A stretch of 64,000 nucleotides of DNA from a virus, in the IMG/VR virus record IMGVR_UViG_3300029319_000010, positions 1 to 64,000 of that record; one strand, 5' to 3'. The translations under genes and the position numbers were made by a program. The notes beneath the pieces are model-generated. The model had not been told where the DNA came from and did no database searches. It was given only the letters and a program-made list of their open reading frames with translations. Numbering within the stretch: the first letter of the stretch is position 1; each line of letters begins with the position of its first letter. Of this stretch, positions 1 to 64,000 are shown piece by piece.

Positions 1-3000
1 CATCATTTGGTTTATTTCTTTTATCAAACTTATTGTTCTTATCAAACTCTGGAAACTTAACTTCACCTTTTTCTGCCCTTTTTAATGTTTCTTGATACTT
101 TTCATATTGAGGATTTCTATCTATTGTTAATGTAGCTTCATTAAGTTTTTCTTGTGTTGTTGTACTAAGCACTCTTTCAAATGCTAGTTGTGCCTCAGTA
201 GCAGAAAGTGTTTCTGCATTAGGATCTGCAAACTTTCCAAACTTTACTAAACCTGGATTAAAAGGATAAAACTTTACTCCATTATCTATAGGAATCTTTT
301 TAATTGATTCAGATATAGGTCTATCAGTTTTACCTATAATAGTCCACTCTTGATCAGTCCAATCTTTTTTAGTTTTAATAAAGTCCTTTCTCTTCTTAGA
401 ATATGGTTTACCTATATCTTCACTATGTACTATATATAAATTTTTATTTTTATTAAATGTACTCTCTGTTGATCTTACAATCCATACATTCTTAGGATCT
501 CCTTTTCTTACAAGTCTATCACCTGTTTGAAAAGTTTCTCCAAATAAATCTTCAATTACAAAAGGATTTATAGGACTATACTCATTAATTCTTTTAGCTG
601 CTAACTTTGCTTGATCTAAAGTTTTATATGAACCTATATCATCTGGTGATATATCTTTTATTCTACCAAAAATATTATTTCCACTAGCATCAACAACAGC
701 ATAAATAAATCTATCTTGCTTACCAGTCTCAGATATTCTTGTTTGTTTTATGAAGATGCCGTCATAATTTGTATCTTTTATTTCAATATTATCTGATTCT
801 GTAGGTACATCTTCTTTAGTAGCTTTTTTATTAAACTCTACTGTAGATACAAATCTTAACTCTGTTTCATATTTCTCAATTATATCAAATACAGCTAACT
901 TATTATTTGGATCTATAATCCAATTATCAAAATCCCTAGCCCCTGTTTTTTTATAATTTTCACTCTCTTTATATTTTTCAAATAAATCATATCTTGCACC
1001 TAGTATTTGAAAACCACCATCACCTAATGGTAGTTTCTTTTTCTTCCAATCTGAATAATCTAAAGATGGTCTATCTGAATTTGCATATAATGCGTAAACA
1101 TCTTTCATTAAAGTTTGAGTAGGTTTATTAGCAGAATAAAAATTATCTCTTGCTTTAATTGCAGCTATAGTAGCATTAGAATTAGGATCTTCATCAACAG
1201 GCACTATAACTTCATCATTTTCTAAAGCATTCTCATAAGGATCATTCCCTTGTTGTAATTCATCTAACTGTTCTTCTACTGTAGCTTCTTGATTTTGCTC
1301 TTCTTCTTTTTTCTCAACTACTTCTGCTGCTTCAATAGCTTGTCTATAAGATCTTTCTAACTTTTTAATCTCTGCAAACTCAGGCATATCTTCTGTTATG
1401 GGGCCTTTTTCAAAAGATATGTATTCACTTGGCAGTTTATTTTGTTTTATAAATGCTTCTACTTGTTCTGGTGCAGGTTGAACTTGTGTTAAACCTTGTG
1501 CTTCACCTAATTTAGATAATTGATTTAAAAAAGTTCTTTGTGCATCTGTTAATATAGTTCTGTTTACTCTTTTAATTGAAGCATTTTTAGATGCATATTT
1601 ATTGTAAACTTGTTTGTGTACAATAGCCATTTCGTCAGCAAACCGTTTAGCAGTAACTGGATTAGCAAAAAAGTTAATAGCATCATTATATCTTGCTGCT
1701 TGTACATCTAAAGTTGTAAAATCTATAATCTTATCTATGTTTTCTCTTAAATCTTTATTTACTACTGACCCTCCTCTATAGGTAGCAATTTTTGCAAAAT
1801 AAGTTTGTATTAAATCTTTTAACTCTTCAACCATAAACTCAGGTAAATCAGAAACATCTAAACCTCTTTTTAAAGCTTGTATATTTGTAGCATCAAATAA
1901 AAGAGGTTTTATCTTTTGTAGTAAATCTAACTTTGCTCTTTTAAAATCTAAGTCTTCTTTTGTTTCAGGAGTTACTTCTGCATTTGCTAAAGTTTCTTTT
2001 AAAAATAAAATCTCTTTAGTCATACTTCTTTCAGATAATAATACATCTAACTCAGAAGCTTCTAAATTAGATACAACTGGAATTTGTGTTAATGATTGTA
2101 ATATATCTGCTTTTCTTTTTGTATAGTTTCTAAAAGAATCTCTAGAAAATAAAGCCATATCTCTCATAAACTCCCAACCTTGATAGTTAAAATACGCAGC
2201 ATTATATTCATCAGTACCCTTTTCATACTGAGTATATATGTATGGATTAGGTAACTTATCTGCTATATCTCTTTTATCTTTTTTTAATATTTTTGCATTT
2301 TCTATTGCTTCATCTAATCTTGTTCTTATTTTTTCAGGATCTGCATTTTTATCATCTACTATATTTACTATTTCTTTATCATCTAATTGTTTATATGATT
2401 CCATTTGATCAATAAATACATCATGACTTCCGCTATTAAGACTTGCTTTAATAGCTTGAAAAAGCTGTCCAGCCTTTGTATCAAAGTATTTTTTTACTTC
2501 ACCAGTTGTCACATGTTGAAAAGCCTCACGATCTGCTAGTAGTGTTGCTGCAGCATTCATTGTAGTTGGATGATAAAAATTAACAACATCATTGTATATA
2601 GCATTATCTCTTGCTGCCTGTATTTCTCTATACTTATCTGTTGCTTTTTTAAGATTTGCATAATCTTTATCTACCCTAGTATTAATAAAATCAGGAAGTA
2701 CATTAAATACTATTGATTGAGGTATTACTGTCGCACCTCTCATAAAAAAACCAGATAAAAACACTTTTAAACCTTGTGGTGACCATTGTTTGCTTATACC
2801 CTTTTTTGCATACTTAGAATATTCTTGAGGTGAAGATGCTAAAGCAGAAATTTCAGTTGATAATTGTTCTCCTGGTGTTTTATTAGAAGTCATATTATTA
2901 GCACTCTCCCAAACATTATCAACCAGCCCAAGAGATTTTTGTATTTCTGAATAAGTTAAACTATCAAGCATATTATTATAATATGCAGTCACTCCATCAG

Positions 3001-4660
3001 CAATTGCTTCTTGTGATACTTCTTGAACACCTTCCGGTATACCTAATATTGTAAATCTTAAAGCTCCGCCAGCAAGTCCTTTTGCTACACCTTTAGGAGA
3101 TGCAGCTTTTAAATTTTTTAAAAACCCCCTAATTCCTTGCTTTTTAGCAGCTACAGCTACAACAGGTTTTGTTGGAGTTCCTGGTTTAAATGCTCTACCT
3201 GCAGCAGTCCTTACTGTAGCACCTCTTGCACCATCTATACCTGTCTCTATTGCATCACCTGTTATCTTACGGAAACCTCTCATTGCTGTTCCAATAAGAA
3301 GTTTATTACTTAAATATATAAGTGGAAAGTTTTGATACAATGTCTTTAAACCTGCTCTCTTACCCATCTCTACTGTTGTTAACATTTCACCAGGTGTTAA
3401 AGGTCTACCAAATTTTTCTTCTAATTCTTTTTTTGATAGCTCTTGTATCTTCATCTCTTCCATACCTGCCTCCATCTTTGACTCAGCTAGTGCTAGATTA
3501 ATAGATCTTAAATCTCTATAGAATCCACCAAATGTTGTTTGTGCTTTAGCAAGAGATGTTAAATTATCACCAATAGAAGCAGAATGTTTTAATTTAGCAA
3601 AAGCACGCATTGTTTCTGGAGCAAAGAAATTACCTATACCTCTAGCTGTGCCTTGAAATCCATATTTAGCTGCTTGATAAAAATTCTCTGCATTCTTTAC
3701 TTTATTTAAAGTGTGACTGAAATTTCCTACTTGAGAAGTAAATCTTCTTACATCTGCTGCTCTTTCAAATGTTGTTTTAATTCTATTTATATTTCTAGCA
3801 GTACCAGCAGCCTTTGCATAAGCACTACCACCTCCTGTAAATGGAGAAGCTAAAACAGCTCCTCCCCATAATGCTAATTCTTCTAAAGCTATACCACCTA
3901 TTATACCAAATGTATATGCACTATTAACAAAAAAATCATTAATATGTCCTCTAGCAGTACCAGGGTTGTTTGTCATACCAATTCTCATTTGATCACTCAT
4001 AGCTCTAGCACCTTGAAAATCAGATAAGAAAGGATCACCTCTAAATAAATCCATTGTAGATCTATATGAAGAACCTACCGCGCTTTTAAATAATGATTTA
4101 AATGAGCCCCAACTTCTAGCCATTGCCTCCTGATTAGTCATATTTTGGTTATAATATCTTTCATTATCTCCAAAAGGATTAAAACCTAATCTAGAAAATG
4201 CAGAAGAAGAATAATATCTATCTAAATTAGTTGCAGCTGTATTAAGCTTTAGTGACTCAGTATAGTTAGGAGTTAAACCATCTTCAAAACCTAAAGCACC
4301 ATCAACTATTTGACGGTATCTCCCTTCTCTTTTTTGAACATCAGTACCTTGAAAATCACCAGATGATTCTGAATAAGGATCAAAGTTAGGTGTTACCTTA
4401 CCTGGATATGGTGCACTCATACTATTATTAGGTGGAAAGTATGGAAGAAACTGAGTAAAATTTTTAGCATCTTCTATAAGGGCATCTGTATATGGATCAA
4501 TAGGGCCAACATTATCAAACTCAAAAGCTTGAGATGCCATTTTTTGAAATGTATCTGGTGGTGGTAAATCAATCCTTGCATCATTAAGATTAATTTCTGG
4601 AGTAGAAAAAGAATCCTGCAAGATGTTATTTTCTGATAAGTTTAGTTTCTCTGTAGCCAT
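1..4660 (-). CDS. Giant virion cargo/ejection protein (>=1553 aa), truncated at the left window edge; position of the crAss-like virion-RNAP/ejection block
   Basis: Not in the ORF track. Manual translation from ATG at 4660 (MATEKLNLSENNILQDSF...) stays open to position 2 (...NKFDKRNKPND). Has a Gly/Ala hydrophobic segment (AYTFGIIGGIALEELALWGGAVLASPFTGGG) and an EGVQEVSQE motif. Follows the muzzle and other cargo genes. Confidence 0.75.
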   Translation of the reverse strand, partial: MATEKLNLSENNILQDSFSTPEINLNDARIDLPPPDTFQKMASQAFEFDNVGPIDPYTDALIEDAKNFTQFLPYFPPNNSMSAPYPGKVTPNFDPYSESSGDFQGTDVQKREGRYRQIVDGALGFEDGLTPNYTESLKLNTAATNLDRYYSSSAFSRLGFNPFGDNERYYNQNMTNQEAMARSWGSFKSLFKSAVGSSYRSTMDLFRGDPFLSDFQGARAMSDQMRIGMTNNPGTARGHINDFFVNSAYTFGIIGGIALEELALWGGAVLASPFTGGGSAYAKAAGTARNINRIKTTFERAADVRRFTSQVGNFSHTLNKVKNAENFYQAAKYGFQGTARGIGNFFAPETMRAFAKLKHSASIGDNLTSLAKAQTTFGGFYRDLRSINLALAESKMEAGMEEMKIQELSKKELEEKFGRPLTPGEMLTTVEMGKRAGLKTLYQNFPLIYLSNKLLIGTAMRGFRKITGDAIETGIDGARGATVRTAAGRAFKPGTPTKPVVAVAAKKQGIRGFLKNLKAASPKGVAKGLAGGALRFTILGIPEGVQEVSQEAIADGVTAYYNNMLDSLTYSEIQKSLGLVDNVWESANNMTSNKTPGEQLSTEISALASSPQEYSKYAKKGISKQWSPQGLKVFLSGFFMRGATVIPQSIVFNVLPDFINTRVDKDYANLKKATDKYREIQAARDNAIYNDVVNFYHPTTMNAAATLLADREAFQHVTTGEVKKYFDTKAGQLFQAIKASLNSGSHDVFIDQMESYKQLDDKEIVNIVDDKNADPEKIRTRLDEAIENAKILKKDKRDIADKLPNPYIYTQYEKGTDEYNAAYFNYQGWEFMRDMALFSRDSFRNYTKRKADILQSLTQIPVVSNLEASELDVLLSERSMTKEILFLKETLANAEVTPETKEDLDFKRAKLDLLQKIKPLLFDATNIQALKRGLDVSDLPEFMVEELKDLIQTYFAKIATYRGGSVVNKDLRENIDKIIDFTTLDVQAARYNDAINFFANPVTAKRFADEMAIVHKQVYNKYASKNASIKRVNRTILTDAQRTFLNQLSKLGEAQGLTQVQPAPEQVEAFIKQNKLPSEYISFEKGPITEDMPEFAEIKKLERSYRQAIEAAEVVEKKEEEQNQEATVEEQLDELQQGNDPYENALENDEVIVPVDEDPNSNATIAAIKARDNFYSANKPTQTLMKDVYALYANSDRPSLDYSDWKKKKLPLGDGGFQILGARYDLFEKYKESENYKKTGARDFDNWIIDPNNKLAVFDIIEKYETELRFVSTVEFNKKATKEDVPTESDNIEIKDTNYDGIFIKQTRISETGKQDRFIYAVVDASGNNIFGRIKDISPDDIGSYKTLDQAKLAAKRINEYSPINPFVIEDLFGETFQTGDRLVRKGDPKNVWIVRSTESTFNKNKNLYIVHSEDIGKPYSKKRKDFIKTKKDWTDQEWTIIGKTDRPISESIKKIPIDNGVKFYPFNPGLVKFGKFADPNAETLSATEAQLAFERVLSTTTQEKLNEATLTIDRNPQYEKYQETLKRAEKGEVKFPEFDKNNKFDKRNKPND

Positions 4661-4665
4661 TATAG

Positions 4666-7600
4666 TTAGTTTTTAGCTTCGTTCTCATCAGCAATATTCT
4701 GTATTGCTGTTTCTATTAAATGTTGCTCCAGTGCTCCCTTTAATTGTATAATTTGATCTGCTCTATATATTCTTTCATCTGGTATAATTTGAGCTGGGAC
4801 TATTGCTAAAGAATCAGAGTTCCATCTATAGTCTTGCACTTTTACTCCAAAATTACCCCCACCTAAATGTTCTATTATTGCTGTACCAGCATTTGGTAAT
4901 TGCATTTTATATGTTTGATCATCACTTGTCATTATATACTTAGCTAATTCATCTACAGCATATGATGAATCCATATTTCTATTTTGATCTAAATCTTTTC
5001 TCATATACATTACTATACCATTAGTCATAATAGCTTGGTATGCTTTTAAACCATCTTCATTTAATTGAACTTTAAAAGTACCTGCTTGTGTTGGTGATGT
5101 TGATCCAAATGATTGTCCATCTTCATTTGTAATTGTTGCAAGCATGTCTTCTATAATTGGTCCTGATTGTATATTGGGTTGTAATTTATATGCTGTAAAA
5201 GTATAATTACCATCAGGCCCTAACTCATTAGATCCTGTCTTACTCCATGAAATATCAAAAATAGATCTTTTAGTATCATTCTTTTGAGCCATTAATAAAT
5301 AATCTATCATTTGCTCTAATATTTGATTTGAAGCAATATTCTTTTCATCATTTATTAAAGCATTAACATCAGCTCCAAAACCTGTTTCACCAGTTCCTGG
5401 TATACTAGCTTGCCAATCTTTACCAGGAACTCTACTTCTTAATACTTCAGCCATGTTTAAAATAAAATGTGTAGCATCTGTAGGAACTCTTTGACCATCT
5501 ACCATTTGATATTTAGGATATGTATTATCATAATAAGCATCCATAATAGGATCTAACTTTACATCTTGTCCCATTTGTGGTAAATTGCCACTTATATAAT
5601 CTTTATAATTAAATGAATACTTACCAGGAGCATCAGCTTCTCTCATTAGTATTTGTAAATTTTGTAGCATACCTACATCATCAGCACCTGATAATCTTTC
5701 TTCTCCTTGTGCATTCTCTGAACTATCTACTCCATCATAAACCTCATAAGCCAGCTCTCTCAATGCTTCTATTTTTTTATCATTATCTTTTTGTTCTCTT
5801 CCTCCAAAAAATCCAGTTCTTGAAGCATATGGTTCAAAATACCATTGACCTGGATTATCACCAAATCTACCTTCAATACCTAATTGATAGTCATCATTTT
5901 CTTCATACCAAAAGAAAGATTGTGCAAGTAATGGATTCTTTTCAAATATATCTATTTTTACATCATCATCAGGATTATACTCTTTAAATTGTCTTCCAAC
6001 TTGTCTATATGTAGACTTAGCAGCACGTGAATGATTTTTATTTAAATAATCTAAAATTTCATCAACTTTACCACCATTAGTTGCCATTGCCACAACTTGA
6101 TCAGCAAAAGTTTCTTTATCCACAATTACAAAAGTACTATCAGAATTTTCATTTAAAATGCTTGATATAGATTCTCCTCTTAAAGCCATATCTTTTTGAG
6201 TTAAGCTTTGCACTATAGGAGGAAAACCTTTTTGATTAACAGCATTATCTGTTATATTTTCTGCTTGTAAATTTCTAAAAATTCTATTTTTTTCTTTTTC
6301 TCCTTGTACAAATAGTCCCTTTTGTACATCTAAATTCTGTATTATAGCAAGAAGATTTGCATATGCTTCAGGTCTATTATTTAAAGTAGCAAGATTTGGA
6401 TTAATTAATATATCTTGTTCTATAAGAGAAGTATTAGGATCCCCTGGTATTTCACTTCTATATCCTGCAGTTAATGTACTATCAACTAAAGATCTAAAAT
6501 GATTTACTACTAAATCTTTATTTGCTTCATTTCCTGGACTTTGATAATCTTCTATCATATCATTTACAGTTCCAGTCTTAGTAATTGTATTATCAAAACC
6601 TACATTAATAGGATATTTAAATTGTGTTCCTAAACTGTCAGTGACTATATATGGAGAGTTTTTAAATTCATCAGGCATACTACCTATTAAACTCAAAAGT
6701 AAATCTTCATTTTGTTGTACCTTTGAGTATTGGTCATTACTATCTTTAAGAATATTATCTAGAATATTAAATTCCATATTTCCCAAATCCTCTTCTTCTA
6801 AATCATAATTTTTAAAATCAAATGCTTTTGGTTTTGCATCTCTAAAGTTTTCATATATAGATCCTGTAATACCATCTGCTTGTGCATCTAAGATTGCTTT
6901 CTGTTGTTGATTTAATCTAGTTTGTCTCCCTCTTTCTGCTATTAGACCCATTTCAAGTTGGTTTTTATAACCTTCTAATAACCACTTAAACTCTTGTTCT
7001 TTCTTTAACTTAGCTAATTCATTTACTTTAAAAGTTGTCTCTGCTCCAATTCTACTGTACTGAGAACCTGCCTCTTTTAACTTAGGGCCTACAGTTAATA
7101 AGCTAAAAGCTTGATACGCTGTTGACAAAAGTTTATCTAGATCATTAGCAGGAGACTTTAATGTTTGAACTTGCTGTTGTATTAAATCTTTATTCTTTTT
7201 AGCTAGATCTAATTCAAAAGCCTTTTGCATAACTAAGTTTTCTGTAGGACTACCTGGTATTATATTATATTGTTTTTTATAATCTTCCCAACCTTTAACA
7301 GTATTCTCTAAATTTTGCTCTAATGAATCTGTCTCTGCTAATTCTACCATACCTGCATCTACAGCTTGATTTATATAATCTTCTGCCCAAAACTGATAAG
7401 CAGCTTCTTCACTACCATACTCTTGTATATTTTCTGGATTTGTTGCAAAGTTCCTTGCATTTACATAAGCTTCTGTTTGCATACCTAATTGAACTTTAGG
7501 ATCTGTAAGCATTGTATTTTTTAAAAAGGTAAATGTATCATCAACAGTTATAGGTATAGGTTCACCTTCTGAATCTAATTTATATTCTTTTCCATCATCA

Positions 7601-8253
7601 CTTAATTCATATCCTATAACTCTATTAGTTAAAGCTGTTCCATTCTTTGTAGTTATCATCCAATCTCCATTAGGAGTTGTTTGTGTAAAAGATAATCCTG
7701 ATGCTTTTAATGATTCTAATGCTCTTTCAAAATAGTTTGGATTATCAACATAACTAGGAAGACCCATACCTCTTGCACCATTAGTATCAGCATTTTTAAA
7801 ATCCTCTAGATGCATACCTAATCTATCTACACCTATTTGCCACCACTTATCATTATCTTGTGGGTTAGGAGAGTTAAAATAAAAATTAGCTTTTTCCATT
7901 TGATCACTAACTCTTTTAGTAAAAGCCATATCTTTTCTTATATCTTGATCTTCATAGAATGGTCTAAATAAACCTTTAGCTGCATCTACATTTTGTTGTA
8001 GTGATAAATCTAATCCAGCAACTTGTTTTAAACCCTCAGATAATTTATTTATATATTGATCTCTTCTTTCAATATTCTCATCTCTAGTTAAGGGTGCATT
8101 AATAACATCATTATATAAATTATTTAATGCTTTAAAGTTTGTATCATACCTATCCTGTCTGACAGTTAATACATCAGATAGAAACTTATAGTCCGGCTTA
8201 AACGGCTCTAAATTCGGTATGTAATCCTGTACTCCAGGTAAATATGTAGCCAT
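4666..8253 (-). CDS. Large virion cargo/ejection protein (1195 aa)
   Basis: Long acidic, helical-looking ORF in the block downstream of the muzzle gene; function by synteny only. Confidence 0.55.
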   Translation of the reverse strand: MATYLPGVQDYIPNLEPFKPDYKFLSDVLTVRQDRYDTNFKALNNLYNDVINAPLTRDENIERRDQYINKLSEGLKQVAGLDLSLQQNVDAAKGLFRPFYEDQDIRKDMAFTKRVSDQMEKANFYFNSPNPQDNDKWWQIGVDRLGMHLEDFKNADTNGARGMGLPSYVDNPNYFERALESLKASGLSFTQTTPNGDWMITTKNGTALTNRVIGYELSDDGKEYKLDSEGEPIPITVDDTFTFLKNTMLTDPKVQLGMQTEAYVNARNFATNPENIQEYGSEEAAYQFWAEDYINQAVDAGMVELAETDSLEQNLENTVKGWEDYKKQYNIIPGSPTENLVMQKAFELDLAKKNKDLIQQQVQTLKSPANDLDKLLSTAYQAFSLLTVGPKLKEAGSQYSRIGAETTFKVNELAKLKKEQEFKWLLEGYKNQLEMGLIAERGRQTRLNQQQKAILDAQADGITGSIYENFRDAKPKAFDFKNYDLEEEDLGNMEFNILDNILKDSNDQYSKVQQNEDLLLSLIGSMPDEFKNSPYIVTDSLGTQFKYPINVGFDNTITKTGTVNDMIEDYQSPGNEANKDLVVNHFRSLVDSTLTAGYRSEIPGDPNTSLIEQDILINPNLATLNNRPEAYANLLAIIQNLDVQKGLFVQGEKEKNRIFRNLQAENITDNAVNQKGFPPIVQSLTQKDMALRGESISSILNENSDSTFVIVDKETFADQVVAMATNGGKVDEILDYLNKNHSRAAKSTYRQVGRQFKEYNPDDDVKIDIFEKNPLLAQSFFWYEENDDYQLGIEGRFGDNPGQWYFEPYASRTGFFGGREQKDNDKKIEALRELAYEVYDGVDSSENAQGEERLSGADDVGMLQNLQILMREADAPGKYSFNYKDYISGNLPQMGQDVKLDPIMDAYYDNTYPKYQMVDGQRVPTDATHFILNMAEVLRSRVPGKDWQASIPGTGETGFGADVNALINDEKNIASNQILEQMIDYLLMAQKNDTKRSIFDISWSKTGSNELGPDGNYTFTAYKLQPNIQSGPIIEDMLATITNEDGQSFGSTSPTQAGTFKVQLNEDGLKAYQAIMTNGIVMYMRKDLDQNRNMDSSYAVDELAKYIMTSDDQTYKMQLPNAGTAIIEHLGGGNFGVKVQDYRWNSDSLAIVPAQIIPDERIYRADQIIQLKGALEQHLIETAIQNIADENEAKN

Positions 8254-8312
8254 AATACTAAGATACTAAAATTTTATAAGTTTTTCTTTTTTTCATTTTA
8301 CACTTTTTAAGT

Positions 8313-11300
8313 TTAACGCCTTGTTCTTTTTAAAAAGTCATTAAGTGCCATACCACTTCTAGCAAGTCTTAACTCTCTACCTTTTCTAGATATATTATCA
8401 TAACCACTATTCATTACAGCATCTGAATCAGTGTTTGTACTTTGATTATTAAAGTTCTTATTCCATGTATTAAAATTAGGAATATTATCTTCAGGTATAC
8501 CATCTAAAACCATATTTCTATAAAACTCCACATACTGATCAGTTGCATCTCCTGAACTTCTATAATTTGGATCTTTATTAAACTCCTTTGGATTTACAAT
8601 ATCAATAAACCCTCCTGTGCCAGGCATAACATTAAAGTTAGGATACAAAGTATTCATATTATATGTATTAGCTGCATTAGTATACATATTTTGCATTTGC
8701 TTTGTAATCTCTGCATTAGCTTTTCTTAATGAGTTATCATAGTTTTGTTCTGTTAAGACAGTATTATCATATAGTTTTTTTAATTCATTATTATTTAAAA
8801 GCTGTGTTTTATATTTAATCTCTGCATTCTTTGCTGCTACTGTATTAGCTATAGTAACATTATCATTTTGAACTCTATTCATTGCGTCAGCTATTTGTGC
8901 TGCTGCTTTACCTTGTGCTTTTGCTTGAACAGCTGCAGCTCTTTGTGGTCCTGAGAAAGCAGAAGCTGTATCTGCTGCAATCACAGCTTGTTCACCTATT
9001 GCAGCTATTTCTCTTTCTGGGTCTTTAAATACAGGATCAATCAAGTTTTCATTATACTTAGGTGCCCATGGGTAATACTTTTTAAGACTCATCTTAGCAT
9101 CTAAAGCATTAGCTACACCCATCTTATCTTGTAACCAAAACTGAGGATCTGGAGGTGTAGTTACATCTATATCAGGCACATCCAATTCTTCTAAAGGTGA
9201 TTCACAAGTACATCCCTCACCTGTTGCAGGATCATATGGTATAAATGTACCACCCTTTTGATCACACTCTTCTTTTATTTGTGCAGCATTAGCACAATCT
9301 GTAGTTTCTGTTACAGCACTTTCTACATTAAATAGTGTATCATTACCTATATATGTGCTTAGCTTAGATGCATTAGCATCAGCATCTAATTGATCAGTAT
9401 CAATATTTTGTTTAGTATTTATACTAAAATCTTGATTATCCATTTTAGATAATATAGCACCAGAATTAATTGCTGCTTGCATATGTACACCTTCTTCCTC
9501 AGTAAATGCATTAATAGGATTACCATCTGCATCAACTAAACCAAGTTTATTATATTCTTGATTATAGTACCAGTTTTTACCTACACGCTCTCCTTTTCTC
9601 CAAACATTACCTCTGTAGTTTTTACATCTATTATTTCTAATATCATCTGCTGTACATGTATCATCCTTAGTCCATCTAAATTCACTATCCCAGTTTGGAT
9701 CATCTCTATATAAAGGATCATCTTTTGCTTTTTGATTAAATGCATCAGCAACTCTATTATGATGAGCATACATTCTGTGAAACTCTTCTTCTGATAAAGG
9801 TTGAAAGTTTGGATTCTTTTTCAAAAACTTTGAGTCTCTTGTTTTTTGATCTTCTATATATGTTTTATAAATTTGATATCTTTTATCTCTATAATCTTTT
9901 TGCTCTGGAGCTGTATACCAAGAAGACCAATCATCATAACCAGAATAATTATTTTGTATTGTTTGAATATCTCTTTCTGTAACATTTGTAGATTCTCTTT
10001 CTACTTGTTGATAATTTTGTTTATATGCTCTTAAAATTAACTGATAAGTTTCAGGATCAGTATTTGCTAATCTTGCAAGTTCTATAGAGTTAGCTATAAC
10101 TGTACCATCTTCTAATTCTATAGGAAATGCATTTCTATCCAAGGATTCTTTTAACTCTTCTCCTGTTGCTGCTTTTGGAAGCTCACCTCCTTCACTCATT
10201 GTTTCTAATGTATCTCCTGCAGCAAATGCTGACCCTACATAATAAGGACTTGTTTTATCTGTATAATTTAAGTCATCTTGGTCTCTAAAAGTTAAACCTT
10301 TATCATCATCACTTGAATAAGGATTTTCTTTATCTTTTAATTTATTAAATAATTCTAGTAATGCTTTATCATTATTTTCAACATAGTTCTTCTGAGTATC
10401 TAAAGCATTATCTAATTCATCTTCTTCTTTACCTATAGTAGTTTCTATTTTATTCTGATAAACTTGCTTATATGCTTCTAAATAAGCTGCATTTGGTTCA
10501 GCAGGTGGCGGATTACCATCTTCAATATATTTAACCCAATATTCCACTGTAGCTTCATCCATACTTTGTTGAGATGAAGTAAGATTTTTTTGTAATAATA
10601 AATCTCTTTCTTGATTAGCTAGTTTTGCAAGTTCAGCATTTAATCTTTTTAACTCTTCATTAAAATCTGTTAACTTTGATATTTGCTCTTGATTAGTAAT
10701 AGTTTTCTCATCATTACTAGCTTTCATAAAAGAACTTTCTAAAGGTGTAGTGCTTGTTAAAGGTTGACCATCATAAGTTTGAGTAGGAACATTAAAGTTA
10801 GGTATATTCATTCCTGAAGTACTTGTATTATCTATTGGAAAAAACATATCAGGCATATCATATTCACCTCTAGTTTGATATTTATCTAACTCACCCCCTT
10901 CTTCTAAATTAGCAATAGGCTTTGTATTCATATCAGGATTCTGCATATCAGCACCTAGATCTCTCATTGCTAATGCTTCTGGATCATTAATCACTCTATT
11001 TTCCTCAGTTGTTTCTATTTGTCTTTGAATATCTTGAACTTGAGCTTTTAACTCCATAACTTTTTCTCTAACCTCTATAGGCAGTTGCATCATAGCTTTT
11101 AACTCTGCTTGTTCTCTAGTTATGTTTTCAACTTCTTGACTAAATTCTATTGGATTAACTCCTTGTTTTTGTAAGTAAGGATATGATGCTAATGGTACAC
11201 CATCTTCAAATTCTTTTTTAGCTTCTTGTAAAAAAGCTAATTGTGAAAGAGACTCCTTATTTTTTTGTAACATATACTCTGCAGTATCTTTTGATATTTT

Positions 11301-11795
11301 ATCTGTATGTTCATCATCTAAAACAGCTATATATTTGTTCAGTTCATATTTTTTAGATACATCAGCCGGAGTCATTTTCTTTTTAGATTCTATACCCATT
11401 TCAGCAAGTTCACTAGGGTTTAACTTCATAGACGTTGTATCAGAATAAATAAAAGATTGAGGAGGTAAATTTAAAGGTGTTCCTCCCTCTGAATGTCTTT
11501 TACCAGATATATCATATAATTCAAAATCACCATCATTATTCATATCAGTTAAAGCAGTCTCTCCCCTTTCAGCTTCTAAATTTGCTTCACTTCTATCAAC
11601 AGGCCCTAAAGTAGTATTTACTTTACCAAATGGTGTAGCAGGAATATTAGAAATATCATCATACATCATATTGTCTGTAATCAAACCATAACTAGAATCT
11701 TGTTGTCCTGTTGACCCTCCATGCATAGACTTCTTAACTATTTTTCCATCTACTAGGGCAAAACCTTCTGGTAATTTATTTATTTTTACTTTCAT
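8313..11795 (-). CDS. Virion cargo protein (1160 aa)
   Basis: N-terminal NLEAERGE...GKRHSEGG motif of the GxxHxxGG type seen in crAss-like cargo proteins; coiled-coil and Ala/Gln-rich C-terminus; synteny. Confidence 0.6.
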   Translation of the reverse strand: MKVKINKLPEGFALVDGKIVKKSMHGGSTGQQDSSYGLITDNMMYDDISNIPATPFGKVNTTLGPVDRSEANLEAERGETALTDMNNDGDFELYDISGKRHSEGGTPLNLPPQSFIYSDTTSMKLNPSELAEMGIESKKKMTPADVSKKYELNKYIAVLDDEHTDKISKDTAEYMLQKNKESLSQLAFLQEAKKEFEDGVPLASYPYLQKQGVNPIEFSQEVENITREQAELKAMMQLPIEVREKVMELKAQVQDIQRQIETTEENRVINDPEALAMRDLGADMQNPDMNTKPIANLEEGGELDKYQTRGEYDMPDMFFPIDNTSTSGMNIPNFNVPTQTYDGQPLTSTTPLESSFMKASNDEKTITNQEQISKLTDFNEELKRLNAELAKLANQERDLLLQKNLTSSQQSMDEATVEYWVKYIEDGNPPPAEPNAAYLEAYKQVYQNKIETTIGKEEDELDNALDTQKNYVENNDKALLELFNKLKDKENPYSSDDDKGLTFRDQDDLNYTDKTSPYYVGSAFAAGDTLETMSEGGELPKAATGEELKESLDRNAFPIELEDGTVIANSIELARLANTDPETYQLILRAYKQNYQQVERESTNVTERDIQTIQNNYSGYDDWSSWYTAPEQKDYRDKRYQIYKTYIEDQKTRDSKFLKKNPNFQPLSEEEFHRMYAHHNRVADAFNQKAKDDPLYRDDPNWDSEFRWTKDDTCTADDIRNNRCKNYRGNVWRKGERVGKNWYYNQEYNKLGLVDADGNPINAFTEEEGVHMQAAINSGAILSKMDNQDFSINTKQNIDTDQLDADANASKLSTYIGNDTLFNVESAVTETTDCANAAQIKEECDQKGGTFIPYDPATGEGCTCESPLEELDVPDIDVTTPPDPQFWLQDKMGVANALDAKMSLKKYYPWAPKYNENLIDPVFKDPEREIAAIGEQAVIAADTASAFSGPQRAAAVQAKAQGKAAAQIADAMNRVQNDNVTIANTVAAKNAEIKYKTQLLNNNELKKLYDNTVLTEQNYDNSLRKANAEITKQMQNMYTNAANTYNMNTLYPNFNVMPGTGGFIDIVNPKEFNKDPNYRSSGDATDQYVEFYRNMVLDGIPEDNIPNFNTWNKNFNNQSTNTDSDAVMNSGYDNISRKGRELRLARSGMALNDFLKRTRR

Positions 11796-11797
11796 AA

Positions 11798-14650
11798 TTA
11801 TAATATTTCTATATCTGCTCCTGCAGCAATTAAAGCTTTATATGTATTAATGTCTATCTCTGCTTCTCCCCCTGTTCCAAAAAATGTTCCACCATATAAT
11901 GCTTTACCTTCCTGAGTTTGAGGTGTATATTCTTCATCATCCCTTTGTGATTGTGGGACATATTCTTTTTGCTCTCTTTGTGATTGTGGTATATATTCTG
12001 TAGCATCAGTTTCTACATTACCTTCACTAGTATCTTGATTTGAAATATTAGATAAATTTGCTTGTGTTGTACCACGTTCTATTATAGGTATAGTGTTAGA
12101 TGGCATATTAGGTGTAACTGATGTTACTTTTCTAGGTTGCAAAGTTGTTGAAGGTGGTGCTGCATCAGTTAATACTACCTCATCAAGCATAACACTTTCA
12201 ACTGGAGGTCTTTGACCAGTTAATGTAATCTCATCTAACATAAAAGGAGTAGCTGTTGATCTAGTTGGAGATTGTTCATTAGTAGGTGTAAATATATTTA
12301 TATCTTCTTCCTCTTCTGGTTCTTCTTCTATTTCTTTAAGTCTAAGATTTTTAAAATACTCATCCGCTTCTGCTCTTTCTTCTTTTTTAATATTATAAGC
12401 TTCTCTAGAAACCATTCTATTAAAGTCTCTTTCATTTTCAGCATCTATAGCTTCTTGATCTAAATTAGGATATCTTGATACATTTACTCTATCAGATAAA
12501 GCTAATAAAGATTCTATCATGTCTGCATCATAATTTCCATATACAGTATTCCATGGTCCTCGTCCAGGTAGATCATCTTTATATCCAAATCCTGAACCTA
12601 AAAATTTATATTTTTCTTTCTTCTCATCATCAAAAGATTGGTATCTATTATACTTATCTATATTATAATCAATAGCTGCTGGTCCTCTATAACCTTCTAA
12701 AAATCTATAATACCCTTCAACTACATTAGGATCTAAATTTCCACTGGCTACCTGTCCCTTCATATACCTTGCCATTTCATCATCTACAATAATTCTACCA
12801 AAACCTTCATTAGGTGTTTTTAACCAATCAGGTAATTCAGAAATAGCTGGATTATAACCAACAGTTCTATTCTCATCTTTATAAGCCATAGTATCTAAAT
12901 ACTGATCAGAATAATCATCTCCAAAGGATCTATTATTGCCTACATTGTATTGGTTAAGAACTTGATTTTGTTCATCAGCAGTTAAGTCATCAAAACCAGG
13001 ATATCTATTTGCAACAAACTCTGTCCCTATATCTGCCTGTGGTAATTCTACACCATATCTACCAAGCCTACTAATAACTTTGTCATCAGGTCTAAATATA
13101 CCTGTATTTGGATCATAATCACCTTTAGAGCCTGAAAGATCTGCATCTGTAGGCATAAACACATTATCTGATAAATAACCCAGTCCCATTCGTCTTCTTC
13201 TTTTTCTCTCTTGTCTTTGTCTTAAATATCTAGTTATAGGTTTTGCTATGTTTACTGCAGTTGTACCTATCTTGTCAAGTGTATTAAGAACCTTTTCTCC
13301 AAAGCCGCTTCTATTTGCTCTTCTAATAGCTCTTTTATCTTCTCTAGTCATTCTATCAAAATCCGCATCACCTTCTTCAGTACCTACAGTATATAATGCA
13401 TCACCATCTCTTTCTAATTCTATATCATCTGTTGTTCCATCAAACATATCATCTTCTGGATCTTCTTCTTCTGGCGGTGTATAGTATTCTATTTCTTCTT
13501 CTTCTTCCGGCTCCTCTTCTATTATAAATAACCCCTCATCATCTAAGTCTTCTGGATTAGCATTTTCAAAAGGATCATCATATATATCTTCATCTATTTC
13601 TAAATCTACATCTTCAAAAACATCATCAACTTCATCACCATCTTGATACATAGATAGTCCGCCTCCAAATCTTTCTTCAAGTAGCTCATCATCATCATAG
13701 CTAGAAAAATCTGATTCTATTCCTGCATTTTCAGCTACAATATCAAATCTAGGATTACCATAAAAAGCAGCCATATCATAGGGTGCTGGTGGTTGTAATT
13801 CAAAATCTGTATCTACTGGAAATCTAAAATTAGAATCTAATGGAGCGCTTTCTATTTCTATAGGTTCTGTAATACCTTTAAGGGAGATAGGAAACTCTTG
13901 CATCTCTCCATCAACTTCTTTAAAATAAGAAATAGGTGTTCCGTCTTCATCATAATTTATATATTGAGCATCTGGATATTCAAACATCTCTAATCTATCA
14001 CCCAACTTCATTGTTTGTCTTTTCTTTTTAAAATCACGTTTTCCTGTTTTTCTATATTCTTCTAAATCTACTTTTTCTTTTTGATATAGTTCAGGATACA
14101 TTTCAGCTCTGTAATCTAACTCTCTTTGTATTAGCCACTCATCATACTCATCTGGAGTTTGAAAAAATTTAGTAGGGCTGTTAGGATACTTTTCTTGTAA
14201 TTCTGCGTTTATAATAAACTTACCTGTTGGATCAACTGGATAAGGAGGTCTTTGCTTAGATAAATCTTTTTCTTTCCAATATTGAACAGAGTCATATATA
14301 GCACCAGCAAGATCTAAAAAAGGATTATCACCCATTCCTAAATAATAAGGGTTACCCATTGATTTAATTAAATTAAGATTTTGTTGATTTATTATAGGTC
14401 CTTGATTAAGTAACTCTTCTTCATCTCTTATTGTTTGATTAAAATTAACAGAGTCTATATCTTGATCAGGATTATTTCTATTAAATTGTACACTGCTAAT
14501 ATCAAAGTCATTAGAGTATTGTTCATAAGCCTCTTGTGCTTTTGCAATATCACTTTCACATAGCCCACCTCCTTTTTGTGTGCACCATTGATCAAAAGTT
14601 AATTTAACTTCCCCTTGATCTTGATATGTTTTTAAATAATTTTTATACAT
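11798..14650 (-). CDS. Acidic, partly low-complexity virion-associated protein (950 aa)
   Basis: ORF track; D/E-rich tracts, an Arg-rich patch (RQRQERKRRRR), recurrent YQDxG motifs. Confidence 0.5.
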   Translation of the reverse strand: MYKNYLKTYQDQGEVKLTFDQWCTQKGGGLCESDIAKAQEAYEQYSNDFDISSVQFNRNNPDQDIDSVNFNQTIRDEEELLNQGPIINQQNLNLIKSMGNPYYLGMGDNPFLDLAGAIYDSVQYWKEKDLSKQRPPYPVDPTGKFIINAELQEKYPNSPTKFFQTPDEYDEWLIQRELDYRAEMYPELYQKEKVDLEEYRKTGKRDFKKKRQTMKLGDRLEMFEYPDAQYINYDEDGTPISYFKEVDGEMQEFPISLKGITEPIEIESAPLDSNFRFPVDTDFELQPPAPYDMAAFYGNPRFDIVAENAGIESDFSSYDDDELLEERFGGGLSMYQDGDEVDDVFEDVDLEIDEDIYDDPFENANPEDLDDEGLFIIEEEPEEEEEIEYYTPPEEEDPEDDMFDGTTDDIELERDGDALYTVGTEEGDADFDRMTREDKRAIRRANRSGFGEKVLNTLDKIGTTAVNIAKPITRYLRQRQERKRRRRMGLGYLSDNVFMPTDADLSGSKGDYDPNTGIFRPDDKVISRLGRYGVELPQADIGTEFVANRYPGFDDLTADEQNQVLNQYNVGNNRSFGDDYSDQYLDTMAYKDENRTVGYNPAISELPDWLKTPNEGFGRIIVDDEMARYMKGQVASGNLDPNVVEGYYRFLEGYRGPAAIDYNIDKYNRYQSFDDEKKEKYKFLGSGFGYKDDLPGRGPWNTVYGNYDADMIESLLALSDRVNVSRYPNLDQEAIDAENERDFNRMVSREAYNIKKEERAEADEYFKNLRLKEIEEEPEEEEDINIFTPTNEQSPTRSTATPFMLDEITLTGQRPPVESVMLDEVVLTDAAPPSTTLQPRKVTSVTPNMPSNTIPIIERGTTQANLSNISNQDTSEGNVETDATEYIPQSQREQKEYVPQSQRDDEEYTPQTQEGKALYGGTFFGTGGEAEIDINTYKALIAAGADIEIL
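11911..11999 (-). repeat. Three degenerate 33-nt coding tandem repeats (EYxPQ[ST]Q)
   Basis: Protein reads EYIPQSQREQK-EYVPQSQRDDE-EYTPQTQE. Confidence 0.8.
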
Positions 14651-14706
14651 GTTGAAATACGCAGTTTACTATAATAATATACTAAATAATATTGACAATC
14701 ACTAAA

Positions 14707-17700
14707 TTATATTCTTGCTAATGATTGTAAGTAGCTTAACACATTACCACCTGTTTTTTTTGTTTGCAGATGATACATCTTATTTAGCTTTTTAAAAATT
14801 TGATTTGCCCTGTTTTGTTTTGGTCCATTATCAAAAGAACCTTTTATATAATCTTCATAAAATTTTATTTGTTGATTTAAATTTAAATTTAACTGTCCTC
14901 CCTTTTTATAGTTAACATCATCTAAATTATATTCAAAATTAAATCTAATACCTTTTAAATTTAATTTTTTATTAGGTTTATTAGCTAATCCTAATTTATA
15001 TAATTCTTTTAAAACTGTAGGTGATATTTTTTCACCTTCTAAATTTTTCTTATAGTCTTTAAATAATCTACTATACTTTCTTACTGAACCACCTTTTCTT
15101 CTATAAGCATTTATATATTTTTGAACACTTTTTTTACCCTCTAATGTTTTTACTTTATCTTCAAATTTATCATCATTACGTAAAACTAACATGTTTACAT
15201 AATCCCTAGTTTCTTTAGGTAAATCATTAACCCAAGACATATCATCACTATAGATATCTACACCCGCATTTTTCTTTTCATTTAAAAAGTTGTTAAGTTT
15301 AGTAGAACCCCAATTATATGCTGCTAATGTTTTAGCTAGTCTTACATTTTGATCTTGATTACCTTTATTAATCCATGGTCTATTATATAAATCATTCATA
15401 TACCACTTTTGAACAGCCATAGCATCTCTATAATCTGTTAAATCTACATCTTTGTCTCCTGTAGCATTTATATAATCTGTTAAAGTATCTGGCATTATTT
15501 GTGTTAAACCTTTAGCTCCTGCAGGAGAAATAGCATTAGGATCTAATGCAGACTCTGCCATAGCTTGTAATAATAATATATCTTTTCCAACTTCTGTTGA
15601 GTCATCTCTATCTATACCAACTGGTAAACCATCATCATCTCCATCTTTAAATGTATCTTGTAATGTTATTGGTCCGTATGATTCACCTCCATCATCATAT
15701 CTTGGACCACCAGATTGCTGATCTAAAATAAAAGGACTGGCTATAGCAGGAGGTATAATTGCAGGTAACCTATTTAATTGTTGAGATAAAAAATTTATAT
15801 TGCTTGGATCCTTTGACATAAACTGTGGTATCCTAGGCATATAAGGAGGATTTCCTGTAACACTTGTTATATTAGGAGCTCCAGGGGTAGGAACATCAAT
15901 TGCATTTAAATACTTGGTAAGAATACTGGGTGTTATCTCATCATAAGTATTTTTAATAAATCCTCTTTGTAACATATCCCCTCTTAATTCAGCTAAGTAT
16001 GGCATGCCTTCTCCACTTGTTCCTATAGGGTTAGTTGAACTTATTCTTGTTGATGATAAATTTTTAGGATTAGGTTCTAACATCCTTGCAAAATAATTAT
16101 ATTGTTTTTCATTTCCACCAACTTTACCTAAGTTTCTTAACACATAATCTATTTGACGAGAACTCAAGTCATTTATATCCGTGTTATATAACGTCCTATC
16201 CATATTACTTGCTGGACCTGCTTTATAATTATAATTAGTTTTTAAACCTTTTTGTATAGCTCTATCTATATCTGTATTGTATACGGAAAATTTACCGGTA
16301 TATTCTGGATATATATCACTTAAATCTTTTTTAAGTTTTGTAGTAAGTGACTGTCTAATACTAGGATTATCAAAGTGTTTAGGATGTATTTTTCCTATAT
16401 TATATGGTAAATATTTAGTAATTCCTGCTCCAATAAAATGACCTATTTCATGGTCTGTAACAGGTATATTAGCTGTACTATGATAAGGTAAATTTTTATG
16501 TAAATATACTCTTGGTAAACCTGCTTGTATTGCACCAGGATTATTGCTTCTAAAAGGAGCATTAAAACCAAATGATCCATAGTCATCAGTCATATTTACT
16601 ACTCTCATTTGTGATGCATCAACTATCATGTCATCTATTACACCATTTACCAAACGTTCATATTGATTTACTTTACCCGCCTCAGTAACAGGTCTTTTAG
16701 TAAATAATTTACCAGGCCCTATAATTTCTTCATCAATTAAACCCCTCATTCTTAATCTAAATTCAGGTGTTAACATTCTTTGTTGTAAGTCAGTAACTCT
16801 TGAATTTGCTAGTTGTGAATAGTTATAACCCTGTTCCATATTTTCTCGCATCAACATCACTTCTTCTGCAGTAAATTCTTTACCAGATGGCCCTCCTTTA
16901 AGAACGCCTGGAGAGGTTGATGGTGTTGGATTTGTATTTTTTAATAAAGGAGAATACTTAAATTTATTAGCCATGTGTGCTACTTCAAGACCACCAAAAG
17001 TAATACCAAGTAAATCTAAACCTACATTAACTCCTGTACGTAATGAAGGATCTTCAACAAAATCTTTAACATCTCCAGGTAAACTATATCCACCGTATAA
17101 ACCACCTGCTATATTTATTCCACCTCCTACTGTTGTACCTGTATAAGGTATTGGTGTATTTAATAATGCACCAGTAGCTTGAATAATTGATGGTCCTGCT
17201 ACACCCGCTGTTGTTAAAACAGGTATAGCTTGAATACCATAATCTATTGCTTTAGTTGTTGCTTGTAATCCTTCAATACTACCATACAATGGATCTACTA
17301 CTGCATTAAAAACAGGATTTGTTAATTCTTGTCTTCTAAGATATGGTGTATTATAATTAGAACGTTCCCATTCAATACCCATAAAGTCTGTATCTTTACC
17401 AGTTTTATCTCTTAAATAGTCAGCATACTCAAGAACTGGATCCTTATCTATAAGCTCAACTGGATCTAATTCATAAAGTTGGTTATATAAATATCTATGA
17501 TCTCTTGATCCATAATCTGTGCTAATCATAGGAACTCCCTCTTCATTATAATAAGTTATAGGAAATTCTTTTTTACCTACTTTTACTACACCATCATCTT
17601 CAATAAATTGTCCTTGTGAATTAAACTGTCCTTTATCTTGATATGATGGTAGTTCTGCACCATATTTAGCATAAGTAACATTACCATCACCTTCATCCAT

Positions 17701-20700
17701 TGCAATCTCATTTAGATACTTAAATACATTTTCTTTAGTGTCATTTAATTTATTTTCATAATGATCATATAAATCATTTACTACCTTATCTTTTAAATCA
17801 ATATAATTTTGCTCAAAGTTTTTTAAATATTGTAATTCTTCTTCTGTAAGTTCTTGTCTATTAAATTGCCAATCATCTGGTTTATCTCCATAGTACTCAC
17901 TATTCTCTTTATGAAATCTAGAGTTCTTTTTAAGTATATCATTTATTTTTTTATGAGTTTCTTCTGTAAAAAAATTATTAAACTGTTTATTTATTTTTTC
18001 TTGTTGTTCTCTACTTGCATCTTTATATCCAGGTATATCCATTTCAAATGTCTCACGGAGTTTGTAGTTATCTGGATCATATTTACTTGAAAAATATCTA
18101 TGATTTTTACTAGCAAATAAACCCTCAAAACGGTCATCTCCAATCAAATCTATAGGTTTTTTATCTCTTACACTTCCATAATACTCTACATCTCTTGGAA
18201 ATAAAGGTTTACCTCCTATATTTTGTAATATACGTTTGCTTCTACCTGTAAAAGGAACTGTTATCCCTGAGATCTGGTCAAAATTACCTTCTTCATTATA
18301 GTAGCCATCTTCCCCATACCATGTTGCACCTGTTTCTAAATCATCTAAGGTAAACTTATCACTCAAAAAATCTTTTACATTTTTATTTTCAAATCTTTCC
18401 CTTCTTTTATATGTTCTTCTTTTATCCCCCTCTCTATCTAAATGTTCAGGTACTTGATATTTACTATCTATTTGTTTTAATATATTTTGACTTTCTAATA
18501 ATTGATTTCTAGGAGATATCTCATCACCAGAAAAGAAATCACTTTTATCAAAATCAGTGCCTTCTCCTTGAGGAAATTCTAAATTTACATAACCTTGATT
18601 TGCCCAAGGAGTATAATCTTCTAAAATTCCTGTTGGATTTAATATACCTAAATCATCTAAATATGTAGCTCCTTCATTTTGTACTCCTACTAAACGTAGT
18701 GGATCTTTTTCATAACTTATAAACCCTCCTGCACCTGTACCTGGATGAGCTAAAAAGTCTGGGTTATCTAAATTCTTTATAAGTTTTTTATAATTTTTTT
18801 CTGTAAAAGGTCCTTCATTAGGATCCCATATATTAAAATCTTTTAATGCTTTTTCAAACATAACTTTACCAGCTCCTATTTCTCCTATGTCTGATATATG
18901 AGGTAATTGTTCTTCAATAAAATTTTGATCATATTTACCTTGTTGATCAAATATATTTTTATAAAAATCTATTTCATTAGTTGGTGTTGTATATCCTTCT
19001 ACACCTCTCCATAATGGAGAGTGTGGACTATTATATAAATGACTTACCTCATGCTCTTTTATTATATCTGCATATGGATGTATTCCATCTTCACCATAGA
19101 GATATGAAAAAGATTCTGGCCCACCAGGAGCATAAAATCTTGCTAAAGCTTCAAACTCTCTTGGCCCTAATAAAGCTAAATCCTTAAAATCATATTCTCC
19201 AGTATCCTCATTTAATTCATATTCTACATGACCGCGGCTTTGATTTATTATATTTTTTAATAAATCAGGGTTCATCCTTGACAGATTATTTATACCTTCT
19301 TCTGTATAAAAATCATATGCATTTTCATCATTTACTGGTAAGTCATAATTAATAGGAGTTGCTATATCTGGAACTTGGCTTGTATATTCAATTTGTTCTG
19401 CAATTCTTCTATTCCATTCGTCTTCAGTCATATCATTCCCAGTAACATTTTTATATTGTTTAAAATATCTATCTTTAAATGCAGGAGAATTATATTTTTC
19501 AATTAAATTTTCTTTTTGTTTTGATATATCATAAAAATCATAATCAGGATAATATGTTTGTGTACGTTTAGGTTCAATTAATTCAACTTCCTCTAAATCT
19601 GTTACTTCACCTTGATCTTGATATGTTGGTAGTTCTTGAATAGAACCTCCATCTACCTTTTTCAAATATTTACTTAACCCTTTACTACCATAGTAAGCAC
19701 CTTTTAAAAGTTTAGGGATACCACCCATAAAACCTAAAGGAGCAGTTCCTCCCATAGGTGTAATATCACCATAATCTACACCTAGCATTAAATCACCATC
19801 TTCATTTCTTACATAACCTGCAATTCTTTCTGATTCAGATTTTTGTTCATCAGTAAGTTCCATGTTTGCACTAAATGCAGAAAAGTCTTCTTCATCTATC
19901 TCACCATCTGAATCTAATTCTTCACCAGTTTCAGCTATTGGTAATAGTTTTATTTTATGGGGATCATCAGGAACATTAGCTGGAGCTTTATACTTTTTAA
20001 GTTGTTCCATTTCCTCATCAACCTTTTTATTTGATCTACTGCCTATTTCACTTATAGGTGCACCTAAAATATTTGTTTCTATTATAGGTCTAATGTCTGG
20101 ACCAGCATGTGCACCTTCTTCCATTGTACCATGTGTATGATATAAAGCATCTTGATCACCTCCTGCTTCTATATAGTCCTTAGCATAATCTTTTAAATAG
20201 GCAGCTCTACCTCTTTCATTATGTTGAAATGTATGAGTGGCTTCATTTATAAAATCTAATAATAATTGATAATCACTACGCACTAAAGGTTCACCAGTTT
20301 CAGGATGTGTATTTTTAAGCATTATTGTAGGACGCTGTCCTAATGACCAATTATCAAAATAGTCTCTAGTACCCTCATATATATGTACTGCAGGACTATT
20401 TAATCTTGTATATTCATTTATAAAATTTTGTTTTATTTCATCAGTGAGTCTTCTATCATCTGAATTCATAATTCTATCTATAAATTGTTGTGTTTGCTCA
20501 TCATGTTTAGCTTCTCCTTTCTTTTCATTAAGATATCTTTCTCCCCGCCATATAAACATTTCTGAATCAGCATGATTTTTTTGAGCATTAGAAAATGCCT
20601 CATTTAAATTACCTCCCTCTACAGTTGGATACATTTTAGGAATTCCAAATTTATTAAAGTCACCTGAATAATTATAAGGATTTGTCCAAGCTGGCATAGC

Positions 20701-21282
20701 TGTATCCCAACTAGAATATACAGCATCAGCCGTGCCCTTTAAAAAATCTATAATACTAGTTTCGGTTCCATCCTGTGCTTCTTCTAATTCTTGTTGATCC
20801 TTTGTGCTATAAAATTTTTCATCTTGTTTATCATTAACCGGGTTAGTTCTTTTTCTTTCTAGTTGATAATCTCTAGCTGCTTGTACAATTTCTATTGGGT
20901 ATGCTTGAGGACTTGATAGTACTATCTGTAAAGCTTCTTGTACATCCATACCTTGTGATTCTGCAAACTTTTCAAATGGATGATTATCATATGCAGTATC
21001 CATAGTACCTCCTACTTGTGCTAATGGTATTTCTATAACTATATCTCCAGGAAATTGATAATTAAGATCAGGCATCATAATCTCACTATTACCAAAATTA
21101 TCTGTGCCCATAACAGGAAATGGAACGCCCTCCATAGTAATATTACTTGACTCAATAATATTAAAGTCATTATTAAAATCAGGACTACCTTCTTTATATC
21201 CTTCTACAGATATAGAGCCTTTTGAAGTTACCTCATTAGGTCCTCCTGGTAAACCACGTCTGTTATTAAATTTTATATTCAT
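14707..21282 (-). CDS. Multidomain cargo protein (2191 aa) with zincin-like HExxH motifs and a C-terminal SLT-type lytic transglycosylase
   Basis: SLT motifs AESALDPNAISPAGAKGLTQIMP and LAAYNWG (~15190-15580); HEIGH (16438-16452); HEVSH (19039-19053); degenerate NEATHTFQH (20233-20247). Confidence 0.8.
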   Translation of the reverse strand: MNIKFNNRRGLPGGPNEVTSKGSISVEGYKEGSPDFNNDFNIIESSNITMEGVPFPVMGTDNFGNSEIMMPDLNYQFPGDIVIEIPLAQVGGTMDTAYDNHPFEKFAESQGMDVQEALQIVLSSPQAYPIEIVQAARDYQLERKRTNPVNDKQDEKFYSTKDQQELEEAQDGTETSIIDFLKGTADAVYSSWDTAMPAWTNPYNYSGDFNKFGIPKMYPTVEGGNLNEAFSNAQKNHADSEMFIWRGERYLNEKKGEAKHDEQTQQFIDRIMNSDDRRLTDEIKQNFINEYTRLNSPAVHIYEGTRDYFDNWSLGQRPTIMLKNTHPETGEPLVRSDYQLLLDFINEATHTFQHNERGRAAYLKDYAKDYIEAGGDQDALYHTHGTMEEGAHAGPDIRPIIETNILGAPISEIGSRSNKKVDEEMEQLKKYKAPANVPDDPHKIKLLPIAETGEELDSDGEIDEEDFSAFSANMELTDEQKSESERIAGYVRNEDGDLMLGVDYGDITPMGGTAPLGFMGGIPKLLKGAYYGSKGLSKYLKKVDGGSIQELPTYQDQGEVTDLEEVELIEPKRTQTYYPDYDFYDISKQKENLIEKYNSPAFKDRYFKQYKNVTGNDMTEDEWNRRIAEQIEYTSQVPDIATPINYDLPVNDENAYDFYTEEGINNLSRMNPDLLKNIINQSRGHVEYELNEDTGEYDFKDLALLGPREFEALARFYAPGGPESFSYLYGEDGIHPYADIIKEHEVSHLYNSPHSPLWRGVEGYTTPTNEIDFYKNIFDQQGKYDQNFIEEQLPHISDIGEIGAGKVMFEKALKDFNIWDPNEGPFTEKNYKKLIKNLDNPDFLAHPGTGAGGFISYEKDPLRLVGVQNEGATYLDDLGILNPTGILEDYTPWANQGYVNLEFPQGEGTDFDKSDFFSGDEISPRNQLLESQNILKQIDSKYQVPEHLDREGDKRRTYKRRERFENKNVKDFLSDKFTLDDLETGATWYGEDGYYNEEGNFDQISGITVPFTGRSKRILQNIGGKPLFPRDVEYYGSVRDKKPIDLIGDDRFEGLFASKNHRYFSSKYDPDNYKLRETFEMDIPGYKDASREQQEKINKQFNNFFTEETHKKINDILKKNSRFHKENSEYYGDKPDDWQFNRQELTEEELQYLKNFEQNYIDLKDKVVNDLYDHYENKLNDTKENVFKYLNEIAMDEGDGNVTYAKYGAELPSYQDKGQFNSQGQFIEDDGVVKVGKKEFPITYYNEEGVPMISTDYGSRDHRYLYNQLYELDPVELIDKDPVLEYADYLRDKTGKDTDFMGIEWERSNYNTPYLRRQELTNPVFNAVVDPLYGSIEGLQATTKAIDYGIQAIPVLTTAGVAGPSIIQATGALLNTPIPYTGTTVGGGINIAGGLYGGYSLPGDVKDFVEDPSLRTGVNVGLDLLGITFGGLEVAHMANKFKYSPLLKNTNPTPSTSPGVLKGGPSGKEFTAEEVMLMRENMEQGYNYSQLANSRVTDLQQRMLTPEFRLRMRGLIDEEIIGPGKLFTKRPVTEAGKVNQYERLVNGVIDDMIVDASQMRVVNMTDDYGSFGFNAPFRSNNPGAIQAGLPRVYLHKNLPYHSTANIPVTDHEIGHFIGAGITKYLPYNIGKIHPKHFDNPSIRQSLTTKLKKDLSDIYPEYTGKFSVYNTDIDRAIQKGLKTNYNYKAGPASNMDRTLYNTDINDLSSRQIDYVLRNLGKVGGNEKQYNYFARMLEPNPKNLSSTRISSTNPIGTSGEGMPYLAELRGDMLQRGFIKNTYDEITPSILTKYLNAIDVPTPGAPNITSVTGNPPYMPRIPQFMSKDPSNINFLSQQLNRLPAIIPPAIASPFILDQQSGGPRYDDGGESYGPITLQDTFKDGDDDGLPVGIDRDDSTEVGKDILLLQAMAESALDPNAISPAGAKGLTQIMPDTLTDYINATGDKDVDLTDYRDAMAVQKWYMNDLYNRPWINKGNQDQNVRLAKTLAAYNWGSTKLNNFLNEKKNAGVDIYSDDMSWVNDLPKETRDYVNMLVLRNDDKFEDKVKTLEGKKSVQKYINAYRRKGGSVRKYSRLFKDYKKNLEGEKISPTVLKELYKLGLANKPNKKLNLKGIRFNFEYNLDDVNYKKGGQLNLNLNQQIKFYEDYIKGSFDNGPKQNRANQIFKKLNKMYHLQTKKTGGNVLSYLQSLARI

Positions 21283-24200
21283 TATCTAAAACTATAATTT
21301 ACTTTTGTATTTGCTAATTTTAACACCATCTTTCTATTTTTTGAAACTGTTCTTCTTAATAGTATTTTATTATAATAATGTCTAAACTTCTTTCTTTGCA
21401 ATTGATTTTTATTATAATTTAAGTTTGCTTCATTTAAGTCTCTTATATACCCATTTAGCTGTGTAATAAATATTGACTCTGTAGCATCACTAAATTCACC
21501 TCTATCATAAGTAATATCCCAGAACTGATTAAATCTAAATTTCTGCTCCTCTTTACTATATAATATTCTTATATCATTTGCTGTTACTATTGGATAATCT
21601 GTAATTAAAGGTACATCATTTTTAGGATTAAGATCTAATGTTAATAATCCAGATACTTGTTCTGAGTTATGAATAATTGCCTCATCAAAGTTAAAATCAA
21701 GATCATGAAATCTATCTCCACAGTTATTATCTAAATTACCTTTATATATCCAACTCTCTAACTGATACTCTATACTCTTAACCGTATTAACTTGTTGACC
21801 AATTGCTTCAACCCATTCTATTTCCCAAGGATAGTCTTCATCATAATAATTTGTATATAAATCACAACGTACATTATGCTTCCAGGTACCTCCCCTTAAA
21901 TAACTTGGAGGAACTTGACAGACACCATCAAACAAACATGTTTTAGGAAATGGTTCCATATCCCCATTAAGGTAATCTTGATAATATCCTGGATCTCCTA
22001 AAAGATAAAAATCAGGACAATCTCCTTGTTCAGTTATAACAGTTTCTGGTGAAACATTAGAATCATCACAAAAACAATCTACTCTTCTACATATAAAACT
22101 ACCTGGGTTACATTGTCCAACAGGTGATGCAAAGTATCCTGATTCATCTTGAAATACAATTTCAAAACCTGGTTCATTATCACAATCACATATATTATCA
22201 CCATCAACTCTATATGTACAATCTAAACTAGCTACAACATCAATTGCAGGTTGAGCAAAAGTACCAGGATAAACTTGATAAGCACTTCTTGGATTAGCAG
22301 CAACTGCTCCTTGATAATCATCCATTATCCAAGCTTCATCCCACCACCACTGATCTACATCATAATAAATTTGTTGAAACTTATAAATAGACCAAACATA
22401 TTCGTCTGTTGCTTCTTGTCCTGCCTTAACAGCAATAACACCAATATTCATATGAGTTTGACCTAAAGCTGCAAAACAATCCGCAAGAGGATCTTCACCT
22501 GGTAAAAGACCTTGTGTAACTCCTACATGATTAGCAAATTCTATATTAGGATAGGTTGGAGTAACACAACCAGCAGGTGCAAAACTACTTGCCGCTTCAT
22601 GTAAGCCCAGCTCTCCAGTTCTCCATAACATAGCATTTAATGTAGGACCTGTACCAACACCATCATCAGCTAAACAGTTCTGTTCAAATTCACTATTATC
22701 ATCAACATCAGCACCAGCACCAGCATCTGTAATTATTACAGCTATTCTTTTTAAATTTGGATTATCAAATCTACTACCTGAGTGTGATAAACCCTGTGCA
22801 TTTACAACTGAAGCATCAGGATATTCAAATGGATCATCTGCATATACTCTTGCAGAATTTACAGCACCAGCATATGTTGTTGAACTATTACCAAGATCTG
22901 CTTGATCTAACTCTCCCAAGCCAGTATAGCCAGGAGCAATACCTATAAAATTTCTTATAGAAGAATAACTATTTGTAAAACGTAAATTTTTTCTATTAGA
23001 ACTTGTAATATCTAAATCACGGTTCACTGATGCAAGACCAGCCCATTGTACAATTGCTATTTGAACAGCACCACTAGTTATTTCAGCTTCTAGCTCTTCT
23101 ACAAATCTATCCATAAATAGCAACTCAGCTTTCCATGCAGCATCACCACTATATCCTGTACTACCTGATGCATCTACAGCAAGCACAATATCATAAGGAC
23201 ATGCTGCTGTTTCAGAAGATACATTGTCATCAAAGTTACCTTGTCTTTCTTCTACTTGTATTGTTGCTGGAAATTCTCCTGCAAGAAATTGTTCACATTG
23301 ACCTGTTGTAGGATTAAAATTAAAACCTGGAGGACATAATGGATCTTCTGTTATTTTAGATTTTGTAGTTAAGAAATGATTTAAACTTGGTAAAACTAAT
23401 TCTGGATGCCAATCATGGAATGATATCCAAGCCTTAGCTTTTGGGTCATAACTGACTGTCCATGATACATCTTCAAAATATTTTGTGTCATCTAAAGCAA
23501 CTGGTGTTGTTTGATCTATCAATCCAAGTGGCGCAGCCATTTCAAGACATTCACATGTCCAATTATTATTTGCATCTTGTATAGGTTCACATTCAGGTGG
23601 GCACTCAATTATCTCTGTAGTAGTTGTAACACCTTCAAATAATTGTATTGCCATATTATTAGCAACTTCCATATTATATCCTCCAATACCCCACTGATTT
23701 GGACCAGGACCAGATCTTGCTGCTGTATAATCTATATTTCCTTGAGTAGGTTCTACAACTGCAGGATAATCTGAAAGTAGTTCTGGAAATGTTCCATCAG
23801 GGTTTAACATGCTAGGATGAAGAATTTTTGGTTCAAAGTGAAAAGCCCACACTTGTAGTTGACCATTAAAAGCAAGTGCATCTTCATTTTGATAATTTGA
23901 TGTAGGATCAAATATATTATTATTCAACCAAGTTATAAAACTATCATTTTGTTCTAAATCATTATAAGAAGATGTTATTTGAGCTACCTCTGCATATGGC
24001 AAATAACCTATTAAAGGACCATCTGGAATATTATCAATATTAATACCCCATTCATTTTCTTGATAGAAAGATAAATCTCCTGGTTGTCCAGGATTTATTG
24101 ATAATGTATTTACCATTGGTGTAGTAGTAGGTGTTGCTGTACTTGTACCACTATCATATCCGTATCCATCCCCCAAGTGACTTGGTAGTGCAGTTGTATC

Positions 24201-27200
24201 ATACCTATCATCAATTTGTACATGAACTTTATTTACATCTGTTCTACCATTGGTATATAAATAATCTAAAGCTTCCCAAAATGCTCTAGTATTATTAGCA
24301 CCACCTGATATACCTACATCATATTCTTGATAAGCAATTTCATCCTCTTCACTCATAGGTATTTGATATTCCTCTAATCCTGTTTGATTACCTGGGAAAA
24401 GTACATTATTTGCCCACCATATTAATTGTCCAAAATCATCTGTAAAAGGTTGTATGTATCTACCTGCAGTATCCCAAGTTCTAATAGCTATTTGAACATC
24501 TCCATCAGCTAATTGTTCTCCAAAAGAATTTATAATATTTAATAAAAGAGCTTGAAGTATCTCTATATTGTCTTCTATATCTGCTCCACGTGTTACTTGA
24601 ACACTAAGTATTATATCAAACTTTGGTTTTGCAATAGTTGTTGATTCTGTTATATCAGGATCAACATAATAAACTCTTTCACATTTACCATTTCCTACAT
24701 ATGTAAATCCTTCTGGACAACATTCAATTTGAGGTAGTCCATCACATTTTGTTTGGTTATAAACAAAACCATCACAAGCATTAAACTCAATACAATCAGA
24801 AGTACAAGAAAAATCTTTTTTCATAAAATATACTAGATCATAATTAGGATCATATACTGATTGACAGCCTACACCTGCAACTGGATTATCAGACCATTTA
24901 GGACAAGTTTCTAATTCTGGAAATTGTTTAATTAACTGTGATGGTAAGTATTGATTAAACCATTGTTTCATACCTAGATTAGATATGTTATTTAATCCTT
25001 TACCTGCCATATGAAATATCTTACCCTGTGCTTGTGATATATAAAACATACCAGCTGGTGTATTAATAACACTTCTAGCACTTTCACAAGATCCATATTC
25101 ATGCGGTAAGTCTGCATTTACAAGATTTTGCATAGGTTGACTAAATAGTCCTCCATCACCAATAGTAAGCTTAGTACCAAGATCTGTTCTTAATGTATCT
25201 ACACCTTGAAATAAAGCTGGTGCTAAATGTGGGAATAAAATTACTGCACCGCTTTTAGATATAGGTTTAATGACATTTACTTGATTTTTAAAATCTTTAT
25301 AATTGTTTGGCAGGAATACTCTCCAAAAATCTTTTTTGGCTTCATTCTGAGCTTGTAATGAATATGCTAACCTTTTAGGGTAGTGTGTATTACATGTTTC
25401 TGCAACAAATGGATCATAGTCTCTTGGTTGTAATCTGCCTGAATTAATTCTAGTAGTTGGAAAGTTAGCATATGTAAGAGAATTGTCATACTTATAGAAA
25501 TTTCCTATTGAAAGAATTTCTGCATGAAATAAATCATTTATATCAGCATACTCTAACCAATCATAATGTCTTTTACCTTTTTGATCTTCATAATCTCTTT
25601 GAGCCACATTAATTTCTGACTCAACCCAAAAATCTTGAATTCCATTTACATGTGTATAAAAATATCTATCCTTTATATGGAAAAAACTTTTACCTCTTTT
25701 ATCATGTGTCTCATCTACAGTATCTGGACCAGAATTTATAGGTTGAACTGAACCATATGGATTAGTTGCTTGTAATGGTTCAAGTGAAATAGAACCCCCG
25801 TCAGCACCATCTCCACCTCCTTCATATCCTATTACATTACCGTCATCATCAAGTATTTCTTCCATATCTCCTCCGCTAGCATCGCTTCCATCAAAACTCC
25901 AATTCATAGTAACTAAACCAGGATCACCGTCTGGATATTGAATTCCTGTCATACCTTCACTTTTATCTACACCACCAATAGTAAAAGCTTCACACTGTAC
26001 ACTACCATCATCTAAATGAAAAAAACCATTAGGCATAGCACCATATAGAGAAGCTGGAGTATCTAACCATGCAAAGTTAGTTATATATCTAGCAAGGTTA
26101 GAAAGATCATATCTAATGAAATTTGCCCAATACATAGGAAACATTACATTTGCTCTAAGCCTGTAATCATAAGGAAAGCCATCAGGTTGACCTAATAAGA
26201 AGTCCCAGTAAAAAGGCATTATATTTTTTTCTGTATATCTATTTATATAACAATCACCTCCATATAGAGTGTCAGATTTTAATCTTGTATCAATATTAGC
26301 TATTAAAGTAATATCATCACCAGAATAACCTCCTTCAATTGATGGTAACTGATTCTTAACATATTGTATACCACTTCCAAACTCTCCATTAGTTATAGGC
26401 ACTTGTTTAACTTGATCAAGTTGACCATATTGATTTTCAAATTGTACTTTTAAACCAACATATTGTGCAGCAATATTTCTTGTAAAAGGTCTAGTAGGAT
26501 AAGTTGTATTACCTTCTTGACCTATAGTCCTTCTTGAATTGTCAGCACCATCAGCTCCTGGAGCTATATAACCTAACATCTTTGCCTGATCTCCTTCTAT
26601 TGGAAGGCTGCCATCAAGAAGCCCTTCATATCCTTCTCCTACTAATGCTACTGTATTTGGTCTAAACAAATTATTCATTTTAATAGTAGACGTCAAGTTT
26701 TGCATTGTATTTTTTACATATCTTGCTTTTCTACATCTTGTCCTCATAGGGGTATTTACACCTCCCTTATCTCCATCACCATCTAAATATTGCAACTCAG
26801 TTCTCCAATAAAGACCATGGCCATTATATTTCATAGCATAGTCTTGAAAACTACATAACTCATATATTAAGTTAATAATATGATTACCACCCTCTGCAGT
26901 CATATTTATAAACGCAAACACACCATACAAAGGTTGTAGTACAGCAGGAAGATCACCAAACCATGCTTCACCTCTATCATAATTAACTTGAACACCTCCA
27001 TCTTGATAACCACCTACCATACCTTGAGTAGTTAATGCAAAACCAGCAGTATTACCAGCCTGTGCTAGTTGTTGACCTATACCAGGAGCACCAAAAACAG
27101 TGGATGCAGTTGAAACAGTTTCTGTTCCAGCTGCTACACCTTGCTGTCCATATAAAGCTAATAAGTTACCACCAGAAATACCTGCACCAAGAAGTGGTGG

Positions 27201-29480
27201 ATTTACTGTTACCATAGGTTGTGGATAATCAACGGTTACTTGCCTTTTACCTCTTGTTCTTCCTATAGCATATCCTACACCTATAATAATTGCTATAAAT
27301 GCAGAAATATTTGTTAGTAGTTTTTGTTGTGGATGTTTCTCAGACACTTTAAATCTTCCTATACTTTGTCCAGTAGTAATACCATAACTTTTAATTTCAT
27401 AAGGACTTAAAAAAGGTTGATTAATAGATGTATCTGGAGAATGAAAAGTAAACATGTTTTTATATACAAATCTCCACTGTCTAGAAGCCGAATCAGGTAT
27501 AGTACCCAAACCTTGATATGGATTTGCATTATTTCTACTAGGGTATGCAAATTCAGGTATATCATCATCTGGTACATCACCTGGATCATGCAAGAATGCA
27601 TCACAACCTAAATCATTAAAAGGATAGTTTGCCATAACACCTATAGTGTCATTTGCTATACTTTCAGTAGAATCATTACCAACAGCATCTGGTGGTAATC
27701 TATATCCTTTCATATTTCTAGCTAATCCTTTTGCTATAATAGACTTATTGCCTTTTCTTGATCCAACTAATATTTCATAACCAACTATACCTGGCACTAA
27801 TGCACCTTCTCCTTGTGGATCTTCGCATACACCTACCGTTTCAGGATTTAATCTAGGTAATGCTATATTTTTAAACTTAACACCAAGAACTTGTATAGTT
27901 TGATTAAAATTAGTAGCCCTATGTATTGAACCAGTTAATGTAGATTGTTCATCTGGCATTTTATGATGTCTTATTGGTTTACCACATAAATCACCCCACC
28001 TCACTGGATCCATTGGATATCTTTCTGTTGATTCCCAGTATGCCATGTATCCCTCTTCAAAAATAATACCACCATCATTAGTTCTATAATTTGGCAAACT
28101 AAAAGGACCATCTACAGCATAACGTGCTGTATTATAAGATTGAAAAACCTTCTCTTCTCCAACATCTAAATTATTATTATCTCCGGCTGGAGTTAAATCT
28201 GTTACGGCTCCCATTGGTGGAGCATAAAATTCAGGGCCTCTACCAGGTATATGATATGAACTAGATTTTTCACCGGTATTATATATCCATCTAATAAAAA
28301 ATGCATACACTTCATCTCTCATAAATGTAGGCTTATTCCCTCCTTTTTTATAATAGTCAGCAGGAAATTTAGTTGACATCCATGTTGTTTCTATTTGATT
28401 TGCTAAAGGTTGATAATTAAAATCAAATCTTTCATATGGTCCTGATCTAATAAGATAGTCATTAACAACATACATCTTATCAGACTTTTCATAAACAGGA
28501 TTTCTTAAAGGTAAAAGTTCTATTGGAACTGATTTTAATGATCTATCAATATAATCTATCCCTATATGAGTTGTCTCCACACTATAAAAACCTATGTGTT
28601 TAGCAACAACCTCATTTTGATTATTACTTAATATAACAAGTTTAAACTCTTCAAATAAACCACCTCTATCTAAATTTCTTAGTTTAATATCTAATGAACC
28701 AGAAACATCTTCATGATCCCACAATGATTGTACATTAGAGACGCCTATATAATCACCTATTTGTTGTTCATTGATTGTATATGCTATAAATGCCTGATAT
28801 GATCCATTTCTTAACTGACCACCATTATCTGAACTAGATAAAATAACTTCAGGTGTATCCATTAAGGGAGCTAATCTTAGTAAATCACAATCTATTTGTA
28901 AAGGTTCTATTGGAACATATTGTATACAATCAGTATTTTCTATATCAACTACTTTCTCTGTCTTCCAAGGTATATTACTAATGTTCATTGTTCTAGATGG
29001 ATTTCTTCCATCATCCCAATATACTTGCCAAGTACAATCAAAATTTTCTTTTGATGCACCAGTAATTAAACAAAGTCTATTAAAATTTAAACAATTTTCA
29101 GGTGGACATTGTGTACTTGCACCATCATTAACTAAAGTTTCATAGGTACATTGACTATCATCAAAAATTCCTATTTCACTATTTATATCATCTGTTGAAT
29201 AAATAACCCACTTATCTCCATATAAATGTATTGTACCTATTACTGTATAAGTAATCTCTACACAGAATAAATTAGCTGGCTCATTACCTATTGCACCTAC
29301 ATCACCTTTGCTAGAATTATTTATAGCATTACGTGCATGTGTCCAATTATTTTTATCAGTTAAAGCAGCATTAGGGTCTTTACTCATACCCTTCAGAAAC
29401 ACATCTGTGTCTGTCTGCATAGTATTTTGCATACTAGCTTTACGCTGCCTTCTACTTTGATTTCTTCTTTTTTTAGCCAT
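21282..29480 (-). CDS. Tail stabilisation/muzzle protein (P22 gp10-like, crAss-type) with vWA and EGF-like inserts (2732 aa)
   Basis: Follows the ring genes; conserved-looking blocks FMRDEVYAFFIRW, FHSPD, GGDCYINRY, WTVSYDPKAKAWISFHDW; MIDAS motif DASGS near 23160-23175. Confidence 0.75.
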   Translation of the reverse strand: MAKKRRNQSRRQRKASMQNTMQTDTDVFLKGMSKDPNAALTDKNNWTHARNAINNSSKGDVGAIGNEPANLFCVEITYTVIGTIHLYGDKWVIYSTDDINSEIGIFDDSQCTYETLVNDGASTQCPPENCLNFNRLCLITGASKENFDCTWQVYWDDGRNPSRTMNISNIPWKTEKVVDIENTDCIQYVPIEPLQIDCDLLRLAPLMDTPEVILSSSDNGGQLRNGSYQAFIAYTINEQQIGDYIGVSNVQSLWDHEDVSGSLDIKLRNLDRGGLFEEFKLVILSNNQNEVVAKHIGFYSVETTHIGIDYIDRSLKSVPIELLPLRNPVYEKSDKMYVVNDYLIRSGPYERFDFNYQPLANQIETTWMSTKFPADYYKKGGNKPTFMRDEVYAFFIRWIYNTGEKSSSYHIPGRGPEFYAPPMGAVTDLTPAGDNNNLDVGEEKVFQSYNTARYAVDGPFSLPNYRTNDGGIIFEEGYMAYWESTERYPMDPVRWGDLCGKPIRHHKMPDEQSTLTGSIHRATNFNQTIQVLGVKFKNIALPRLNPETVGVCEDPQGEGALVPGIVGYEILVGSRKGNKSIIAKGLARNMKGYRLPPDAVGNDSTESIANDTIGVMANYPFNDLGCDAFLHDPGDVPDDDIPEFAYPSRNNANPYQGLGTIPDSASRQWRFVYKNMFTFHSPDTSINQPFLSPYEIKSYGITTGQSIGRFKVSEKHPQQKLLTNISAFIAIIIGVGYAIGRTRGKRQVTVDYPQPMVTVNPPLLGAGISGGNLLALYGQQGVAAGTETVSTASTVFGAPGIGQQLAQAGNTAGFALTTQGMVGGYQDGGVQVNYDRGEAWFGDLPAVLQPLYGVFAFINMTAEGGNHIINLIYELCSFQDYAMKYNGHGLYWRTELQYLDGDGDKGGVNTPMRTRCRKARYVKNTMQNLTSTIKMNNLFRPNTVALVGEGYEGLLDGSLPIEGDQAKMLGYIAPGADGADNSRRTIGQEGNTTYPTRPFTRNIAAQYVGLKVQFENQYGQLDQVKQVPITNGEFGSGIQYVKNQLPSIEGGYSGDDITLIANIDTRLKSDTLYGGDCYINRYTEKNIMPFYWDFLLGQPDGFPYDYRLRANVMFPMYWANFIRYDLSNLARYITNFAWLDTPASLYGAMPNGFFHLDDGSVQCEAFTIGGVDKSEGMTGIQYPDGDPGLVTMNWSFDGSDASGGDMEEILDDDGNVIGYEGGGDGADGGSISLEPLQATNPYGSVQPINSGPDTVDETHDKRGKSFFHIKDRYFYTHVNGIQDFWVESEINVAQRDYEDQKGKRHYDWLEYADINDLFHAEILSIGNFYKYDNSLTYANFPTTRINSGRLQPRDYDPFVAETCNTHYPKRLAYSLQAQNEAKKDFWRVFLPNNYKDFKNQVNVIKPISKSGAVILFPHLAPALFQGVDTLRTDLGTKLTIGDGGLFSQPMQNLVNADLPHEYGSCESARSVINTPAGMFYISQAQGKIFHMAGKGLNNISNLGMKQWFNQYLPSQLIKQFPELETCPKWSDNPVAGVGCQSVYDPNYDLVYFMKKDFSCTSDCIEFNACDGFVYNQTKCDGLPQIECCPEGFTYVGNGKCERVYYVDPDITESTTIAKPKFDIILSVQVTRGADIEDNIEILQALLLNIINSFGEQLADGDVQIAIRTWDTAGRYIQPFTDDFGQLIWWANNVLFPGNQTGLEEYQIPMSEEDEIAYQEYDVGISGGANNTRAFWEALDYLYTNGRTDVNKVHVQIDDRYDTTALPSHLGDGYGYDSGTSTATPTTTPMVNTLSINPGQPGDLSFYQENEWGINIDNIPDGPLIGYLPYAEVAQITSSYNDLEQNDSFITWLNNNIFDPTSNYQNEDALAFNGQLQVWAFHFEPKILHPSMLNPDGTFPELLSDYPAVVEPTQGNIDYTAARSGPGPNQWGIGGYNMEVANNMAIQLFEGVTTTTEIIECPPECEPIQDANNNWTCECLEMAAPLGLIDQTTPVALDDTKYFEDVSWTVSYDPKAKAWISFHDWHPELVLPSLNHFLTTKSKITEDPLCPPGFNFNPTTGQCEQFLAGEFPATIQVEERQGNFDDNVSSETAACPYDIVLAVDASGSTGYSGDAAWKAELLFMDRFVEELEAEITSGAVQIAIVQWAGLASVNRDLDITSSNRKNLRFTNSYSSIRNFIGIAPGYTGLGELDQADLGNSSTTYAGAVNSARVYADDPFEYPDASVVNAQGLSHSGSRFDNPNLKRIAVIITDAGAGADVDDNSEFEQNCLADDGVGTGPTLNAMLWRTGELGLHEAASSFAPAGCVTPTYPNIEFANHVGVTQGLLPGEDPLADCFAALGQTHMNIGVIAVKAGQEATDEYVWSIYKFQQIYYDVDQWWWDEAWIMDDYQGAVAANPRSAYQVYPGTFAQPAIDVVASLDCTYRVDGDNICDCDNEPGFEIVFQDESGYFASPVGQCNPGSFICRRVDCFCDDSNVSPETVITEQGDCPDFYLLGDPGYYQDYLNGDMEPFPKTCLFDGVCQVPPSYLRGGTWKHNVRCDLYTNYYDEDYPWEIEWVEAIGQQVNTVKSIEYQLESWIYKGNLDNNCGDRFHDLDFNFDEAIIHNSEQVSGLLTLDLNPKNDVPLITDYPIVTANDIRILYSKEEQKFRFNQFWDITYDRGEFSDATESIFITQLNGYIRDLNEANLNYNKNQLQRKKFRHYYNKILLRRTVSKNRKMVLKLANTKVNYSFR

Positions 29481-29490
29481 TGTTTAAACT

Positions 29491-30375
29491 TTAATAACTT
29501 TTAAACATGTCATAATAGTTACAATACTGAGCCTTTCTATTAACTTCCCATATTTTTCTCATCTCTTCAAATCCTGGTGTATTAATAAAGCCTAAAGCAT
29601 TATTTCTAGCAGCTCTTAATCTTTGTTCTACAAACTTAACTTGGTTACCAACATTCTCACCGTCAAATAACATATTTTCTAATATCCTTTGTTTTAATGC
29701 ATATTCATAGTATTCATTACAATAAGGATGATCTAACACTAAAAGATTACCTTCATCATCTTCCATATCTGCTTGATAATTTAAATAAACTTTACCCGTC
29801 TTAAAATTAGTCATTAAAAAGTTATCTCTTATTTCTGCTATATTAACTGCTTGAACATTTATATTTGGACAATCATCATCACAGAATACAGTATTTACAT
29901 CTCTAAATCTTAGTTGAAAAAAATCAGAGTATACTCTATACTGACTAGCTCCAATATATTGAATAACCATATATTGACTTTCTTGACTTGTATCATTGCA
30001 AGTTTTAACAACACATACATCATTACACTCAGGGTCATCACAAGGTCCTGTATCATCAGGAGATGGTACATATTTAGTTTGTGTAGTATCTACAACTGTA
30101 CCAGCTGGCATTGTATTATGTATTTTAAAACTATTGCACACAAATGCATAATTTAAATATTTAAAGTCTGTGGGTAACTTTGCTTTAGAGTGTTCTACAT
30201 CTAAAACTTTTTCTCTTGTTCTATGTATTCTTAATCCAAGATCATAATTTACTCTTTGAGCAACTTTAATTAATTGCTGAGGTTCAACATGACCTGCAAG
30301 ACTATATGCAGCAAAATCTATTGTTACATCTTCTAGCAATTGGTTAAAAGTTCTATATTTATTTGATACTGCCAT
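29491..30375 (-). CDS. Tail tubular/ring protein (294 aa)
   Basis: Directly upstream of the muzzle; TNFKTGKVYLNYQA..DDEGNLLV motif resembles crAss tail tubular proteins. Confidence 0.6.
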   Translation of the reverse strand: MAVSNKYRTFNQLLEDVTIDFAAYSLAGHVEPQQLIKVAQRVNYDLGLRIHRTREKVLDVEHSKAKLPTDFKYLNYAFVCNSFKIHNTMPAGTVVDTTQTKYVPSPDDTGPCDDPECNDVCVVKTCNDTSQESQYMVIQYIGASQYRVYSDFFQLRFRDVNTVFCDDDCPNINVQAVNIAEIRDNFLMTNFKTGKVYLNYQADMEDDEGNLLVLDHPYCNEYYEYALKQRILENMLFDGENVGNQVKFVEQRLRAARNNALGFINTPGFEEMRKIWEVNRKAQYCNYYDMFKSY

Positions 30376-31046
30376 TATCTAAGAATATTTAATTTATTAT
30401 CTGCATCTTCTGCAGGAATTTTCATAGTATTCATTAGTTGGTTTACAACTTGTTGTTCTATTTCTGCAAACAAAAATTCAGGAACATATAAGTTTTGTAA
30501 ATATCTTGGTGTGCAATTATATTGTGTTTCACATTTATAATTCTCAATATCTCCTTCAAACACACCTTCTAATTTTATAGCATGCCAATCTATATTAGGA
30601 AAATACATATAATTATTTAACCACCAAAAGTATCTAGTTTTGTTATATTTAAATGATGTTGACTTTGTCATAGAAGTATATGTACCAGGATGTGTAGCTT
30701 GCAGCTCAGTTGATCCATCTATGCTAGTTACACTTCTAATTAATGGGCCCCAGTAACCTTCCATAAATATAGGAAGTTTATCTTTTGTTCTCATAATAGT
30801 ACAACCACTCTGTATTCCACTACATTTTGCTTCTACTTTATCTACTTCAATCAGTTCAACAAAAGGTAAGCTTTGCCATACACTATTGAATTTTTTAAGT
30901 TTATTAGTGCTATCTTGCCTTCTCATTAATAATTGAGCAAACTTAAGAACTAAGCTATAAATCATTCTATCAGTGACAAAAGCATCTTGAACTTCAGCTT
31001 TAGTTATTTGTCTAATCCTTGAGATTACATCTCCTATTTTTGTCAT
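30375..31046 (-). CDS. Tail ring protein (223 aa; likely start MTKIGDV at 31046)
   Basis: Synteny between IHF-like and tail tubular genes; start at 31046 avoids overlap with the upstream gene. Confidence 0.55.
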   Translation of the reverse strand: MTKIGDVISRIRQITKAEVQDAFVTDRMIYSLVLKFAQLLMRRQDSTNKLKKFNSVWQSLPFVELIEVDKVEAKCSGIQSGCTIMRTKDKLPIFMEGYWGPLIRSVTSIDGSTELQATHPGTYTSMTKSTSFKYNKTRYFWWLNNYMYFPNIDWHAIKLEGVFEGDIENYKCETQYNCTPRYLQNLYVPEFLFAEIEQQVVNQLMNTMKIPAEDADNKLNILR

Positions 31047-31050
31047 AGTA

Positions 31051-31569
31051 TTACTTTTTTTTGTACATATGAGCAACTTTTCTATTGTTACCCATTATAA
31101 TGTATCTTGTCCAATTCTTTGGATAAGTCTTTGCTACTGCTCTTTTAAACTGTCTTACAGCTGTAAATTGCCAAAGTTCTCTATTCCTAAATCTATACTT
31201 AGTTGTATAGTTAGTATAGAAAATTTTTGCAACTTTACCATCAGTATCCCAGTTTTTGTTTTGCAAAACCTTTCCATATTTTTTGGATAGTGCGTAATCA
31301 GTATTTACACTCTTAGCTGCAGGACAAGTACCTATAAATAAATAACCTAAAGAATAAGGAAGTTCAACGCCATCTCTATTTTGTATGACTTCCTGCCAAA
31401 TCTTCTCATTAAAAAATTTAATTATATTTTTTAATTTATCATTATCTATGTTTTTATAAGCAGGATATTTCTCCTTAAATTCTTTTAATGTTTCTATATT
31501 TAAAATACTAAATACCTTTTCACGGTATCTAGGAGCATTTAAATTAGGTTTTTTAAAGTTACTTATCAT
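31051..31569 (-). CDS. IHF/HU-like protein of the crAss tail module (172 aa)
   Basis: Helical N-terminus then VELPYSLGYLFI turn typical of HU/IHF fold; basic; conserved position. Confidence 0.55.
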   Translation of the reverse strand: MISNFKKPNLNAPRYREKVFSILNIETLKEFKEKYPAYKNIDNDKLKNIIKFFNEKIWQEVIQNRDGVELPYSLGYLFIGTCPAAKSVNTDYALSKKYGKVLQNKNWDTDGKVAKIFYTNYTTKYRFRNRELWQFTAVRQFKRAVAKTYPKNWTRYIIMGNNRKVAHMYKKK

Positions 31570-31631
31570 CTTGCACTATACATTATAATTTACAAAAAAA
31601 AGGGGATTAATAAAAGTTTAGACACTATAGA

Positions 31632-32840
31632 TTAATCTGGAGAATATGTAAGCTCACATATATTGCCTTTTACATAATCATGAAGTTCTATTACACCGGA
31701 ACGTTTTGATCCTATAAATTTATTATGATAGTGCCAATAATCTGTTCTAGAAAGGCTTGGTAATATCTTAAGCATAAACCCTGTACGTTCATTTGTAGTA
31801 ATATATTCTATCTTCTTTTTATGATGTAAATGACCAGTAAATAAAGTTCTATTTTTTGTTATACCCCATTGTTGTGGAAACTCTGTAGCATAAAGTAAAA
31901 GTGAATTTTTAGTATTTACATCACCATGTTCAAAAGCAAAAAAGTTATCACCCCAAACATGAACTTTTCTTTCTAAATAATTTACATCCCATAGTATATT
32001 AGGATCATCTATAGATCTAGATAAAGCATGAGCTAAATGAAATGAAGATAATCTATCATGATTACCTGGTATATATACTACTTGAAGATCATCACAATAT
32101 TGTTTTAAATAATTTATACTCCAATATAATGCATCAAAAGCTTGCATATAAGCATCAGTTGCTGTAGTACAATTTTCTAGTGGAGTGCCACTAGTAGTTG
32201 TTCCAGCCCAAGTATCCATATTTATTAAATCTCCTCCTACTACATAAAATATTTTTTTAAGATTATGTCCTCCATGTGCCCTTTCTACAAGATCAACTAT
32301 TGTTTCTTCAAAATCTTTATCTATTGTTTGATTACCTTCTTTTCCAAAATGAATATCTTGTAATGATAAGATAGCACAAACATCTTTTTTACTTTTACTA
32401 TTTATTCTTTTTACAGGTTTAAATTTTTTAGGCTTCCAAACCTTAAGTAATTGTTCTATATGTTCTGTATCACTATTCTTAAGCTTAGTTATTAAAGCTG
32501 ATATACGCCAGTGATCTGACATTTGTTTATTCCAATATTGTGACAACTTCCATTTTGTTGTATCAATATTTAATAGTTGTATAATTTCTTCAGCAGACTT
32601 AGGTTCTGTATGTGAGACTCCAGTAATTTTTCCTTGACCTTTTTCAACATCAAATGATGATGTACAATCATCTGTGACATATCCCATATCTCTTTCTTCT
32701 TTTCTTTTTTCTCTCCCTTCTGCATATATTTCTTTTTTAATTTTATTAAATTCATCTTCTGATATACCTAATTTTTCTGCACAATATTCTGAAGTTTTTT
32801 TCCATTTAAGTGCATTTTTTACCTTATTTTTAAGTGACAT
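31632..32840 (-). CDS. Calcineurin-like metallophosphoesterase with N-terminal HTH-like region (402 aa)
   Basis: All five motifs: DIHFG, GGDL, GNHD, HGD, GHLHH; N-terminal CAEKLGIS. Confidence 0.85.
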   Translation of the reverse strand: MSLKNKVKNALKWKKTSEYCAEKLGISEDEFNKIKKEIYAEGREKRKEERDMGYVTDDCTSSFDVEKGQGKITGVSHTEPKSAEEIIQLLNIDTTKWKLSQYWNKQMSDHWRISALITKLKNSDTEHIEQLLKVWKPKKFKPVKRINSKSKKDVCAILSLQDIHFGKEGNQTIDKDFEETIVDLVERAHGGHNLKKIFYVVGGDLINMDTWAGTTTSGTPLENCTTATDAYMQAFDALYWSINYLKQYCDDLQVVYIPGNHDRLSSFHLAHALSRSIDDPNILWDVNYLERKVHVWGDNFFAFEHGDVNTKNSLLLYATEFPQQWGITKNRTLFTGHLHHKKKIEYITTNERTGFMLKILPSLSRTDYWHYHNKFIGSKRSGVIELHDYVKGNICELTYSPD

Positions 32841-32887
32841 TTAATTTATGTATTGGTTATAACGTTGGCAATATACAAAATAATTAT

Positions 32888-32916
32888 AAAAAAAGAAAGC
32901 CCTGAAAAACAGGGCT
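32888..32916 (-). terminator. Rho-independent terminator
   Basis: AGCCCTG-aaaaa-CAGGGCT hairpin (32898-32916) with adjacent A-run (U-tail on minus strand), downstream of 32964..33536. Confidence 0.75.
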
Positions 32917-32963
32917 CTCCACGATGGTAGAGTTAAAACCAACAAAAAAATCTCTACTTCTCG

Positions 32964-33536
32964 TTATTCATTTAATGTTCTTACAAGTAACTCTACTGAA
33001 TAACATGTTTCTGTTTTTAATCTAAACCTATATACAGTATTTGGTAATAATGGAGTTACATTACCAACTGTATATGTAATATTTCCTGGATATGGTAAAG
33101 CAACTGCATTATCTTGTACAAATGCTCCATTTTCAGTTGCATATTCTACATTTATTGCAGTTTGCCCTGCTGGAACACTATCCCAATTTATTGTAACAGT
33201 AGTTGATGTTGTTGCAGAATCATCATGCCATATATGTGGTATAGATATATTATAACAAGCTGGTGTTGTAGCAAAAATAAACATTCTTTGTAATATTACA
33301 TCTAGCTTATCTCCAGCAAATGCATATAATGTTTGATTAGCATCATTAGTCTTTTGAAAAGTATTTCTGCATCTAGCCACACAATCTGTACAAATTATTT
33401 CATCACAATGTTCAGGATGTCCTCTTTTACTATCAAATGATCCTGTACAATCTGTATAAGAACAAGGTGTTGTCAATCCGTGATCTTTACAAGCACATGG
33501 TGATGATTTAGTATGTCCGCATTTATTACAAGCCAT
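32964..33536 (-). CDS. Cys-rich structural protein with C-terminal FN3-like domain (190 aa)
   Basis: Cys-rich N-terminus; FN3 pattern TVTINWD...LLPNTVYRFRL. Confidence 0.6.
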   Translation of the reverse strand: MACNKCGHTKSSPCACKDHGLTTPCSYTDCTGSFDSKRGHPEHCDEIICTDCVARCRNTFQKTNDANQTLYAFAGDKLDVILQRMFIFATTPACYNISIPHIWHDDSATTSTTVTINWDSVPAGQTAINVEYATENGAFVQDNAVALPYPGNITYTVGNVTPLLPNTVYRFRLKTETCYSVELLVRTLNE

Positions 33537-33554
33537 TTCTTTATTTTTTAATTA

Positions 33555-36500
33555 TTAACATGTTGATGAATTTATCCAGTAATTAGGTCCTGCTGGTACA
33601 TATTGCGCCCTTTTATTAGTACCTCCATCATTGTAAGCATACCATCCTGCTGCTAATTCATAAGCTGATTGTGCATTTGTACAACCTGATTGAGAACTAT
33701 AAGCTTTTACTGTAGGATCAAATACAGTTCCTGTTGAATTCCATATCTTTGTTGCAGCTGATCCAACTCCACTACACGCTGTAGAAGATGAAGAAGCATC
33801 AAATGCAAATAATGTACTATTACTGTGCATTCTTGGACAATTTGATGTACTCGGAGCATTTAATAAAGATCCTTCGGTCAATCCCATCATTCCTAAGAAT
33901 GCATCTTTTACTGTAGTATTATCAGTACCCCAATCTATTCCATTTTCAAAATACATATGTGGAACTACTTTATGATTCTCTAAACCTACTATTGTATTAG
34001 ATCCTGTACCTGTACCTCCAGTGTATGGATTTGTTCCTGCAGCAACACCATCTAATAAGTAAGCTTGAAGATCTACTGGAAACTGAACACCACCTATCTT
34101 AGATCCATAGAAGTTTCTACCTGCCATTTTAGCTCCTGTTGTTGCAGCTAATATTTGTAATGCTGCAGCCGCAGACTCATTGATAGAACCAGTTAGCATA
34201 TTTATAATAAAATGATTATATACAAATGGAATAGATCCATTTTTCCAATCTCCTGTTGCTGGATACTTAGCTTGAATAGCTGTTGCCCAAGCTTGCATAG
34301 TTGATGTTGTATCATTTATATTTAATACAGCATCAAAATCTTGTTTATACTGAGTATCATTTGTTGTACCACCAGATGTAGGTTGTGTAGGTGTAGTAAA
34401 TCCATTAGCTAGTAATGCACTACCATAATTACCATTAGTATTTGTTTGATTTACAAATGAAAATACTGTAACTGATGCTTTCCATGATCCACTAGATGAA
34501 GAAAAATATCCTGGTAATGATTTCCATGTATCCCAAGTTCCTGACCCGGCAGCAATATCTATACTAGTACTAACTTGTCCGTTTTGTGAATCAATAAGAC
34601 CTCTAATATGTTTTATATAATCACCTGGTTCTAATGTACCTGAACCACCACTTCCTAATGGAATATAATGTACGTCTCCTGTCCAATTAAATGTATTTAC
34701 CAATGATGTTTTTAATGCATTAAATGTAGCTTTTATCTTAACAGCATCTGAATAACTAAAAGTTGTTGTATCTAAAAATACTACAATATCCTCATCATTA
34801 TGAGTTAAAGGTTGTGCTTTTACTATAGGTACATTACATATAGCTGTTGTATTACATGCATTTGTAAATTTAACAGTAAATGAATCAGATGTCCATACTC
34901 CACCATTATGTTGATAAGCAAAACATCCTTGTGAACTAGTAGATCTTGCTGCATCATATGTAACAGTACCATTTGCAGGTTGATTAACAATTGTCCATTT
35001 AGGTGTAACTGTAGTTTTACTTACATCACCTACTATATCAATTTTACATTCAGTAGATCCCCCTGTAGTACAATAAAATACACCACCAACTAAAGGAGTA
35101 GCTGGTTTTAATGTAATTTGTTTACAATCACAACAGAACACTACCTCTGTAATTGTTTTTGTTACTGAGTTAATTAAAGCATATGCATAAAATATAGTTC
35201 CAGCAGGAGAAGTTAATGCGCCTGCATATTTCCAACCGCTATCTTCCATAGCAGTTGTCATACCTGTTGCTGTATAAGTTACACCCCCACATGATATAGC
35301 TGCTACAGGATTTTCTGCAACAAAACTTCCCGCATGACTCCATGCCACTGTAGGAGTTGTAGTTATAGTTGAGTATATAACAATTGGTGTATTTGAGCTA
35401 TCAAATGTTGCTAACCATTGATACACATTTAATGTATCATTATAAACAGCAAGTTCTAATGAATTAGATCCTGCTACTTGATCAGTGGTGGAGCTGGAAT
35501 ATGCAGAAGAAGTTACTCTAACTGATGTACAGCTTGGTGCTGAAGTAACCAATGTATCTGAAGGACAAGTTGTAGATATTCCTGCAGAGGTTGTCATTTG
35601 AAACTGCAATTGATATGTAGTTCCAGCAGTTAAACCTGAAAATGAACCACTCACACCACTACCCCATGATGAGTATGTTTTTGTTTGTATAACAGAACCT
35701 AGAGAATTTAAAAGATTTACATAAACTTTTGCACTTCCTCCAGATGCTAATCCTACATTGCTATATGTATAACTAATTGAATTTTCTGTAGAACCTGAAC
35801 TTGTTAATGTAGGGCAGGGAGATGCATTTGTTACATTTAAAGTAACTGTTTCTCCACAGTCATTTGTTTCATTAGAAACAGCAAACTCAACCTTTACAAC
35901 AAGATTACTAGTTTTATCTACAGTACCTAAATCAGAAAGTTGTAATGGTTGATTGCTTTGATATCTACCTGAAACATCAACAAATGTTGTAAATACATTT
36001 AATGATGCGTCTGTTATAGTAATTTTAGTTTGTCTTCCTGTTCCAGAATCTCTATATCCTGTAGGTATACTTGAGCCTCTAAAATCTAAACCTAAATAAC
36101 TCCATGCTCCACCTGATGTTCTTTTAATAGTAGCTATACAATCAAAAACTATATCTTTACAACCTGATGGAGTTGTAGTAGCTTTTAGGTCTGCTACTGC
36201 TGCTCTCATGTCATTTGTTGTAATCCAAAGATTTTTTATAGCATCAGCTACAGTACGTGGTGAACCATTAAAACCATTAATAAGACCCATATTACCAGTA
36301 CCATTTAATCTATCCTCTAAAGCTAAATTTTGTTGCTGATAAGCAATTGCTTTTAAAAGTTCAGATGGTCTACCTGTTGCTCTTCTAAGTTCAAAAAGTT
36401 GTTTTTCTACTTCTGATACTAATTTTCCAGCTGTAACTGTTCCAGATAGTAAATATCTAGAAACTACTTGTTCAGCACCAGCTGACATAATTCCTCCACC

Positions 36501-37178
36501 TCTTGCACCTCCTGTTGCAACTGAACCTGTTGGTGTAATAGGATTACCATTAGCATCTACACTAGTAGGTCTAACTGTATTAGATCCGTATGCTGTAGTT
36601 CTTGCACCACCTATTGTTGTACCACCCGCACTTCTTTCAAGGTTAGCAATTCTTTCTTCATGGTTTTCTAAAGTTCTTTGTATAGATGTTACAGAGTCTT
36701 GTAAACCTGCCATATAGTTTCCTATAGTAATAACCCAACCTGTATCAGTTACTTCATCATACAATACTTGTTTTTTAATTCTTGTAGATCCTTGATCAAA
36801 TTGAGCAGCTTCAGGTAATGGCATAGAATATGCTGTAGCAAATCCTTTTGGATCAGCAGCAGCAGTTCTACTTAGTGCATCATCAGTTTCACATATTTTA
36901 TCAATAATAAACTGTAATAGTTCTTGTAAATTTTCAGCAGAACGCCCTTGACTTACAGTAATACACTTTTGTACAATACCATTTATTTCTGAATCAGCTA
37001 TTCTACCTCTTGCGGCAGTATTTGCAGTATCACATATTTCTTCAGCTATCTTTGCAACAATATCACTTATTGTATCACCCTGACATACATCAATACAATC
37101 TAGATCTGGACCCTGCCATACTACACAGTTAGAAGATAATGGATTACACCCATTAGTATTTTTCTTATTAGGTATCAT
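33555..37178 (-). CDS. Fibre/spike-like structural protein with coiled coil, FN3 and Ig/cadherin-like domains (1207 aa)
   Basis: SSNCVVWQGPDL N-terminus; LENHEERIANLE coiled coil; FN3 FSGLTAGTTYQLQ; Ig-like WTIVNQPANGTV...DSFTVK; S/T/G-rich. Confidence 0.65.
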   Translation of the reverse strand: MIPNKKNTNGCNPLSSNCVVWQGPDLDCIDVCQGDTISDIVAKIAEEICDTANTAARGRIADSEINGIVQKCITVSQGRSAENLQELLQFIIDKICETDDALSRTAAADPKGFATAYSMPLPEAAQFDQGSTRIKKQVLYDEVTDTGWVITIGNYMAGLQDSVTSIQRTLENHEERIANLERSAGGTTIGGARTTAYGSNTVRPTSVDANGNPITPTGSVATGGARGGGIMSAGAEQVVSRYLLSGTVTAGKLVSEVEKQLFELRRATGRPSELLKAIAYQQQNLALEDRLNGTGNMGLINGFNGSPRTVADAIKNLWITTNDMRAAVADLKATTTPSGCKDIVFDCIATIKRTSGGAWSYLGLDFRGSSIPTGYRDSGTGRQTKITITDASLNVFTTFVDVSGRYQSNQPLQLSDLGTVDKTSNLVVKVEFAVSNETNDCGETVTLNVTNASPCPTLTSSGSTENSISYTYSNVGLASGGSAKVYVNLLNSLGSVIQTKTYSSWGSGVSGSFSGLTAGTTYQLQFQMTTSAGISTTCPSDTLVTSAPSCTSVRVTSSAYSSSTTDQVAGSNSLELAVYNDTLNVYQWLATFDSSNTPIVIYSTITTTPTVAWSHAGSFVAENPVAAISCGGVTYTATGMTTAMEDSGWKYAGALTSPAGTIFYAYALINSVTKTITEVVFCCDCKQITLKPATPLVGGVFYCTTGGSTECKIDIVGDVSKTTVTPKWTIVNQPANGTVTYDAARSTSSQGCFAYQHNGGVWTSDSFTVKFTNACNTTAICNVPIVKAQPLTHNDEDIVVFLDTTTFSYSDAVKIKATFNALKTSLVNTFNWTGDVHYIPLGSGGSGTLEPGDYIKHIRGLIDSQNGQVSTSIDIAAGSGTWDTWKSLPGYFSSSSGSWKASVTVFSFVNQTNTNGNYGSALLANGFTTPTQPTSGGTTNDTQYKQDFDAVLNINDTTSTMQAWATAIQAKYPATGDWKNGSIPFVYNHFIINMLTGSINESAAAALQILAATTGAKMAGRNFYGSKIGGVQFPVDLQAYLLDGVAAGTNPYTGGTGTGSNTIVGLENHKVVPHMYFENGIDWGTDNTTVKDAFLGMMGLTEGSLLNAPSTSNCPRMHSNSTLFAFDASSSSTACSGVGSAATKIWNSTGTVFDPTVKAYSSQSGCTNAQSAYELAAGWYAYNDGGTNKRAQYVPAGPNYWINSSTC

Positions 37179-37262
37179 AAATATATTTATTACAGGTGTC
37201 AGTTAATACACGTATACATTATAATATACAAATTTATTAACTAACAACCAAGTTGTTATTTC

Positions 37263-38594
37263 TTAAAGGCAATCAATTGCCAAATTTGTACAAACAGGTG
37301 TAACTTCATCTGAAAGTACTATGTCTATTTTTTGTTGGTTACAGGCTCCAGTTGTTGTAAAACATTTACAGCCATTAATTATATGTTTAGTATCTACACT
37401 AGCATTCTTTATATTAACAATTAAAATGCCAGATGCATCTGTTTTTCCATAATGTGTATTATCTATAAATACATCATAATCTTTTACAGCCGCAGCATTT
37501 TTATCTTTGACTGTTATAAATAAAAGTTCTGAATCATCATTACAAATTTTATATTCAGCATCTGTTATGGTATCATCTATACTAGTATTTGCATATTTTG
37601 TAAACCCTCTTATTTCAGCTGCAAGTGGAGTACTTTGAGGTGTTCCTCCCTGTCCACCATTACTACCCAATATATAAAATCCCATCCCACCTCCTGCTCC
37701 TGTCAAAAATGCTGCATTATCAGTTGCAACATTAGAACTACCATTATATCCATAATTAAATCTACTATCAGCATTACTTCCAGTTTCTGATATTGTAAAA
37801 AAATTAGTAGTACCATCAGCTTGTGAATAATTAAATGTACCATCCAAAGAAAATACAAGCCATACATAATCTCCTGGTTTTGCACCATTTTTTTCTCCTA
37901 CTGAATTAGTATTTTGTCTCAGTGTAATTGCTGGGTTTGTTAAACCTTGTGGAGCAATACCTCCTCCAGATACCTCAATCCATCTAAATTTCCACCATTG
38001 ATTAAGTTCATGTGGTCCACCCTGTCTTCTTAATGGAGTATCCCACTGTCCAGTACCATCACCAGTACCAAAAAAAGCAGGGCTATTATTATCATTATCT
38101 CTCCTATTGATTATATTTAACCAAGCAGGATTATCTATTTCTGGTAAACCATCCACATCTCTCATAACAAATGCATAAAGTCTAACAGTATCTGGAAAAG
38201 AATCAATAGTAGTACCATATACTGCACTTAAAATAACTACAGGATAGTTTGTAAAACCGTTTGAAGGTGCACTCCCTGTTATAATGTCAGGGTTTTGAAG
38301 TCTTCTAGTAGAATATATTGTAGGTTCAAACTGAACCCATGAATCTACTGTACCACCTGATGACTGATATGTTGCAAGATTAAATGTTGTAAATGTATAA
38401 GTGGATTCATTATATAATGTTTTTGAGTTTGCTTCCCAATCACATATTTCATTTACATTAGTATGATTATTAAAGTTTGTAGGACAACAGAATGTCATTC
38501 CATATTTACTTGATCTATACTCTTTATATGCAAGATCAGCAAATGTTTGTTTTGTTTGTATTATTTTTATTAATTCTTGATCTGGAGTAGCCAT
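37263..38594 (-). CDS. Structural (tail-associated) protein (443 aa)
   Basis: Beta-rich centre, C-terminal ITVKDKN...GKTDASG prealbumin/Ig-like pattern; synteny. Confidence 0.5.
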   Translation of the reverse strand: MATPDQELIKIIQTKQTFADLAYKEYRSSKYGMTFCCPTNFNNHTNVNEICDWEANSKTLYNESTYTFTTFNLATYQSSGGTVDSWVQFEPTIYSTRRLQNPDIITGSAPSNGFTNYPVVILSAVYGTTIDSFPDTVRLYAFVMRDVDGLPEIDNPAWLNIINRRDNDNNSPAFFGTGDGTGQWDTPLRRQGGPHELNQWWKFRWIEVSGGGIAPQGLTNPAITLRQNTNSVGEKNGAKPGDYVWLVFSLDGTFNYSQADGTTNFFTISETGSNADSRFNYGYNGSSNVATDNAAFLTGAGGGMGFYILGSNGGQGGTPQSTPLAAEIRGFTKYANTSIDDTITDAEYKICNDDSELLFITVKDKNAAAVKDYDVFIDNTHYGKTDASGILIVNIKNASVDTKHIINGCKCFTTTGACNQQKIDIVLSDEVTPVCTNLAIDCL

Positions 38595-38597
38595 AGT

Positions 38598-39176
38598 TTA
38601 ACAACATATTTCACATGTGATCTTCTTAAGCTTATTATATGCAAAAGTATAAAGCTCCATGCCTTCATTAGGACTATTACAATATTCTACCTTAGCTTTT
38701 GCAGCATCTATTAGCGTTCTAATATATTTCATTTCAGCTAATAATTTTTGTTGATCAGAGCTAGGCTCACAAGGTTTAACTTGTAATGAACAAAGTTTTT
38801 TATAATATTCAGCTAGTATTTCTGATATTCTTAAATGATTATATTCAACATAAACTTTATCATGAGGTGATACACTATATTTTATAATAAATATACCATC
38901 TTTAATAATAGTTCTTGTATTTGTACAATCTAAGGTTGTTAAACCTAAACTACATGCGTTTAAATTTATTGTTCCAAAATTATTCCACTCACCTGATGAA
39001 GATTTTGTAATATCCACCTTAATTAACTTTGGTGCTGTGTATCCAGGTGCGGTAATTTCTATTTGAGGGCAATCTACTTTTAAATTTTTACAATACGTAC
39101 TTGTATCTGTTAAAGTAAATATGTCACAATTAGACATGGTTGGTGCTTCTAGACTCAAAATATGTTTACATGCCAT
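38598..39176 (-). CDS. Cys-containing structural protein, possible tail hub (192 aa)
   Basis: ORF track; synteny with crAss structural genes. Confidence 0.45.
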   Translation of the reverse strand: MACKHILSLEAPTMSNCDIFTLTDTSTYCKNLKVDCPQIEITAPGYTAPKLIKVDITKSSSGEWNNFGTINLNACSLGLTTLDCTNTRTIIKDGIFIIKYSVSPHDKVYVEYNHLRISEILAEYYKKLCSLQVKPCEPSSDQQKLLAEMKYIRTLIDAAKAKVEYCNSPNEGMELYTFAYNKLKKITCEICC

Positions 39177-39245
39177 GTTATAATCTGTTTAAAATACTAT
39201 ACTAGTTATATAATAATATACAAAATATATAAAATAAAAGAAAAT

Positions 39246-39274
39246 AAAAAAGGGGTAGAATTGATCCACCCCTC
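39246..39274 (-). terminator. Rho-independent terminator
   Basis: AGGGGTAGA-attga-TCCACCCCT stem (G-U pair on minus strand) next to an A-run, downstream of 39305..40732. Confidence 0.7.
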
Positions 39275-39304
39275 TTTTAGGTTATAGATATAGTGAGTTA
39301 ACTA

Positions 39305-40732
39305 TTAATAGTCACCTCCTAATGCTTCAAGATCTGCAATAGAACTAACCACTGCTGATCCATCTCTTTTCATGATCCCTGCTTGGATAGCTATTGTTAC
39401 CCAGTCATTATCAATTGATGTTGTAGCAGCACCTGCTCCTGAACATGGAACGTATACTTTATAATGATATTGATCATTATTAAACATTCCAGATGGATTA
39501 TTAAATCTTGGCACATTATGCAATAAGTGATACACTCTGTATGCACCTACACAATCTCCTGCACCTGAAGTAGTAGCATCTCTACCAATTGCTGTAATAA
39601 TACCAGATACACCTTCTTGCTCTCTCATTCTAGACGCATCTTTTGTACCTTGTGTGTAAGGAGATTGTCTGTATGATTCAGTTAAAAGAATGTCTCTAGC
39701 TGCTGTGTCAGCTGAAGTTCTTCTTTGTTTAAACTCTTGTGCACTTTCTGCAAAAGTTACATAGTTTAAACAAGGAACACATGCTGCACCTGTTTCATCT
39801 TGCATATCAACTATAGTCTTAAGATCTCCCATTAAATAGAAATCTCTAGTATCAAATGAAGAATCACCAAATTGTGTTTGTAATGCACAACTAGTTTTCA
39901 TTTCAAAATCAACTCTATATTGATCCGCTACTGCCCAAACACCTGATGTTCCTGTTGTTGCTGACGCTATACCAGCAGCAACACCTAGTGCACCACCATC
40001 ATAAATAAATTCCTCTTGAGCTTTACTTACTGCAGTAAATGTAGCACCACTATTTGTTGATACATACAATTTAGCTGTAGCAAATTTACTTAAGATTGGA
40101 TCATTATTAAATTGATCTCTTAAATTAATTGCAACTATTGATGGAGCAATACCAACAGAACCTGTAGGATCTTGTGTTCCACAACACATGTCTACACCAT
40201 TAGCTGTTACAGCTGCAGAGAGTGATAAAGCACCTGTACCGTCTTGAGCATTTGTAGCTGGCATTGGTAAAGCACCATTTAATGTAGCATATGCATTATG
40301 ATTTAAGAATCTTAATACTGCTGTTCCTTTAATATCTGCTCTAAACATGGGTTGTACATCACATGGAAAACATGATTGATTATCTGCAGTAGCTTTTATA
40401 GTTAATCTTCCTATATCTGCTACTTCTGCAGTACAGTCTGAAACCCACATGCTAGATATATATTTACTCATAATCATCTTTGATTTAGATGATTCTTTAT
40501 AACCACCCATTCCTGGGTTGTTACCAATTTTGTCATTAGCCTGAAATGCAGCTTGTGCTAAATAAAATCCTCCTTTATTGTTTTGCAAATCTGCAGCAGC
40601 CATAATACCAAAATCACTTGCTAAAATAGCAAACTCTCCAACAACACTTAAGTCTGCTGAAGTTTGCGTATTTGTTTGTTCGTGCGTTTTAGCTAAAAAA
40701 GCTTTACTAAACGCGTGATTGAAATAACTCAT
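39305..40732 (-). CDS. Abundant structural protein, possible auxiliary capsid protein (475 aa)
   Basis: Own upstream late motif and downstream terminator; A/G/T-rich; position three genes after MCP. Confidence 0.5.
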   Translation of the reverse strand: MSYFNHAFSKAFLAKTHEQTNTQTSADLSVVGEFAILASDFGIMAAADLQNNKGGFYLAQAAFQANDKIGNNPGMGGYKESSKSKMIMSKYISSMWVSDCTAEVADIGRLTIKATADNQSCFPCDVQPMFRADIKGTAVLRFLNHNAYATLNGALPMPATNAQDGTGALSLSAAVTANGVDMCCGTQDPTGSVGIAPSIVAINLRDQFNNDPILSKFATAKLYVSTNSGATFTAVSKAQEEFIYDGGALGVAAGIASATTGTSGVWAVADQYRVDFEMKTSCALQTQFGDSSFDTRDFYLMGDLKTIVDMQDETGAACVPCLNYVTFAESAQEFKQRRTSADTAARDILLTESYRQSPYTQGTKDASRMREQEGVSGIITAIGRDATTSGAGDCVGAYRVYHLLHNVPRFNNPSGMFNNDQYHYKVYVPCSGAGAATTSIDNDWVTIAIQAGIMKRDGSAVVSSIADLEALGGDY

Positions 40733-40829
40733 AACTTTACGTTTTTTAAAAATTAATAAATATTGATATAATAATATAGCACTATGCTATATATATAATA
40801 TACTAATTAATCATATGATTACCATATAA

Positions 40830-41582
40830 TTAATTATTTTTTTCTGCTTGCTGTGCGCCTCTAATATAATTATTTACATCAGTGACATCACCAGCAAGTA
40901 TTGATACTGCCTCATCTACAATAAGTTCTGCTACATCATCTTTAAACTCACACTCAACATCTACAGGTGAAACACCTTGATTTTGTTCTGCAGGTATAGT
41001 AGGATCAGTACATCCTTCAAATTCTATAGGACGTGGTTGTCTATAGTATTGAAAAATAATATTCTGTATTTCAAAGTCATTATTTGTATAAACTCTTAGT
41101 GTATTACCTTGGAAAGTACAAAATGTTTCAGACCATTCAAAACTTGGTTTTTTTAGCGGATCTCTTAGCATAAGATTTACATTTGCTGCTTCAGCTAAAT
41201 AAACTTGCATTATACGTCCATTTGGATCTTCTTTACAACATTCCTTTGTTGCATAAGCAGTTACTTTTTTAAATTCTAAAAAATCTTCTGCTATTCCTTC
41301 AGTAAAAAGAGTATATTGAACAGCTGCACCACTTGGTATTGCAGGACCACCCGGACCAAAAGCCAATTCTCTCAATAAAGGTTGTAAATCATCAATACGT
41401 CTCTTAGACATTTCATCTCCTTCTTTATATTGATTAGTACCTCTTAATTGTCTTCTACACCATTCTATCTGAGCCTTATTGAATGCCTCAACTATTTGCC
41501 AACACTCAATGTTGTCAAAATCATTACTAGCTAATTTATTTAACCTTTGTCTAATTTTAATTTCTATTTGAGTATTGTTCAT
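40830..41582 (-). CDS. Conserved crAss-like ring/neck protein (250 aa)
   Basis: FNKAQIEW, RRIDDLQPLL, YYRQP motifs; position two genes after MCP. Confidence 0.6.
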   Translation of the reverse strand: MNNTQIEIKIRQRLNKLASNDFDNIECWQIVEAFNKAQIEWCRRQLRGTNQYKEGDEMSKRRIDDLQPLLRELAFGPGGPAIPSGAAVQYTLFTEGIAEDFLEFKKVTAYATKECCKEDPNGRIMQVYLAEAANVNLMLRDPLKKPSFEWSETFCTFQGNTLRVYTNNDFEIQNIIFQYYRQPRPIEFEGCTDPTIPAEQNQGVSPVDVECEFKDDVAELIVDEAVSILAGDVTDVNNYIRGAQQAEKNN

Positions 41583-41585
41583 AAT

Positions 41586-42674
41586 TTACATATTCCAATA
41601 ATATTCTACATCATTAAGCAACTTAACTAATTGCTCTTCATTTATAGGGTTTTTAAAGTAATGTAACATATCTTCTGTAGTTTTACCTACTCTACCTCCT
41701 TGATAAAAATAAGTTCCGTCTGCACCAAATTTTATAAAGTTGTAAAATACAGCATCTTTAACTGCTGACTTAATTTTTAAATCTTCCATTTCCATTCTAG
41801 AAGCATCTAAAAATGATTGAGCAGCTCTTCTTTTATTACTATCTGTACCATGCCCATGAATATAATTGTCCATATTTTCATAGATAATGTCATTTGCTAC
41901 AGTCTTATTATATTGTACACTATCTGCATCTACTACTTTTGCTACATAAAATAGTTTACTATTATTACTATCATACATACTTGTTAGTGCAGCTAACGCT
42001 CTATTTCTTAATTTAGATATTTCAGTTCTTGAACTTACAGTATCCTCTAATTTATCTAAATAAAACTTAAAACTACCTTGTTGTTTTGCAATTCTTAAAT
42101 TAGGTGCAATTATAGAAAATCCACCTGCCTCAATTGCATAAAGTTTTATTAAATCATAAGGGTCAGTTGAAGGATCTAAATATAAAGGTTCATTACCAAC
42201 TCTTATACTAATTTTTTTCCAGAACTCATGATTATCATGTCTTAACAATTTTACTTTATTCCAAAACTCAGGATCTTCTGCATCTATAATATTTGCTGCT
42301 AAATCAGCTTCTAATTGTGCTACAGCTTTTCTTATCTCTTTAATCTTAGCATGTCTCTCTGCTGTAGGTAATTTCTTTACTTCAGGTGCAAATTCATTTA
42401 AACCTGTAACATATCTTTTTATACCGTTAATTTCAAGACATGTTAGTTCCTCTTCATGAACTACTCCTTCAAAAAGTGACATTGCATAATGTTCTAATCC
42501 CATATTTTCATTAGATTGATCAAAATAAACTCTTATTGCAATGTTTTGATTTTTTCCTTCTTGATATTTTTCAATTAATGTAAAATCTTTTTTTACATCA
42601 ATTGGTTTAGTATCAATTATTTGTTCAACAACTTCAGTTGTTTCTTTTTTAATATTAGTTTTTTTCTTTGCCAT
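41586..42674 (-). CDS. Conserved crAss-like protein downstream of MCP (362 aa)
   Basis: FWKKISIRV...LYLDPSTDPYDLIK resembles the gene following MCP in crAss-like phages. Confidence 0.55.
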   Translation of the reverse strand: MAKKKTNIKKETTEVVEQIIDTKPIDVKKDFTLIEKYQEGKNQNIAIRVYFDQSNENMGLEHYAMSLFEGVVHEEELTCLEINGIKRYVTGLNEFAPEVKKLPTAERHAKIKEIRKAVAQLEADLAANIIDAEDPEFWNKVKLLRHDNHEFWKKISIRVGNEPLYLDPSTDPYDLIKLYAIEAGGFSIIAPNLRIAKQQGSFKFYLDKLEDTVSSRTEISKLRNRALAALTSMYDSNNSKLFYVAKVVDADSVQYNKTVANDIIYENMDNYIHGHGTDSNKRRAAQSFLDASRMEMEDLKIKSAVKDAVFYNFIKFGADGTYFYQGGRVGKTTEDMLHYFKNPINEEQLVKLLNDVEYYWNM

Positions 42675-42694
42675 TTTAGTTAGGTTTTAAAATT

Positions 42695-42729
42695 AAAAAA
42701 AAAGATAAAAGAGGGGAACTTGTCCCCTC
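42695..42729 (-). terminator. Rho-independent terminator after MCP
   Basis: GAGGGGA-acttg-TCCCCTC hairpin (42711-42729) with A-rich tract on its left. Confidence 0.7.
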
Positions 42730-42748
42730 CTTAATCCATACATAAATA

Positions 42749-44383
42749 TTAGAATGATCCTCCAGTAACTGGATTTTTCATTACTATTTTAAGGACTTTA
42801 GTCGGATCCTTAACCCATACAGCTGGGAAGGTTTGAGTCATATAAACTCTATACCCATTAAACTGTCCAGATGAAGCAAATCCTTGTGTTCTACCCATGT
42901 AGTCCATTGTACCATTTTGGTAGAACCATTTTAATTGATTATCCCAAGAAAGTTTCAACAAGTGAATGTTGTCATTTCCAGTCTCAGTAACGTCAAAGAT
43001 AATAAAGCTATAAGAGCTTAAAGGTCTTCCGTCAATAAGTGGATTCTCAATATCATTAGTGTGTAAGTTATCAAAAGCAGGATTTAATACAAATCTTACG
43101 TTTGCTAAGAAAGGTATTACATAAGATGTGAATGCATATCCAAACCCTAAATCCATACCTGATCCAGAAACAATACCATTATTGTCTGCATTGATAACAT
43201 AATTATTTCCTAAACCTGCTGCTTCTGCTGCAATAGCATCATTTACAAGTTTCATACCACCAATACCTGTTTGAACAATTAATGTTCTTTGTGGATCTGG
43301 TCCTTCTAATTCAACTTTACCTTGATAGAAGTTATAAAGTTCAGACTTAAACATATCTAAGCTGAAAGAAGACTTATTATAGATTCTCTTGTAAGAGTTA
43401 TCTAATTGCTTCCAAAGACCTACAGACATTCTAATATCATCTGGCCCATCTTGTCTAACTCTACCTCCGTGTCCCCACATTAGGTAAGTCTCAATATCTG
43501 CTGCAATCTTATTTAAGTGTGCAGCTTCTAAATTTGTTAAGAAAGTTCTTGTTAAGTTTCCTTCATCAAATGCTCTTTTTACATAATCAGCACCCATGAT
43601 CTCAACCATGCTTTCTAAAGAAGAAACTGATGGATTTACATCTTGATCAAAAGTTCTCCAAATTTCTGTAACTGGAATAGAACCATCAGCATTCATTCCA
43701 CCTTTAAGCATTAAATCTGCTCTAGATGAAACTGAATAGTGAACGTGTGCTTCAGCTCCTCCTACAAAGTTGTAGAACTCTCTGAAACCTGTTCCTGTTT
43801 CAATATCTGAAAATCTTTCTCCGTATTCTCCTCTTGCAGAACCTTTTCTAAAGAACTTGGTTCCTGACTTTAAGTAATCATCTTTTAAACCTGCAGTATT
43901 ATCACTGTTAACAAGTTGTACAGTATAAACAAATCCGTCACCTGATGGTAAAATGTCATCAGCTGTAACGTAAAGTTCTTTACCGTTATACTTGTCATAA
44001 GTAATAATATCTCCATGTCCAAATGTTCTCTTACTTAAAAGAATTTTGAATGTTTGCCCATCAATACCTCTAATAGTTCCTGCAGTGTCAGTGACACCGT
44101 CAATCTTACCTAGAGAGTAAGGAAGGTCTTGTACAATGGGAGTTTGCCATTTATACTCACCTCTAGCGTTGTCTACCATAATTGTATTCTGTCCACCAAA
44201 TGAAGCTAATTGATACAAAGGCATCTCTACCTTTTGTGTCATAGCCCATAAGTCAACTGGACCCATATCCATAGGTTCAGCAGATCCTAACATTGCTGTT
44301 AAGTGGTAAGAATCAACATGAGAACTAGCCTTGTAGTTTGTATCTCTTAGGAAAATCCCATTATTTAAAACTGGTGTTGCCAT
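42749..44383 (-). CDS. Major capsid protein (crAss-like, HK97 fold; 544 aa)
   Basis: Size, position after portal and scaffold, motifs EYKWQ, YLMWG, GLWKQL, QTGIGGM, VWVKDPT; followed by terminator. Confidence 0.8.
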   Translation of the reverse strand: MATPVLNNGIFLRDTNYKASSHVDSYHLTAMLGSAEPMDMGPVDLWAMTQKVEMPLYQLASFGGQNTIMVDNARGEYKWQTPIVQDLPYSLGKIDGVTDTAGTIRGIDGQTFKILLSKRTFGHGDIITYDKYNGKELYVTADDILPSGDGFVYTVQLVNSDNTAGLKDDYLKSGTKFFRKGSARGEYGERFSDIETGTGFREFYNFVGGAEAHVHYSVSSRADLMLKGGMNADGSIPVTEIWRTFDQDVNPSVSSLESMVEIMGADYVKRAFDEGNLTRTFLTNLEAAHLNKIAADIETYLMWGHGGRVRQDGPDDIRMSVGLWKQLDNSYKRIYNKSSFSLDMFKSELYNFYQGKVELEGPDPQRTLIVQTGIGGMKLVNDAIAAEAAGLGNNYVINADNNGIVSGSGMDLGFGYAFTSYVIPFLANVRFVLNPAFDNLHTNDIENPLIDGRPLSSYSFIIFDVTETGNDNIHLLKLSWDNQLKWFYQNGTMDYMGRTQGFASSGQFNGYRVYMTQTFPAVWVKDPTKVLKIVMKNPVTGGSF

Positions 44384-44438
44384 AATTGATTGTTGTTAAT
44401 TGATTAATATTCTTGTTATCTATTGTTGTTATATTTTT

Positions 44439-44807
44439 TTACAATAAGTATCCTACTGTAAAGTTAAATTTTCCTGCTGTTAAAGTTGCTGTTGCTATTG
44501 TAACTCCAATTGCCGCATTAGATGTAGCTGTAATTGGTGTATTAGGTGCAGTGCCAAGTGGCATAAAACCTGTTCCAGTTAAATTAGCAATTGTGTATGC
44601 CGGTGATATGTTTACACCACCTCCTGTTAATGTTAAAGTAGCACTACCTCCACTAGTCATAGCTTCAGTTTTCTCTACTATAATTTCAACAACAGTAGCC
44701 CCCTTTGGTATATTATCAGTAACAGCTAAAGTTTGTGCTCCAGCAGTAGCTCCATCAGAACTGTAGTCATATGAAGCTTTTACATAGTATTTTTGTGGAT
44801 TTCCCAT
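44439..44807 (-). CDS. Small beta-rich virion protein, possible capsid decoration (122 aa)
   Basis: T/A/G-rich; IPKGATVVEI..V...TAGKFNFTVGY pattern; between scaffold and MCP. Confidence 0.5.
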   Translation of the reverse strand: MGNPQKYYVKASYDYSSDGATAGAQTLAVTDNIPKGATVVEIIVEKTEAMTSGGSATLTLTGGGVNISPAYTIANLTGTGFMPLGTAPNTPITATSNAAIGVTIATATLTAGKFNFTVGYLL

Positions 44808-44853
44808 GATTAAAAATTATTTAAGTGTTAATATTCTAGTTAATTATTTGTTT

Positions 44854-46140
44854 TTACATTCTTTTAAAAATATTATTTCCTCTTGGTATTCTTCTAGGAG
44901 CTTTTTTCCTAGTAGCAGCTTCTTCTTTCTCTTGTACTGCTGAAGAAACTTTATTAGCTTGTGCAGATTTTAATTTTCTAACTGTATCTGCTACTGCTTT
45001 GTTTTCTCCTTTCTTCATTATATTACTTTTATATCCTTTTGGATCTGCTAGTAACCATAATGCTTCTGTTATCAAAGGATAGTTTGGTTCTACAAACTGA
45101 TACTTTTCTAACAAATGTCCCAATAGGTTTGTGTTCTTTCCACTAATTGATGGATATGCTGGATTTACTAAACCATTGTATAATAAATTCTGTGTTCTCT
45201 TATCTACTTTAACCTCTCCTACTTTTCCATCTTTTAATGTGTTGTACACATTCTGCATATAATTTTTAGATGCTTGTGCTTGCTTTCTTTTCTTCATTTC
45301 TTGCTCTTGAAGTTTTCTAGCAATTACTTTCTCTTGCATCTTATCTAACTTTGGTTTAAACTTTAAAGCTTGTTTTTCAAGTTTTCCTAAGTCTTTCCAA
45401 ACATCTATTTCTTCTTCAATCTCTTCTGCTGTTCCGAAACCTGTTGCTCCCAAAAAGTCTCTTACAATCTTTTCTTGATCTTTTTCTTTCTTAGGATTTA
45501 ATTCTCTTACTTCTTCTACATGTGATAATGCACCAAATAAGCCTTTTAAATCTTTACCTCCGTCAGCTACATATCTTGCAGCTACTTGTAATTCTTGTGG
45601 CAAACTGTCAAAGAACTGTTTAGGAGTTTCTTTCCTTACTGCTCTTGCTTTTTCATCTAAGTTAGCTTGAATTAATTCTTGCCAATCCTTAGCTGTGTAT
45701 TCATCTAACTCTTTTCCATCATCAAAAGCTAATAGTTTTTCTTCATCTATTAACTTTTTAAATACATCAGATACACCTTCAATCTTCCTTCTCCCTCTTT
45801 TCTTTTGTTCTACTTGCTCCTCTTCTACTTCATCTTCAACTCCTAGAACTTCATCTATATTTACAGGATCTTTTTTTGCTTCAACTTTTACCTCTTCTAC
45901 TTTTTCTTCTACCTTTTCTTCTGTTTCTTCTGTCTCTGCTTTTGTTTCTTCTTTTACTTCTGGAGTTTTATCTATAAAAGAAACATCTACATCCTTTTTT
46001 TTGCTAAAAATATTTGGTTTTGCTGGTTCTTCCGGTGTTGTTATTGATTCACTCCCAGGAGCTCCTCCAAATATTTCATCTAAGTTGACATCTACTTTTT
46101 CAACTTTAGTTTTTTCTACGGTTTTATTTTCTTCTGCCAT
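44854..46140 (-). CDS. Putative capsid scaffolding protein (428 aa)
   Basis: E/K-rich disordered N-terminus, helical body, basic C-terminus; between portal and MCP. Confidence 0.6.
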   Translation of the reverse strand: MAEENKTVEKTKVEKVDVNLDEIFGGAPGSESITTPEEPAKPNIFSKKKDVDVSFIDKTPEVKEETKAETEETEEKVEEKVEEVKVEAKKDPVNIDEVLGVEDEVEEEQVEQKKRGRRKIEGVSDVFKKLIDEEKLLAFDDGKELDEYTAKDWQELIQANLDEKARAVRKETPKQFFDSLPQELQVAARYVADGGKDLKGLFGALSHVEEVRELNPKKEKDQEKIVRDFLGATGFGTAEEIEEEIDVWKDLGKLEKQALKFKPKLDKMQEKVIARKLQEQEMKKRKQAQASKNYMQNVYNTLKDGKVGEVKVDKRTQNLLYNGLVNPAYPSISGKNTNLLGHLLEKYQFVEPNYPLITEALWLLADPKGYKSNIMKKGENKAVADTVRKLKSAQANKVSSAVQEKEEAATRKKAPRRIPRGNNIFKRM

Positions 46141-46249
46141 AATTCTTTGGTTTTAATTATTACTACATTAATAATATAATAAAAAGTTTTTAGTAAACTT
46201 CAAAAATTTTTTATTTTAAATTAGATTTTTATCAGTATATAGCTATCTA

Positions 46250-49009
46250 CTATTTTTCTTCCTTTTTATCAGGATTTTTAACGTCATATCTATTTTTATT
46301 CTCTTTTGCTATTTCTAATTTAGTATTAGCTATATCACGTTGTGCTACTATCTTTTCTCTATCTAATGCTGCTTTATTATTACTTATAGCTGTATCTCTC
46401 ATATTTTTCTCTCTTGCCATGTTCATTTTCTCTCTAAATTGATCTCTTGATGCTAAAGTTTTCTCAGCTTCATTAAAAGTTTTAGCTAAATCTTGTTGTG
46501 TTACATCATCATCCATTCTTGTTGTTCTGATCTGTGCAACTGCAACATCTTTATCACGGTCAGCTTGATTCTCTTGTGCTTGGAATTCACGTTCAGCAGC
46601 TTTCTCTTGAGCTTGAGCTTGAAGTTGTTCTTGCTGCATTTGTTGTTGTTGTTGCATTTCTTGTTGTCTTTGTGACATTTGTTTATCTTCAGCACTCTTT
46701 AATATAGTAGATACTTCAGCAATAGAGTCTGCTTTTATAATATTTCCTAAATCAAAGATGCTTGCTCCAGTAGTATTATTAGATATTGCTAATTGTTTTA
46801 ACTGTTCTAAAGTAGCTCTATGATTTGATTTAGTAGTACAAAATATATTAAAGTCACGCATTAATAATTCTGTTCCATTTATTTGAAAGTTAACTTTTTC
46901 TGCTTCACTAGATATGTAGTTTAATCTTACACTTGGTTTTGTACTATGATAATACTGAGAAAGATCAGTTCTCATTTTGTGTACTCTTGGCATAAGATTA
47001 TCTGAATGTTGAATAAAATACATTTCAGTTTGTGAATATGAAGATTGTACAGCTTGTTGCACACCAGTTGCAGTTTGTCTAGCTATTTCTTGACCCATTC
47101 TTTGAGGATTTACACCAATAGCTTCAAATGCTTGATTTTTAAAATGATTTGCTAACTGTATTCTAGACATTAGCCTATTAGTTTGTTCAAGATTTAATGT
47201 TTGATAATGATTAAAGTTTGTAGCATTTTCTGTATTAGTTATAGAAGTATCAAGTGGTAACATACCAAAGTCTTTCATTGCTACATATGCTTTTGCATAA
47301 TTATTCTTACCCCAATCTTCTCCCATAGAATGACGCGGTAATGCATTCTGATCAAACATAATAACTGTACCAAGTTCATCTACAAGTATATCAGCTATTT
47401 GATTATTTACCATATTATAACCAACTTGGTATGCTTTCATTAAATCTACTAAAGAAGTAGATCTAGTATTTCTATCAGAAAATACTCTACCTTCTACTGG
47501 TAGTTTACAACCATATAAATTATTATCCCCTTTAAATTGAAACTCAACTCTACCTGGAGTTGACTTATTTATACCTATATAAATTGGATTTACATTATTT
47601 TCATCAACTTCTGACATATATGATGTAGGTAAGTTTGGCCCTATTTTTACACCACCCCATACTTCATTAATCCATATCCAATCTACATGTTCTCCCTGTA
47701 CTAAATTATCTCTAGTTTTTTGTTTAAATAGATTTGTATTGTATACGGGTTCTTCTGTTTGTTTCCAATGCTCATCAATTATATGTTGCTGAACAGATCC
47801 ATCATCCATAACTCTAGTTAAGTGGCCAACCTTTCTTTGTGTTTTCCAATATGCTGTAGTAACTCTCATTAATGTACTATCACCCCACATTGCATAATCT
47901 TCACCCTCTCCTAATATGTAATCTACAATATCAGATCCTTGTGAAGTATGATTATAGTTACTCATAAACTGTCTAAAACCTAAAGATGGTGAATCAGTAT
48001 TCCACTTATGAGATTTTGTAGGATCATAAAATGTACCATCATTTTGATAACCTGTTAATTGATATCTTGCTGATTTAGCAGGATGTATTTCTTGTAATGA
48101 TTTTAATTGTTTCTCTGTCATTAAATATCCAAAACAATCTATAACATCTGATACTGTCATCATCTCACACTTACCTACATAGTTACCATCTGATATATAT
48201 CTTGTATCTGGAGACTTTTGATAAAATGTTAACGCAGGATTCCATAGCTCTACCTCATAATCATCTTCCATCATTCTAAAATGCCAAAACTCTCTATCAC
48301 AAATAAGCATATCTCTAAAACCTCTTTCCTCTAACTCTTGCATTTTAAATCTTTCTTCATCTACTTTTAATTGATGACTGGCCCATTCTTCAACTAAACT
48401 TCTATAGTCTTTTTGAAAAAATTCTTCTATCTCAGGTAATGATTTTAAATTTTCTGGTTGCAATTGCTGCTGTGCTTCTTCTGATCCTACATCTACACCC
48501 ATCTTAGCCATTTCTGACATTATCTTTATCTTAGCATCTGCAAGTAAATTTTCTTCTATCATTATTCTTTTTTCTTCTATCATTTCATTATATGATAGAT
48601 CATCTACTGCTCTAAATTGTACTCTAGAATATCTTTTAGAAAACTCTCCAGATAAAACATTAATTACATTTGGGATAATAGGGTAAAATTTTAACTGTAA
48701 TGCAGAACTATCTTCTTGTGTTAAAACATCCATTAGATCTTTATACTCATTATCTTCTTCTATTACATAATCAGTTTTATCTATAATACCTTTTGCAAGC
48801 TTATAATTTTTAAGAATTTTACGTGCATTATTTCTTAACTGCATCATACCTTGATTTTCTAACCAATCTAAGTTCCAAGCAGCCCAATTATTATTTTTCT
48901 TTTTACTTGATAAAAACTGAACAGGTTGTGTCAAGTTAAGACCAGAAGGATAGCCAGAAGATTTTACTTTAGCACCTTGCTTTAATTGTAATGCATTATA
49001 TACTTTCAT
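46250..49009 (-). CDS. Portal protein (919 aa)
   Basis: FYPIIPNVINVLSGE, WIWINEVWGG, SLVDLMKAYQ, IGVNPQRMGQ motifs and Gln-rich C-terminal coiled coil; downstream of TerL. Confidence 0.85.
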   Translation of the reverse strand: MKVYNALQLKQGAKVKSSGYPSGLNLTQPVQFLSSKKKNNNWAAWNLDWLENQGMMQLRNNARKILKNYKLAKGIIDKTDYVIEEDNEYKDLMDVLTQEDSSALQLKFYPIIPNVINVLSGEFSKRYSRVQFRAVDDLSYNEMIEEKRIMIEENLLADAKIKIMSEMAKMGVDVGSEEAQQQLQPENLKSLPEIEEFFQKDYRSLVEEWASHQLKVDEERFKMQELEERGFRDMLICDREFWHFRMMEDDYEVELWNPALTFYQKSPDTRYISDGNYVGKCEMMTVSDVIDCFGYLMTEKQLKSLQEIHPAKSARYQLTGYQNDGTFYDPTKSHKWNTDSPSLGFRQFMSNYNHTSQGSDIVDYILGEGEDYAMWGDSTLMRVTTAYWKTQRKVGHLTRVMDDGSVQQHIIDEHWKQTEEPVYNTNLFKQKTRDNLVQGEHVDWIWINEVWGGVKIGPNLPTSYMSEVDENNVNPIYIGINKSTPGRVEFQFKGDNNLYGCKLPVEGRVFSDRNTRSTSLVDLMKAYQVGYNMVNNQIADILVDELGTVIMFDQNALPRHSMGEDWGKNNYAKAYVAMKDFGMLPLDTSITNTENATNFNHYQTLNLEQTNRLMSRIQLANHFKNQAFEAIGVNPQRMGQEIARQTATGVQQAVQSSYSQTEMYFIQHSDNLMPRVHKMRTDLSQYYHSTKPSVRLNYISSEAEKVNFQINGTELLMRDFNIFCTTKSNHRATLEQLKQLAISNNTTGASIFDLGNIIKADSIAEVSTILKSAEDKQMSQRQQEMQQQQQMQQEQLQAQAQEKAAEREFQAQENQADRDKDVAVAQIRTTRMDDDVTQQDLAKTFNEAEKTLASRDQFREKMNMAREKNMRDTAISNNKAALDREKIVAQRDIANTKLEIAKENKNRYDVKNPDKKEEK

Positions 49010-49014
49010 ACTTA

Positions 49015-49113
49015 TTATTTCTTAATTGTATACTTGATTGACACATCAGTGTAAGAAGAATTAGTTGTCCAAGATATATTAACCATTGTAGGTGTACTGT
49101 TCCAGTATTTCAT
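49015..49113 (-). CDS. Putative 32-aa micro-ORF (MKYWNSTPTMVNISWTTNSSYTDVSIKYTIKK)
   Basis: Manual translation; ATG overlaps the TerL stop (TAATG) and the ORF fills the TerL-portal gap. Confidence 0.45.
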   Translation of the reverse strand: MKYWNSTPTMVNISWTTNSSYTDVSIKYTIKK

Positions 49114-51305
49114 TATTTTATATTTTTAAATGCTGATTTCTTAAATTTTTTACCTCCTAATCTGCGTTTGTTACGCCCTAAATTTCTAAAAGGACTACTA
49201 GATAATTTATACAAATTTTTAGACTTTTCCAAGCTATCTGCTGACTTATCCTTTTCTCTGTGCTTTAAATAACCTCTATTAGACTGTTGTATTTTTGCAA
49301 ATGCTATCAATGCAGAAAAAGCTACAAGTCTATCCACGTTAAGACCAGGGTAATACTGTCTCATTTCTATTAGTAACATTTTGTCTGGTATTCTTGATAC
49401 TCCTAACGTTTGTCCTATAACATTTCCATTAACATCTAGATCTTCATCAATAACCTCTCTTATATACTCTATAGCATAAGATATTAAATGACTTTTAAAT
49501 AATGTTCCAGTATTTTTCCAACCATATTCTTGAAATACATTCTTATTTGATCCTAGATCTTTTAAAAATAAAATTTGTTGTTTTGGTACTAGATATTTTT
49601 GTTTCTTTCTAGCTATCATATGTTGAATAAACAATGATATATTATTCTCAACTATAGTCCATGCCTTATACCATTCTATTATAAGCTCTAGTTGTTCATG
49701 TGTTTTATTTATATCATCATATCTACCACACCAAGATGCTACTATCTTATCTTTTTCTATAAATGTTTCAGGTCCATCCGGTGTATTTCTTGTAACCTCA
49801 ACAGCATTCTTATAAACAAATATACTACATAAAGAATCTGATGTTGTTGTTTTACCTTCTGATACAGGGTCAATAGATGCATAATACATCATAAACTTTG
49901 GATTCTTTACAGGTCTTTCCCATACAACTATAGATCCGGTTTTATCTTCTAATTTTTTCTTAACAGGAAATGTAGTTATAGGTAATTTGTTTGTCTTGCT
50001 AGCTTTTATACCATCTTGATCACGTTCTAACTTTATAAACTCATATGCATATTTTTTTTCTTCTATACTTCTTATTTGTTTTTCTAGTATGCTTTGTGGA
50101 AATACAGCTTCTTTTCTATAAGCAAATGCTTCTGCAATATTTATTGGTTTTTGTGATATACGCAATTGATACTGTTCTGGTGCTAAATCTTTTTTCCATT
50201 CATTTCTTTCTTCAACAATAGCTGTAAGAGCTTCTTGTATCATAGAATTGCCGTATTTATCAATAAAGGGCGGCATAGACCATTGTTCTGGTATAAAAAG
50301 ACCTGCAATACCAATACCTCCCTTTTCATCCATTAGATCTGTTTCTACAGCAAATATATCATTTGCCTGTGGATTAAGTATCATTTCTTTTAATGGGTTG
50401 CATTGATCAAGATCACCCACTGATCCTGCAGCAATAAACATACCTGTAGTCATCATACCTGAAGACATTGCTGGTCTAATGTACTCATATGTTTGATCCA
50501 TCTTTGGTGCAATACCAGCCTCTTCATGAAAAAAATAAGTACAAGGTCCACCTACACCTGTTGTAGCATTCTTTTCAAAAGATGCTCCTTGTATTTTAGA
50601 CATAAGTCCTTTATTTGTTTTTCTATTATTTATTCTAACTTCTATCTTTTGCTCCCATAATAATACTTTCTCAGGTGTACATGGTCTATACCATGCAGTA
50701 TGTTCATTAAGAAATGTCTTATATTCATCTAAAAACTTCCAAGAACCTTTATCATTAATATAATCTTTTAGTGATGCTCCCATCTTACATATAGATCCTT
50801 CTTCAAACCAAAATTGATTTATAAGTTTAGCCATATGAAAATATGATGATGCTATCTGTCTTTTCTTTAGAATAGCTGCATGTTTATAATTAAGTTCTGC
50901 TAGAAGCTCATATATAGCCATATGATATTGTGCATCTCTTACTTTAGCAAAGCCATACTTCTTTTCCTCTTTATCAAATATTGGTAAAAAGTTTAACCAC
51001 ATATAGTAGTCTCTTGTTAGATACCATGTTTCCTTTTTTCCTACGTAAATTACACCATCTCTACACTTTTTCTTTTGATCATTCCAATAATTTATAAAAT
51101 CTTTAGATCTAAATGGTTTATCACAATAATATCCTTGCTCATTAAAAATCTTAGCCTCTTTATTAAAGAGATATGCAGTTTTATCAAAATTATATTGACC
51201 TGGCTCTTTAAATAAAACTACTACAAACTTTTTAAACTCATCTTGTGTCTTAAAATCTGTAGTAGTCCACTTATTATCTTTATATGTAGGTATAGATTTA
51301 TACAT
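49113..51305 (-). CDS. terL: Terminase large subunit (730 aa)
   Basis: Walker A-like LKKRQIASS, Walker B FFHEEAG, nuclease motifs YASIDPV, IVENN, NVDRLVA. Confidence 0.9.
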   Translation of the reverse strand: MYKSIPTYKDNKWTTTDFKTQDEFKKFVVVLFKEPGQYNFDKTAYLFNKEAKIFNEQGYYCDKPFRSKDFINYWNDQKKKCRDGVIYVGKKETWYLTRDYYMWLNFLPIFDKEEKKYGFAKVRDAQYHMAIYELLAELNYKHAAILKKRQIASSYFHMAKLINQFWFEEGSICKMGASLKDYINDKGSWKFLDEYKTFLNEHTAWYRPCTPEKVLLWEQKIEVRINNRKTNKGLMSKIQGASFEKNATTGVGGPCTYFFHEEAGIAPKMDQTYEYIRPAMSSGMMTTGMFIAAGSVGDLDQCNPLKEMILNPQANDIFAVETDLMDEKGGIGIAGLFIPEQWSMPPFIDKYGNSMIQEALTAIVEERNEWKKDLAPEQYQLRISQKPINIAEAFAYRKEAVFPQSILEKQIRSIEEKKYAYEFIKLERDQDGIKASKTNKLPITTFPVKKKLEDKTGSIVVWERPVKNPKFMMYYASIDPVSEGKTTTSDSLCSIFVYKNAVEVTRNTPDGPETFIEKDKIVASWCGRYDDINKTHEQLELIIEWYKAWTIVENNISLFIQHMIARKKQKYLVPKQQILFLKDLGSNKNVFQEYGWKNTGTLFKSHLISYAIEYIREVIDEDLDVNGNVIGQTLGVSRIPDKMLLIEMRQYYPGLNVDRLVAFSALIAFAKIQQSNRGYLKHREKDKSADSLEKSKNLYKLSSSPFRNLGRNKRRLGGKKFKKSAFKNIK

Positions 51306-51567
51306 CCTCTATAGCCCAAATATCTTGTTGCTTTAATAGAATATGTTCATCTCCCATATGAGATACTTTTACAGGTTGAATAAATTGATTAAATAGAACA
51401 ACTTCACCTTCATGTATACCTTTAACATCATCTCCAATTGCTACAACTGTTCCTTTGTCTTCTGACTCTTGTGCTGTTTCTGGTATATAAATACCACTAC
51501 TTGTTTTTTCTTCAGCTTTGTGTCTTATAATTAGGAGCCTGTCTCCTACTGGTCTTATACTTTTCAT
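51298..51567 (-). CDS. groES: Co-chaperonin GroES (89 aa; likely start MKSIRPVGD at 51567)
   Basis: IRPVGDRLLI, mobile loop EEKTSSGIYIP, GTVVAIG, ILLKQQDIWA. Confidence 0.9.
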   Translation of the reverse strand: MKSIRPVGDRLLIIRHKAEEKTSSGIYIPETAQESEDKGTVVAIGDDVKGIHEGEVVLFNQFIQPVKVSHMGDEHILLKQQDIWAIEDV

Positions 51568-51577
51568 AGTTTTAAAT

Positions 51578-52096
51578 TTATAATTGATCATATGCTAACC
51601 CTTGTCCACCGCGGACAGAGCTTTTTTGTTCATCTTTCATATCATTATATGCTCCTTTAAATGACTGTCTTATTTGGTCAAATTTAGCAGCAGTATTAAC
51701 TAAAGATGTTAAATTACCGTCTCTACCATGTTCTATAGATGTAGTTTCCATATATCTTGCTAATCTATCTAACATTGTCTTAATACCTTTATATGCTCTA
51801 TATGTAGGCGTTTGATATAATTCTTTACAAGTATCTAAACCATGTCTTATTGGACCATCCTCTGGTGAATCCTCTAAACCTATTTCTTCTATAATCATAT
51901 CTTCTTTTTCATGCTCAGGCATATTAAAAAATGGATTCATATCAGGATCAGGACATGTCATGTAAAATATATACTGATATATAGACAAATAAGTTTTAGG
52001 ATATTTATCCATAATAGTCTTTAGAGACTTTAATGTATAGCAGTGTTCAGTAGGAACAACTTTGCCATTTTGTATGTCAAATAATTTTATTAGCAT
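51578..52096 (-). CDS. Conserved phage protein, candidate terminase small subunit (172 aa)
   Basis: Helical protein upstream of TerL ending VRGGQGLAYDQL; assignment by position. Confidence 0.4.
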   Translation of the reverse strand: MLIKLFDIQNGKVVPTEHCYTLKSLKTIMDKYPKTYLSIYQYIFYMTCPDPDMNPFFNMPEHEKEDMIIEEIGLEDSPEDGPIRHGLDTCKELYQTPTYRAYKGIKTMLDRLARYMETTSIEHGRDGNLTSLVNTAAKFDQIRQSFKGAYNDMKDEQKSSVRGGQGLAYDQL

Positions 52097-52923
52097 TGTG
52101 GATTATCTTTTAACCATTTAATTATACTTTGTACTTCATCTTTTAAATACTTTAATGTATATATTTTAATATCTTCTATTATAGGTTCACCTTGCTCATT
52201 CTTTTCTGTAATAGGATATCCATGTTCATTATCACCTATCTTTTTAAATTTTACATGTTGTATTTGTAATTTACCTATTTTTAGTTTAGGATTATGCTTT
52301 TTTATTATATAAGCATATAAACTTAACTGTAAATTATAATGATTAAGATTACAATCATCTAAATGACTTACAGGATTATACATTTTAGATGTTATACCTT
52401 CCCAGTTAGTAAATCCTTTTTCCTTTATTTCTTTATTAGTTTTATAATCAATAATATGTATTTGATTATTAACTATAGTTACTAAATCTGCTTGACCGCA
52501 TATACCTAAAGATTTAAGATAAACAAAATGTTCTGGATATACACCATCAGAAACTTTTTGATCCGGTGCAATCTTTGTACCGCTACCATCTACTATAGGT
52601 CTAACAATAGGAACAACTACCCCATCTCTTTCTATAGTTTTAAATTCACATAAGTTTTTTTCTCTTTGATCATGATACCAATTACCAAGTTCAATAGCTC
52701 TTTGAGATTCACCATCCCAAGCTGCTAGTATTTCTTTTGGTGTCATACCATGCCATTTAGATCTTTTGTTTTTAGATGATTTTTTTGCTTGTGCCTCAGC
52801 ATCAAACTTAGGTTTAAATAAACCAACAAAAGATGTAACACTAGTCCATTTAATAGCATCTTTTGAAAGATCTTCATTTAAACTTTCATATATGTGACCA
52901 TCCTCTTTAAATATTACTGTCAT
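52090..52923 (-). CDS. PD-(D/E)XK (Cas4/RecB-like) exonuclease (277 aa)
   Basis: SVTSFV, GNWYH, ICGQADLV, IIDYKTN, YNLQLSLYAY. Confidence 0.85.
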   Translation of the reverse strand: MTVIFKEDGHIYESLNEDLSKDAIKWTSVTSFVGLFKPKFDAEAQAKKSSKNKRSKWHGMTPKEILAAWDGESQRAIELGNWYHDQREKNLCEFKTIERDGVVVPIVRPIVDGSGTKIAPDQKVSDGVYPEHFVYLKSLGICGQADLVTIVNNQIHIIDYKTNKEIKEKGFTNWEGITSKMYNPVSHLDDCNLNHYNLQLSLYAYIIKKHNPKLKIGKLQIQHVKFKKIGDNEHGYPITEKNEQGEPIIEDIKIYTLKYLKDEVQSIIKWLKDNPQC

Positions 52924-53299
52924 CTTCTCTAAGTTTTAAATTTTTACTCATTTGTTTTATTTTTTCATCATGCTCCTTTTTTTCATCTGCAATTATTTGT
53001 TGTTTAAGTAAATTTTCTATTGCACCTGGCATTACTGCTTTCCATCTACCTTTTGGACATGCTGATGATAAAGCTCTTAATTTTAAACTTAAACTGCATC
53101 CACAATCAGAACAACAGGGCTGTGTTCCATTAACAGCACATGCTTTACCTGTCTTATCTAATAAAGGACATATTTTACATTCTAGCCATCTTAATTTAGC
53201 TACAGCTTCTACATCATCTTTTTTAAATACTTTATTCTTTACACCTTCAGTAATTTGTTTTATATTTCCTAATGCACCTAATAATTTACTTATTCTCAT
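52907..53299 (-). CDS. Small Cys-rich putative metal-binding protein (130 aa)
   Basis: CKIC, CSDCGC, CPKGRW. Confidence 0.6.
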   Translation of the reverse strand: MRISKLLGALGNIKQITEGVKNKVFKKDDVEAVAKLRWLECKICPLLDKTGKACAVNGTQPCCSDCGCSLSLKLRALSSACPKGRWKAVMPGAIENLLKQQIIADEKKEHDEKIKQMSKNLKLREDDSNI

Positions 53300-53645
53300 T
53301 TTTAAAATCCTTTTTTTGTTGTATTTTTTTATTTAATTCAAGAAGAGCTTTTTCCATTTGTTCTAACTTATTTTTTACAGCTACAGACTTTTCATAACCT
53401 TTGTATGTAGTCTTTTGCAAATTACCTAATATATCTTTATTTCTCTTAATTGCTTTTTCAAGTTTAGTTTTGCGTAAACTAAATGTGCCTAGATTAGGTA
53501 ATATAATTTTACTTGATGTTAGATTAGATAAATTATCTCTAAACTTCTCATAGAAAAAATATACTAAATCTGCAACTACATCTTTATGTACATCTGCTTT
53601 TTCTGCTACTTCTTTATAAAATTGTTTACTCTTCTTGGGATTCAA
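53286..53645 (-). CDS. HU/IHF-like DNA-binding protein (119 aa)
   Basis: EVAEKADV..DVV helices then IILPNLGTFSLR. Confidence 0.6.
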   Translation of the reverse strand: MNPKKSKQFYKEVAEKADVHKDVVADLVYFFYEKFRDNLSNLTSSKIILPNLGTFSLRKTKLEKAIKRNKDILGNLQKTTYKGYEKSVAVKNKLEQMEKALLELNKKIQQKKDFKNENK

Positions 53646-53997
53646 AACTTAATATTTTATAATCTAATAAGATTGTTTCTTCTGTTTGTATATTCATAAT
53701 AGGATTTATCTTTATAATCTTCTTATTCTTACCTTCTTTTACTATTAAGTTTTTCTTTTCTGCTTTTGATAAAGCATTTCTACATGATTGTGAACTTTTA
53801 AAAATACCACTGCTAGATATATGCTCACAAAATTTAGTTAATTCAATAGAATCAAGTTTAGATAACTCTAATAAACAATTAAGATCTGACAAACTTATTT
53901 GTATATTATTTAAAAAGCAATAAGTAAGGATCTGATATTTTATTACCATATCCTTACTCATTCTTACTTTCTTGTCAACTTTATTAACTATAGCCAT
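53626..53997 (-). CDS. Winged-HTH-like protein (123 aa)
   Basis: SSQSCRNALSKAEKKNLIVK...IKINP. Confidence 0.5.
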   Translation of the reverse strand: MAIVNKVDKKVRMSKDMVIKYQILTYCFLNNIQISLSDLNCLLELSKLDSIELTKFCEHISSSGIFKSSQSCRNALSKAEKKNLIVKEGKNKKIIKINPIMNIQTEETILLDYKILSFESQEE

Positions 53998-54605
53998 GAA
54001 GTAACAATATCTTTACTATCTAGTAATGTATATGTAAAATTATTATTCCATGTATCTCTAGCTTTTCTACATATTTTCATAAATAATCTCCAATCATCAT
54101 TAGAAGCTATCACTTGACAACCTGCTGACCATTTATCTACTTGACTAGATTTTTTACCAGCATATTTAGTTGCTCTATGAATGTTAATACCAAAAAGCCC
54201 TGTTTGCGTATTATTATCATCTAGATCATAATTATTATCCCTATTATTATCTCTATAGACTGTCATAGGGTTTTGCTGACCAAGAGCTTCATATCTACCT
54301 TGATGTTTTCTAATCTTATGACTATGCCTATATTGACCTGGTTTTAGTACAGCAACTCCTTCTTTTCTCATTATGTTCTCAACCCAATGAGTACCTGGAT
54401 CTGTTGTACAATCAAATGTATGAAATTTCCATATGCCATTTTCTTTGTAAGACAAAGTCATTAAATCATCAAATCTATTTGTAACTTTAAAACCTGTTGA
54501 AGAGTTTCTGATCCCAATTACGTTAAGATTATATTCACCTCTTGTGAAGTACTTATATTCTTTTTGTTTCATAGTCTCTTCTATTTGTTCTCTAGTATAT
54601 TTCAT
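53988..54605 (-). CDS. Putative endolysin with L,D-transpeptidase (YkuD)-like catalytic motif (205 aa)
   Basis: GINIH...WSAGCQV matches the His...S-x-G-C pattern; close to a holin-like gene. Confidence 0.65.
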   Translation of the reverse strand: MKYTREQIEETMKQKEYKYFTRGEYNLNVIGIRNSSTGFKVTNRFDDLMTLSYKENGIWKFHTFDCTTDPGTHWVENIMRKEGVAVLKPGQYRHSHKIRKHQGRYEALGQQNPMTVYRDNNRDNNYDLDDNNTQTGLFGINIHRATKYAGKKSSQVDKWSAGCQVIASNDDWRLFMKICRKARDTWNNNFTYTLLDSKDIVTSWL

Positions 54606-54970
54606 GATTTTGCACGTTTTAAAGATCTTTTCATATCTTTCTTAATAGATTCTGCCATTTCCTTTCCGGATTTAGCAGCAGATTCAACAGAACTAAGATC
54701 TGGTTTTACATTCGTAGTTGGAGAAGGTGTGGAAGGTGCAGCAGGCATATCATCATTACCTGGACCTGCCATACTTTGAGCAATAAACATTTGTGCCTGT
54801 AATCTTTCAGCACGTGTTTTTTCTATATCTCTTAAGAGACCTTCATATTCTAACTGAGTTTTAAGAGATGGAATTGTGCTTTTATAATAAGCATGAATCT
54901 CTTTTCTTTTCTTTTCCATTTCCTCCTTAGACATTTCTGCAGGATTTGGAATATTGGTTTCATTTGCCAT
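54602..54970 (-). CDS. Hypothetical protein (122 aa)
   Basis: ORF track; ATGA overlap with the lysin gene. Confidence 0.6.
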   Translation of the reverse strand: MANETNIPNPAEMSKEEMEKKRKEIHAYYKSTIPSLKTQLEYEGLLRDIEKTRAERLQAQMFIAQSMAGPGNDDMPAAPSTPSPTTNVKPDLSSVESAAKSGKEMAESIKKDMKRSLKRAKS

Positions 54971-54998
54971 GTTAAAAAAATTTTAATTAATAATAAGG

Positions 54999-55006
54999 CA
55001 AATATA
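54999..55006 (-). promoter_or_regulatory. Bacteroidota-type -7 promoter element TATATTTG
   Basis: Matches TAnnTTTG on the minus strand about 30 nt upstream of 54970. Confidence 0.45.
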
Positions 55007-55045
55007 AACAAATAAAATTTAAATCAAAAAAGTTTAGGATATTTT

Positions 55046-55261
55046 TTATTTTCCTTTAATTTTTTCAAATGAACTTATACCAAAGCTACCTAATGTAACA
55101 ATAACAAATGAGTTATATATAACTTCGTTTATAACTAGTTCCATACCACACCATCCTGTAATTAGATCACATATAGCAAATATTACCATTAAAATAAATG
55201 ATGCAAAGCCAACTATAGCTTTTTCATTTATATCATTTTCATCTTTAAATAATTTCCACAT
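55046..55261 (-). CDS. Holin-like two-TM protein (71 aa)
   Basis: Two hydrophobic helices, basic C-terminus, near the lysin. Confidence 0.55.
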   Translation of the reverse strand: MWKLFKDENDINEKAIVGFASFILMVIFAICDLITGWCGMELVINEVIYNSFVIVTLGSFGISSFEKIKGK

Positions 55262-55264
55262 AAC

Positions 55265-55600
55265 TTAACATTTCCATTTTTTTCTTGCAAGACATGCTCT
55301 TTTCTTAGGAGTTTTCCTGCAATCTATATTAAACTTTTTAATTTGACCTAAATTTCTTGCACAGAAAGATCTTTTACGCGGCCCTCCTCCTGGTTGAGGT
55401 GGTTTTAAATTAGATCCTGTTTTACGGTTAATCATCTTACGGCCTTTAGCTGTAAGTCCCCCTGATTTACTTTTACAACCATTTTTAATTGTACAGCCTG
55501 CCATACCACCTTTTTTGAATGATTCATACATTCCTGGTACTTTTCTGTTTCTATCATCATATATTGGGGCAACATCTGTCCCTGCTAATATTTGACTCAT
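55265..55600 (-). CDS. Small basic protein, DUF6321-like (111 aa; likely start MSQILAG at 55600)
   Basis: GGLTAKGR...RKRSFCAR...ARKKWKC pattern; start chosen to avoid overlap. Confidence 0.6.
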   Translation of the reverse strand: MSQILAGTDVAPIYDDRNRKVPGMYESFKKGGMAGCTIKNGCKSKSGGLTAKGRKMINRKTGSNLKPPQPGGGPRKRSFCARNLGQIKKFNIDCRKTPKKRACLARKKWKC

Positions 55601-55601
55601 T

Positions 55602-55814
55602 TTATTTCTTTTTATTTTTTTTCCAACTAATTCTTTTTTTACTGGTTTTTTTTCTAGCCGCAGATGTACATTGTGCTTTAGTAGGTCTACAAGCAGGATA
55701 TGGTCTTTTAGAATCAGTTCTAGACTTTCTTCCACAAGGCTTTCCAGTCTTACAATCTATCCAACCTTTACCCTGGTTTCTACTAAACCATTTACGTAAA
55801 CCTTCTTTAGCCAT
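55602..55814 (-). CDS. Small basic protein (70 aa)
   Basis: GLRKWF..W.DC..GKPCGRK..YPACRP; TAATG coupling with upstream gene. Confidence 0.65.
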   Translation of the reverse strand: MAKEGLRKWFSRNQGKGWIDCKTGKPCGRKSRTDSKRPYPACRPTKAQCTSAARKKTSKKRISWKKNKKK

Positions 55815-56020
55815 TATTTTTTCTTTTTCTTCTTTTTAGAATTACCCCAATTAGCAGCACCTACCTTTCTACACTTTACTAAAGCTCCTGATCCATAAGC
55901 AGATGGCCAGGTACCTCCATTTCTAGTATATCTTGCTTTTACTTTATAATAGCATGCATCTTTTTTACTACCACCTTTTTTATATTCTTTATCTTCTTTA
56001 ACTTTTTTTAATACTGACAT
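55814..56020 (-). CDS. Small basic protein (68 aa; likely start MSVLKK at 56020)
   Basis: DACYYKVK...WPSAYGSGALVKCR; poly-Lys tail. Confidence 0.65.
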   Translation of the reverse strand: MSVLKKVKEDKEYKKGGSKKDACYYKVKARYTRNGGTWPSAYGSGALVKCRKVGAANWGNSKKKKKKK

Positions 56021-56024
56021 CTTT

Positions 56025-56258
56025 TTATTTTTTACTATGTAATTTCTGTACTTTAAATTTAGCAACAAGTGATGCACCTTTATGTGGTTTAAACTTGCCT
56101 GTATGCTTCATTAATTTATATCCAGATCCACTTTTCATCCAGTGAAAGCCAGCAGGAGCCTTTACAGACTTCATACTAGTAGATCCACCTTTTTTATAAA
56201 CACTCTTAGGCATTTTAGCATTTGACTTTGTAACTTTTCTTTTATTTAAATGTCCCAT
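56025..56258 (-). CDS. Small basic protein (77 aa)
   Basis: YKKGG, KAPAGFHWMK; Lys-rich. Confidence 0.65.
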   Translation of the reverse strand: MGHLNKRKVTKSNAKMPKSVYKKGGSTSMKSVKAPAGFHWMKSGSGYKLMKHTGKFKPHKGASLVAKFKVQKLHSKK

Positions 56259-56260
56259 AA

Positions 56261-56605
56261 TTAAAACGGTATTGTTATTGTTAAACTTCCTGAACCTTTA
56301 CCTATATTTAAACTACCCCATATACACATTCCATATTTGCAAAACCCCCTTGATGGTGGTTGTGTGCATTGACAATTAGGTAGATTTAATCTAGGATCAC
56401 CAGTTCCACCTACTTGTTCTGTAAATTTAATTTGTGCAGCTAAAAAACTTCTTAATTCAGCTAGTGTTAATTTATCTTCTTTTAATTGTCTAGCTCCTGC
56501 TTCTCCTCTTCTTCTTGCTATAGTATTAAATATAAATTCAGATGTATCTATAAGGGTATCACTATCTACAATGATTTCATGATATGTTTTTACTTGATCA
56601 TTCAT
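56261..56605 (-). CDS. Hypothetical protein with Cys-rich C-terminus (114 aa; likely start MNDQVK at 56605)
   Basis: ORF track trimmed to the ATG just after the nuclease stop. Confidence 0.55.
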   Translation of the reverse strand: MNDQVKTYHEIIVDSDTLIDTSEFIFNTIARRRGEAGARQLKEDKLTLAELRSFLAAQIKFTEQVGGTGDPRLNLPNCQCTQPPSRGFCKYGMCIWGSLNIGKGSGSLTITIPF

Positions 56606-56606
56606 T

Positions 56607-56987
56607 TTAAAAAGTTTTACGTTTACCACCGTCATACTCCACGGCATAACCTTCTTTTACAAGACAATCATTTACACAAACTTTAGTTATTGTGTCTTTG
56701 CCTGCTATTTTATCTATATGTAATCTACCAAGAACTCTACCATATTTACCCAGCTCTTGTGATTCTAACTCAAAACAATTAGCCGCACCATCTAACATAT
56801 CTGTTAGCCTTTCTTTTGCAGCCAAACCTAATTTCTTTTCAACTTTATTTCTTGTTCTAGATTCTGGTGCATTAATACCAGCAAGTCTAATCCTTTTTTT
56901 AACGTGTACACCAAACCCTAGATCTATCATTGCATCTATTGTATCACCATCAACTACCTTTACACACTTTGCATTATAGTTATACAT
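56607..56987 (-). CDS. Thermonuclease (SNase-like) family protein (126 aa; likely start MYNYNAK at 56987)
   Basis: VVDGDTI, RIRLAGINAPE, GKYGRVLG, LVKEGYA. Confidence 0.9.
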   Translation of the reverse strand: MYNYNAKCVKVVDGDTIDAMIDLGFGVHVKKRIRLAGINAPESRTRNKVEKKLGLAAKERLTDMLDGAANCFELESQELGKYGRVLGRLHIDKIAGKDTITKVCVNDCLVKEGYAVEYDGGKRKTF

Positions 56988-57291
56988 TATTAAATATTTT
57001 ATTCTTAATCTTGAGCAACTCTGCACATTTTTCATATTCTTCTAGATCTTCATAATAATATATTGTATCATTATAAACATCTTCATCTGGCTCATCACTT
57101 GGATTATATATCATAATTGCTTTTAAACCATACTTATCATTTACATCTAAAAGATCCTCAAATGAAGCTTTTTTTGTTAAAACCATATACGAGTTTTCAA
57201 ATGCTTGTTCTACAATATAGTTTTCATATTCTATTTTTTCTTCAAGACTCATCTTTTCAGATGATTCTTCATTGAAAGGATCTTTTGACAT
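56980..57291 (-). CDS. Acidic hypothetical protein with UVR-like C-terminal motif (103 aa)
   Basis: EEYEKCAELLK. Confidence 0.6.
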   Translation of the reverse strand: MSKDPFNEESSEKMSLEEKIEYENYIVEQAFENSYMVLTKKASFEDLLDVNDKYGLKAIMIYNPSDEPDEDVYNDTIYYYEDLEEYEKCAELLKIKNKIFNNV

Positions 57292-57310
57292 AATTTTAAG
57301 TTTTAGTTTT

Positions 57311-57484
57311 TTAACCTCTTCCTCTACTTCTCTTTAGAGAAGAAGAACCTTTGAATCTTGCAGCTTCCATTCTTGGGTCCATATTATGAGATCCACCATA
57401 CATCATGTATCCCATACCCATAGTTTTAGGCTTCTTTTTGTCACCACCCGCACGGTAGTTCATTCTTTTTCTAGTTCCTGGCAT
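57311..57484 (-). CDS. Small basic protein (57 aa), below ORF-track cutoff
   Basis: Manual translation MPGTRKRMNYRAGGDKKKPKTMGMGYMMYGGSHNMDPRMEAARFKGSSSLKRSRGRG; fills the gap and shares YxxGG with neighbours. Confidence 0.7.
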   Translation of the reverse strand: MPGTRKRMNYRAGGDKKKPKTMGMGYMMYGGSHNMDPRMEAARFKGSSSLKRSRGRG

Positions 57485-57513
57485 AATTTTAAATTTTAAT
57501 AGTTAATAAATAA

Positions 57514-58221
57514 TTACATCATGTTTCTTCTAAACATTCTGTCTCTTTTTCTATCCATACGTCTATCACGTCTTGCTTGCTGTCTCTCTGTTCTAGCATC
57601 TATTCTACCCATCTTTCTAGCTTGTCTGTCCATACGTCTATCCATTCTTCTTTCTTGTCTGTTCTCTCTTCTGTCCGCTCTACGTGCTTGTCTTTCCTCT
57701 CTTCTATCAGCTCTTCTAGCTTGTCTCATCTCTCTCATTAGGTCACGACCTTCTTTTCTAGCCGCTCTACGCATAAATCTGTTTCCTATTCTAGTTAAAG
57801 CTGGATCTGGTCCTCCCATTCCAGGTGCCATATAGTTAAATCCCATAGTTCCTGGTCCTGACATTCCCATCATATTAAATCCTGGTCTTGCATAAGCTGT
57901 TTGCATAGGGTTTACAACAGGCATTATATTTGATCCTGTACCCATGCCTGCTTCAACGGCAGAGCTTAAATCTCCAGTAGTATTATAATTAGCTATTCCT
58001 TCATCAACCATATCTGGATTTAGACCTGCATCTATTAATTCTTCTCTAATTTCTCCCGTATCTTGATACGAAGTCAATTTCTTTCTAGTTCCGCCTCCAT
58101 ACCCCATTCTTCTACGAGCTGTCCCACCAGATTTAAGATAACCCATTTTCTTTCTAACACTAGGGTCTAATGCTCTTAATCCGTTATATTTTTTACCTTT
58201 TGGTATTGCTTTAAGTGCCAT
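57514..58221 (-). CDS. Protein with Arg-rich repeat C-terminus (235 aa), first gene of the late module
   Basis: RRADRRE/RRMDR repeats; GYLKSGG, MGYGGG, YQDTGE motifs. Confidence 0.75.
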   Translation of the reverse strand: MALKAIPKGKKYNGLRALDPSVRKKMGYLKSGGTARRRMGYGGGTRKKLTSYQDTGEIREELIDAGLNPDMVDEGIANYNTTGDLSSAVEAGMGTGSNIMPVVNPMQTAYARPGFNMMGMSGPGTMGFNYMAPGMGGPDPALTRIGNRFMRRAARKEGRDLMREMRQARRADRREERQARRADRRENRQERRMDRRMDRQARKMGRIDARTERQQARRDRRMDRKRDRMFRRNMM

Positions 58222-58284
58222 AATTTTTATTTTAAAATTAGTATTTCATTTTTAAGTTACCCTTCTGTAAAGGATCCCCTCACT

Positions 58285-58300
58285 ATTTAATATACAAAAA
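58285..58300 (-). promoter_or_regulatory. Putative late promoter motif TT(T/A)GTATATTA (representative copy)
   Basis: Similar motif in intergenic gaps at ~14671, 32870, 37218, 39210 and 40795, with variants at ~8258, 31582 and 46168, always on the minus strand. Confidence 0.6.
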
Positions 58301-58446
58301 CTCCCCCGGTAATGCAAAAATAATGTGTTTAAGGTTCTAATGGGGTTTATGTTTTTGGCTCCCCCAATAAAGTCCGGCAGTGTACTACCCCCAGGTTGTA
58401 TACTGGCAATATATATAAATCTTAAATAAATTTAAAATTAATAGCT

Positions 58447-58782
58447 ATGGCGACAATAAAAATTAAGAACCACGGTTCTCAAATATTAGTAACTGACTCT
58501 GATGTAGTCAGAGATGTGCAAGGTAATGAAAAGTGTAATGAAGAGTTTCCTTTTCTAAAAGATGTACCAATGTTAAACATTGATCCAACCGGCAAAGTTG
58601 GCATCCTTCCATTAAAGAAAGGATCCAAAATGGCTGAAGTATTTCTTGGCTTACCCAAAGGTACAAAAGTACCTGTTGAGTTAACCAAGAAAGAAATAGA
58701 AGGTGCAGATGGTAAAATCTACTACCGTGCAAGATTAATCTCTTCATACTTTACAGCAATAAAAGCAAAGGCAGATAAATAA
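58447..58782 (+). CDS. Hypothetical protein, first gene of the plus-strand early region (111 aa)
   Basis: ORF track; AT-rich leader; hairpin over the stop codon. Confidence 0.7.
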   Translation: MATIKIKNHGSQILVTDSDVVRDVQGNEKCNEEFPFLKDVPMLNIDPTGKVGILPLKKGSKMAEVFLGLPKGTKVPVELTKKEIEGADGKIYYRARLISSYFTAIKAKADK

Positions 58783-58798
58783 ATCTGCTTTTTGCTTT
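58762..58798 (+). terminator. Hairpin overlapping the stop codon (terminator or processing site)
   Basis: AAAGCAAAGGCAGAT-aaataa-ATCTGCTTTTTGCTTT. Confidence 0.5.
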
Positions 58799-58799
58799 A

Positions 58800-59490
58800 G
58801 CTTGTCTTATGGAAGCTACGGTAATATGGAACTTACTGTAGCTTTTTACCTGCTTATATAGCAATCCAGGTCCTGAACTTACGCAGAACAGTTGTACCTG
58901 CAACTATACAGCAACTTTTTTATCTTTTTGCTCCCAAAATAATTTTTGCACAGCAAAAAGTTGTGTGTGTTAGTGTGTAAAGATGAGGTATACAATACCA
59001 CATTTTACCACTTAACACCACATGGTCTAACGGAATGAACCGTATTAAATAATATAGCTATAACTACTACATCAGGCGTGCCAAACAGAAGAGTACAAGG
59101 TAGTACTCACGGATTGATAGTAGTAGTTGTAGTCTTATGTTCTCTCTCTATAGGATAAGAGACATAGTAACCGCAAGGTTATAAATTGGAATTAAATAAA
59201 TAGAGGTTTAGTTCTTCGGTAATATAAGTAAAGCACAGTAGGATGCTGTTGAGGAGTATTACTGCACCGGTCTACAAAGCTAGTAGATTGCCAGAGATCT
59301 TAGGTAGAAACACTACTTAGTCTATTAGAGATGTAGTTATAATATATGTGCACAATGTATTATAACTCTCTCTTCTTATAATCTAACAGAGTAAACTGTA
59401 TAAAAGAAACTAGGAGAAGTTAACTGCACATGGTTGCAAACATAGATGCAGAGGGTTAGGAGTAATTACCTAATCTTCTGTCTTCTCCAT
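58800..59490 (+). ncRNA. Candidate long structured non-coding RNA or structured leader
   Basis: No ORF >=60 aa; about ten stems, G-U pairs on the + strand, GCAA tetraloop at 59168-59181, long-range closing helices. Confidence 0.6.
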
Positions 59491-59493
59491 CAC

Positions 59494-59537
59494 ATAACGT
59501 CCACATACTACGTTCAAAGTATGAATTCACTTAAATT
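59494..59537 (+). repeat. 44-nt leader element, copy 1 (putative H-type pseudoknot)
   Basis: ATAACGTCCACATACTACGTTCAAAGTATGAATTCACTTAAATT; 38/44 identical to 59927-59970. Confidence 0.8.
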
Positions 59538-59550
59538 TAATTAACTAAGA

Positions 59551-59829
59551 ATGGAAACATATGAAATAAGAATCTATCCTCATGAATATATGGATAGAGC
59601 TAAACAAGATCACTTTGCTGCATTTAATATAGCAGATAAAATATCTAATGTAATAAAATTAATGTTAGATTCTGATACTGAAGTAAAATATATTGATGAA
59701 TCAACTAATGATAGTTATCAGTATTTAATACTTAATCCAAATAGTCTTGTTACAAAGGAACTAAGAAAGAAAATAGAATTAGTTTTTCCTAAAGTACATT
59801 TTGGAAATAGATGGAGAGAGGTAGCTTAA
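59551..59829 (+). CDS. Hypothetical early protein (92 aa)
   Basis: ORF track; preceded by leader copy 1. Confidence 0.7.
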   Translation: METYEIRIYPHEYMDRAKQDHFAAFNIADKISNVIKLMLDSDTEVKYIDESTNDSYQYLILNPNSLVTKELRKKIELVFPKVHFGNRWREVA

Positions 59830-59926
59830 TGTTACCTCTTTACTATTGGACCGTAACTCACCTATCTTTGGTTGGGCTTGATCACCTGTAATCATTGATC
59901 CAAATGACGTGAGTGAGGTCCTCATT

Positions 59927-59970
59927 ATAACGCTTGCATACTGCGTTTAAAGTATGAATTCACTTAAATT
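59927..59970 (+). repeat. 44-nt leader element, copy 2 (putative H-type pseudoknot)
   Basis: ATAACGCTTGCATACTGCGTTTAAAGTATGAATTCACTTAAATT. Confidence 0.8.
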
Positions 59971-59977
59971 AAATGAT

Positions 59978-60244
59978 ATGAACTTAGGAATAAAAATATT
60001 TAATAAAGCAATGTTTAAAAGATTTATGGGATTTGCTGACCAAGGTCAAGTATTTAAAAAGGACGCTCTTTATGTACTTAGAAATGAATGGAAATATTCA
60101 GATGGAAGTACAGGAAAATTCTTTGTTACAGGTAAAATGATTTATCAAGCACTAAATGACTCTACAAGTAATGACAGATTTAGTGATATAGATATTAATC
60201 ATAAAGATTTTATTAATCAAATGATTCTAAATCTTTGCGTGTAA
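59978..60244 (+). CDS. Hypothetical early protein (88 aa; alternative in-frame start 59954)
   Basis: ORF track; the 59954 ATG lies inside the repeated leader. Confidence 0.65.
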   Translation: MNLGIKIFNKAMFKRFMGFADQGQVFKKDALYVLRNEWKYSDGSTGKFFVTGKMIYQALNDSTSNDRFSDIDINHKDFINQMILNLCV

Positions 60245-60384
60245 AGTAACAACGTCACCACTGACGTACAAACAATACCAGTATTAAAAGTACTGTTATA
60301 GTAAACAGTTGTTATGATTGTTTATTTAAGTGGGTAGTGATTAAGGAGGGACATTATAGCTACTGTTCTTCCTTAATCCGTTTT

Positions 60385-60458
60385 GGTCTCATAGCTCAAT
60401 TGGATAGAGCAACAGCCTTCTAAGCTGTAGGTTCTAGGTTCAAGTCCTAGTGGGATCA
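60385..60458 (+). tRNA. tRNA-Arg (anticodon TCT), CCA not encoded
   Basis: Acceptor GGTCTCA/TGGGATC, D-arm GCTC..GAGC, anticodon arm ACAGC-CTTCTAA-GCTGT, T-arm CTAGG-TTCAAGT-CCTAG. Confidence 0.95.
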
Positions 60459-60485
60459 CGAAATAAATTGTATAACTTAATAATA

Positions 60486-60944
60486 ATGACTATGAATCTA
60501 AATAATATTTTAAAGAAACTAATAACAACAGAAGATAGAAAAAACTTACATGACTATGTTTTTAATATGCTATTACACAATACAGATACAGCAGTATTAG
60601 AGTATTGTATACATGTTATCTGTGAAGATAAAAAGCCAATGAGAATAGATATAGCTGATGATATATGGTTTGACCCTAAAGATAATATGTATGACCTTGA
60701 AGATGTACTTATGTATAAAGATAGATTAATTGATGCTAATCTTATGACTGAAGAAGGTCTACTAAAAGGCAAAATTATATCAGACACAAGTTATAAAGAA
60801 GAATGTAACCCTTATGCAGCAGAATATAAAGTAGAATTTGGTATGAAAAAGTTTAAAGATATTGATAATACCAACTTCTACAAAGAGATAAGGGTTAAAA
60901 GACAAAACATATGGGGAATAGTAGAACCAGAAGATTTGGTATAG
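60486..60944 (+). CDS. Hypothetical protein (~152 aa)
   Basis: ORF track start 60450 overlaps the tRNA; ATG at 60486 or 60492 more likely. Confidence 0.65.
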   Translation: MTMNLNNILKKLITTEDRKNLHDYVFNMLLHNTDTAVLEYCIHVICEDKKPMRIDIADDIWFDPKDNMYDLEDVLMYKDRLIDANLMTEEGLLKGKIISDTSYKEECNPYAAEYKVEFGMKKFKDIDNTNFYKEIRVKRQNIWGIVEPEDLV

Positions 60945-61165
60945 TTGACCATGATGTTGTCACTGATCCTGATTTGTCTCTACAAGCTAAAGGTGTTTAT
61001 GCAGTCATAAGCACCTTTTGCAACACCAACAGAACTTGTTATCCATCCATTGCAACTATTGCAGATTTATGTGATGTGAGTACAAGAACTGTGGATAGAA
61101 AGCTTAAAGAATTGAAAGATAAAGGTTATCTTCATAGAAATGGAAAAATAATTAAATTATTATAG
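60911..61165 (+). CDS. Helix-turn-helix protein (replication-initiator/HTH_36-like; 84 aa)
   Basis: DLSLQAKGVYAVI...CYPSIATIADLCDVSTRTVDRKLKELKDKGYL. Confidence 0.8.
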   Translation: MGNSRTRRFGIVDHDVVTDPDLSLQAKGVYAVISTFCNTNRTCYPSIATIADLCDVSTRTVDRKLKELKDKGYLHRNGKIIKLL

Positions 61166-61230
61166 CTATATATATGCTATATTTATTTATTGCTGTCTCA
61201 ATTAGATTAGTATAAATAAATATAATAGTA

Positions 61231-61238
61231 TACTTTTG
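61231..61238 (+). promoter_or_regulatory. Bacteroidota-type -7 element TACTTTTG
   Basis: Matches TAnnTTTG 4 nt before the ATG at 61243. Confidence 0.4.
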
Positions 61239-61242
61239 TGCT

Positions 61243-61509
61243 ATGATATATCAATTACCAAACGGGCGTATAATAGAACTGACATTAGAACAATACCTAG
61301 ATTTAACTGATGATGAGTTAAAAGATTTAAACGGTCTAGATTCTAGCTACACTACTGACCCTAAAGGTCCTTTCTATAAATCAATTCTTGATAAAGCAAA
61401 GAAAGAAAAGAAAGATATCTCTTCTTCAGGTAATTATGAACCTGGAGTTGATGAGATATCCAAAGATGATATCATTAATGATGAATATTTTCATCGTGAT
61501 GATACCTAA
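61243..61509 (+). CDS. Hypothetical acidic protein (88 aa)
   Basis: ORF track, coding strand of the region. Confidence 0.7.
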   Translation: MIYQLPNGRIIELTLEQYLDLTDDELKDLNGLDSSYTTDPKGPFYKSILDKAKKEKKDISSSGNYEPGVDEISKDDIINDEYFHRDDT

Positions 61510-61542
61510 ACAACCAAATTAATTAACTAAATATTTTTAAAA

Positions 61543-62130
61543 ATGATTGAAAACAACCAACCAGTTGTCATTTCACGTGATGAAAGTGGCAACATTATTA
61601 GAGTATCAAAGAACAATCCTGAATACGGCTTTGTTAGAGTAGAGCAACCAACTTTTGCAATAGCAGGAGGATGGGTAGATGACAAAACTAGATCTGCAAT
61701 TATCAACGGTAAGCTTGAAAAACTACAAAGAATGCTACCAGCGTTAGAAAAAAATGAAAAGAACTTAAAAGGACAAATTATTATTACTGAACAGTTTGAT
61801 CCATTCTTTACTAACACTGAACATCCTAAGTATGAGCAATTAAGAGATAAAAATCTTAAAGTTGCAGGTGATACAGGTGTAGTTCTTAAAGGTGTAGATC
61901 CTGAAACAGGTGAAGAAAGACCTATTTATAGAAAAACTGAATTCACTAGTGATATGAATGCTACTGATACTTTTATTTCTCACATTAACAGTGATGAGAT
62001 AAGAGCAGCACAAGCAGGAACTACAACTAAAGAAGCAAAAGAAGATTTCATGGCAGCAGCAGAAGAAGCTGACAAAGAAGTTGAGAAAGAAGAAGAAGTA
62101 GAAATGCAAGATGAAACTTTTGAGCTATAG
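61543..62130 (+). CDS. Possible ssDNA-binding protein (195 aa)
   Basis: Beta-rich N-terminus, acidic tail ending DETFEL, strong terminator downstream; inference only. Confidence 0.4.
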   Translation: MIENNQPVVISRDESGNIIRVSKNNPEYGFVRVEQPTFAIAGGWVDDKTRSAIINGKLEKLQRMLPALEKNEKNLKGQIIITEQFDPFFTNTEHPKYEQLRDKNLKVAGDTGVVLKGVDPETGEERPIYRKTEFTSDMNATDTFISHINSDEIRAAQAGTTTKEAKEDFMAAAEEADKEVEKEEEVEMQDETFEL

Positions 62131-62172
62131 GTCTGTTAACACCTTAAGTTAATAATTTATTTCAAGTGAATT

Positions 62173-62202
62173 AGGGATTGTTAGAAATAGCAATCCCTTT
62201 TT
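62173..62202 (+). terminator. Rho-independent terminator
   Basis: AGGGATTGTTA-GAAA-TAGCAATCCCT followed by T-run. Confidence 0.85.
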
Positions 62203-62230
62203 CTTTATACAAACATTTAAATAAATAATC

Positions 62231-62716
62231 ATGTTAGATAAAAATCAAGCAAATAAAATAAAATTACAACAAAGAAAAGATAGATACGAATACATGGGTT
62301 TACTAACTGAGTATCAATTAGTTATGAACACAGGTAGTTTCGTTGAGTATACTAAATTAAATCCAAAGCAACACTTTATATTTAAAAGAGTATTGCATGG
62401 TCTAAAGATGTATAATGAAGCAGAGATTGCTAAAATGCATTGGGATAAAAAGAGAAGAGTGATTAAAGTATGGAAGCGTGGTCAAGAGGTTATTAATGAG
62501 TTAAAACAATGGGTAGCTTATAAGCAAGTTCAACCTATTTTTCGTATATTTGCTAAGTCTGAATTAGGCAGGGCAATATATGAATCTGAGTTTGAATATT
62601 TACCAGACTACAGGAATAAACATACACTTAAAGACTTAGGATTAAACTATTCAGATTTAATTCTAAAGTTTATGAGTGTAGGATTAGTTCCTAAAAACTT
62701 TTATAGTTTAAAATGA
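62231..62716 (+). CDS. Hypothetical protein (161 aa)
   Basis: ORF track; overlaps the next gene's start. Confidence 0.7.
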   Translation: MLDKNQANKIKLQQRKDRYEYMGLLTEYQLVMNTGSFVEYTKLNPKQHFIFKRVLHGLKMYNEAEIAKMHWDKKRRVIKVWKRGQEVINELKQWVAYKQVQPIFRIFAKSELGRAIYESEFEYLPDYRNKHTLKDLGLNYSDLILKFMSVGLVPKNFYSLK

Positions 62717-62976
62717 GACAGAAATCAAAAAAAATGCAGAAGCTTGATGCAAAGTATAGTAAATTAAGGAGGGTATTTCTTGATGACTATCCTATGTGTC
62801 AAGCTGCACTGCCTAAATGTACTGTTAAATCTACAGATGTGCATCATAAGAAAGGTAGGGGGATCTACCATAATGATGTAAGTACGTGGTTATCAGTATG
62901 TAGGAACTGTCACAACTGGATAGAACTAAATCCAGTAGAGGCAGAAGAATTAGGATTTTCAATTAAAAGAATATGA
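62713..62976 (+). CDS. HNH endonuclease-like protein (87 aa)
   Basis: CQ..LPKC, DVHHKKGR, WLSVCRNCHNWI. Confidence 0.8.
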   Translation: MRQKSKKMQKLDAKYSKLRRVFLDDYPMCQAALPKCTVKSTDVHHKKGRGIYHNDVSTWLSVCRNCHNWIELNPVEAEELGFSIKRI

Positions 62977-63209
62977 TTAAATTATTACAATACTTAGCAG
63001 TAACTTTAAAAAGAGAAGATTTATATAATCTTGCAATGTTTTTGTCAGAGAATCCTGACATTATAGATCAAGAAACTTTAATGCATATAGTAGATGAAGT
63101 TGATGGATGGAACAGTAACAATGAACTGTACCGTGAAGAACACAATAAACTTATTGAAGATAAAAAACTTAAAGATTTATTAAGAGATAATAACATTAAT
63201 TTAAATTAA
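62973..63209 (+). CDS. Hypothetical protein (78 aa)
   Basis: ORF track; ATGA coupling. Confidence 0.65.
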   Translation: MIKLLQYLAVTLKREDLYNLAMFLSENPDIIDQETLMHIVDEVDGWNSNNELYREEHNKLIEDKKLKDLLRDNNINLN

Positions 63210-63210
63210 G

Positions 63211-63408
63211 ATGAGAAAAAAAATTTTTAATATGAGTAAACATTTATTAGTATTACTTATAATGTTAACAGCACTTAGTTGCGGATCATACGGTATGTTT
63301 TATACACTATTTCATGGATGGGTATACATAATATTATTTATAATTAGTGGTGCATCATTTGCACTTAGTATGTTTATACTATATACACTTTCTAATCAAT
63401 CAAAATAA
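63211..63408 (+). CDS. Small two-TM membrane protein (65 aa)
   Basis: Two hydrophobic helices; TAATG coupling to the helicase. Confidence 0.6.
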   Translation: MRKKIFNMSKHLLVLLIMLTALSCGSYGMFYTLFHGWVYIILFIISGASFALSMFILYTLSNQSK

Positions 63409-64000
63409 TGGAAGTGAAGGAAATATCAAGAGATAAAGTACAAGCTGATGCATTAGATGTAGCAATACAGAATGTAAGAGCAACTCTAGCAGTATCTATG
63501 GGAGTAGGTAAAACTAGAGTTGCTATTCAGCATTTAATGAAACTATATGATTCTTTTATAAGGGTGTTAGTTGTTGTACCAAAGTGGTCTGTAAAAGATT
63601 CTTGGGAAGATGAACTACAAAAGATGGGTGAGCTTAGACTTGTACATCATATAGAGTTTTGCACATACTTATCATTAAATAAAAAGAATCCAAATGATTA
63701 TGATATAGTCTATCTTGATGAATGTCATAGCTTATTAGAATCACATGAATCATTTCTCTCTGAGTTTAAAGGTAGAATACTGGGACTTACTGGTACACCA
63801 CCAAGATCAGGAGAGAAGCTAAAGATGGTTAATAAGTATTGTCCTGTTAAATATACATTTAGTGTAGATGATGCAGCTGACAATGATATACTTAATGACT
63901 ATCAGATTATAGTACATGAACTTGAATTATCAAGAGTAAAAAATGTTAAGAAGTCTACAAGAGATGGAAGAACATGGTATACATCTGAGAAAGCAGATTA
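63408..64000 (+). CDS. Superfamily 2 (DExH) helicase, truncated at the right edge
   Basis: Not in the ORF track. Manual translation MEVKEISRDKVQADAL... shows Walker A SMGVGKT, VLVVVP, YLDECH, GLTGTP. Confidence 0.9.
   Translation, partial: MEVKEISRDKVQADALDVAIQNVRATLAVSMGVGKTRVAIQHLMKLYDSFIRVLVVVPKWSVKDSWEDELQKMGELRLVHHIEFCTYLSLNKKNPNDYDIVYLDECHSLLESHESFLSEFKGRILGLTGTPPRSGEKLKMVNKYCPVKYTFSVDDAADNDILNDYQIIVHELELSRVKNVKKSTRDGRTWYTSEKAD

Follow-up and report, generated by a model that had tools for sequence, protein, structure and literature searches.

A recurrent short peptide at module boundaries in the cargo proteins of a marine crAss-like phage

Our study identified a short linear motif that recurs in four proteins of a 114-kb marine crAss-like phage (98 ORFs, 36,481 aa); the window analyzed here comprises the first 64,000 nucleotides of its IMG/VR record (IMGVR_UViG_3300029319_000010). 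The motif is disordered and selected at the protein level, it lies after a Pro-rich linker and immediately ahead of a module, and its carriers are the non-polymerase cargo (ejection) proteins together with a small polycationic late protein. These three large proteins and the small basic one are probably packed and injected by the phage. In its local form, L-P-x-Y-Q-D-x-G-E, often after [KR]-[YF]-G-G, the motif is the lineage version of a wider crAss-like peptide, a header or junction sequence common to marine crAss-like phages with the consensus [KR]-Y-G-G-x-L-P-K-A-Q-x-G-G-E. The explanation that we favor, with a probability of about 0.4, is that the motif serves as a docking or loading handle that would be read in trans.

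Cargo genes and motif sites

The cargo block starts with the muzzle protein gene (21282..29480; 2732 aa; PF25731 crAss_MUZ, E 2.3e-22), directly upstream of which lie the ring proteins R1 and R2 (29491-31076). It continues with the genes of P0003 (14707..21282), a 2191-aa modular cargo protein, P0002 (11798..14650), a cargo protein of 950 aa, and P0001 (8313..11795), a cargo protein of 1160 aa. The fourth carrier, P0004 (57514..58221), is a 235-aa Arg-rich late protein with the motif at residue 49 (58051-58077). The muzzle gene and these four genes, with all the sites described below, are on the minus strand. The late operon also includes a Cpn10 gene (51298-51591). All the peptides quoted in the initial annotation, a reading of the sequence, are present in P0001, P0002, and P0003, and these proteins are, as it had stated, otherwise dissimilar: BLASTP returned no cross-HSP with E<0.1, and the best cross-matches are the motif stretches.

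P0003 consists of an N-terminal beta domain, zincin-like modules, a Gly-rich stretch, and an SLT domain, and it has four full motif sites. Its conserved N-terminal domain closes with a half motif, I-P-L-A-Q-V-G-G (residues 85-92; 21007..21030), kept as F-P-G-D-x-V-x-E-[IL]-P-x-A-Q-x-G in the distant homologues P0145, P0149, and P0150. The full sites begin at residue 166 with L-E-E-A-Q-D-G-T-E (20761..20787), which matches the motif expression, scores 9.8 bits with the independent matrix described below, and retains its AQDGTE core in the close relative L001. At residue 447, L-P-I-A-E-T-G-E-E (19918..19944) also matches the expression, and its counterpart in L001 is canonical (FGGALPKAQNG). The site at residue 551, L-P-T-Y-Q-D-Q-G-E with V-D-G-G ahead of it (19606..19632; DGGSLPKAQDG, likewise canonical, in L001), is the header of the HEVSH module, and all the homologues of this module (28-46% identity; 10 homologues) present a motif variant at the same upstream place. 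The zincin-like module itself, delimited with the help of an AF2 model of residues 520-870, spans about residues 581-845 (18748..19542), with HEVSH at 744; the other HExxH of the protein is at residue 1611. In a structural search with the module model (mean pLDDT 61), M13, M1, and other zincins dominated the matches, with Z at most 5.1. The fourth full site, K-Y-G-A-E-L-P-S-Y-Q-D-K-G-Q at residue 1211 (17626..17652; 21.0 bits), is kept in L001. The SLT lytic transglycosylase domain (residues 1897-2006; 15265..15594; PF01464, E 5.6e-13) is directly preceded by R-Y-D-D-G-G-E (15679..15699), a GG-only joint that alone is not significant. The initial annotation had placed the motif around each HExxH region and the SLT domain; it does flank the HEVSH module, and the joints beside the SLT domain are GG-only. 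A degenerate joint at the C-terminus of P0003, K-K-T-G-G-N-V-L-S-Y-L-Q (14725..14760), faces the N-terminal motif of the next gene.

That next gene encodes P0002, a protein with ten homologues and no Pfam or PHROG match. Its first site is at the extreme N-terminus, M-Y-K-N-Y-L-K-T-Y-Q-D-Q-G-E-V, with five residues ahead of the motif (residue 6; 14609..14635). It is kept in eight of nine homologues, down to 39% identity; the exception, P0006, aligns to only 90% of the query, and L001 keeps YQD-x-GEV. Two internal sites follow, R-F-G-G-G-L-S-M-Y-Q-D-G-D-E at residue 332 (13631..13657; 18.3 bits with the independent matrix) and R-Y-G-V-E-L-P-Q-A-D-I-G-T-E at residue 536 (13019..13045; 17.0 bits with the same matrix). 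P0001 has 139 homologues; its two terminal domains are conserved, and the region between them is variable. Its sites are E-E-G-G-E-L-D-K-Y-Q-T-R-G-E at residue 303 (10863..10889; 21.1 bits), inside a stretch of pLDDT<50 (261-370) and with G300 conserved in at least 90% of the family, and S-E-G-G-E-L-P-K-A-A-T-G-E-E at residue 539 (10155..10181; 26.5 bits), at the end of another such stretch (516-545), right after which a folded module begins in the AF2 model. The site of P0004 at residue 49 is assigned only from its YQD-x-GE core; a 44-aa similarity around it relates P0004 to residues 527-570 of P0003 (E 0.10).

Motif statistics

The motif has the general form L-x-x-[YA]-[QAED]-x-(xG/Gx)-[EQ] and was searched as L[PSDTKE].[YA][QAED][DTIV](.G|G.)[EQ], with YQ[DT].G[EQ] as its core. 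It is important to note that both expressions were composed after the sites had been seen. Across the 98 ORFs, the full expression gave 10 matches, while the count in shuffled proteomes (n=300) averaged 0.10 and never exceeded 1, and the core gave five matches against 0.07 expected; the recurrence reported in the initial annotation is thus not random. All 10 matches are in the three post-muzzle genes or in P0004, with zero in the remaining 94 ORFs, which agrees with the proposed restriction to probable virion-internal proteins. As an independent check, we used a weight matrix built from 204 sites of other phage contigs only. Five window sites scored 17.0-26.5 bits with this matrix, and there were 0.54 matches of at least 10 bits per shuffled proteome, the highest score in 200 shuffles being 17.8.

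The codons of the ten sites vary synonymously (Leu and Gly, for example, are each encoded by four different codons), which indicates conservation of the protein and not of the DNA. In nine of the ten, the final residue is Glu and the next one is hydrophobic; the G-x-E pattern is present in five. Several sites in this lineage are without GG or Q, and GG-only strings (RYDDGGE, RRKGG, YKKGG, and ALYGG) are also present, none of them individually above chance.

Module boundaries and wider spread

In the predicted models, pLDDT is low at every modeled site (below 50 at residues 303 and 539 of P0001 and 551 of P0003) and the fold begins just after it, so that the sites lie in predicted disordered linkers at module boundaries and not inside folds, as had been proposed. 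Among 194 sites, the 30 upstream residues are Pro-rich (0.10-0.15 versus 0.06) and poor in basic residues, and the downstream composition equals the background. In the P0001 family, 13.1% of the homology breakpoints are within 15 aa of a motif, compared with 4.9% in the null (maximum 7.2%), a 2.7-fold enrichment in which HSPs tend to end directly behind the motif and to start directly ahead of it. Over evolution, the motif has stayed with the module that follows it, and both this travelling header and the breakpoint statistics favor the interchangeable modules that the initial annotation had envisaged.

A DNA pattern for GG-x-LPKAQ-x-G found at least 120 IMG/VR stretches, all of them in frame and in long ORFs, and 90 of 120 such loci are homologous to this phage, mostly adjoining the muzzle gene. 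None of 134 sites is within 40 aa of a C-terminus. More than half of the motif-bearing ORFs elsewhere (75 of 130) have no BLAST match to the proteins of this phage, which shows a high module turnover. In the small basic proteins (P0004 and ORFs of L105, L113, and L121), the motif follows a leader of 20-55 aa. No copy was found in the four giants of the RNA-polymerase block (1195, 1555, 3663, and 1918 aa).

Discussion

As a docking or loading handle, the motif would be read in trans on each module of the long cargo proteins. Each module would be fastened to a repeated internal site of the particle, such as the portal wing, the tail-barrel rings, or the capsid lining; the modules would thereby enter the particle, and subsequently exit it, in order. 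With its flanking glycines, the five-residue core could be inserted next to any fold, and cutting at the handle, as at the T4 capsid-targeting sequence, may follow. This handle is consistent with the restriction to four proteins, the scores of the independent matrix, the synonymous codons, the low pLDDT with a fold after it, the Pro-rich upstream context, the in-frame spread in IMG/VR, and the HEVSH homologues that keep the upstream motif. It is also consistent with the conservation of the motif at the very start of the P0002 homologues, where a linker would have nothing to join, and with the resolved pieces of crAss001 gp45, which begin at or near aromatic-GG joints. On the other hand, the copies per particle probably outnumber the 12 portal or ring sites, the loss of GG or Q at several sites might not be tolerated by a strict binding site, and the crAss001 joints resemble the marine motif only loosely. 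In addition, crAss001 and phi14:2 package the counterparts of the RNA-polymerase-like giants, which are motif-free here; loading therefore does not generally need the motif. The initial annotation is consequently supported in part: the motif, its location, and the module exchange hold, but the idea of a general packaging signal has to be dropped.

It is possible, although we lean against it, that a phage protease, most likely one of the zincin-like modules of the cargo, cleaves at the motif or directly behind it, either inside the head or once the cargo has been injected, freeing separate enzymes and removing short leaders, on the models of T4 gp21 at the capsid-targeting sequence and of phiKZ-type proteases at S/A/G-x-E. 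The Glu-hydrophobic ends and G-x-E sites described above, the exposed inter-module linkers of the predicted models, and the leaders of the small basic proteins would fit such cutting, and the N-terminal L-K-T-Y-Q-D-Q-G-E of P0002 resembles T4 MKTYQEFIAE (PMC8442874), by resemblance only. Published work has also proposed zincin-like protease domains in crAss cargo and a likely cleavage of fused polyproteins (bioRxiv 10.1101/2020.03.07.982082). In the published crAss001 gel spectra, re-matched by us, gp47, gp49, and gp50 appear at full size, and gp45 is not above shuffled controls in bands 1-9 (by our matches, from the largest bands down to that of gp23, 77 kDa). However, gp45 may be missing simply because it has few tryptic peptides (25 versus 36 for the portal), and the spectra are compatible with intact as well as fragmented gp45. 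Against cleavage, the genome yielded no prohead protease family: Pfam/PHROG scans of the late genes, from which divergent proteases could escape, revealed no S77/U9, S78, U35, or ClpP-type family, and neither did 25 of the 33 families listed for 60 further ORFs. Moreover, the zincin assignment is weak, the P0002 motif is kept at the N-terminus with only five residues ahead of it, the A425-F-G-G-W joint of crAss001 gp45 is modeled as continuous by cryo-EM, and gp45 is one chain spanning the portal according to its authors (PMC10172136). 

Less probable is a passive Gly-rich hinge and recombination joint whose microhomology would let modules swap with no reader in trans. The breakpoint clustering, the positions of HSP ends and starts, and the module turnover speak for it; however, the protein and not the DNA is conserved, the motif holds about 25 bits of sequence information, more than a hinge needs, and it persists at an N-terminus, a position with nothing to hinge. 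We regard as very improbable a handle for a host factor, in which a chaperonin or a periplasmic factor would bind the motif after injection and aid the refolding of ejected modules. The cargo has to cross the tail partly unfolded (PMC10172136), the late operon has its Cpn10 gene and phi14:2 a GroEL gene, and the Cpn10 mobile-loop region S-G-I-Y-I-P-E-T-A-Q is loosely similar to G-G-x-L-P-K-A-Q, a likeness judged by eye only. However, this Cpn10 is not above background with the motif matrix, and the motif does not have the hydrophobic triplet of chaperonin-binding loops. A combined view, in which one portable peptide of crassviruses would be an address label that loads each ejection module and the DNA-coating polycations onto a repeated internal site of the particle and is then cut by the cargo zincins, seems doubtful to us; if true, it would represent a self-contained load-and-release system unrelated to the head proteases of T4 or phiKZ.

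Crassvirales are among the most abundant gut phages and are common in the sea, and the crAss001 structure left the question of how several megadaltons of protein are loaded and ejected. A portable peptide on every module of the ejection proteins would offer an entry point to it: it can be mutated, fused to a reporter, co-folded with portal, ring, or capsid proteins, and sought in virion mass spectra. Should the peptide prove enough to load a protein, it could also be used to pack foreign proteins into these phages.

Comparison with known systems

The polyvalent proteins of phages and conjugative elements, reportedly described by Iyer, Burroughs, Anand, de Souza, and Aravind in 2017, are said to be long, injected proteins with unrelated enzymatic modules, including zincin-like peptidases and lytic transglycosylases, for which self-processing was reportedly proposed; to our knowledge, no conserved junction peptide has been described in them. 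In Cellulophaga phage phi14:2, the first post-muzzle protein, g070, was found in virions by MS/MS and has two HExxH modules, the second of which is weakly matched by the zincin-like module of P0003. Each follows a GG joint, GG-x-V-D-P-P-[TS]-K, but the joint core is VDPP instead of the LPKAQ or LPxYQ found here, and the protein is much shorter (593 aa).

The T4 capsid-targeting sequence and the phiKZ/SPN3US prohead motifs are likewise short peptides on unrelated, often very basic, packaged and injected proteins (PMC9026906, PMC8442874, PMC5694885), and in its acidic end and K-T-Y-Q-acid string, the motif of this phage resembles T4 MKTYQEFIAE. In T4, the signal occurs once, at the N-terminus, and its cleavage by a dedicated protease is demonstrated (PMC9026906, PMC8442874, PMC5694885); in this phage there are up to four internal copies per protein, and no such protease was found. 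A signal of the T4 type would be on all packaged non-structural proteins, whereas the four proteins of the RNA-polymerase block are motif-free here.

The closest positional counterparts are C1 (gp45) and C2 (gp46) of crAss001, which occupy the same gene slot, directly behind the muzzle gene and ahead of the RNA-polymerase block, and were detected in virions (Bayfield et al. 2023, PMC10172136). P0001 and P0002 have no significant sequence or profile match to C1 or C2 (for the P0001 family against gp45, BLASTP gave nothing and hhalign a probability of 0.3%; Foldseek and VIA with the whole P0001 model gave no informative match), the crAss001 paper describes no recurrent motif (PMC10172136), and the L-P-K-A-Q core of the marine motif is absent from the crAss001 joints. 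Nevertheless, gp45 has aromatic-GG joints at 208-210, 426-428, and 561-563 that frame its two cryo-EM-resolved, partner-bound segments: the barrel-bound piece (214-245) starts four residues after Y-G-G, and the portal-bound piece (425-552) starts with A-F-G-G-W-L-N-T-Q-G-G, its joint intact.

Recurrence of the junction peptide

A short junction peptide, with the local form Y-Q-D-x-G-E, recurs in three putative cargo proteins, P0001 (1160 aa, 8313-11795, minus strand), P0002 (950 aa, 11798-14650, minus strand), and P0003 (2191 aa, 14707-21282, minus strand), and also in P0004, a 235-aa Arg-rich late protein (57514-58221, minus strand) that the initial annotation had missed. In the 98-ORF whole-genome proteome, a regular expression for this motif finds 10 matches against 0.10 expected, at residues 303 and 539 of P0001; 6, 332, and 536 of P0002; 166, 447, 551, and 1211 of P0003; and 49 of P0004. 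The stricter core YQ[DT].G[EQ] finds 5 against 0.07 expected in the same proteome. Since both expressions were composed after the sites had been seen, we built an independent matrix from 204 sites belonging only to other phage contigs. This matrix recovers five window sites with 17-26.5 bits; shuffled proteomes, used as the control, give 0.54 matches of at least 10 bits each, with a top score of 17.8 in 200 shuffles. When 11-mers were compared two by two, the highest-scoring pair of motif sites reached 45, which is not above the best pairs of shuffled proteomes (40-45), so that the significance is carried by the family of sites and not by any single pair. Every peptide quoted in the initial annotation is present in the sequence, and P0001-P0003, as it had stated, have nothing in common outside the motif.

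Three other sequence features were observed. The best 11-mer match of the proteome joins ENYKKTGARDF (ORF 2-4660, minus strand, residue 1234) to EEYRKTGKRDF (P0002, residue 197) with a score of 46, a borderline value given that shuffles reach 45. The muzzle protein carries at residue 825 a shortened look-alike, G-G-Y-Q-D-G-G-V, without the L-P-x part and possibly due to chance. Residues 881-909 of P0002 (11925-12010, minus strand) form three tandem 11-residue repeats, E-Y-[IVT]-P-Q-[ST]-Q-R/E..., directly before its C-terminal Y-G-G...G-G-E tail.

A wider family with a lineage-specific form

The motif instances of the P0001 homologues (n=139) are summarised by the logo (M)(A)[KR]-Y-G-G-[EGS]-L-P-K-[AYF]-Q-x-G-G-E, and a DNA pattern for GG-x-LPKAQ-x-G matches at least 120 IMG/VR stretches, many of them with two or three copies. 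Among 120 matched loci, 199 sites lie in frame in 131 long ORFs (median 984 aa). Homology to the window phage is present in 90 of the 120 loci listed, the muzzle gene being the commonest neighbour, while 75 of 130 motif-bearing ORFs in the loci listed have no match to its proteins; the peptide is therefore carried by many unrelated modules. The motif of the window phage is a lineage-specific form of this family, with Y at +3, D at +5, E at +8, and a GG that is often weakened. In a close relative, L001 (45-84% identity), P0003 site 447 reads FGGALPKAQNG and site 551 reads DGGSLPKAQDG, and AQDGTE at P0003 site 166 and YQD-x-GEV at P0002 site 6 are retained. The junction peptide is apparently undescribed, and the version of it in the window phage is that of a divergent lineage. 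When cultured relatives were sought by tblastn among 50,697 GenBank phage records, P0001, P0002, and P0003 yielded nothing beyond a generic SLT match.

Anatomy and evolution of the sites

AlphaFold, run on P0001 with a 61-sequence alignment, places both sites in stretches of pLDDT <50 (residues 261-370 and 516-545), and a confident module begins at about residue 545. Similarly, in a model of P0003 520-870, site 551 has low confidence and the fold starts about 20 residues further on. The sequence around 194 non-redundant sites is Pro-rich with few basic residues over the 30 positions before the motif, and of ordinary composition after it. Of 134 sites, a few are near N-termini and not one falls in the last 40 residues of its protein; in the P0002 family the motif's second half is retained at the extreme N-terminus down to 39% identity. 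For the HEVSH module behind P0003 site 551, a search of 1.8 billion representatives gave only 12 relatives, and a motif variant precedes the module at the same place in all 10 of those examined. The first motif of the P0001 family holds a fixed place behind a conserved N-terminal domain, with variable sequence beyond it; homology breakpoints pile up at both motif edges (13.1% within 15 aa vs 4.9% for the null). Taken with the breakpoints, this anatomy marks the peptide as a common seam, which in most cases is passed on with the module that follows, as its header. A search for shorter proteins carrying the P0003 middle module alone gave mostly contig-end fragments.

The codons are synonymously variable at the ten sites, which argues for selection on the peptide and rules out a DNA-level recombination signal. 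Over all free positions, no genome-specific co-variation of motif residues was found (0.122 vs 0.119, p 0.29); at +5, +7, +8, and +9, positions picked from the per-position table and hence exploratory, it was 0.120 vs 0.079 (0 of 500 shuffles).

Genomic setting

The record is a single contig of 114,213 bp, and the window is its first 64 kb, with about 30% G+C, in which a long minus-strand late operon runs from about 58.2 kb down to the window start. Pfam and PHROG matches predict a terminase (49113-51305), a portal (46250-49009), a crAss major capsid protein (42749-44383), tail ring proteins R2 and R1 (29491-31076), and a muzzle protein (21282-29480, minus strand), by which the phage is placed as crAss-like. 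The P0003, P0002, and P0001 genes come after the muzzle gene, which is the position of the cargo genes gp45 and gp46 in crAss001. Downstream of them are four giants of 1195, 1555, 3663, and 1918 aa in the position of the RNA-polymerase block of crAss001 and Cellulophaga phage phi14:2, the polymerase label being given by gene position alone.

A Cpn10 (GroES) gene (51298-51591, minus strand; PF00166, E 2.6e-18) adjoins the terminase gene in the late operon; the related phi14:2 has a GroEL gene (g105). Mimicry of the GroES mobile loop by the motif was considered and rejected, as the likeness is by eye only and the phage Cpn10 is not scored by the motif matrices. The tail genes enclose two late ORFs (31632-33536, minus strand) with weak matches, both under Pfam cut-offs, to a calcineurin-like phosphoesterase (E 0.009) and an fn3/purple-acid-phosphatase N-terminal domain (E 1.6e-4); phi14:2 has a metallophosphatase (g075) at the same place.

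The C-terminal ~90 residues of P0004 are Arg-rich near-repeats of the R-Q-A-R-R-A-D-R-R-E type and a basic leader stands ahead of its motif; to judge by its sequence, the protein looks like a DNA-coating polycation. Four other IMG/VR loci (L105, L080, L113, and L121) have small, very basic ORFs with the motif near the N-terminus, and two of these same proteins end in G-S-N-G-V-L.

Possible functions of the peptide

The initial annotation had interpreted the motif as a tag for loading into the head and/or a site of cutting; its observation has been confirmed and extended, and its interpretation finds partial support, but a general packaging signal is not borne out, because the regular expression finds no copy of the motif in the four giants, whose counterparts in crAss001 and phi14:2 are packaged. 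Unrelated proteins that conserve one specific sequence imply that something reads it in trans. We favour a docking or loading handle, with a probability of about 40%, because the motif is oriented as a header, because copies of it stand at N-termini, and in view of the crAss001 structures. That the peptide is no more than a passive hinge or a seam for recombination would fit the clustering of breakpoints but not the codon data, and is improbable; a host-chaperone handle, which resemblance alone would suggest, is very unlikely.

The main rival to the docking or loading handle is a cleavage site, a tentative reading that we consider somewhat less probable. The terminal Glu of the motif, the leader-like context in the small basic proteins, and the zincins carried in the cargo speak for it, although the zincin assignment is weak: structural matches of the P0003 HExxH modules are nearly all zincins, with a best Z of 5.1. 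These modules and an early DUF2201-type gene are the only two peptidase-like elements found in the genome, and no known head-maturation protease family turned up in Pfam and PHROG scans of the late genes or among the 25 of 33 families listed for 60 further ORFs. The DUF2201-type gene belongs to an early pair beyond the window (72667-75097, plus strand): a putative metallopeptidase of DUF2201_N type, which has a HELLH motif and a domain resembling VWA, is followed by a putative AAA ATPase by sequence reading, the AAA_24 match not being tied to a particular ORF.

Comparison with crAss001, phi14:2, and T4

BLASTP and hhalign gave nothing significant between P0001 or P0002 and crAss001 gp45, and Foldseek and VIA with the 1160-aa P0001 model returned long-helix noise only. 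The P0002 N-terminus resembles the T4 targeting sequence MKTYQEFIAE, which we take as analogy and not homology. The phi14:2 paper (bioRxiv 10.1101/2020.03.07.982082) proposes that crAss cargo includes a protease domain of zincin-like type and that fused polyproteins are likely to be cleaved. In phi14:2 the first post-muzzle protein, g070, verified by MS, consists of two HExxH modules; a GG joint stands ahead of each, but its core is not that of the motif.

We also re-matched the published crAss001 gel spectra (PMC6235969, supplement 14) to theoretical tryptic masses, assigning bands 1-2 to gp44, 3 to gp50 and gp47, 4 to gp49, 5 to gp20, 6 to gp26 and gp22, 7 to gp22 and gp25, 8 to gp25, and 9 to gp23. 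In this gel gp47, gp49, and gp50 run at the size of the complete protein, and their matched peptides include both ends. In bands 1-9, gp45 and gp46 are at noise level, gp45 not above shuffled controls; the portal is found although gp45 is not, both having 12 copies per virion. This absence is compatible with cutting and proves nothing. The gp45 protein has aromatic-GG joints at residues 208-210, 426-428, and 561-563, and two of its segments are resolved (PMC10172136): residues 214-245, which bind rings R1 and R2, and residues 425-552, which bind the portal wing. Ordered, partner-bound density thus begins at the joints, and the joint A425-F-G-G-W is modelled intact in the crAss001 structure.

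Follow-up and report, generated by a model that had tools for sequence, protein, structure and literature searches.

A predicted RNA family at the head of the early genes of uncultured marine crAss-like phages

The gene-free gap and its layout

The window analysed here, 64,000 nucleotides long, comprises bases 1-64000 of an IMG/VR virus record of 114,213 bases with a completeness estimate of 98%. Its portal, large terminase and major head protein matched crAss-type PHROGs. The terminase (TerL, 49113-51305) is only 23-26% (about 25%) identical to that of any deposited Crassvirales phage, which indicates that the record represents a deep-branching, uncultured marine lineage, and the DNA runs that contain the gap stretch are marine and estuarine metagenomes. 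Genes lie on the minus strand across 1-58221 and on the plus strand from 58447 on. Directly after the first plus-strand ORF (58447-58782), at the head of the rightward early genes, there is a gap of ~770 bases (58783-59550) that is followed by the plus-strand ORF 59551-59829; it is the largest ORF-free gap of the window, as the preliminary description of this DNA had stated. The small ORFs adjoining the gap have no matches in Pfam or PHROG, and a scan for sigma-70 promoters gave matches at chance level. For the giant ORFs (2191 and 2732 aa; 14707-29480) the PHROG matches are to endolysin-domain proteins and to a "virion structural protein". Neither of them, nor any other ORF >400 aa, has the DFDxD motif by which the virion RNA polymerase of phi14:2 is recognised, apart from a DYDND in an unrelated 1389-aa ORF, and no polymerase was assigned.

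The plus strand of the whole gap folds at -221 kcal/mol (z -8.37 against shuffles) and the minus strand at -190 kcal/mol (z -3.71), so the expectation that the plus strand folds better than shuffles held. The z values of the separate segments (Table 1) indicate that RNA-like plus-strand structure starts at 59052 and ends near 59493. The gap is a composite of terminator-like hairpins, a lineage-specific spacer, a stretch that behaves as a DNA control region and plus-strand RNA structure, and not one 700-nt RNA. The preliminary description had proposed a single ncRNA of about that length with selection on the plus strand; its first ~70 nt are predicted terminators and 58963-59051 behaves as a DNA site, and the strand claim stands for 59052-59493, fails at the terminators and at 58963-59051, and is reversed at 58853-58962.

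Table 1. Folding of the segments of the gap on both strands (z against shuffles) and coordinates of the features within it
Segment or feature	Position	Strand	z, plus	z, minus	Description
Segment	58765-58852		-4.97	-4.55	Two hairpins, each with a U run; predicted terminators of ORF 58447-58782
Segment	58853-58962		-1.73	-3.10	Strand bias reversed, minus folds better
Segment	58963-59051		-3.39	-2.83	Symmetric
Segment	59052-59294		-3.76	-1.96	Plus-strand-specific; six hairpins
Segment	59295-59405		-3.18	-0.30	Plus-strand-specific
Segment	59406-59493		-3.90	-1.85	Plus-strand-specific
Segment	59494-59553		-0.64	-0.14	No signal
Terminator-like hairpin GCAGAU/AUCUGC	58771-58795	+			Overlaps the stop codon of ORF 58447-58782; then UUUUU
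Second terminator-like hairpin	58813-58849	+			12-14 bp, one G-U, then UUUUUA
Spacer	58853-58962	not set			Close relatives only; minus fold preferred
Region A	58964-59051	not set			TGTG repeats, CCAC array, small hairpin, AT-rich run
Box1 ATATAGCTAT	59052-59061	+			Near-invariant; 5' arm of the stem closing hairpin V
Hairpin V	59052-59140	+			Stem-closed hypervariable cassette, 89 nt, GAGTAC/GTACTC at the tip
C-box TCTCTCTCTATAGGATAA, then GAGACATAG and GTAACCGCAA	59141-59176	+			Universal conserved core
Optional module 2	59167-59379	+			Helices and invariant CUCUCUUCUUAU tail
ACAGAGTAAACTGT hairpin motif	59386-59399	+			Seen again in many relatives, close to where the non-coding part ends
Domain closed by GGAGAAG/CUUCUCC	59406-59493	+			This phage only; no relatives found
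Leader of ORF 59551	59494-59550	+			Hairpin CATACT/AGTATG plus CACTTAAATT; repeated before ORF 59954

At the 5' end of the gap, both 58771-58795 and 58813-58849 combine a stable stem, a U run and a position 3' of a stop codon, and we read them as two predicted intrinsic terminators that end the first plus-strand gene. For the stem at 58771-58795 the program scan lists the minus strand only, and the plus-strand reading with its U run was taken from the sequence. The hairpin 58813-58849, which is identical in the close relatives L003-L005, contains the previously noticed helix 58813-24/58833-44 (12 bp, one G-U, then UUUUU). At the other end of the structured part, the helices 59413-19/59482-88 and 59449-60/59469-80 are present as described before, in this phage only. 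A 38-nt leader, in which the CATACT/AGTATG hairpin is followed by AATTCACTTAAATT, stands at 59504-59541, immediately 5' of ORF 59551, and again with 92% identity at 59937-59974, immediately 5' of ORF 59954; it likewise precedes first ORFs in relatives.

Part of 58200-60500 is contained in 20 sequencing runs, three of which are metatranscriptomes. One contig (X18) spans 59054-59293 with 100% identity at a depth of 25.7, and a second (X19) spans 59093-59294, also with 100% identity, at a depth of 6.9; they come from two runs of one study (P13) and both stop at 59293/4. The third (X20), from another study, spans 58841-59016 and carries three changes typical of the L003-L005 lineage. The flanking genes are uncovered in all three. 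Strand, ends and level are not readable from these contigs, and DNA may occur in RNA libraries, so that they are support, not proof, of transcription. The position of X20 may mean either that RNA starts upstream of region A or that there is a leftward RNA. Together with the minus-strand folding preference of 58853-58962, X20 makes a leftward or antisense RNA from region A possible.

Relatives of the element and their common plan

A search with the flanking proteins led to four loci, in one of which (L005) blocks of the gap are 97-99% identical beside a neighbouring protein that is only 57% identical; the element is better conserved than its neighbours. Pattern scans of IMG/VR with the conserved boxes gave 17 and later about 35 true members, and a metagenome scan added at least 119 further stretches. 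At least 117 distinct loci were left after removal of duplicates, from marine and some freshwater metagenomes. Box1 was collected with the pattern A[TC]ATAGCTA. All 117 collected loci have box1, hairpin V and the C-box TCTCTCTCTATAGGATAA in common, and most also have GTAACCGCAA. Box1 and the C-box co-occur in at least 138 loci; since the two patterns are independent of each other and yet co-occur, their conservation is not a product of the search.

The loci share one order of parts. Region A, the small hairpin, the AT-rich run, box1 ATATAGCTAT and the insert V are followed by a TATAG-like 3' arm with TATGT, the C-box, GAGACATAG and GTAACCGCAA, then by 0-400 nt of optional sequence that often ends in ACAGAGTAAACTGT, and finally by CACTTAAATTAAAT..ATG, which is the leader of the ORF that follows. 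In the minimal loci (L008, L021) the core is joined directly to the ATG, with no terminator and no extra module from the core to the first ATG. Where long flanks are available, minus-strand genes lie further upstream and plus-strand ORFs downstream in 30 of 30 loci, and the nearest upstream gene is a plus-strand ORF in 29 of 30, encoding ~75-175 aa and ending ~75-360 nt before box1. A conserved upstream partner protein was not seen: among 90 upstream ORFs, just 6 are related. The core is present in a single copy in this genome.

No Rfam family matches the element, in line with the preliminary description. In a cmscan against Rfam 15, whose families include GOLLD, ROOL, HEARO, tmRNA and ribozymes, at the gathering threshold only the tRNA-Arg at 60385-60458 passed, leaving the gap without a match, and a permissive search of 58600-59700 (E up to 10) gave at best 12-21 bits with E of at least 0.1, far under the thresholds. 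Blastn against GenBank phages with the whole gap and with two conserved boxes returned chance matches only, and no account of this element was found in the literature. The collected loci point to an RNA family that is shared by more than 100 uncultured phages and is missing from the RNA databases.

Conserved and variable parts of the element

Region A (88 nt in the window, 100 nt in the common plan of the relatives) contains no indel in 111 distinct sequences and follows the consensus TGTGTGTTAA..TGTG...GGTC...CCACAnnnTACCACTTnnnACCACA; it is a single-copy sequence in the genome. In the window, CCAC recurs at 58998, 59008 and 59018, in an exact 10-nt phase. Base-pair covariation was found neither in region A nor in 58963-59022, and the highest mutual information falls on pairs of positions that do not base-pair; the strongest of these couple matching positions in the repeats, possibly as a lineage signal. 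The long bulged hairpin reported earlier at 58963-59022 does appear in the minimum free energy fold, but is not supported as an RNA helix: it lacks base-pair covariation, and the segment 58963-59051 folds equally on both strands. Considering the fixed spacing, the absence of covariation and the equal folding of the two strands, region A is likely a DNA site bound by a protein or polymerase, that is, a putative promoter/control region or origin. The small hairpin at 59030-59043 (59030-33/59040-43) is formed in ~60% of the members and lost in about a third; its variants are all Watson-Crick (ACGG/CCGU, AUGGU/ACCAU, ACUGU/ACAGU, GUGG/CCAC). One relative, L110 (CETN01022787.1), is without the TGTG/CCAC array and keeps everything 3' of it, from the small hairpin and the AT run through box1 and V to the C-box; in this locus a plus-strand gene ends immediately 5' of the small hairpin.

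Hairpin V ranges from 36 to 182 nt and falls into 69 clusters among the 117 collected loci, with no 10-mers in common. The same V stands beside regions A of <80% identity in 27 pairs of loci, and regions A of at least 97% identity stand beside unrelated V sequences in 18 pairs, which indicates that V has been exchanged between phages as a cassette. The minimum free energy fold closes V through box1 and the 3' arm in 80 of 103 distinct V sequences, and the helix 59057-70/59120-33 with GAGTAC/GTACTC, known from the first inspection of this phage, is present. At stem position 11 the pair is A-U in 38 sequences, C-G in 30 and U-A in 3, and the partner of G6 is U in 39 and C in 38. The variable arms pair better with the arm of their own locus (-8.4 kcal/mol) than with that of other loci (-5.9 kcal/mol), doing so in 75 of 103 cases (p 1e-9). 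In 20 of 24 clusters, folding of the V interior favours the plus strand; the bias does not exceed that of composition-matched shuffles (p 0.15), and we therefore do not use G-U pairs as a strand argument there. RNAalifold returned no structure for the alignment of the whole core, because V does not align. Contig starts in the metagenomes show no clear clustering inside V.

The V slot is not restricted to hairpins. In L147 (a TARA_B100001778 scaffold) it holds a 50-codon ORF whose ATG overlaps box1 (ATATAGCTATGAAG...), which suggests that the slot from box1 to the C-box can accommodate a small gene. In L009 a second stem-closed unit, AGCTATAA...TTATAGCT, lies ~150-220 nt past the C-box and is homologous to the V of L010, which suggests that V-type units are portable.

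The C-box can form a hairpin that pairs its CU-rich run with a purine-rich run. In one fixed register 72% of cells are paired against 39-56% in slid controls, with few compensatory types, and the registers seem shifted in different subfamilies. As far as the alignment goes, sequence conservation outweighs pairing as the signal of the C-box. We also considered the C-box as a T7-type promoter, since it resembles CTCACTATAGG, and rejected this: it is a single-copy sequence, and the RNA-library contigs traverse it from upstream. A search of the genome for a T7-like polymerase (PF00940) gave no match, and the control genomes gave none either.

Module 2, common to at least six distinct relatives, is made up of the GCAA hairpin (59168-81), the helices 59217-25/59256-64, 59235-40/59244-49 and 59272-77/59283-88, and the hairpin 59335-67 with the loop GUGCACA, after which the invariant CUCUCUUCUUAU tail follows. 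RNAalifold with six relatives gave 39 pairs and compensatory changes in 10. Once two further helices had been put in by hand, 93.5% of cells are paired, as compared to 29-52% with slid partners, and both sides have changed in 11 pairs. The covariation score of 0.25 (shuffles, 0.159 +/- 0.016) was reached by none of 500 shuffles, which answers the call of the preliminary description for covariation in gathered relatives. There are 38 G-U cells, and one U-G pair is constant in all six sequences; such conserved pairs are compatible with plus-strand RNA only. The G-U argument for selection on the plus strand is therefore upheld at 59167-59379 and lost for the interior of V. Every helix of the preliminary description occurs in the sequence or in its minimum free energy fold. 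Among the individual helices predicted from the window, the GCAA hairpin, 59217-25/59256-64, 59235-40/59244-49 and 59335-46/59356-67 recurred, the last three with compensatory changes in relatives; 59301-07/59313-19 forms in the window and is weak in relatives (59.5% of cells paired), and the closing helix 59199-204/59321-26 is absent from the consensus fold. Compensatory change, the general mark of structured RNA, is found in module 2, and the arm test given above supplies its counterpart for the V stem.

Interpretation and alternatives

With a probability of roughly 0.55, we read the RNA of the gap as non-coding and as belonging to the early operon, either as its leader or as a stable RNA. 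Three layers would then open the early transcription unit, which runs rightward in this uncultured marine crAss-like phage. In the uppermost, the two intrinsic terminators would end the first plus-strand gene; in the second, the single-copy DNA control region of fixed geometry (58964-59051) would direct initiation; and the third would be a plus-strand non-coding RNA running from box1 (59052), or a few bases before it, to ~59493. The universal RNA core would consist of box1, hairpin V, the C-box and GUAACCGCAA. By pairing with the 3' side of V, box1 would lock the 5' end into a long stem, presumably protecting the transcript, while the invariant C-box is most likely the candidate recognition site of a protein on the nascent or mature leader. 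Judging from its position only, such a protein might act in stability, processing or anti-termination. Beyond the core, independent hairpin modules would be gained, lost and exchanged among related phages. The direct junction of the core with the first ATG in the minimal relatives suggests that the universal function is exerted in cis on the early transcript and that the extra modules are add-ons.

This reading is favoured by the plus-strand-specific folding confined to 59052-~59493, the box1, V and C-box common to 117 loci, the minimal loci, the conservation of the element above that of its neighbours, the V stem kept through unrelated sequences, the compensatory changes of module 2, the synteny in 30 of 30 loci, the RNA-library contigs and the precedent of phage phi14:2. 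The earlier proposal of a structured plus-strand ncRNA, for which a scaffold, an anti-defence decoy or a processing platform had been put forward as candidate roles, likewise agrees with the covariation, the G-U pairs that are conserved, the RNA-library contigs and the place at the head of the early genes. On the other side of the balance are the caveats attached to X18-X20, the upstream cover of X20, the register of the C-box and the composition of the V interior.

The same RNA might instead act in trans. A stable ncRNA of ~240 nt (59052-59294), cut from the leader or terminated within it, with V as its specificity part, could serve as a decoy, sponge or anti-defence RNA against a host or phage factor. 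We consider this unlikely. It would fit the contigs, which span 59054-59293/4, from the foot of V to one base past the hairpin 59269-59292, as well as the swapping of a hypervariable V (69 clusters, 18 discordant pairs with nearly the same region A) and the persistence of the phi14:2 early ncRNAs late in infection. However, the ends of contigs differ from the ends of RNAs, and these come from two runs of one study; the minimal relatives have neither a terminator nor an extra module in front of the first ATG, and no Rfam family matches. The main rival, compatible with a real RNA, concerns the DNA beside it: region A could be the iteron array of a replication origin, with the CCAC units in 10-nt phase, inverted TGTG units and an adjoining AT-rich unwinding run, and the neighbouring RNA could activate or prime replication. 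Fixed spacing in 111 sequences without indels or base-pair covariation, equal folding of both strands, single copy number and a location at the switch of gene orientation and GC skew all suit an origin. GC skew tracks gene orientation anyway and is not decisive, L110 does without the array and retains the rest, and there is no linked initiator gene, given that the family of the upstream ORF is not conserved. Phased repeats and an AT run are at hand, and a conserved linked protein is not (6 of 90 upstream ORFs are related), and we hold an origin to be distinctly unlikely. Joining the two ideas, V might be a cassette that is swapped and sets the specificity of an early RNA, which would either prime or license replication at the adjacent repeat array or decoy a host defence. 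This is quite improbable; if true, swaps of V would allow escape from the interference of co-infecting relatives or from RNA-targeting immunity, like ColE1 incompatibility through the loops of RNA I/II.

It is very improbable that the stretch is without RNA function, its hairpins being palindromes in the DNA or the debris of a hot spot at which modules recombine. The mosaic of the region, with its cassette exchange, and a V interior with no strand bias beyond composition would be expected of such debris, but more than 100 phages with differing flanking genes have a nearly invariant box1 and C-box, and compensatory changes, conserved G-U pairs, plus-strand-specific folding and presence in RNA libraries speak for an RNA. 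A retron or DGR ncRNA was rejected, as a search of the 114-kb genome for a reverse transcriptase (PF00078) found none and did detect its controls.

Known elements resemble this one in part. The RNase III processing hairpins of T7 and the anti-termination RNAs lambda nut and HK022 put are structured cis RNAs past early promoters and ahead of early genes; their placement is alike, whereas neither sequence nor structure matches and they are not known to have a hypervariable cassette. GOLLD and ROOL are large phage-associated ncRNAs of unknown function near tRNA genes. A likeness to their ornate fold was not borne out: the gap RNA is a chain of independent, partly optional, exchangeable hairpin modules (~59052-59493) and not one conserved multi-domain fold, and cmscan gave no match to them at E up to 10. 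Iteron origins and ColE1 RNA II/RNA I combine helically phased repeats, an AT-rich run and RNA stem-loops that set specificity, and ColE1 RNA II and the T7 primary origin use structured RNA to activate or prime replication. Our element resembles them in its phased repeats, AT-rich run and structured RNA with variable stem-loops, but no initiator and no antisense RNA were identified, and its array is missing from L110.

The closest precedent is phi14:2, a Cellulophaga crAss-like phage, in which early intergenic ncRNAs lie at the g004-g005 and g005-g006 junctions (Drobysheva et al., bioRxiv 10.1101/2020.03.07.982082). They are rightward and very abundant, stand a few genes into the rightward early module, and stay abundant late in infection (bioRxiv 10.1101/2020.03.07.982082). 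Both phages are crAss-like, with a marine Bacteroidota host (an expected one for the present phage), and have a non-coding stretch at the same genomic position. Among the features of these ncRNAs, the position at the head of the early module and the plus-strand bias are seen here, and the contigs cover 59054-59294 without giving timing, strand or abundance. Homology was not supported. Bases 1-9000 of phi14:2 contain none of the family motifs apart from a single minus-strand TACCACTT at 5100, and nhmmer with a core profile of 102 sequences found no match in 2905-4601, so that a likeness noticed by eye (AAATAATATAG...; CUCUCU..AUAAGAGCAUAG) was left unconfirmed. The second ncRNA region of phi14:2 differs in being a tmRNA: in NC_021806 ARAGORN places one at 4031-4502 (g005-g006) with the tag peptide GSSVQKLAMVA, and Rfam RF00023 matches there with 46 bits (E 1.4e-16).

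Early ncRNAs of crAss-like phages are otherwise known from that single RNA-seq observation in phi14:2. The present family is recognisable by sequence: a core that all members share is combined with a hypervariable hairpin that phages exchange and with modules that are portable. It adjoins what looks like a master early control site or origin. Its members would constitute a new RNA family and could mark an uncultured clade, and they offer a target for asking how crAss-like phages start transcription or replication, how their early RNA is kept stable and whether RNA cassettes are traded between phages.

A tRNA gene accompanies the element. The tRNA-Arg(TCT) at 60385-60459 is the sole ARAGORN result in the window, with no other tRNA and no tmRNA, and a tRNA-Arg(TCT) on the strand of the element is found in 20 of 60 related loci, ~0.5-7 kb downstream wherever its position was checked, which makes it a recurrent companion of the early region.

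What the first reader, a model, noticed from the sequence alone, without database searches (positions are those of the whole stretch)
59494..59970. Duplicated leader forms an H-type pseudoknot with a compensatory base-pair change
Seen: copy 1 AACGT-CCA-CATACT-ACGTT-CAA-AGTATG and copy 2 AACGC-TTG-CATACT-GCGTT-TAA-AGTATG. P1 is AACGY/RCGTT, and its U-A pair in copy 1 is C-G in copy 2. P2 is CATACT/AGTATG. The other four differences all fall in loops. Each copy is followed by the same AATTCACTTAAATT and then an early gene; the ATG in P2 is in frame with that gene in both (a 7-codon uORF in copy 1). Known: compact pseudoknots act as the T4 gene 32 translational operator, as small riboswitches, and as type III antitoxin RNAs that phages can mimic. 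Inference: an undescribed cis-regulatory RNA co-regulating early genes; alternatively a hairpin promoter for the virion RNAP. Loop 3 is short, so P1 and P2 could instead be alternative hairpins.
Basis: partly seen in the sequence, partly recalled or inferred. Interest (0 to 1): 0.85.

Follow-up and report, generated by a model that had tools for sequence, protein, structure and literature searches.

The report
Hairpin-type early promoter cassettes, crAss-like phage
Two copies of a 30-base signal with two interleaved, co-varying inverted repeats head two early genes of an uncultured marine crAss-like phage; it belongs to a wider family of small 'TAAC-hairpin-GT..AAA' signals that are most likely the still undefined promoters of the RNA polymerase these phages inject, rather than a free-standing regulatory RNA pseudoknot.

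Summary
ATAACGY-N3-CATAYT-RCGTN-NAA-ARTATG occurs twice (59494-59523, 59927-59956) and nowhere else in the 114-kb genome. Thirteen distinct copies from related marine contigs keep both helices. The inner P1 pair is T-A or C-G, never mixed, and flipped at least three times. One P2 pair is C-G or T-A.

The reading changes with context. The element sits 1-17 nt after a non-conserved, often terminator-like hairpin and 47-57 nt before the start codon of unrelated small early genes. It is exchangeable, behind identical upstream sequence, with other elements sharing one grammar: T-AAC-xx-[6-9 nt loop]-x'x'-GT-NN-AAA. One sister element always precedes a tRNA gene; others precede non-coding stretches. 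That argues against a translational operator and for a promoter class recognised as a small hairpin, as in coliphage N4. The phage encodes a homologue of the crAss virion RNA polymerase.

P1 is the family-defining hairpin. P2 is peculiar to this subclass, rests on one compensatory event, and is thermodynamically marginal. No transcript data could be obtained, so DNA-level versus RNA-level action is inferred. This scan noted similar early-promoter cassettes in other crAss-like genomes, with different motifs.

The parts
59494..59523 (+). M1 copy 1 (ATAACGTCCACATACTACGTTCAAAGTATG). P1 is 59496-59500 with 59510-59514. P2 is 59504-59509 with 59518-59523.
59927..59956 (+). M1 copy 2 (ATAACGCTTGCATACTGCGTTTAAAGTATG). 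P1 is 59929-59933 with 59943-59947. P2 is 59937-59942 with 59951-59956.
59528..59536 (+). Leader box CACTTAAAT of copy 1, 23 nt before the ATG at 59551. In relatives the same box lies 17-19 nt before early start codons, with or without M1 upstream.
59961..59969 (+). Leader box CACTTAAAT of copy 2, 17 nt before the ATG at 59978.
59449..59480 (+). Non-conserved 12-bp hairpin upstream of copy 1. The fold leaves a 5-nt spacer before the motif.
59551..59829 (+). Early ORF of 92 aa with no family. Its orthologue in L005 (90% identity) has only the leader box upstream, not M1.
59817..59839 (+). Terminator-like hairpin (AGAGGTA/TACCTCT, then TTACTATT) at the end of the 92-aa ORF.
   Evidence: read directly
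59848..59921 (+). Long imperfect hairpin (GGACC..CTCAC..TTTGG..GATCA and its complement arms) ending 5 nt before copy 2. It is nearly identical in L005/L006.
59954..60244 (+). Early ORF of 96 aa as listed. Its probable true start is 59978.
59382..59404 (+). M2 sister element TCTAACAGAGTAAACTGTATAAA (stem ACAG/CTGT, loop AGTAAA). This 16-nt core occurs in 33 distinct contexts across about 30 related viral and metagenome contigs.
59026..59050 (+). M2' sister element TCTAACGGAATGAACCGTATTAAAT (stem ACGG/CCGT, loop AATGAA). L022 has a variant with the same loop and stem ACAG/CTGT.
60248..60274 (+). M4-like sister element TAACAACGTCACCACTGACGTACAAAC, 136 nt before tRNA-Arg. The same arrangement occurs in L019, L070 and L078.
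60385..60459 (+). tRNA-Arg (tct), downstream of M4.
2..4660 (-). C-terminal part of a 5221-aa ORF that runs over the record ends. The part outside the window carries the crAss-type virion RNA polymerase motif (DLDID here, DFDID in 74 of 76 homologues).

Best explanation
The two copies are early promoters, each with its short leader, in a marine crAss-like phage. They are most likely read by the phage's injected two-barrel virion RNA polymerase.

They belong to a family of elements with one grammar: T-AAC-xx-[loop of 6-9 nt]-x'x'-GT-NN-AAA. The proposal is that the polymerase recognises this small hairpin in melted or extruded DNA, as N4 virion RNA polymerase does. It would start a few bases downstream, giving a leader of roughly 25-30 nt that contains the CACTTAAAT box.

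In the M1 subclass the 9-nt loop carries CATAYT, which is complementary to ARTATG just after the hairpin (P2). P2 either stabilises the long loop or occludes the start region, and it is an add-on of this subclass.

Each promoter follows a terminator-like hairpin, so the early region is a string of terminator-promoter-gene cassettes. Related phages exchange these cassettes by recombination at the shared junctions.

- Shown: the repeat, the covariation, the family grammar, the interchangeability, the positions, and the polymerase homologue.
- Inferred: promoter function, which enzyme reads it, DNA-level folding, and the start site.
For: - **Real, rare signal.** There are two copies and none elsewhere in 114 kb. 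Related contigs carry 1-3 copies each, always on the coding strand and within about 1-2.5 kb of the switch from leftward late genes to rightward genes.
- **Covariation at unconstrained positions.** The inner P1 pair is T-A (5) or C-G (8) in 13 distinct members and never mixed. It flips between copies sharing the same leader or gene: window c1 vs c2, L011 vs L025b, L019 vs window c2. One P2 pair is C-G (7) or T-A (6).
- **Family grammar.** M2 (AG/CT, loop AGTAAA), M2' (GG/CC, loop AATGAA, with an AG/CT variant in L022), M1 (GY/RC) and M4 (GT/AC, loop CACCACTG) share TAAC...GT-NN-AAA despite loops of 6-9 nt. When complementarity is not required by the scan, 47 of 64 forward-strand matches pair at both inner positions, against 3 of 16 on the reverse strand. 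A fixed linear spacing is therefore not conserved, but the hairpin junction is.
- **Interchangeability.** 'ctgtcttctccatca' is followed by M1 in the window and by M2 in L008. 'gtgtggagttRgttggtgtaa' is followed by M1 (L011, L019), M2 (L022, L041, L071, L090, L091) or M4 (L070).
- **Not only before proteins.** M4 lies 135 nt before tRNA-Arg in four contigs. M2 and M2' precede structured non-coding stretches.
- **Upstream hairpin.** Every M1 follows a stable, non-conserved hairpin by 1-17 nt, and some hairpins have T-runs.
- **Not a host-type promoter.** Late genes carry a different TTTTGTATATTAT-like box.
- **Polymerase present.** The 5221-aa ORF family has an invariant D-x-D-x-D (DFDID in 74 of 76 homologues). 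Its profile matches phi14:2 gp66 across that motif, with E 8.5e-10 and a collinear second stretch at about 1e-6.
- **Literature.** gp66 transcribes denatured DNA, and its early transcripts showed no common upstream motif (10.1101/2020.03.07.982082). N4 promoters are hairpins with conserved and freely co-varying stem bases, three per genome (PMC4496689).
Against:
- Stems are only 4-5 bp with 6-9 nt loops, unlike N4's 5-7 bp stem and 3-nt loop.
- The hairpins are weak: DNA -1.2 to -4.1 kcal/mol, RNA -4 to -5 kcal/mol, and not clearly better than shuffles.
- Most stem positions were fixed by the search patterns, so their invariance is partly ascertainment. P1-free and P2-free scans found no further members.
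- In L005/L006 two early genes have only the leader box behind a terminator-like hairpin. Either those hairpins do not terminate fully or the box has promoter function of its own.
- The cultured crAss-like phage phi14:2 has none of these motifs.
- Nothing links the motif to the virion polymerase rather than to another phage or host factor.
Confidence: 0.55

Rival explanations
1. The element acts as RNA. It would be a compact H-type pseudoknot (P1 4-5 bp, L1 3 nt, P2 6 bp, L3 3-4 nt with conserved AA) in the 5' leader of early mRNAs. A phage or host protein would bind it to control translation or stability, in the manner of the T4 gene 32 operator (pseudoknot followed by an A/U-rich unstructured leader) or RegA-type repression.
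For: - Both helices are complementary in all 13 members, each with one covarying pair.
- Loop lengths are sterically plausible, and L3 ends in AA in every member. The AAA run (L3's AA plus the first P2 base) was left free only in the metagenome scan.
- The element lies 20-27 nt before start codons and is followed by UUAAAU-type A/U-rich sequence. P2 contains an AUG that opens short uORFs.
- My rough nearest-neighbour sums with a 9 kcal/mol pseudoknot penalty give about -4.5 (copy 1) and -6 (copy 2) kcal/mol. That equals or slightly betters either hairpin alone. This estimate is not a tool result.
Against: - Sister elements at the same junctions lack P2 and precede a tRNA and non-coding RNA.
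- No G-U pairs occur in about 50 instances.
- The evidence for P2 is a single event separating two paralogous lineages.
- The helices are weak, and no Rfam family matches.
- Downstream genes are unrelated to each other, and none is an ssDNA-binding protein by PHROG search.
Confidence: 0.25
2. The early genes are made as one long transcript. The upstream hairpins and the TAAC elements would be intercistronic processing or stabilising signals, like the RNase III sites between T7 early genes, or antitermination sites of the lambda nut / HK022 put kind.
For: - Several upstream hairpins lack a T-run.
- The elements recur between cistrons in one orientation.
- Some genes in relatives have no element of their own.
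Against: - Antitermination sites are expected before terminators and once per operon, not after each hairpin.
- The elements are sequence-invariant across phages whose flanks have diverged, which is typical of polymerase-promoter pairs.
- No processing enzyme or N-like protein was identified.
Confidence: 0.1
3. The inverted repeats are double-stranded DNA operators for a dimeric phage regulator. This could be a repressor of early genes or a replication initiator such as the neighbouring DnaD-like protein.
For: - The half-sites ACGY/RCGT and ACAG/CTGT are palindromic.
- The elements lie near the replication genes and in a long non-coding region.
Against: - Half-site spacing differs between classes (6, 8 and 9 nt) while the flanks stay identical.
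- A position tolerating two bases should also give mixed half-sites, and none is seen in 13 members.
- Two interleaved palindromes are hard to fit with one dimer.
- The elements keep a fixed distance to start codons and a single orientation.
Confidence: 0.05

Closest known systems
Early promoters P1-P3 of coliphage N4, read by the injected virion RNA polymerase (review PMC4496689)
   Same: - A few copies per genome lie at the head of the earliest genes.
- A small inverted repeat has conserved stem-base and flank bases, plus stem positions that may change only if pairing is kept.
- A short A-run lies between the hairpin and the start region.
- The polymerase is carried in the virion and prefers single-stranded templates in vitro (for crAss-like gp66).
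   Different: - N4 hairpins have 5-7 bp GC-rich stems and 3-nt loops; here stems are 4-5 bp with loops of 6-9 nt.
- N4 polymerase is T7-like and single-subunit; this phage has a crAss-type two-barrel enzyme inside a 5221-aa protein.
- N4 has no second helix between the loop and the start region.
- Function here is untested.
PeSL (promoter-early stem-loop) cassettes of T4-type phages (PMC2839356, PMC4122927)
   Same: - These are composite terminator stem-loop plus early promoter units between small, variable early ORFs.
- The same cassette stands before different genes in related phages, with homology breakpoints at the cassette.
   Different: - The PeSL promoter is a host sigma-70 early promoter.
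- Here the signal is phage-specific, unlike the host-type boxes of the late genes, and itself contains a covarying hairpin.
T4 gene 32 translational operator (5' pseudoknot followed by an A/U-rich leader); from my own knowledge, not checked in a paper here
   Same: - It has two interleaved short helices followed by UUAAA-type A/U-rich sequence running to the start codon.
   Different: - The gene 32 operator regulates a single ssDNA-binding protein gene; here the downstream genes are unrelated small ORFs.
- Sister elements here precede a tRNA.
- Transcription of the 5' arms is not shown.
Candidate early-promoter cassettes noted by this scan in other crAss-like phages (e1-6019249, e1-5930244 and others; unchecked AI notes)
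   Same: - A hairpin plus a clade-specific short signal heads the first small genes.
- They are proposed as promoters of the injected polymerase, and the cassettes are swapped between relatives.
   Different: - The motif sequences differ.
- Here the signal itself is a covarying hairpin family, and one subclass adds a second, interleaved helix.

Membership tests
N4-type hairpin promoter | Inverted repeat able to form a 5-7 bp stem with a 3-nt loop centred about 11 nt before the start | tested here: not met
   Stems are 4-5 bp and loops 6-9 nt. The start site is unknown.
N4-type hairpin promoter | Conserved stem and flank bases, plus stem positions free to vary if pairing is kept | tested here: met
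   TAAC..GT-NN-AAA is conserved. The inner pairs are AG/CT, GG/CC, GT/AC or GC/GC.
N4-type hairpin promoter | A few copies at the head of the early genes, in one orientation | tested here: met
   There are 1-3 M1 and 1-3 M2 per contig, all on the coding strand just after the late/early switch.
N4-type hairpin promoter | Read by a T7-like single-subunit virion RNA polymerase | tested here: not met
   The only polymerase-like protein found is a crAss gp66-type two-barrel homologue.
N4-type hairpin promoter | Transcripts start at a fixed distance from the hairpin | not testable with these tools
H-type RNA pseudoknot operator (T4 gene 32 type) | Two interleaved helices with sterically possible loops | tested here: met
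   P1 is 4-5 bp, L1 3 nt, P2 6 bp and L3 3-4 nt in all 13 members.
H-type RNA pseudoknot operator (T4 gene 32 type) | Covariation in both helices | tested here: inconclusive
   There is one covarying pair per helix. P1 flipped at least 3 times and P2 once. The other pairs were fixed by the search patterns.
H-type RNA pseudoknot operator (T4 gene 32 type) | Stable fold of the free RNA | tested here: inconclusive
   Each hairpin alone is -4 to -5 kcal/mol with z -0.8 to -1.8. No pseudoknot-capable folding tool was available.
H-type RNA pseudoknot operator (T4 gene 32 type) | Leader of the gene for the protein that binds it | tested here: not met
   Downstream ORFs are unrelated to each other and have no family. 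Sister elements precede a tRNA.
PeSL-type terminator/promoter cassette | Stem-loop plus early promoter between small variable early ORFs, acting as recombination junctions | tested here: met
   An upstream hairpin lies 1-17 nt before every M1. Identical upstream contexts are followed by different elements, and the same genes occur with or without M1.
PeSL-type terminator/promoter cassette | Promoter part is a host sigma-70-type early promoter | tested here: not met
   No host-type hexamers are conserved in M1 or M2. The host-type box TTTTGTATATTAT is found before late genes instead.
Any curated RNA family (Rfam 15), including small riboswitches | Match to a covariance model | tested here: not met
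   Only the tRNA scored in 57000-64000 at E up to 1.
Type III toxin-antitoxin RNA (ToxI-like) | Tandem array of about 36-nt pseudoknot repeats next to a toxin gene | tested here: not met
   The two copies are dispersed 433 nt apart, each before a different ORF. They are not tandem.

The most novel reading that the evidence does not exclude
M1 may be a genuine nucleic-acid pseudoknot promoter. In melted or extruded DNA, or in the first bases of the transcript, the loop of the promoter hairpin would pair with the initiation region. The promoter would then carry its own structural switch that gates initiation, or use of the uAUG, by the injected crAss-type polymerase. No such promoter architecture is known for any RNA polymerase.
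Probability: 0.2. Interest if true: 0.85.

Novelty: new variant of a known kind. Interest (0 to 1): 0.6.

Why it matters
The promoter of the crAss-type virion RNA polymerase is an open question. The only study of the enzyme found that it transcribes denatured DNA and found no common motif before its early transcripts (10.1101/2020.03.07.982082).

A sharply defined family of small hairpin signals gives concrete templates for testing promoter recognition by this enzyme family. Its features are co-varying stems, conserved flanks, placement at the head of early transcription units, and a clade that encodes a gp66 homologue. If the signals are recognised as hairpins, that would explain the single-strand preference and would be a second, independent case of N4-like hairpin promoters with an unrelated polymerase.

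The interleaved P2 helix adds a testable structural twist. The cassette exchange shows how early 'ORFan' genes are shuffled in these abundant marine phages.

Tried and rejected
**Searches that found nothing or were unavailable**
- The exact 27-nt core found nothing in viral contigs.
- The 92-aa and 96-aa ORFs have very few relatives, so anchoring on neighbouring genes gave only one useful locus (L005).
- The genome search cannot draw relatives of a virus record or read metagenome records.
- Pattern scans leaving all of P1 or all of P2 free, anchored on the rest plus the leader box, returned only known members.
- A sequence-only covariance model found no diverged copies in 200 kb of family loci. 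The family is all-or-none.
- M1 has no match in 50,697 deposited phage genomes.
- None of the motifs appears in open-access papers other than as chance primer matches.
- phi14:2 has no such motifs.

**Ideas rejected**
- The window ORF 14707-21282 as the polymerase was rejected. It shows no similarity to gp66, its DFD is followed by KSD, and it carries an SLT domain.
- Direct searches of the giant ORF against PDB, PHROGs, Pfam and deposited phages gave nothing. Only a family profile built from 76 homologues reached gp66.
- An ECF-sigma-like reading (AAC ... CGT) was rejected because the spacing is 12 nt, not 16-17. This is my own reading.
- An origin or iteron reading was rejected because the copies are hundreds of bases apart and keep a fixed distance to start codons.
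- M2 inner-pair variants among pattern hits (GG/CC in L044, CA/TG in L092) are no more numerous than chance and were not counted.

Full report
**1. The observation**

The window is bases 1-64000 of a 114,213-bp IMG/VR virus record with 31.5% G+C.

- At 59494-59541 and 59927-59974 there is a 48-nt direct repeat with 85% identity.
- Its first 30 nt read ATAACGT-CCA-CATACT-ACGTT-CAA-AGTATG and ATAACGC-TTG-CATACT-GCGTT-TAA-AGTATG. Both are followed by AATTCACTTAAATT.
- A degenerate pattern with up to three mismatches finds only these two sites in the window (0.00 expected) and in the whole record.
- The two downstream ORFs (92 and 96 aa) are unrelated to each other and to any PHROG.

**2. The phage**

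- Terminase, portal and major head protein match crAss-type families. The terminase is about 25% identical to those of Crassvirales phages of Bacteroides, Flavobacterium and Cellulophaga.
- The 2732-aa ORF carries the crassvirus muzzle domain, and the 2191-aa ORF carries a lytic transglycosylase domain.
- Leftward structural genes fill 1-58221. Rightward small genes and replication genes start at 58447.
- Late genes are preceded by TTTTGTATATTAT-like boxes that differ from the element studied here.
- A giant ORF runs over the record ends: 103080-114071 plus window 2-4660, 5221 aa in all.
- In 76 homologues of 27-83% identity (mostly about 30%), the sequence SGADFDIDK is invariant at the three aspartates. 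It reads DLDID in this genome.
- A profile of this family matches the virion RNA polymerase gp66 of Cellulophaga phage phi14:2 across its DFDID catalytic motif. The E-value is 8.5e-10, and a collinear second stretch scores about 1e-6.
- The phage therefore encodes a crAss-type virion polymerase homologue.

**3. Relatives of the element**

*How they were found.* A scan of viral contigs and one of metagenome contigs left the variable positions as N. Together they gave 13 distinct true members in AT-rich marine contigs, several from Tara samples. They also gave about six chance hits in G+C-rich contigs.

*What the unconstrained positions show.*
- The inner P1 pair is T-A (5) or C-G (8) and never mixed.
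- One P2 pair is C-G (7) or T-A (6) and never mixed.
- The P1 flip separates copies that share the same leader or downstream gene: window copy 1 vs 2, L011 vs L025b, and L019 vs window copy 2. It therefore happened at least three times.
- The P2 change separates two paralogous lineages (CATACT.. and CATATT..) that coexist in one contig (L025). It counts as one event.
- The outermost A-T pair of P1 is lost in the second lineage.
- L1 and the first base of L3 vary freely.
- Chance hits mostly break P1.

*Limits of the family.*
- Scans that left all of P1 or all of P2 free found no additional members.
- A sequence-only model found no degenerate copies in 200 kb of family loci.
- The element is therefore sharply defined, at 1-3 copies per contig.

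*Stability.*
- Each helix alone is weak: RNA -4.2 to -5.0 kcal/mol and DNA -2.7 to -4.1 kcal/mol, with z-scores of -0.8 to -1.8.
- In context, the nested fold picks P2 for copy 1 and P1 for copy 2.

**4. Context**

- In every contig the element lies in the first 1-2.5 kb of the rightward block.
- It sits 1-17 nt after a stable hairpin of unrelated sequence, some with T-runs.
- It sits 47-57 nt before the start codon of various small ORFs.
- The ATG inside P2 is not a conserved start. It opens uORFs of 2-12 codons, or is in frame by accident.
- A box CACTTAAAT lies 17-19 nt before early start codons, with or without the element upstream.
- The homology between the window and L005 begins exactly at this box. 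The 92-aa gene has M1 in the window but only the box in L005.

**5. Sister elements**

- Upstream of several box-only genes there is a second conserved signal, (a)tcTAACAGAGTAAACTGTnnAAATc, called M2 here.
- M2 occurs once in the window (59382-59404) and in 33 distinct contexts across about 30 related contigs. It is found on the coding strand only, 1-3 per contig, 3-20 nt after a hairpin. It lies 52-62 nt before a start codon or before structured non-coding stretches.
- Two further classes share the grammar T-AAC-xx-[loop]-x'x'-GT-NN-AAA.
  - M2' has stem GG/CC and loop AATGAA (window 59026-59050). A variant with the same loop and stem AG/CT occurs in L022.
  - M4 has stem GT/AC and loop CACCACTG (window 60248-60274). 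It always lies 135-136 nt before tRNA-Arg.
- When complementarity of the two inner pairs is not demanded, 47 of 64 forward-strand matches to the grammar pair at both positions. On the reverse strand 3 of 16 do.
- Identical upstream sequences are followed by different classes.
  - 'ctgtcttctccatca' is followed by M1 in the window and M2 in L008.
  - 'gtgtggagttRgttggtgtaa' is followed by M1 (L011, L019), M2 (L022 and four others) or M4 (L070).
Only M1 has a loop complementary to the 3' flank (P2).

**6. Interpretation**

*Features pointing to a phage-specific promoter class.*
- The elements are signals of about 20-30 nt, nearly invariant between diverged genomes.
- They are few per genome and lie in one orientation.
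- They stand at the head of separately bounded early units that include protein genes, a tRNA and non-coding stretches.
- They are exchangeable with one another.
- They differ from the host-type boxes of the late genes.

*Hairpin recognition.*
- The flanks are conserved while loop length varies (6, 8, 9 nt) and the inner stem covaries with strict Watson-Crick pairs.
- This suggests recognition of a folded hairpin, not a linear duplex.
- That is how N4 virion RNA polymerase reads its three early promoters. There, conserved stem bases are contacted and the others need only pair (PMC4496689).
- The crAss-type enzyme gp66 transcribes denatured DNA, and no promoter motif is known for it.
- The terminator-promoter-gene layout and the swapping resemble the PeSL cassettes of T4-type phages (PMC4122927).

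*My odds.*

| Reading | Confidence |
|---|---|
| Early promoter | 0.55 |
| RNA pseudoknot operator in the leader | 0.25 |
| Processing or antitermination signal | 0.10 |
| Duplex operator | 0.05 |

*Judgements on the helices.*

| Statement | Probability |
|---|---|
| P1 pairing matters | about 0.85 |
| P2 pairing matters | about 0.6 |
| Both form together | about 0.35 |

The main gap is the absence of any start-site or expression data.

**7. Novelty**

- No Rfam family, no deposited phage and no open-access paper holds the motif.
- Hairpin promoters (N4) and terminator/promoter cassettes (PeSL) are known kinds.
- This scan has noted candidate early-promoter cassettes with other motifs in other crAss-like genomes (unchecked AI notes).
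- What is new here is a covarying hairpin family in a crAss-like clade, and a subclass with a second, interleaved helix.
- I rate it a new variant of a known kind, with moderate to high interest because it makes the crAss polymerase promoter question directly testable.

Noticed in passing
window 2-4660 (-) plus G000:103080-114071 (-): One ORF of 5221 aa runs over the ends of the record. Its family (76 homologues) has invariant D-x-D-x-D (SGADFDIDK; DLDID here). Its profile matches phi14:2 virion RNA polymerase gp66, so the polymerase is embedded in a giant multi-domain protein.
   Followed up: partly
window 58783-59493: About 700 nt have no ORF but hold sequence blocks shared by 5-8 related contigs (59049-59063, 59133-59176) and several long hairpins. 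The region contains M2' and M2, so it may be one or two early non-coding RNAs, like the highly transcribed intergenic regions of phi14:2.
   Followed up: partly
window 58990-59025: An ACCAC-rich stretch (ccacattttaccacttaacaccacatgg) is conserved directly upstream of M2' in five contigs.
   Followed up: no
window 60275-60384: A leader of about 110 nt between the M4 element and tRNA-Arg(tct) is almost identical in four contigs that otherwise differ upstream.
   Followed up: no
window 59848-59921: A 74-nt imperfect hairpin before M1 copy 2 is nearly identical in L005/L006, while the neighbouring protein is only 90% identical. Its role is unexplained; it could be a terminator, a processing site or part of the promoter context.
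   Followed up: partly
window 58222-58446: The divergent intergenic region between the late and early blocks carries several C5 runs. The same is seen in L005. A GGTTGTATACTGG box resembling the late-gene box lies before the first rightward gene.
   Followed up: no
window, upstream of many minus-strand genes (e.g. before 31051-31569, 31632-32840, 33555-37178, 38598-39176, 57514-58221): A recurrent TTTTGTATATTAT-like box is probably the host-type (Bacteroidota-like) middle/late promoter.
   Followed up: no
window 14707-21282 (-) and 21282-29480 (-): The 2191-aa protein has a C-terminal SLT lytic transglycosylase domain. The 2732-aa protein matches the crassvirus muzzle family PF25731.
   Followed up: partly
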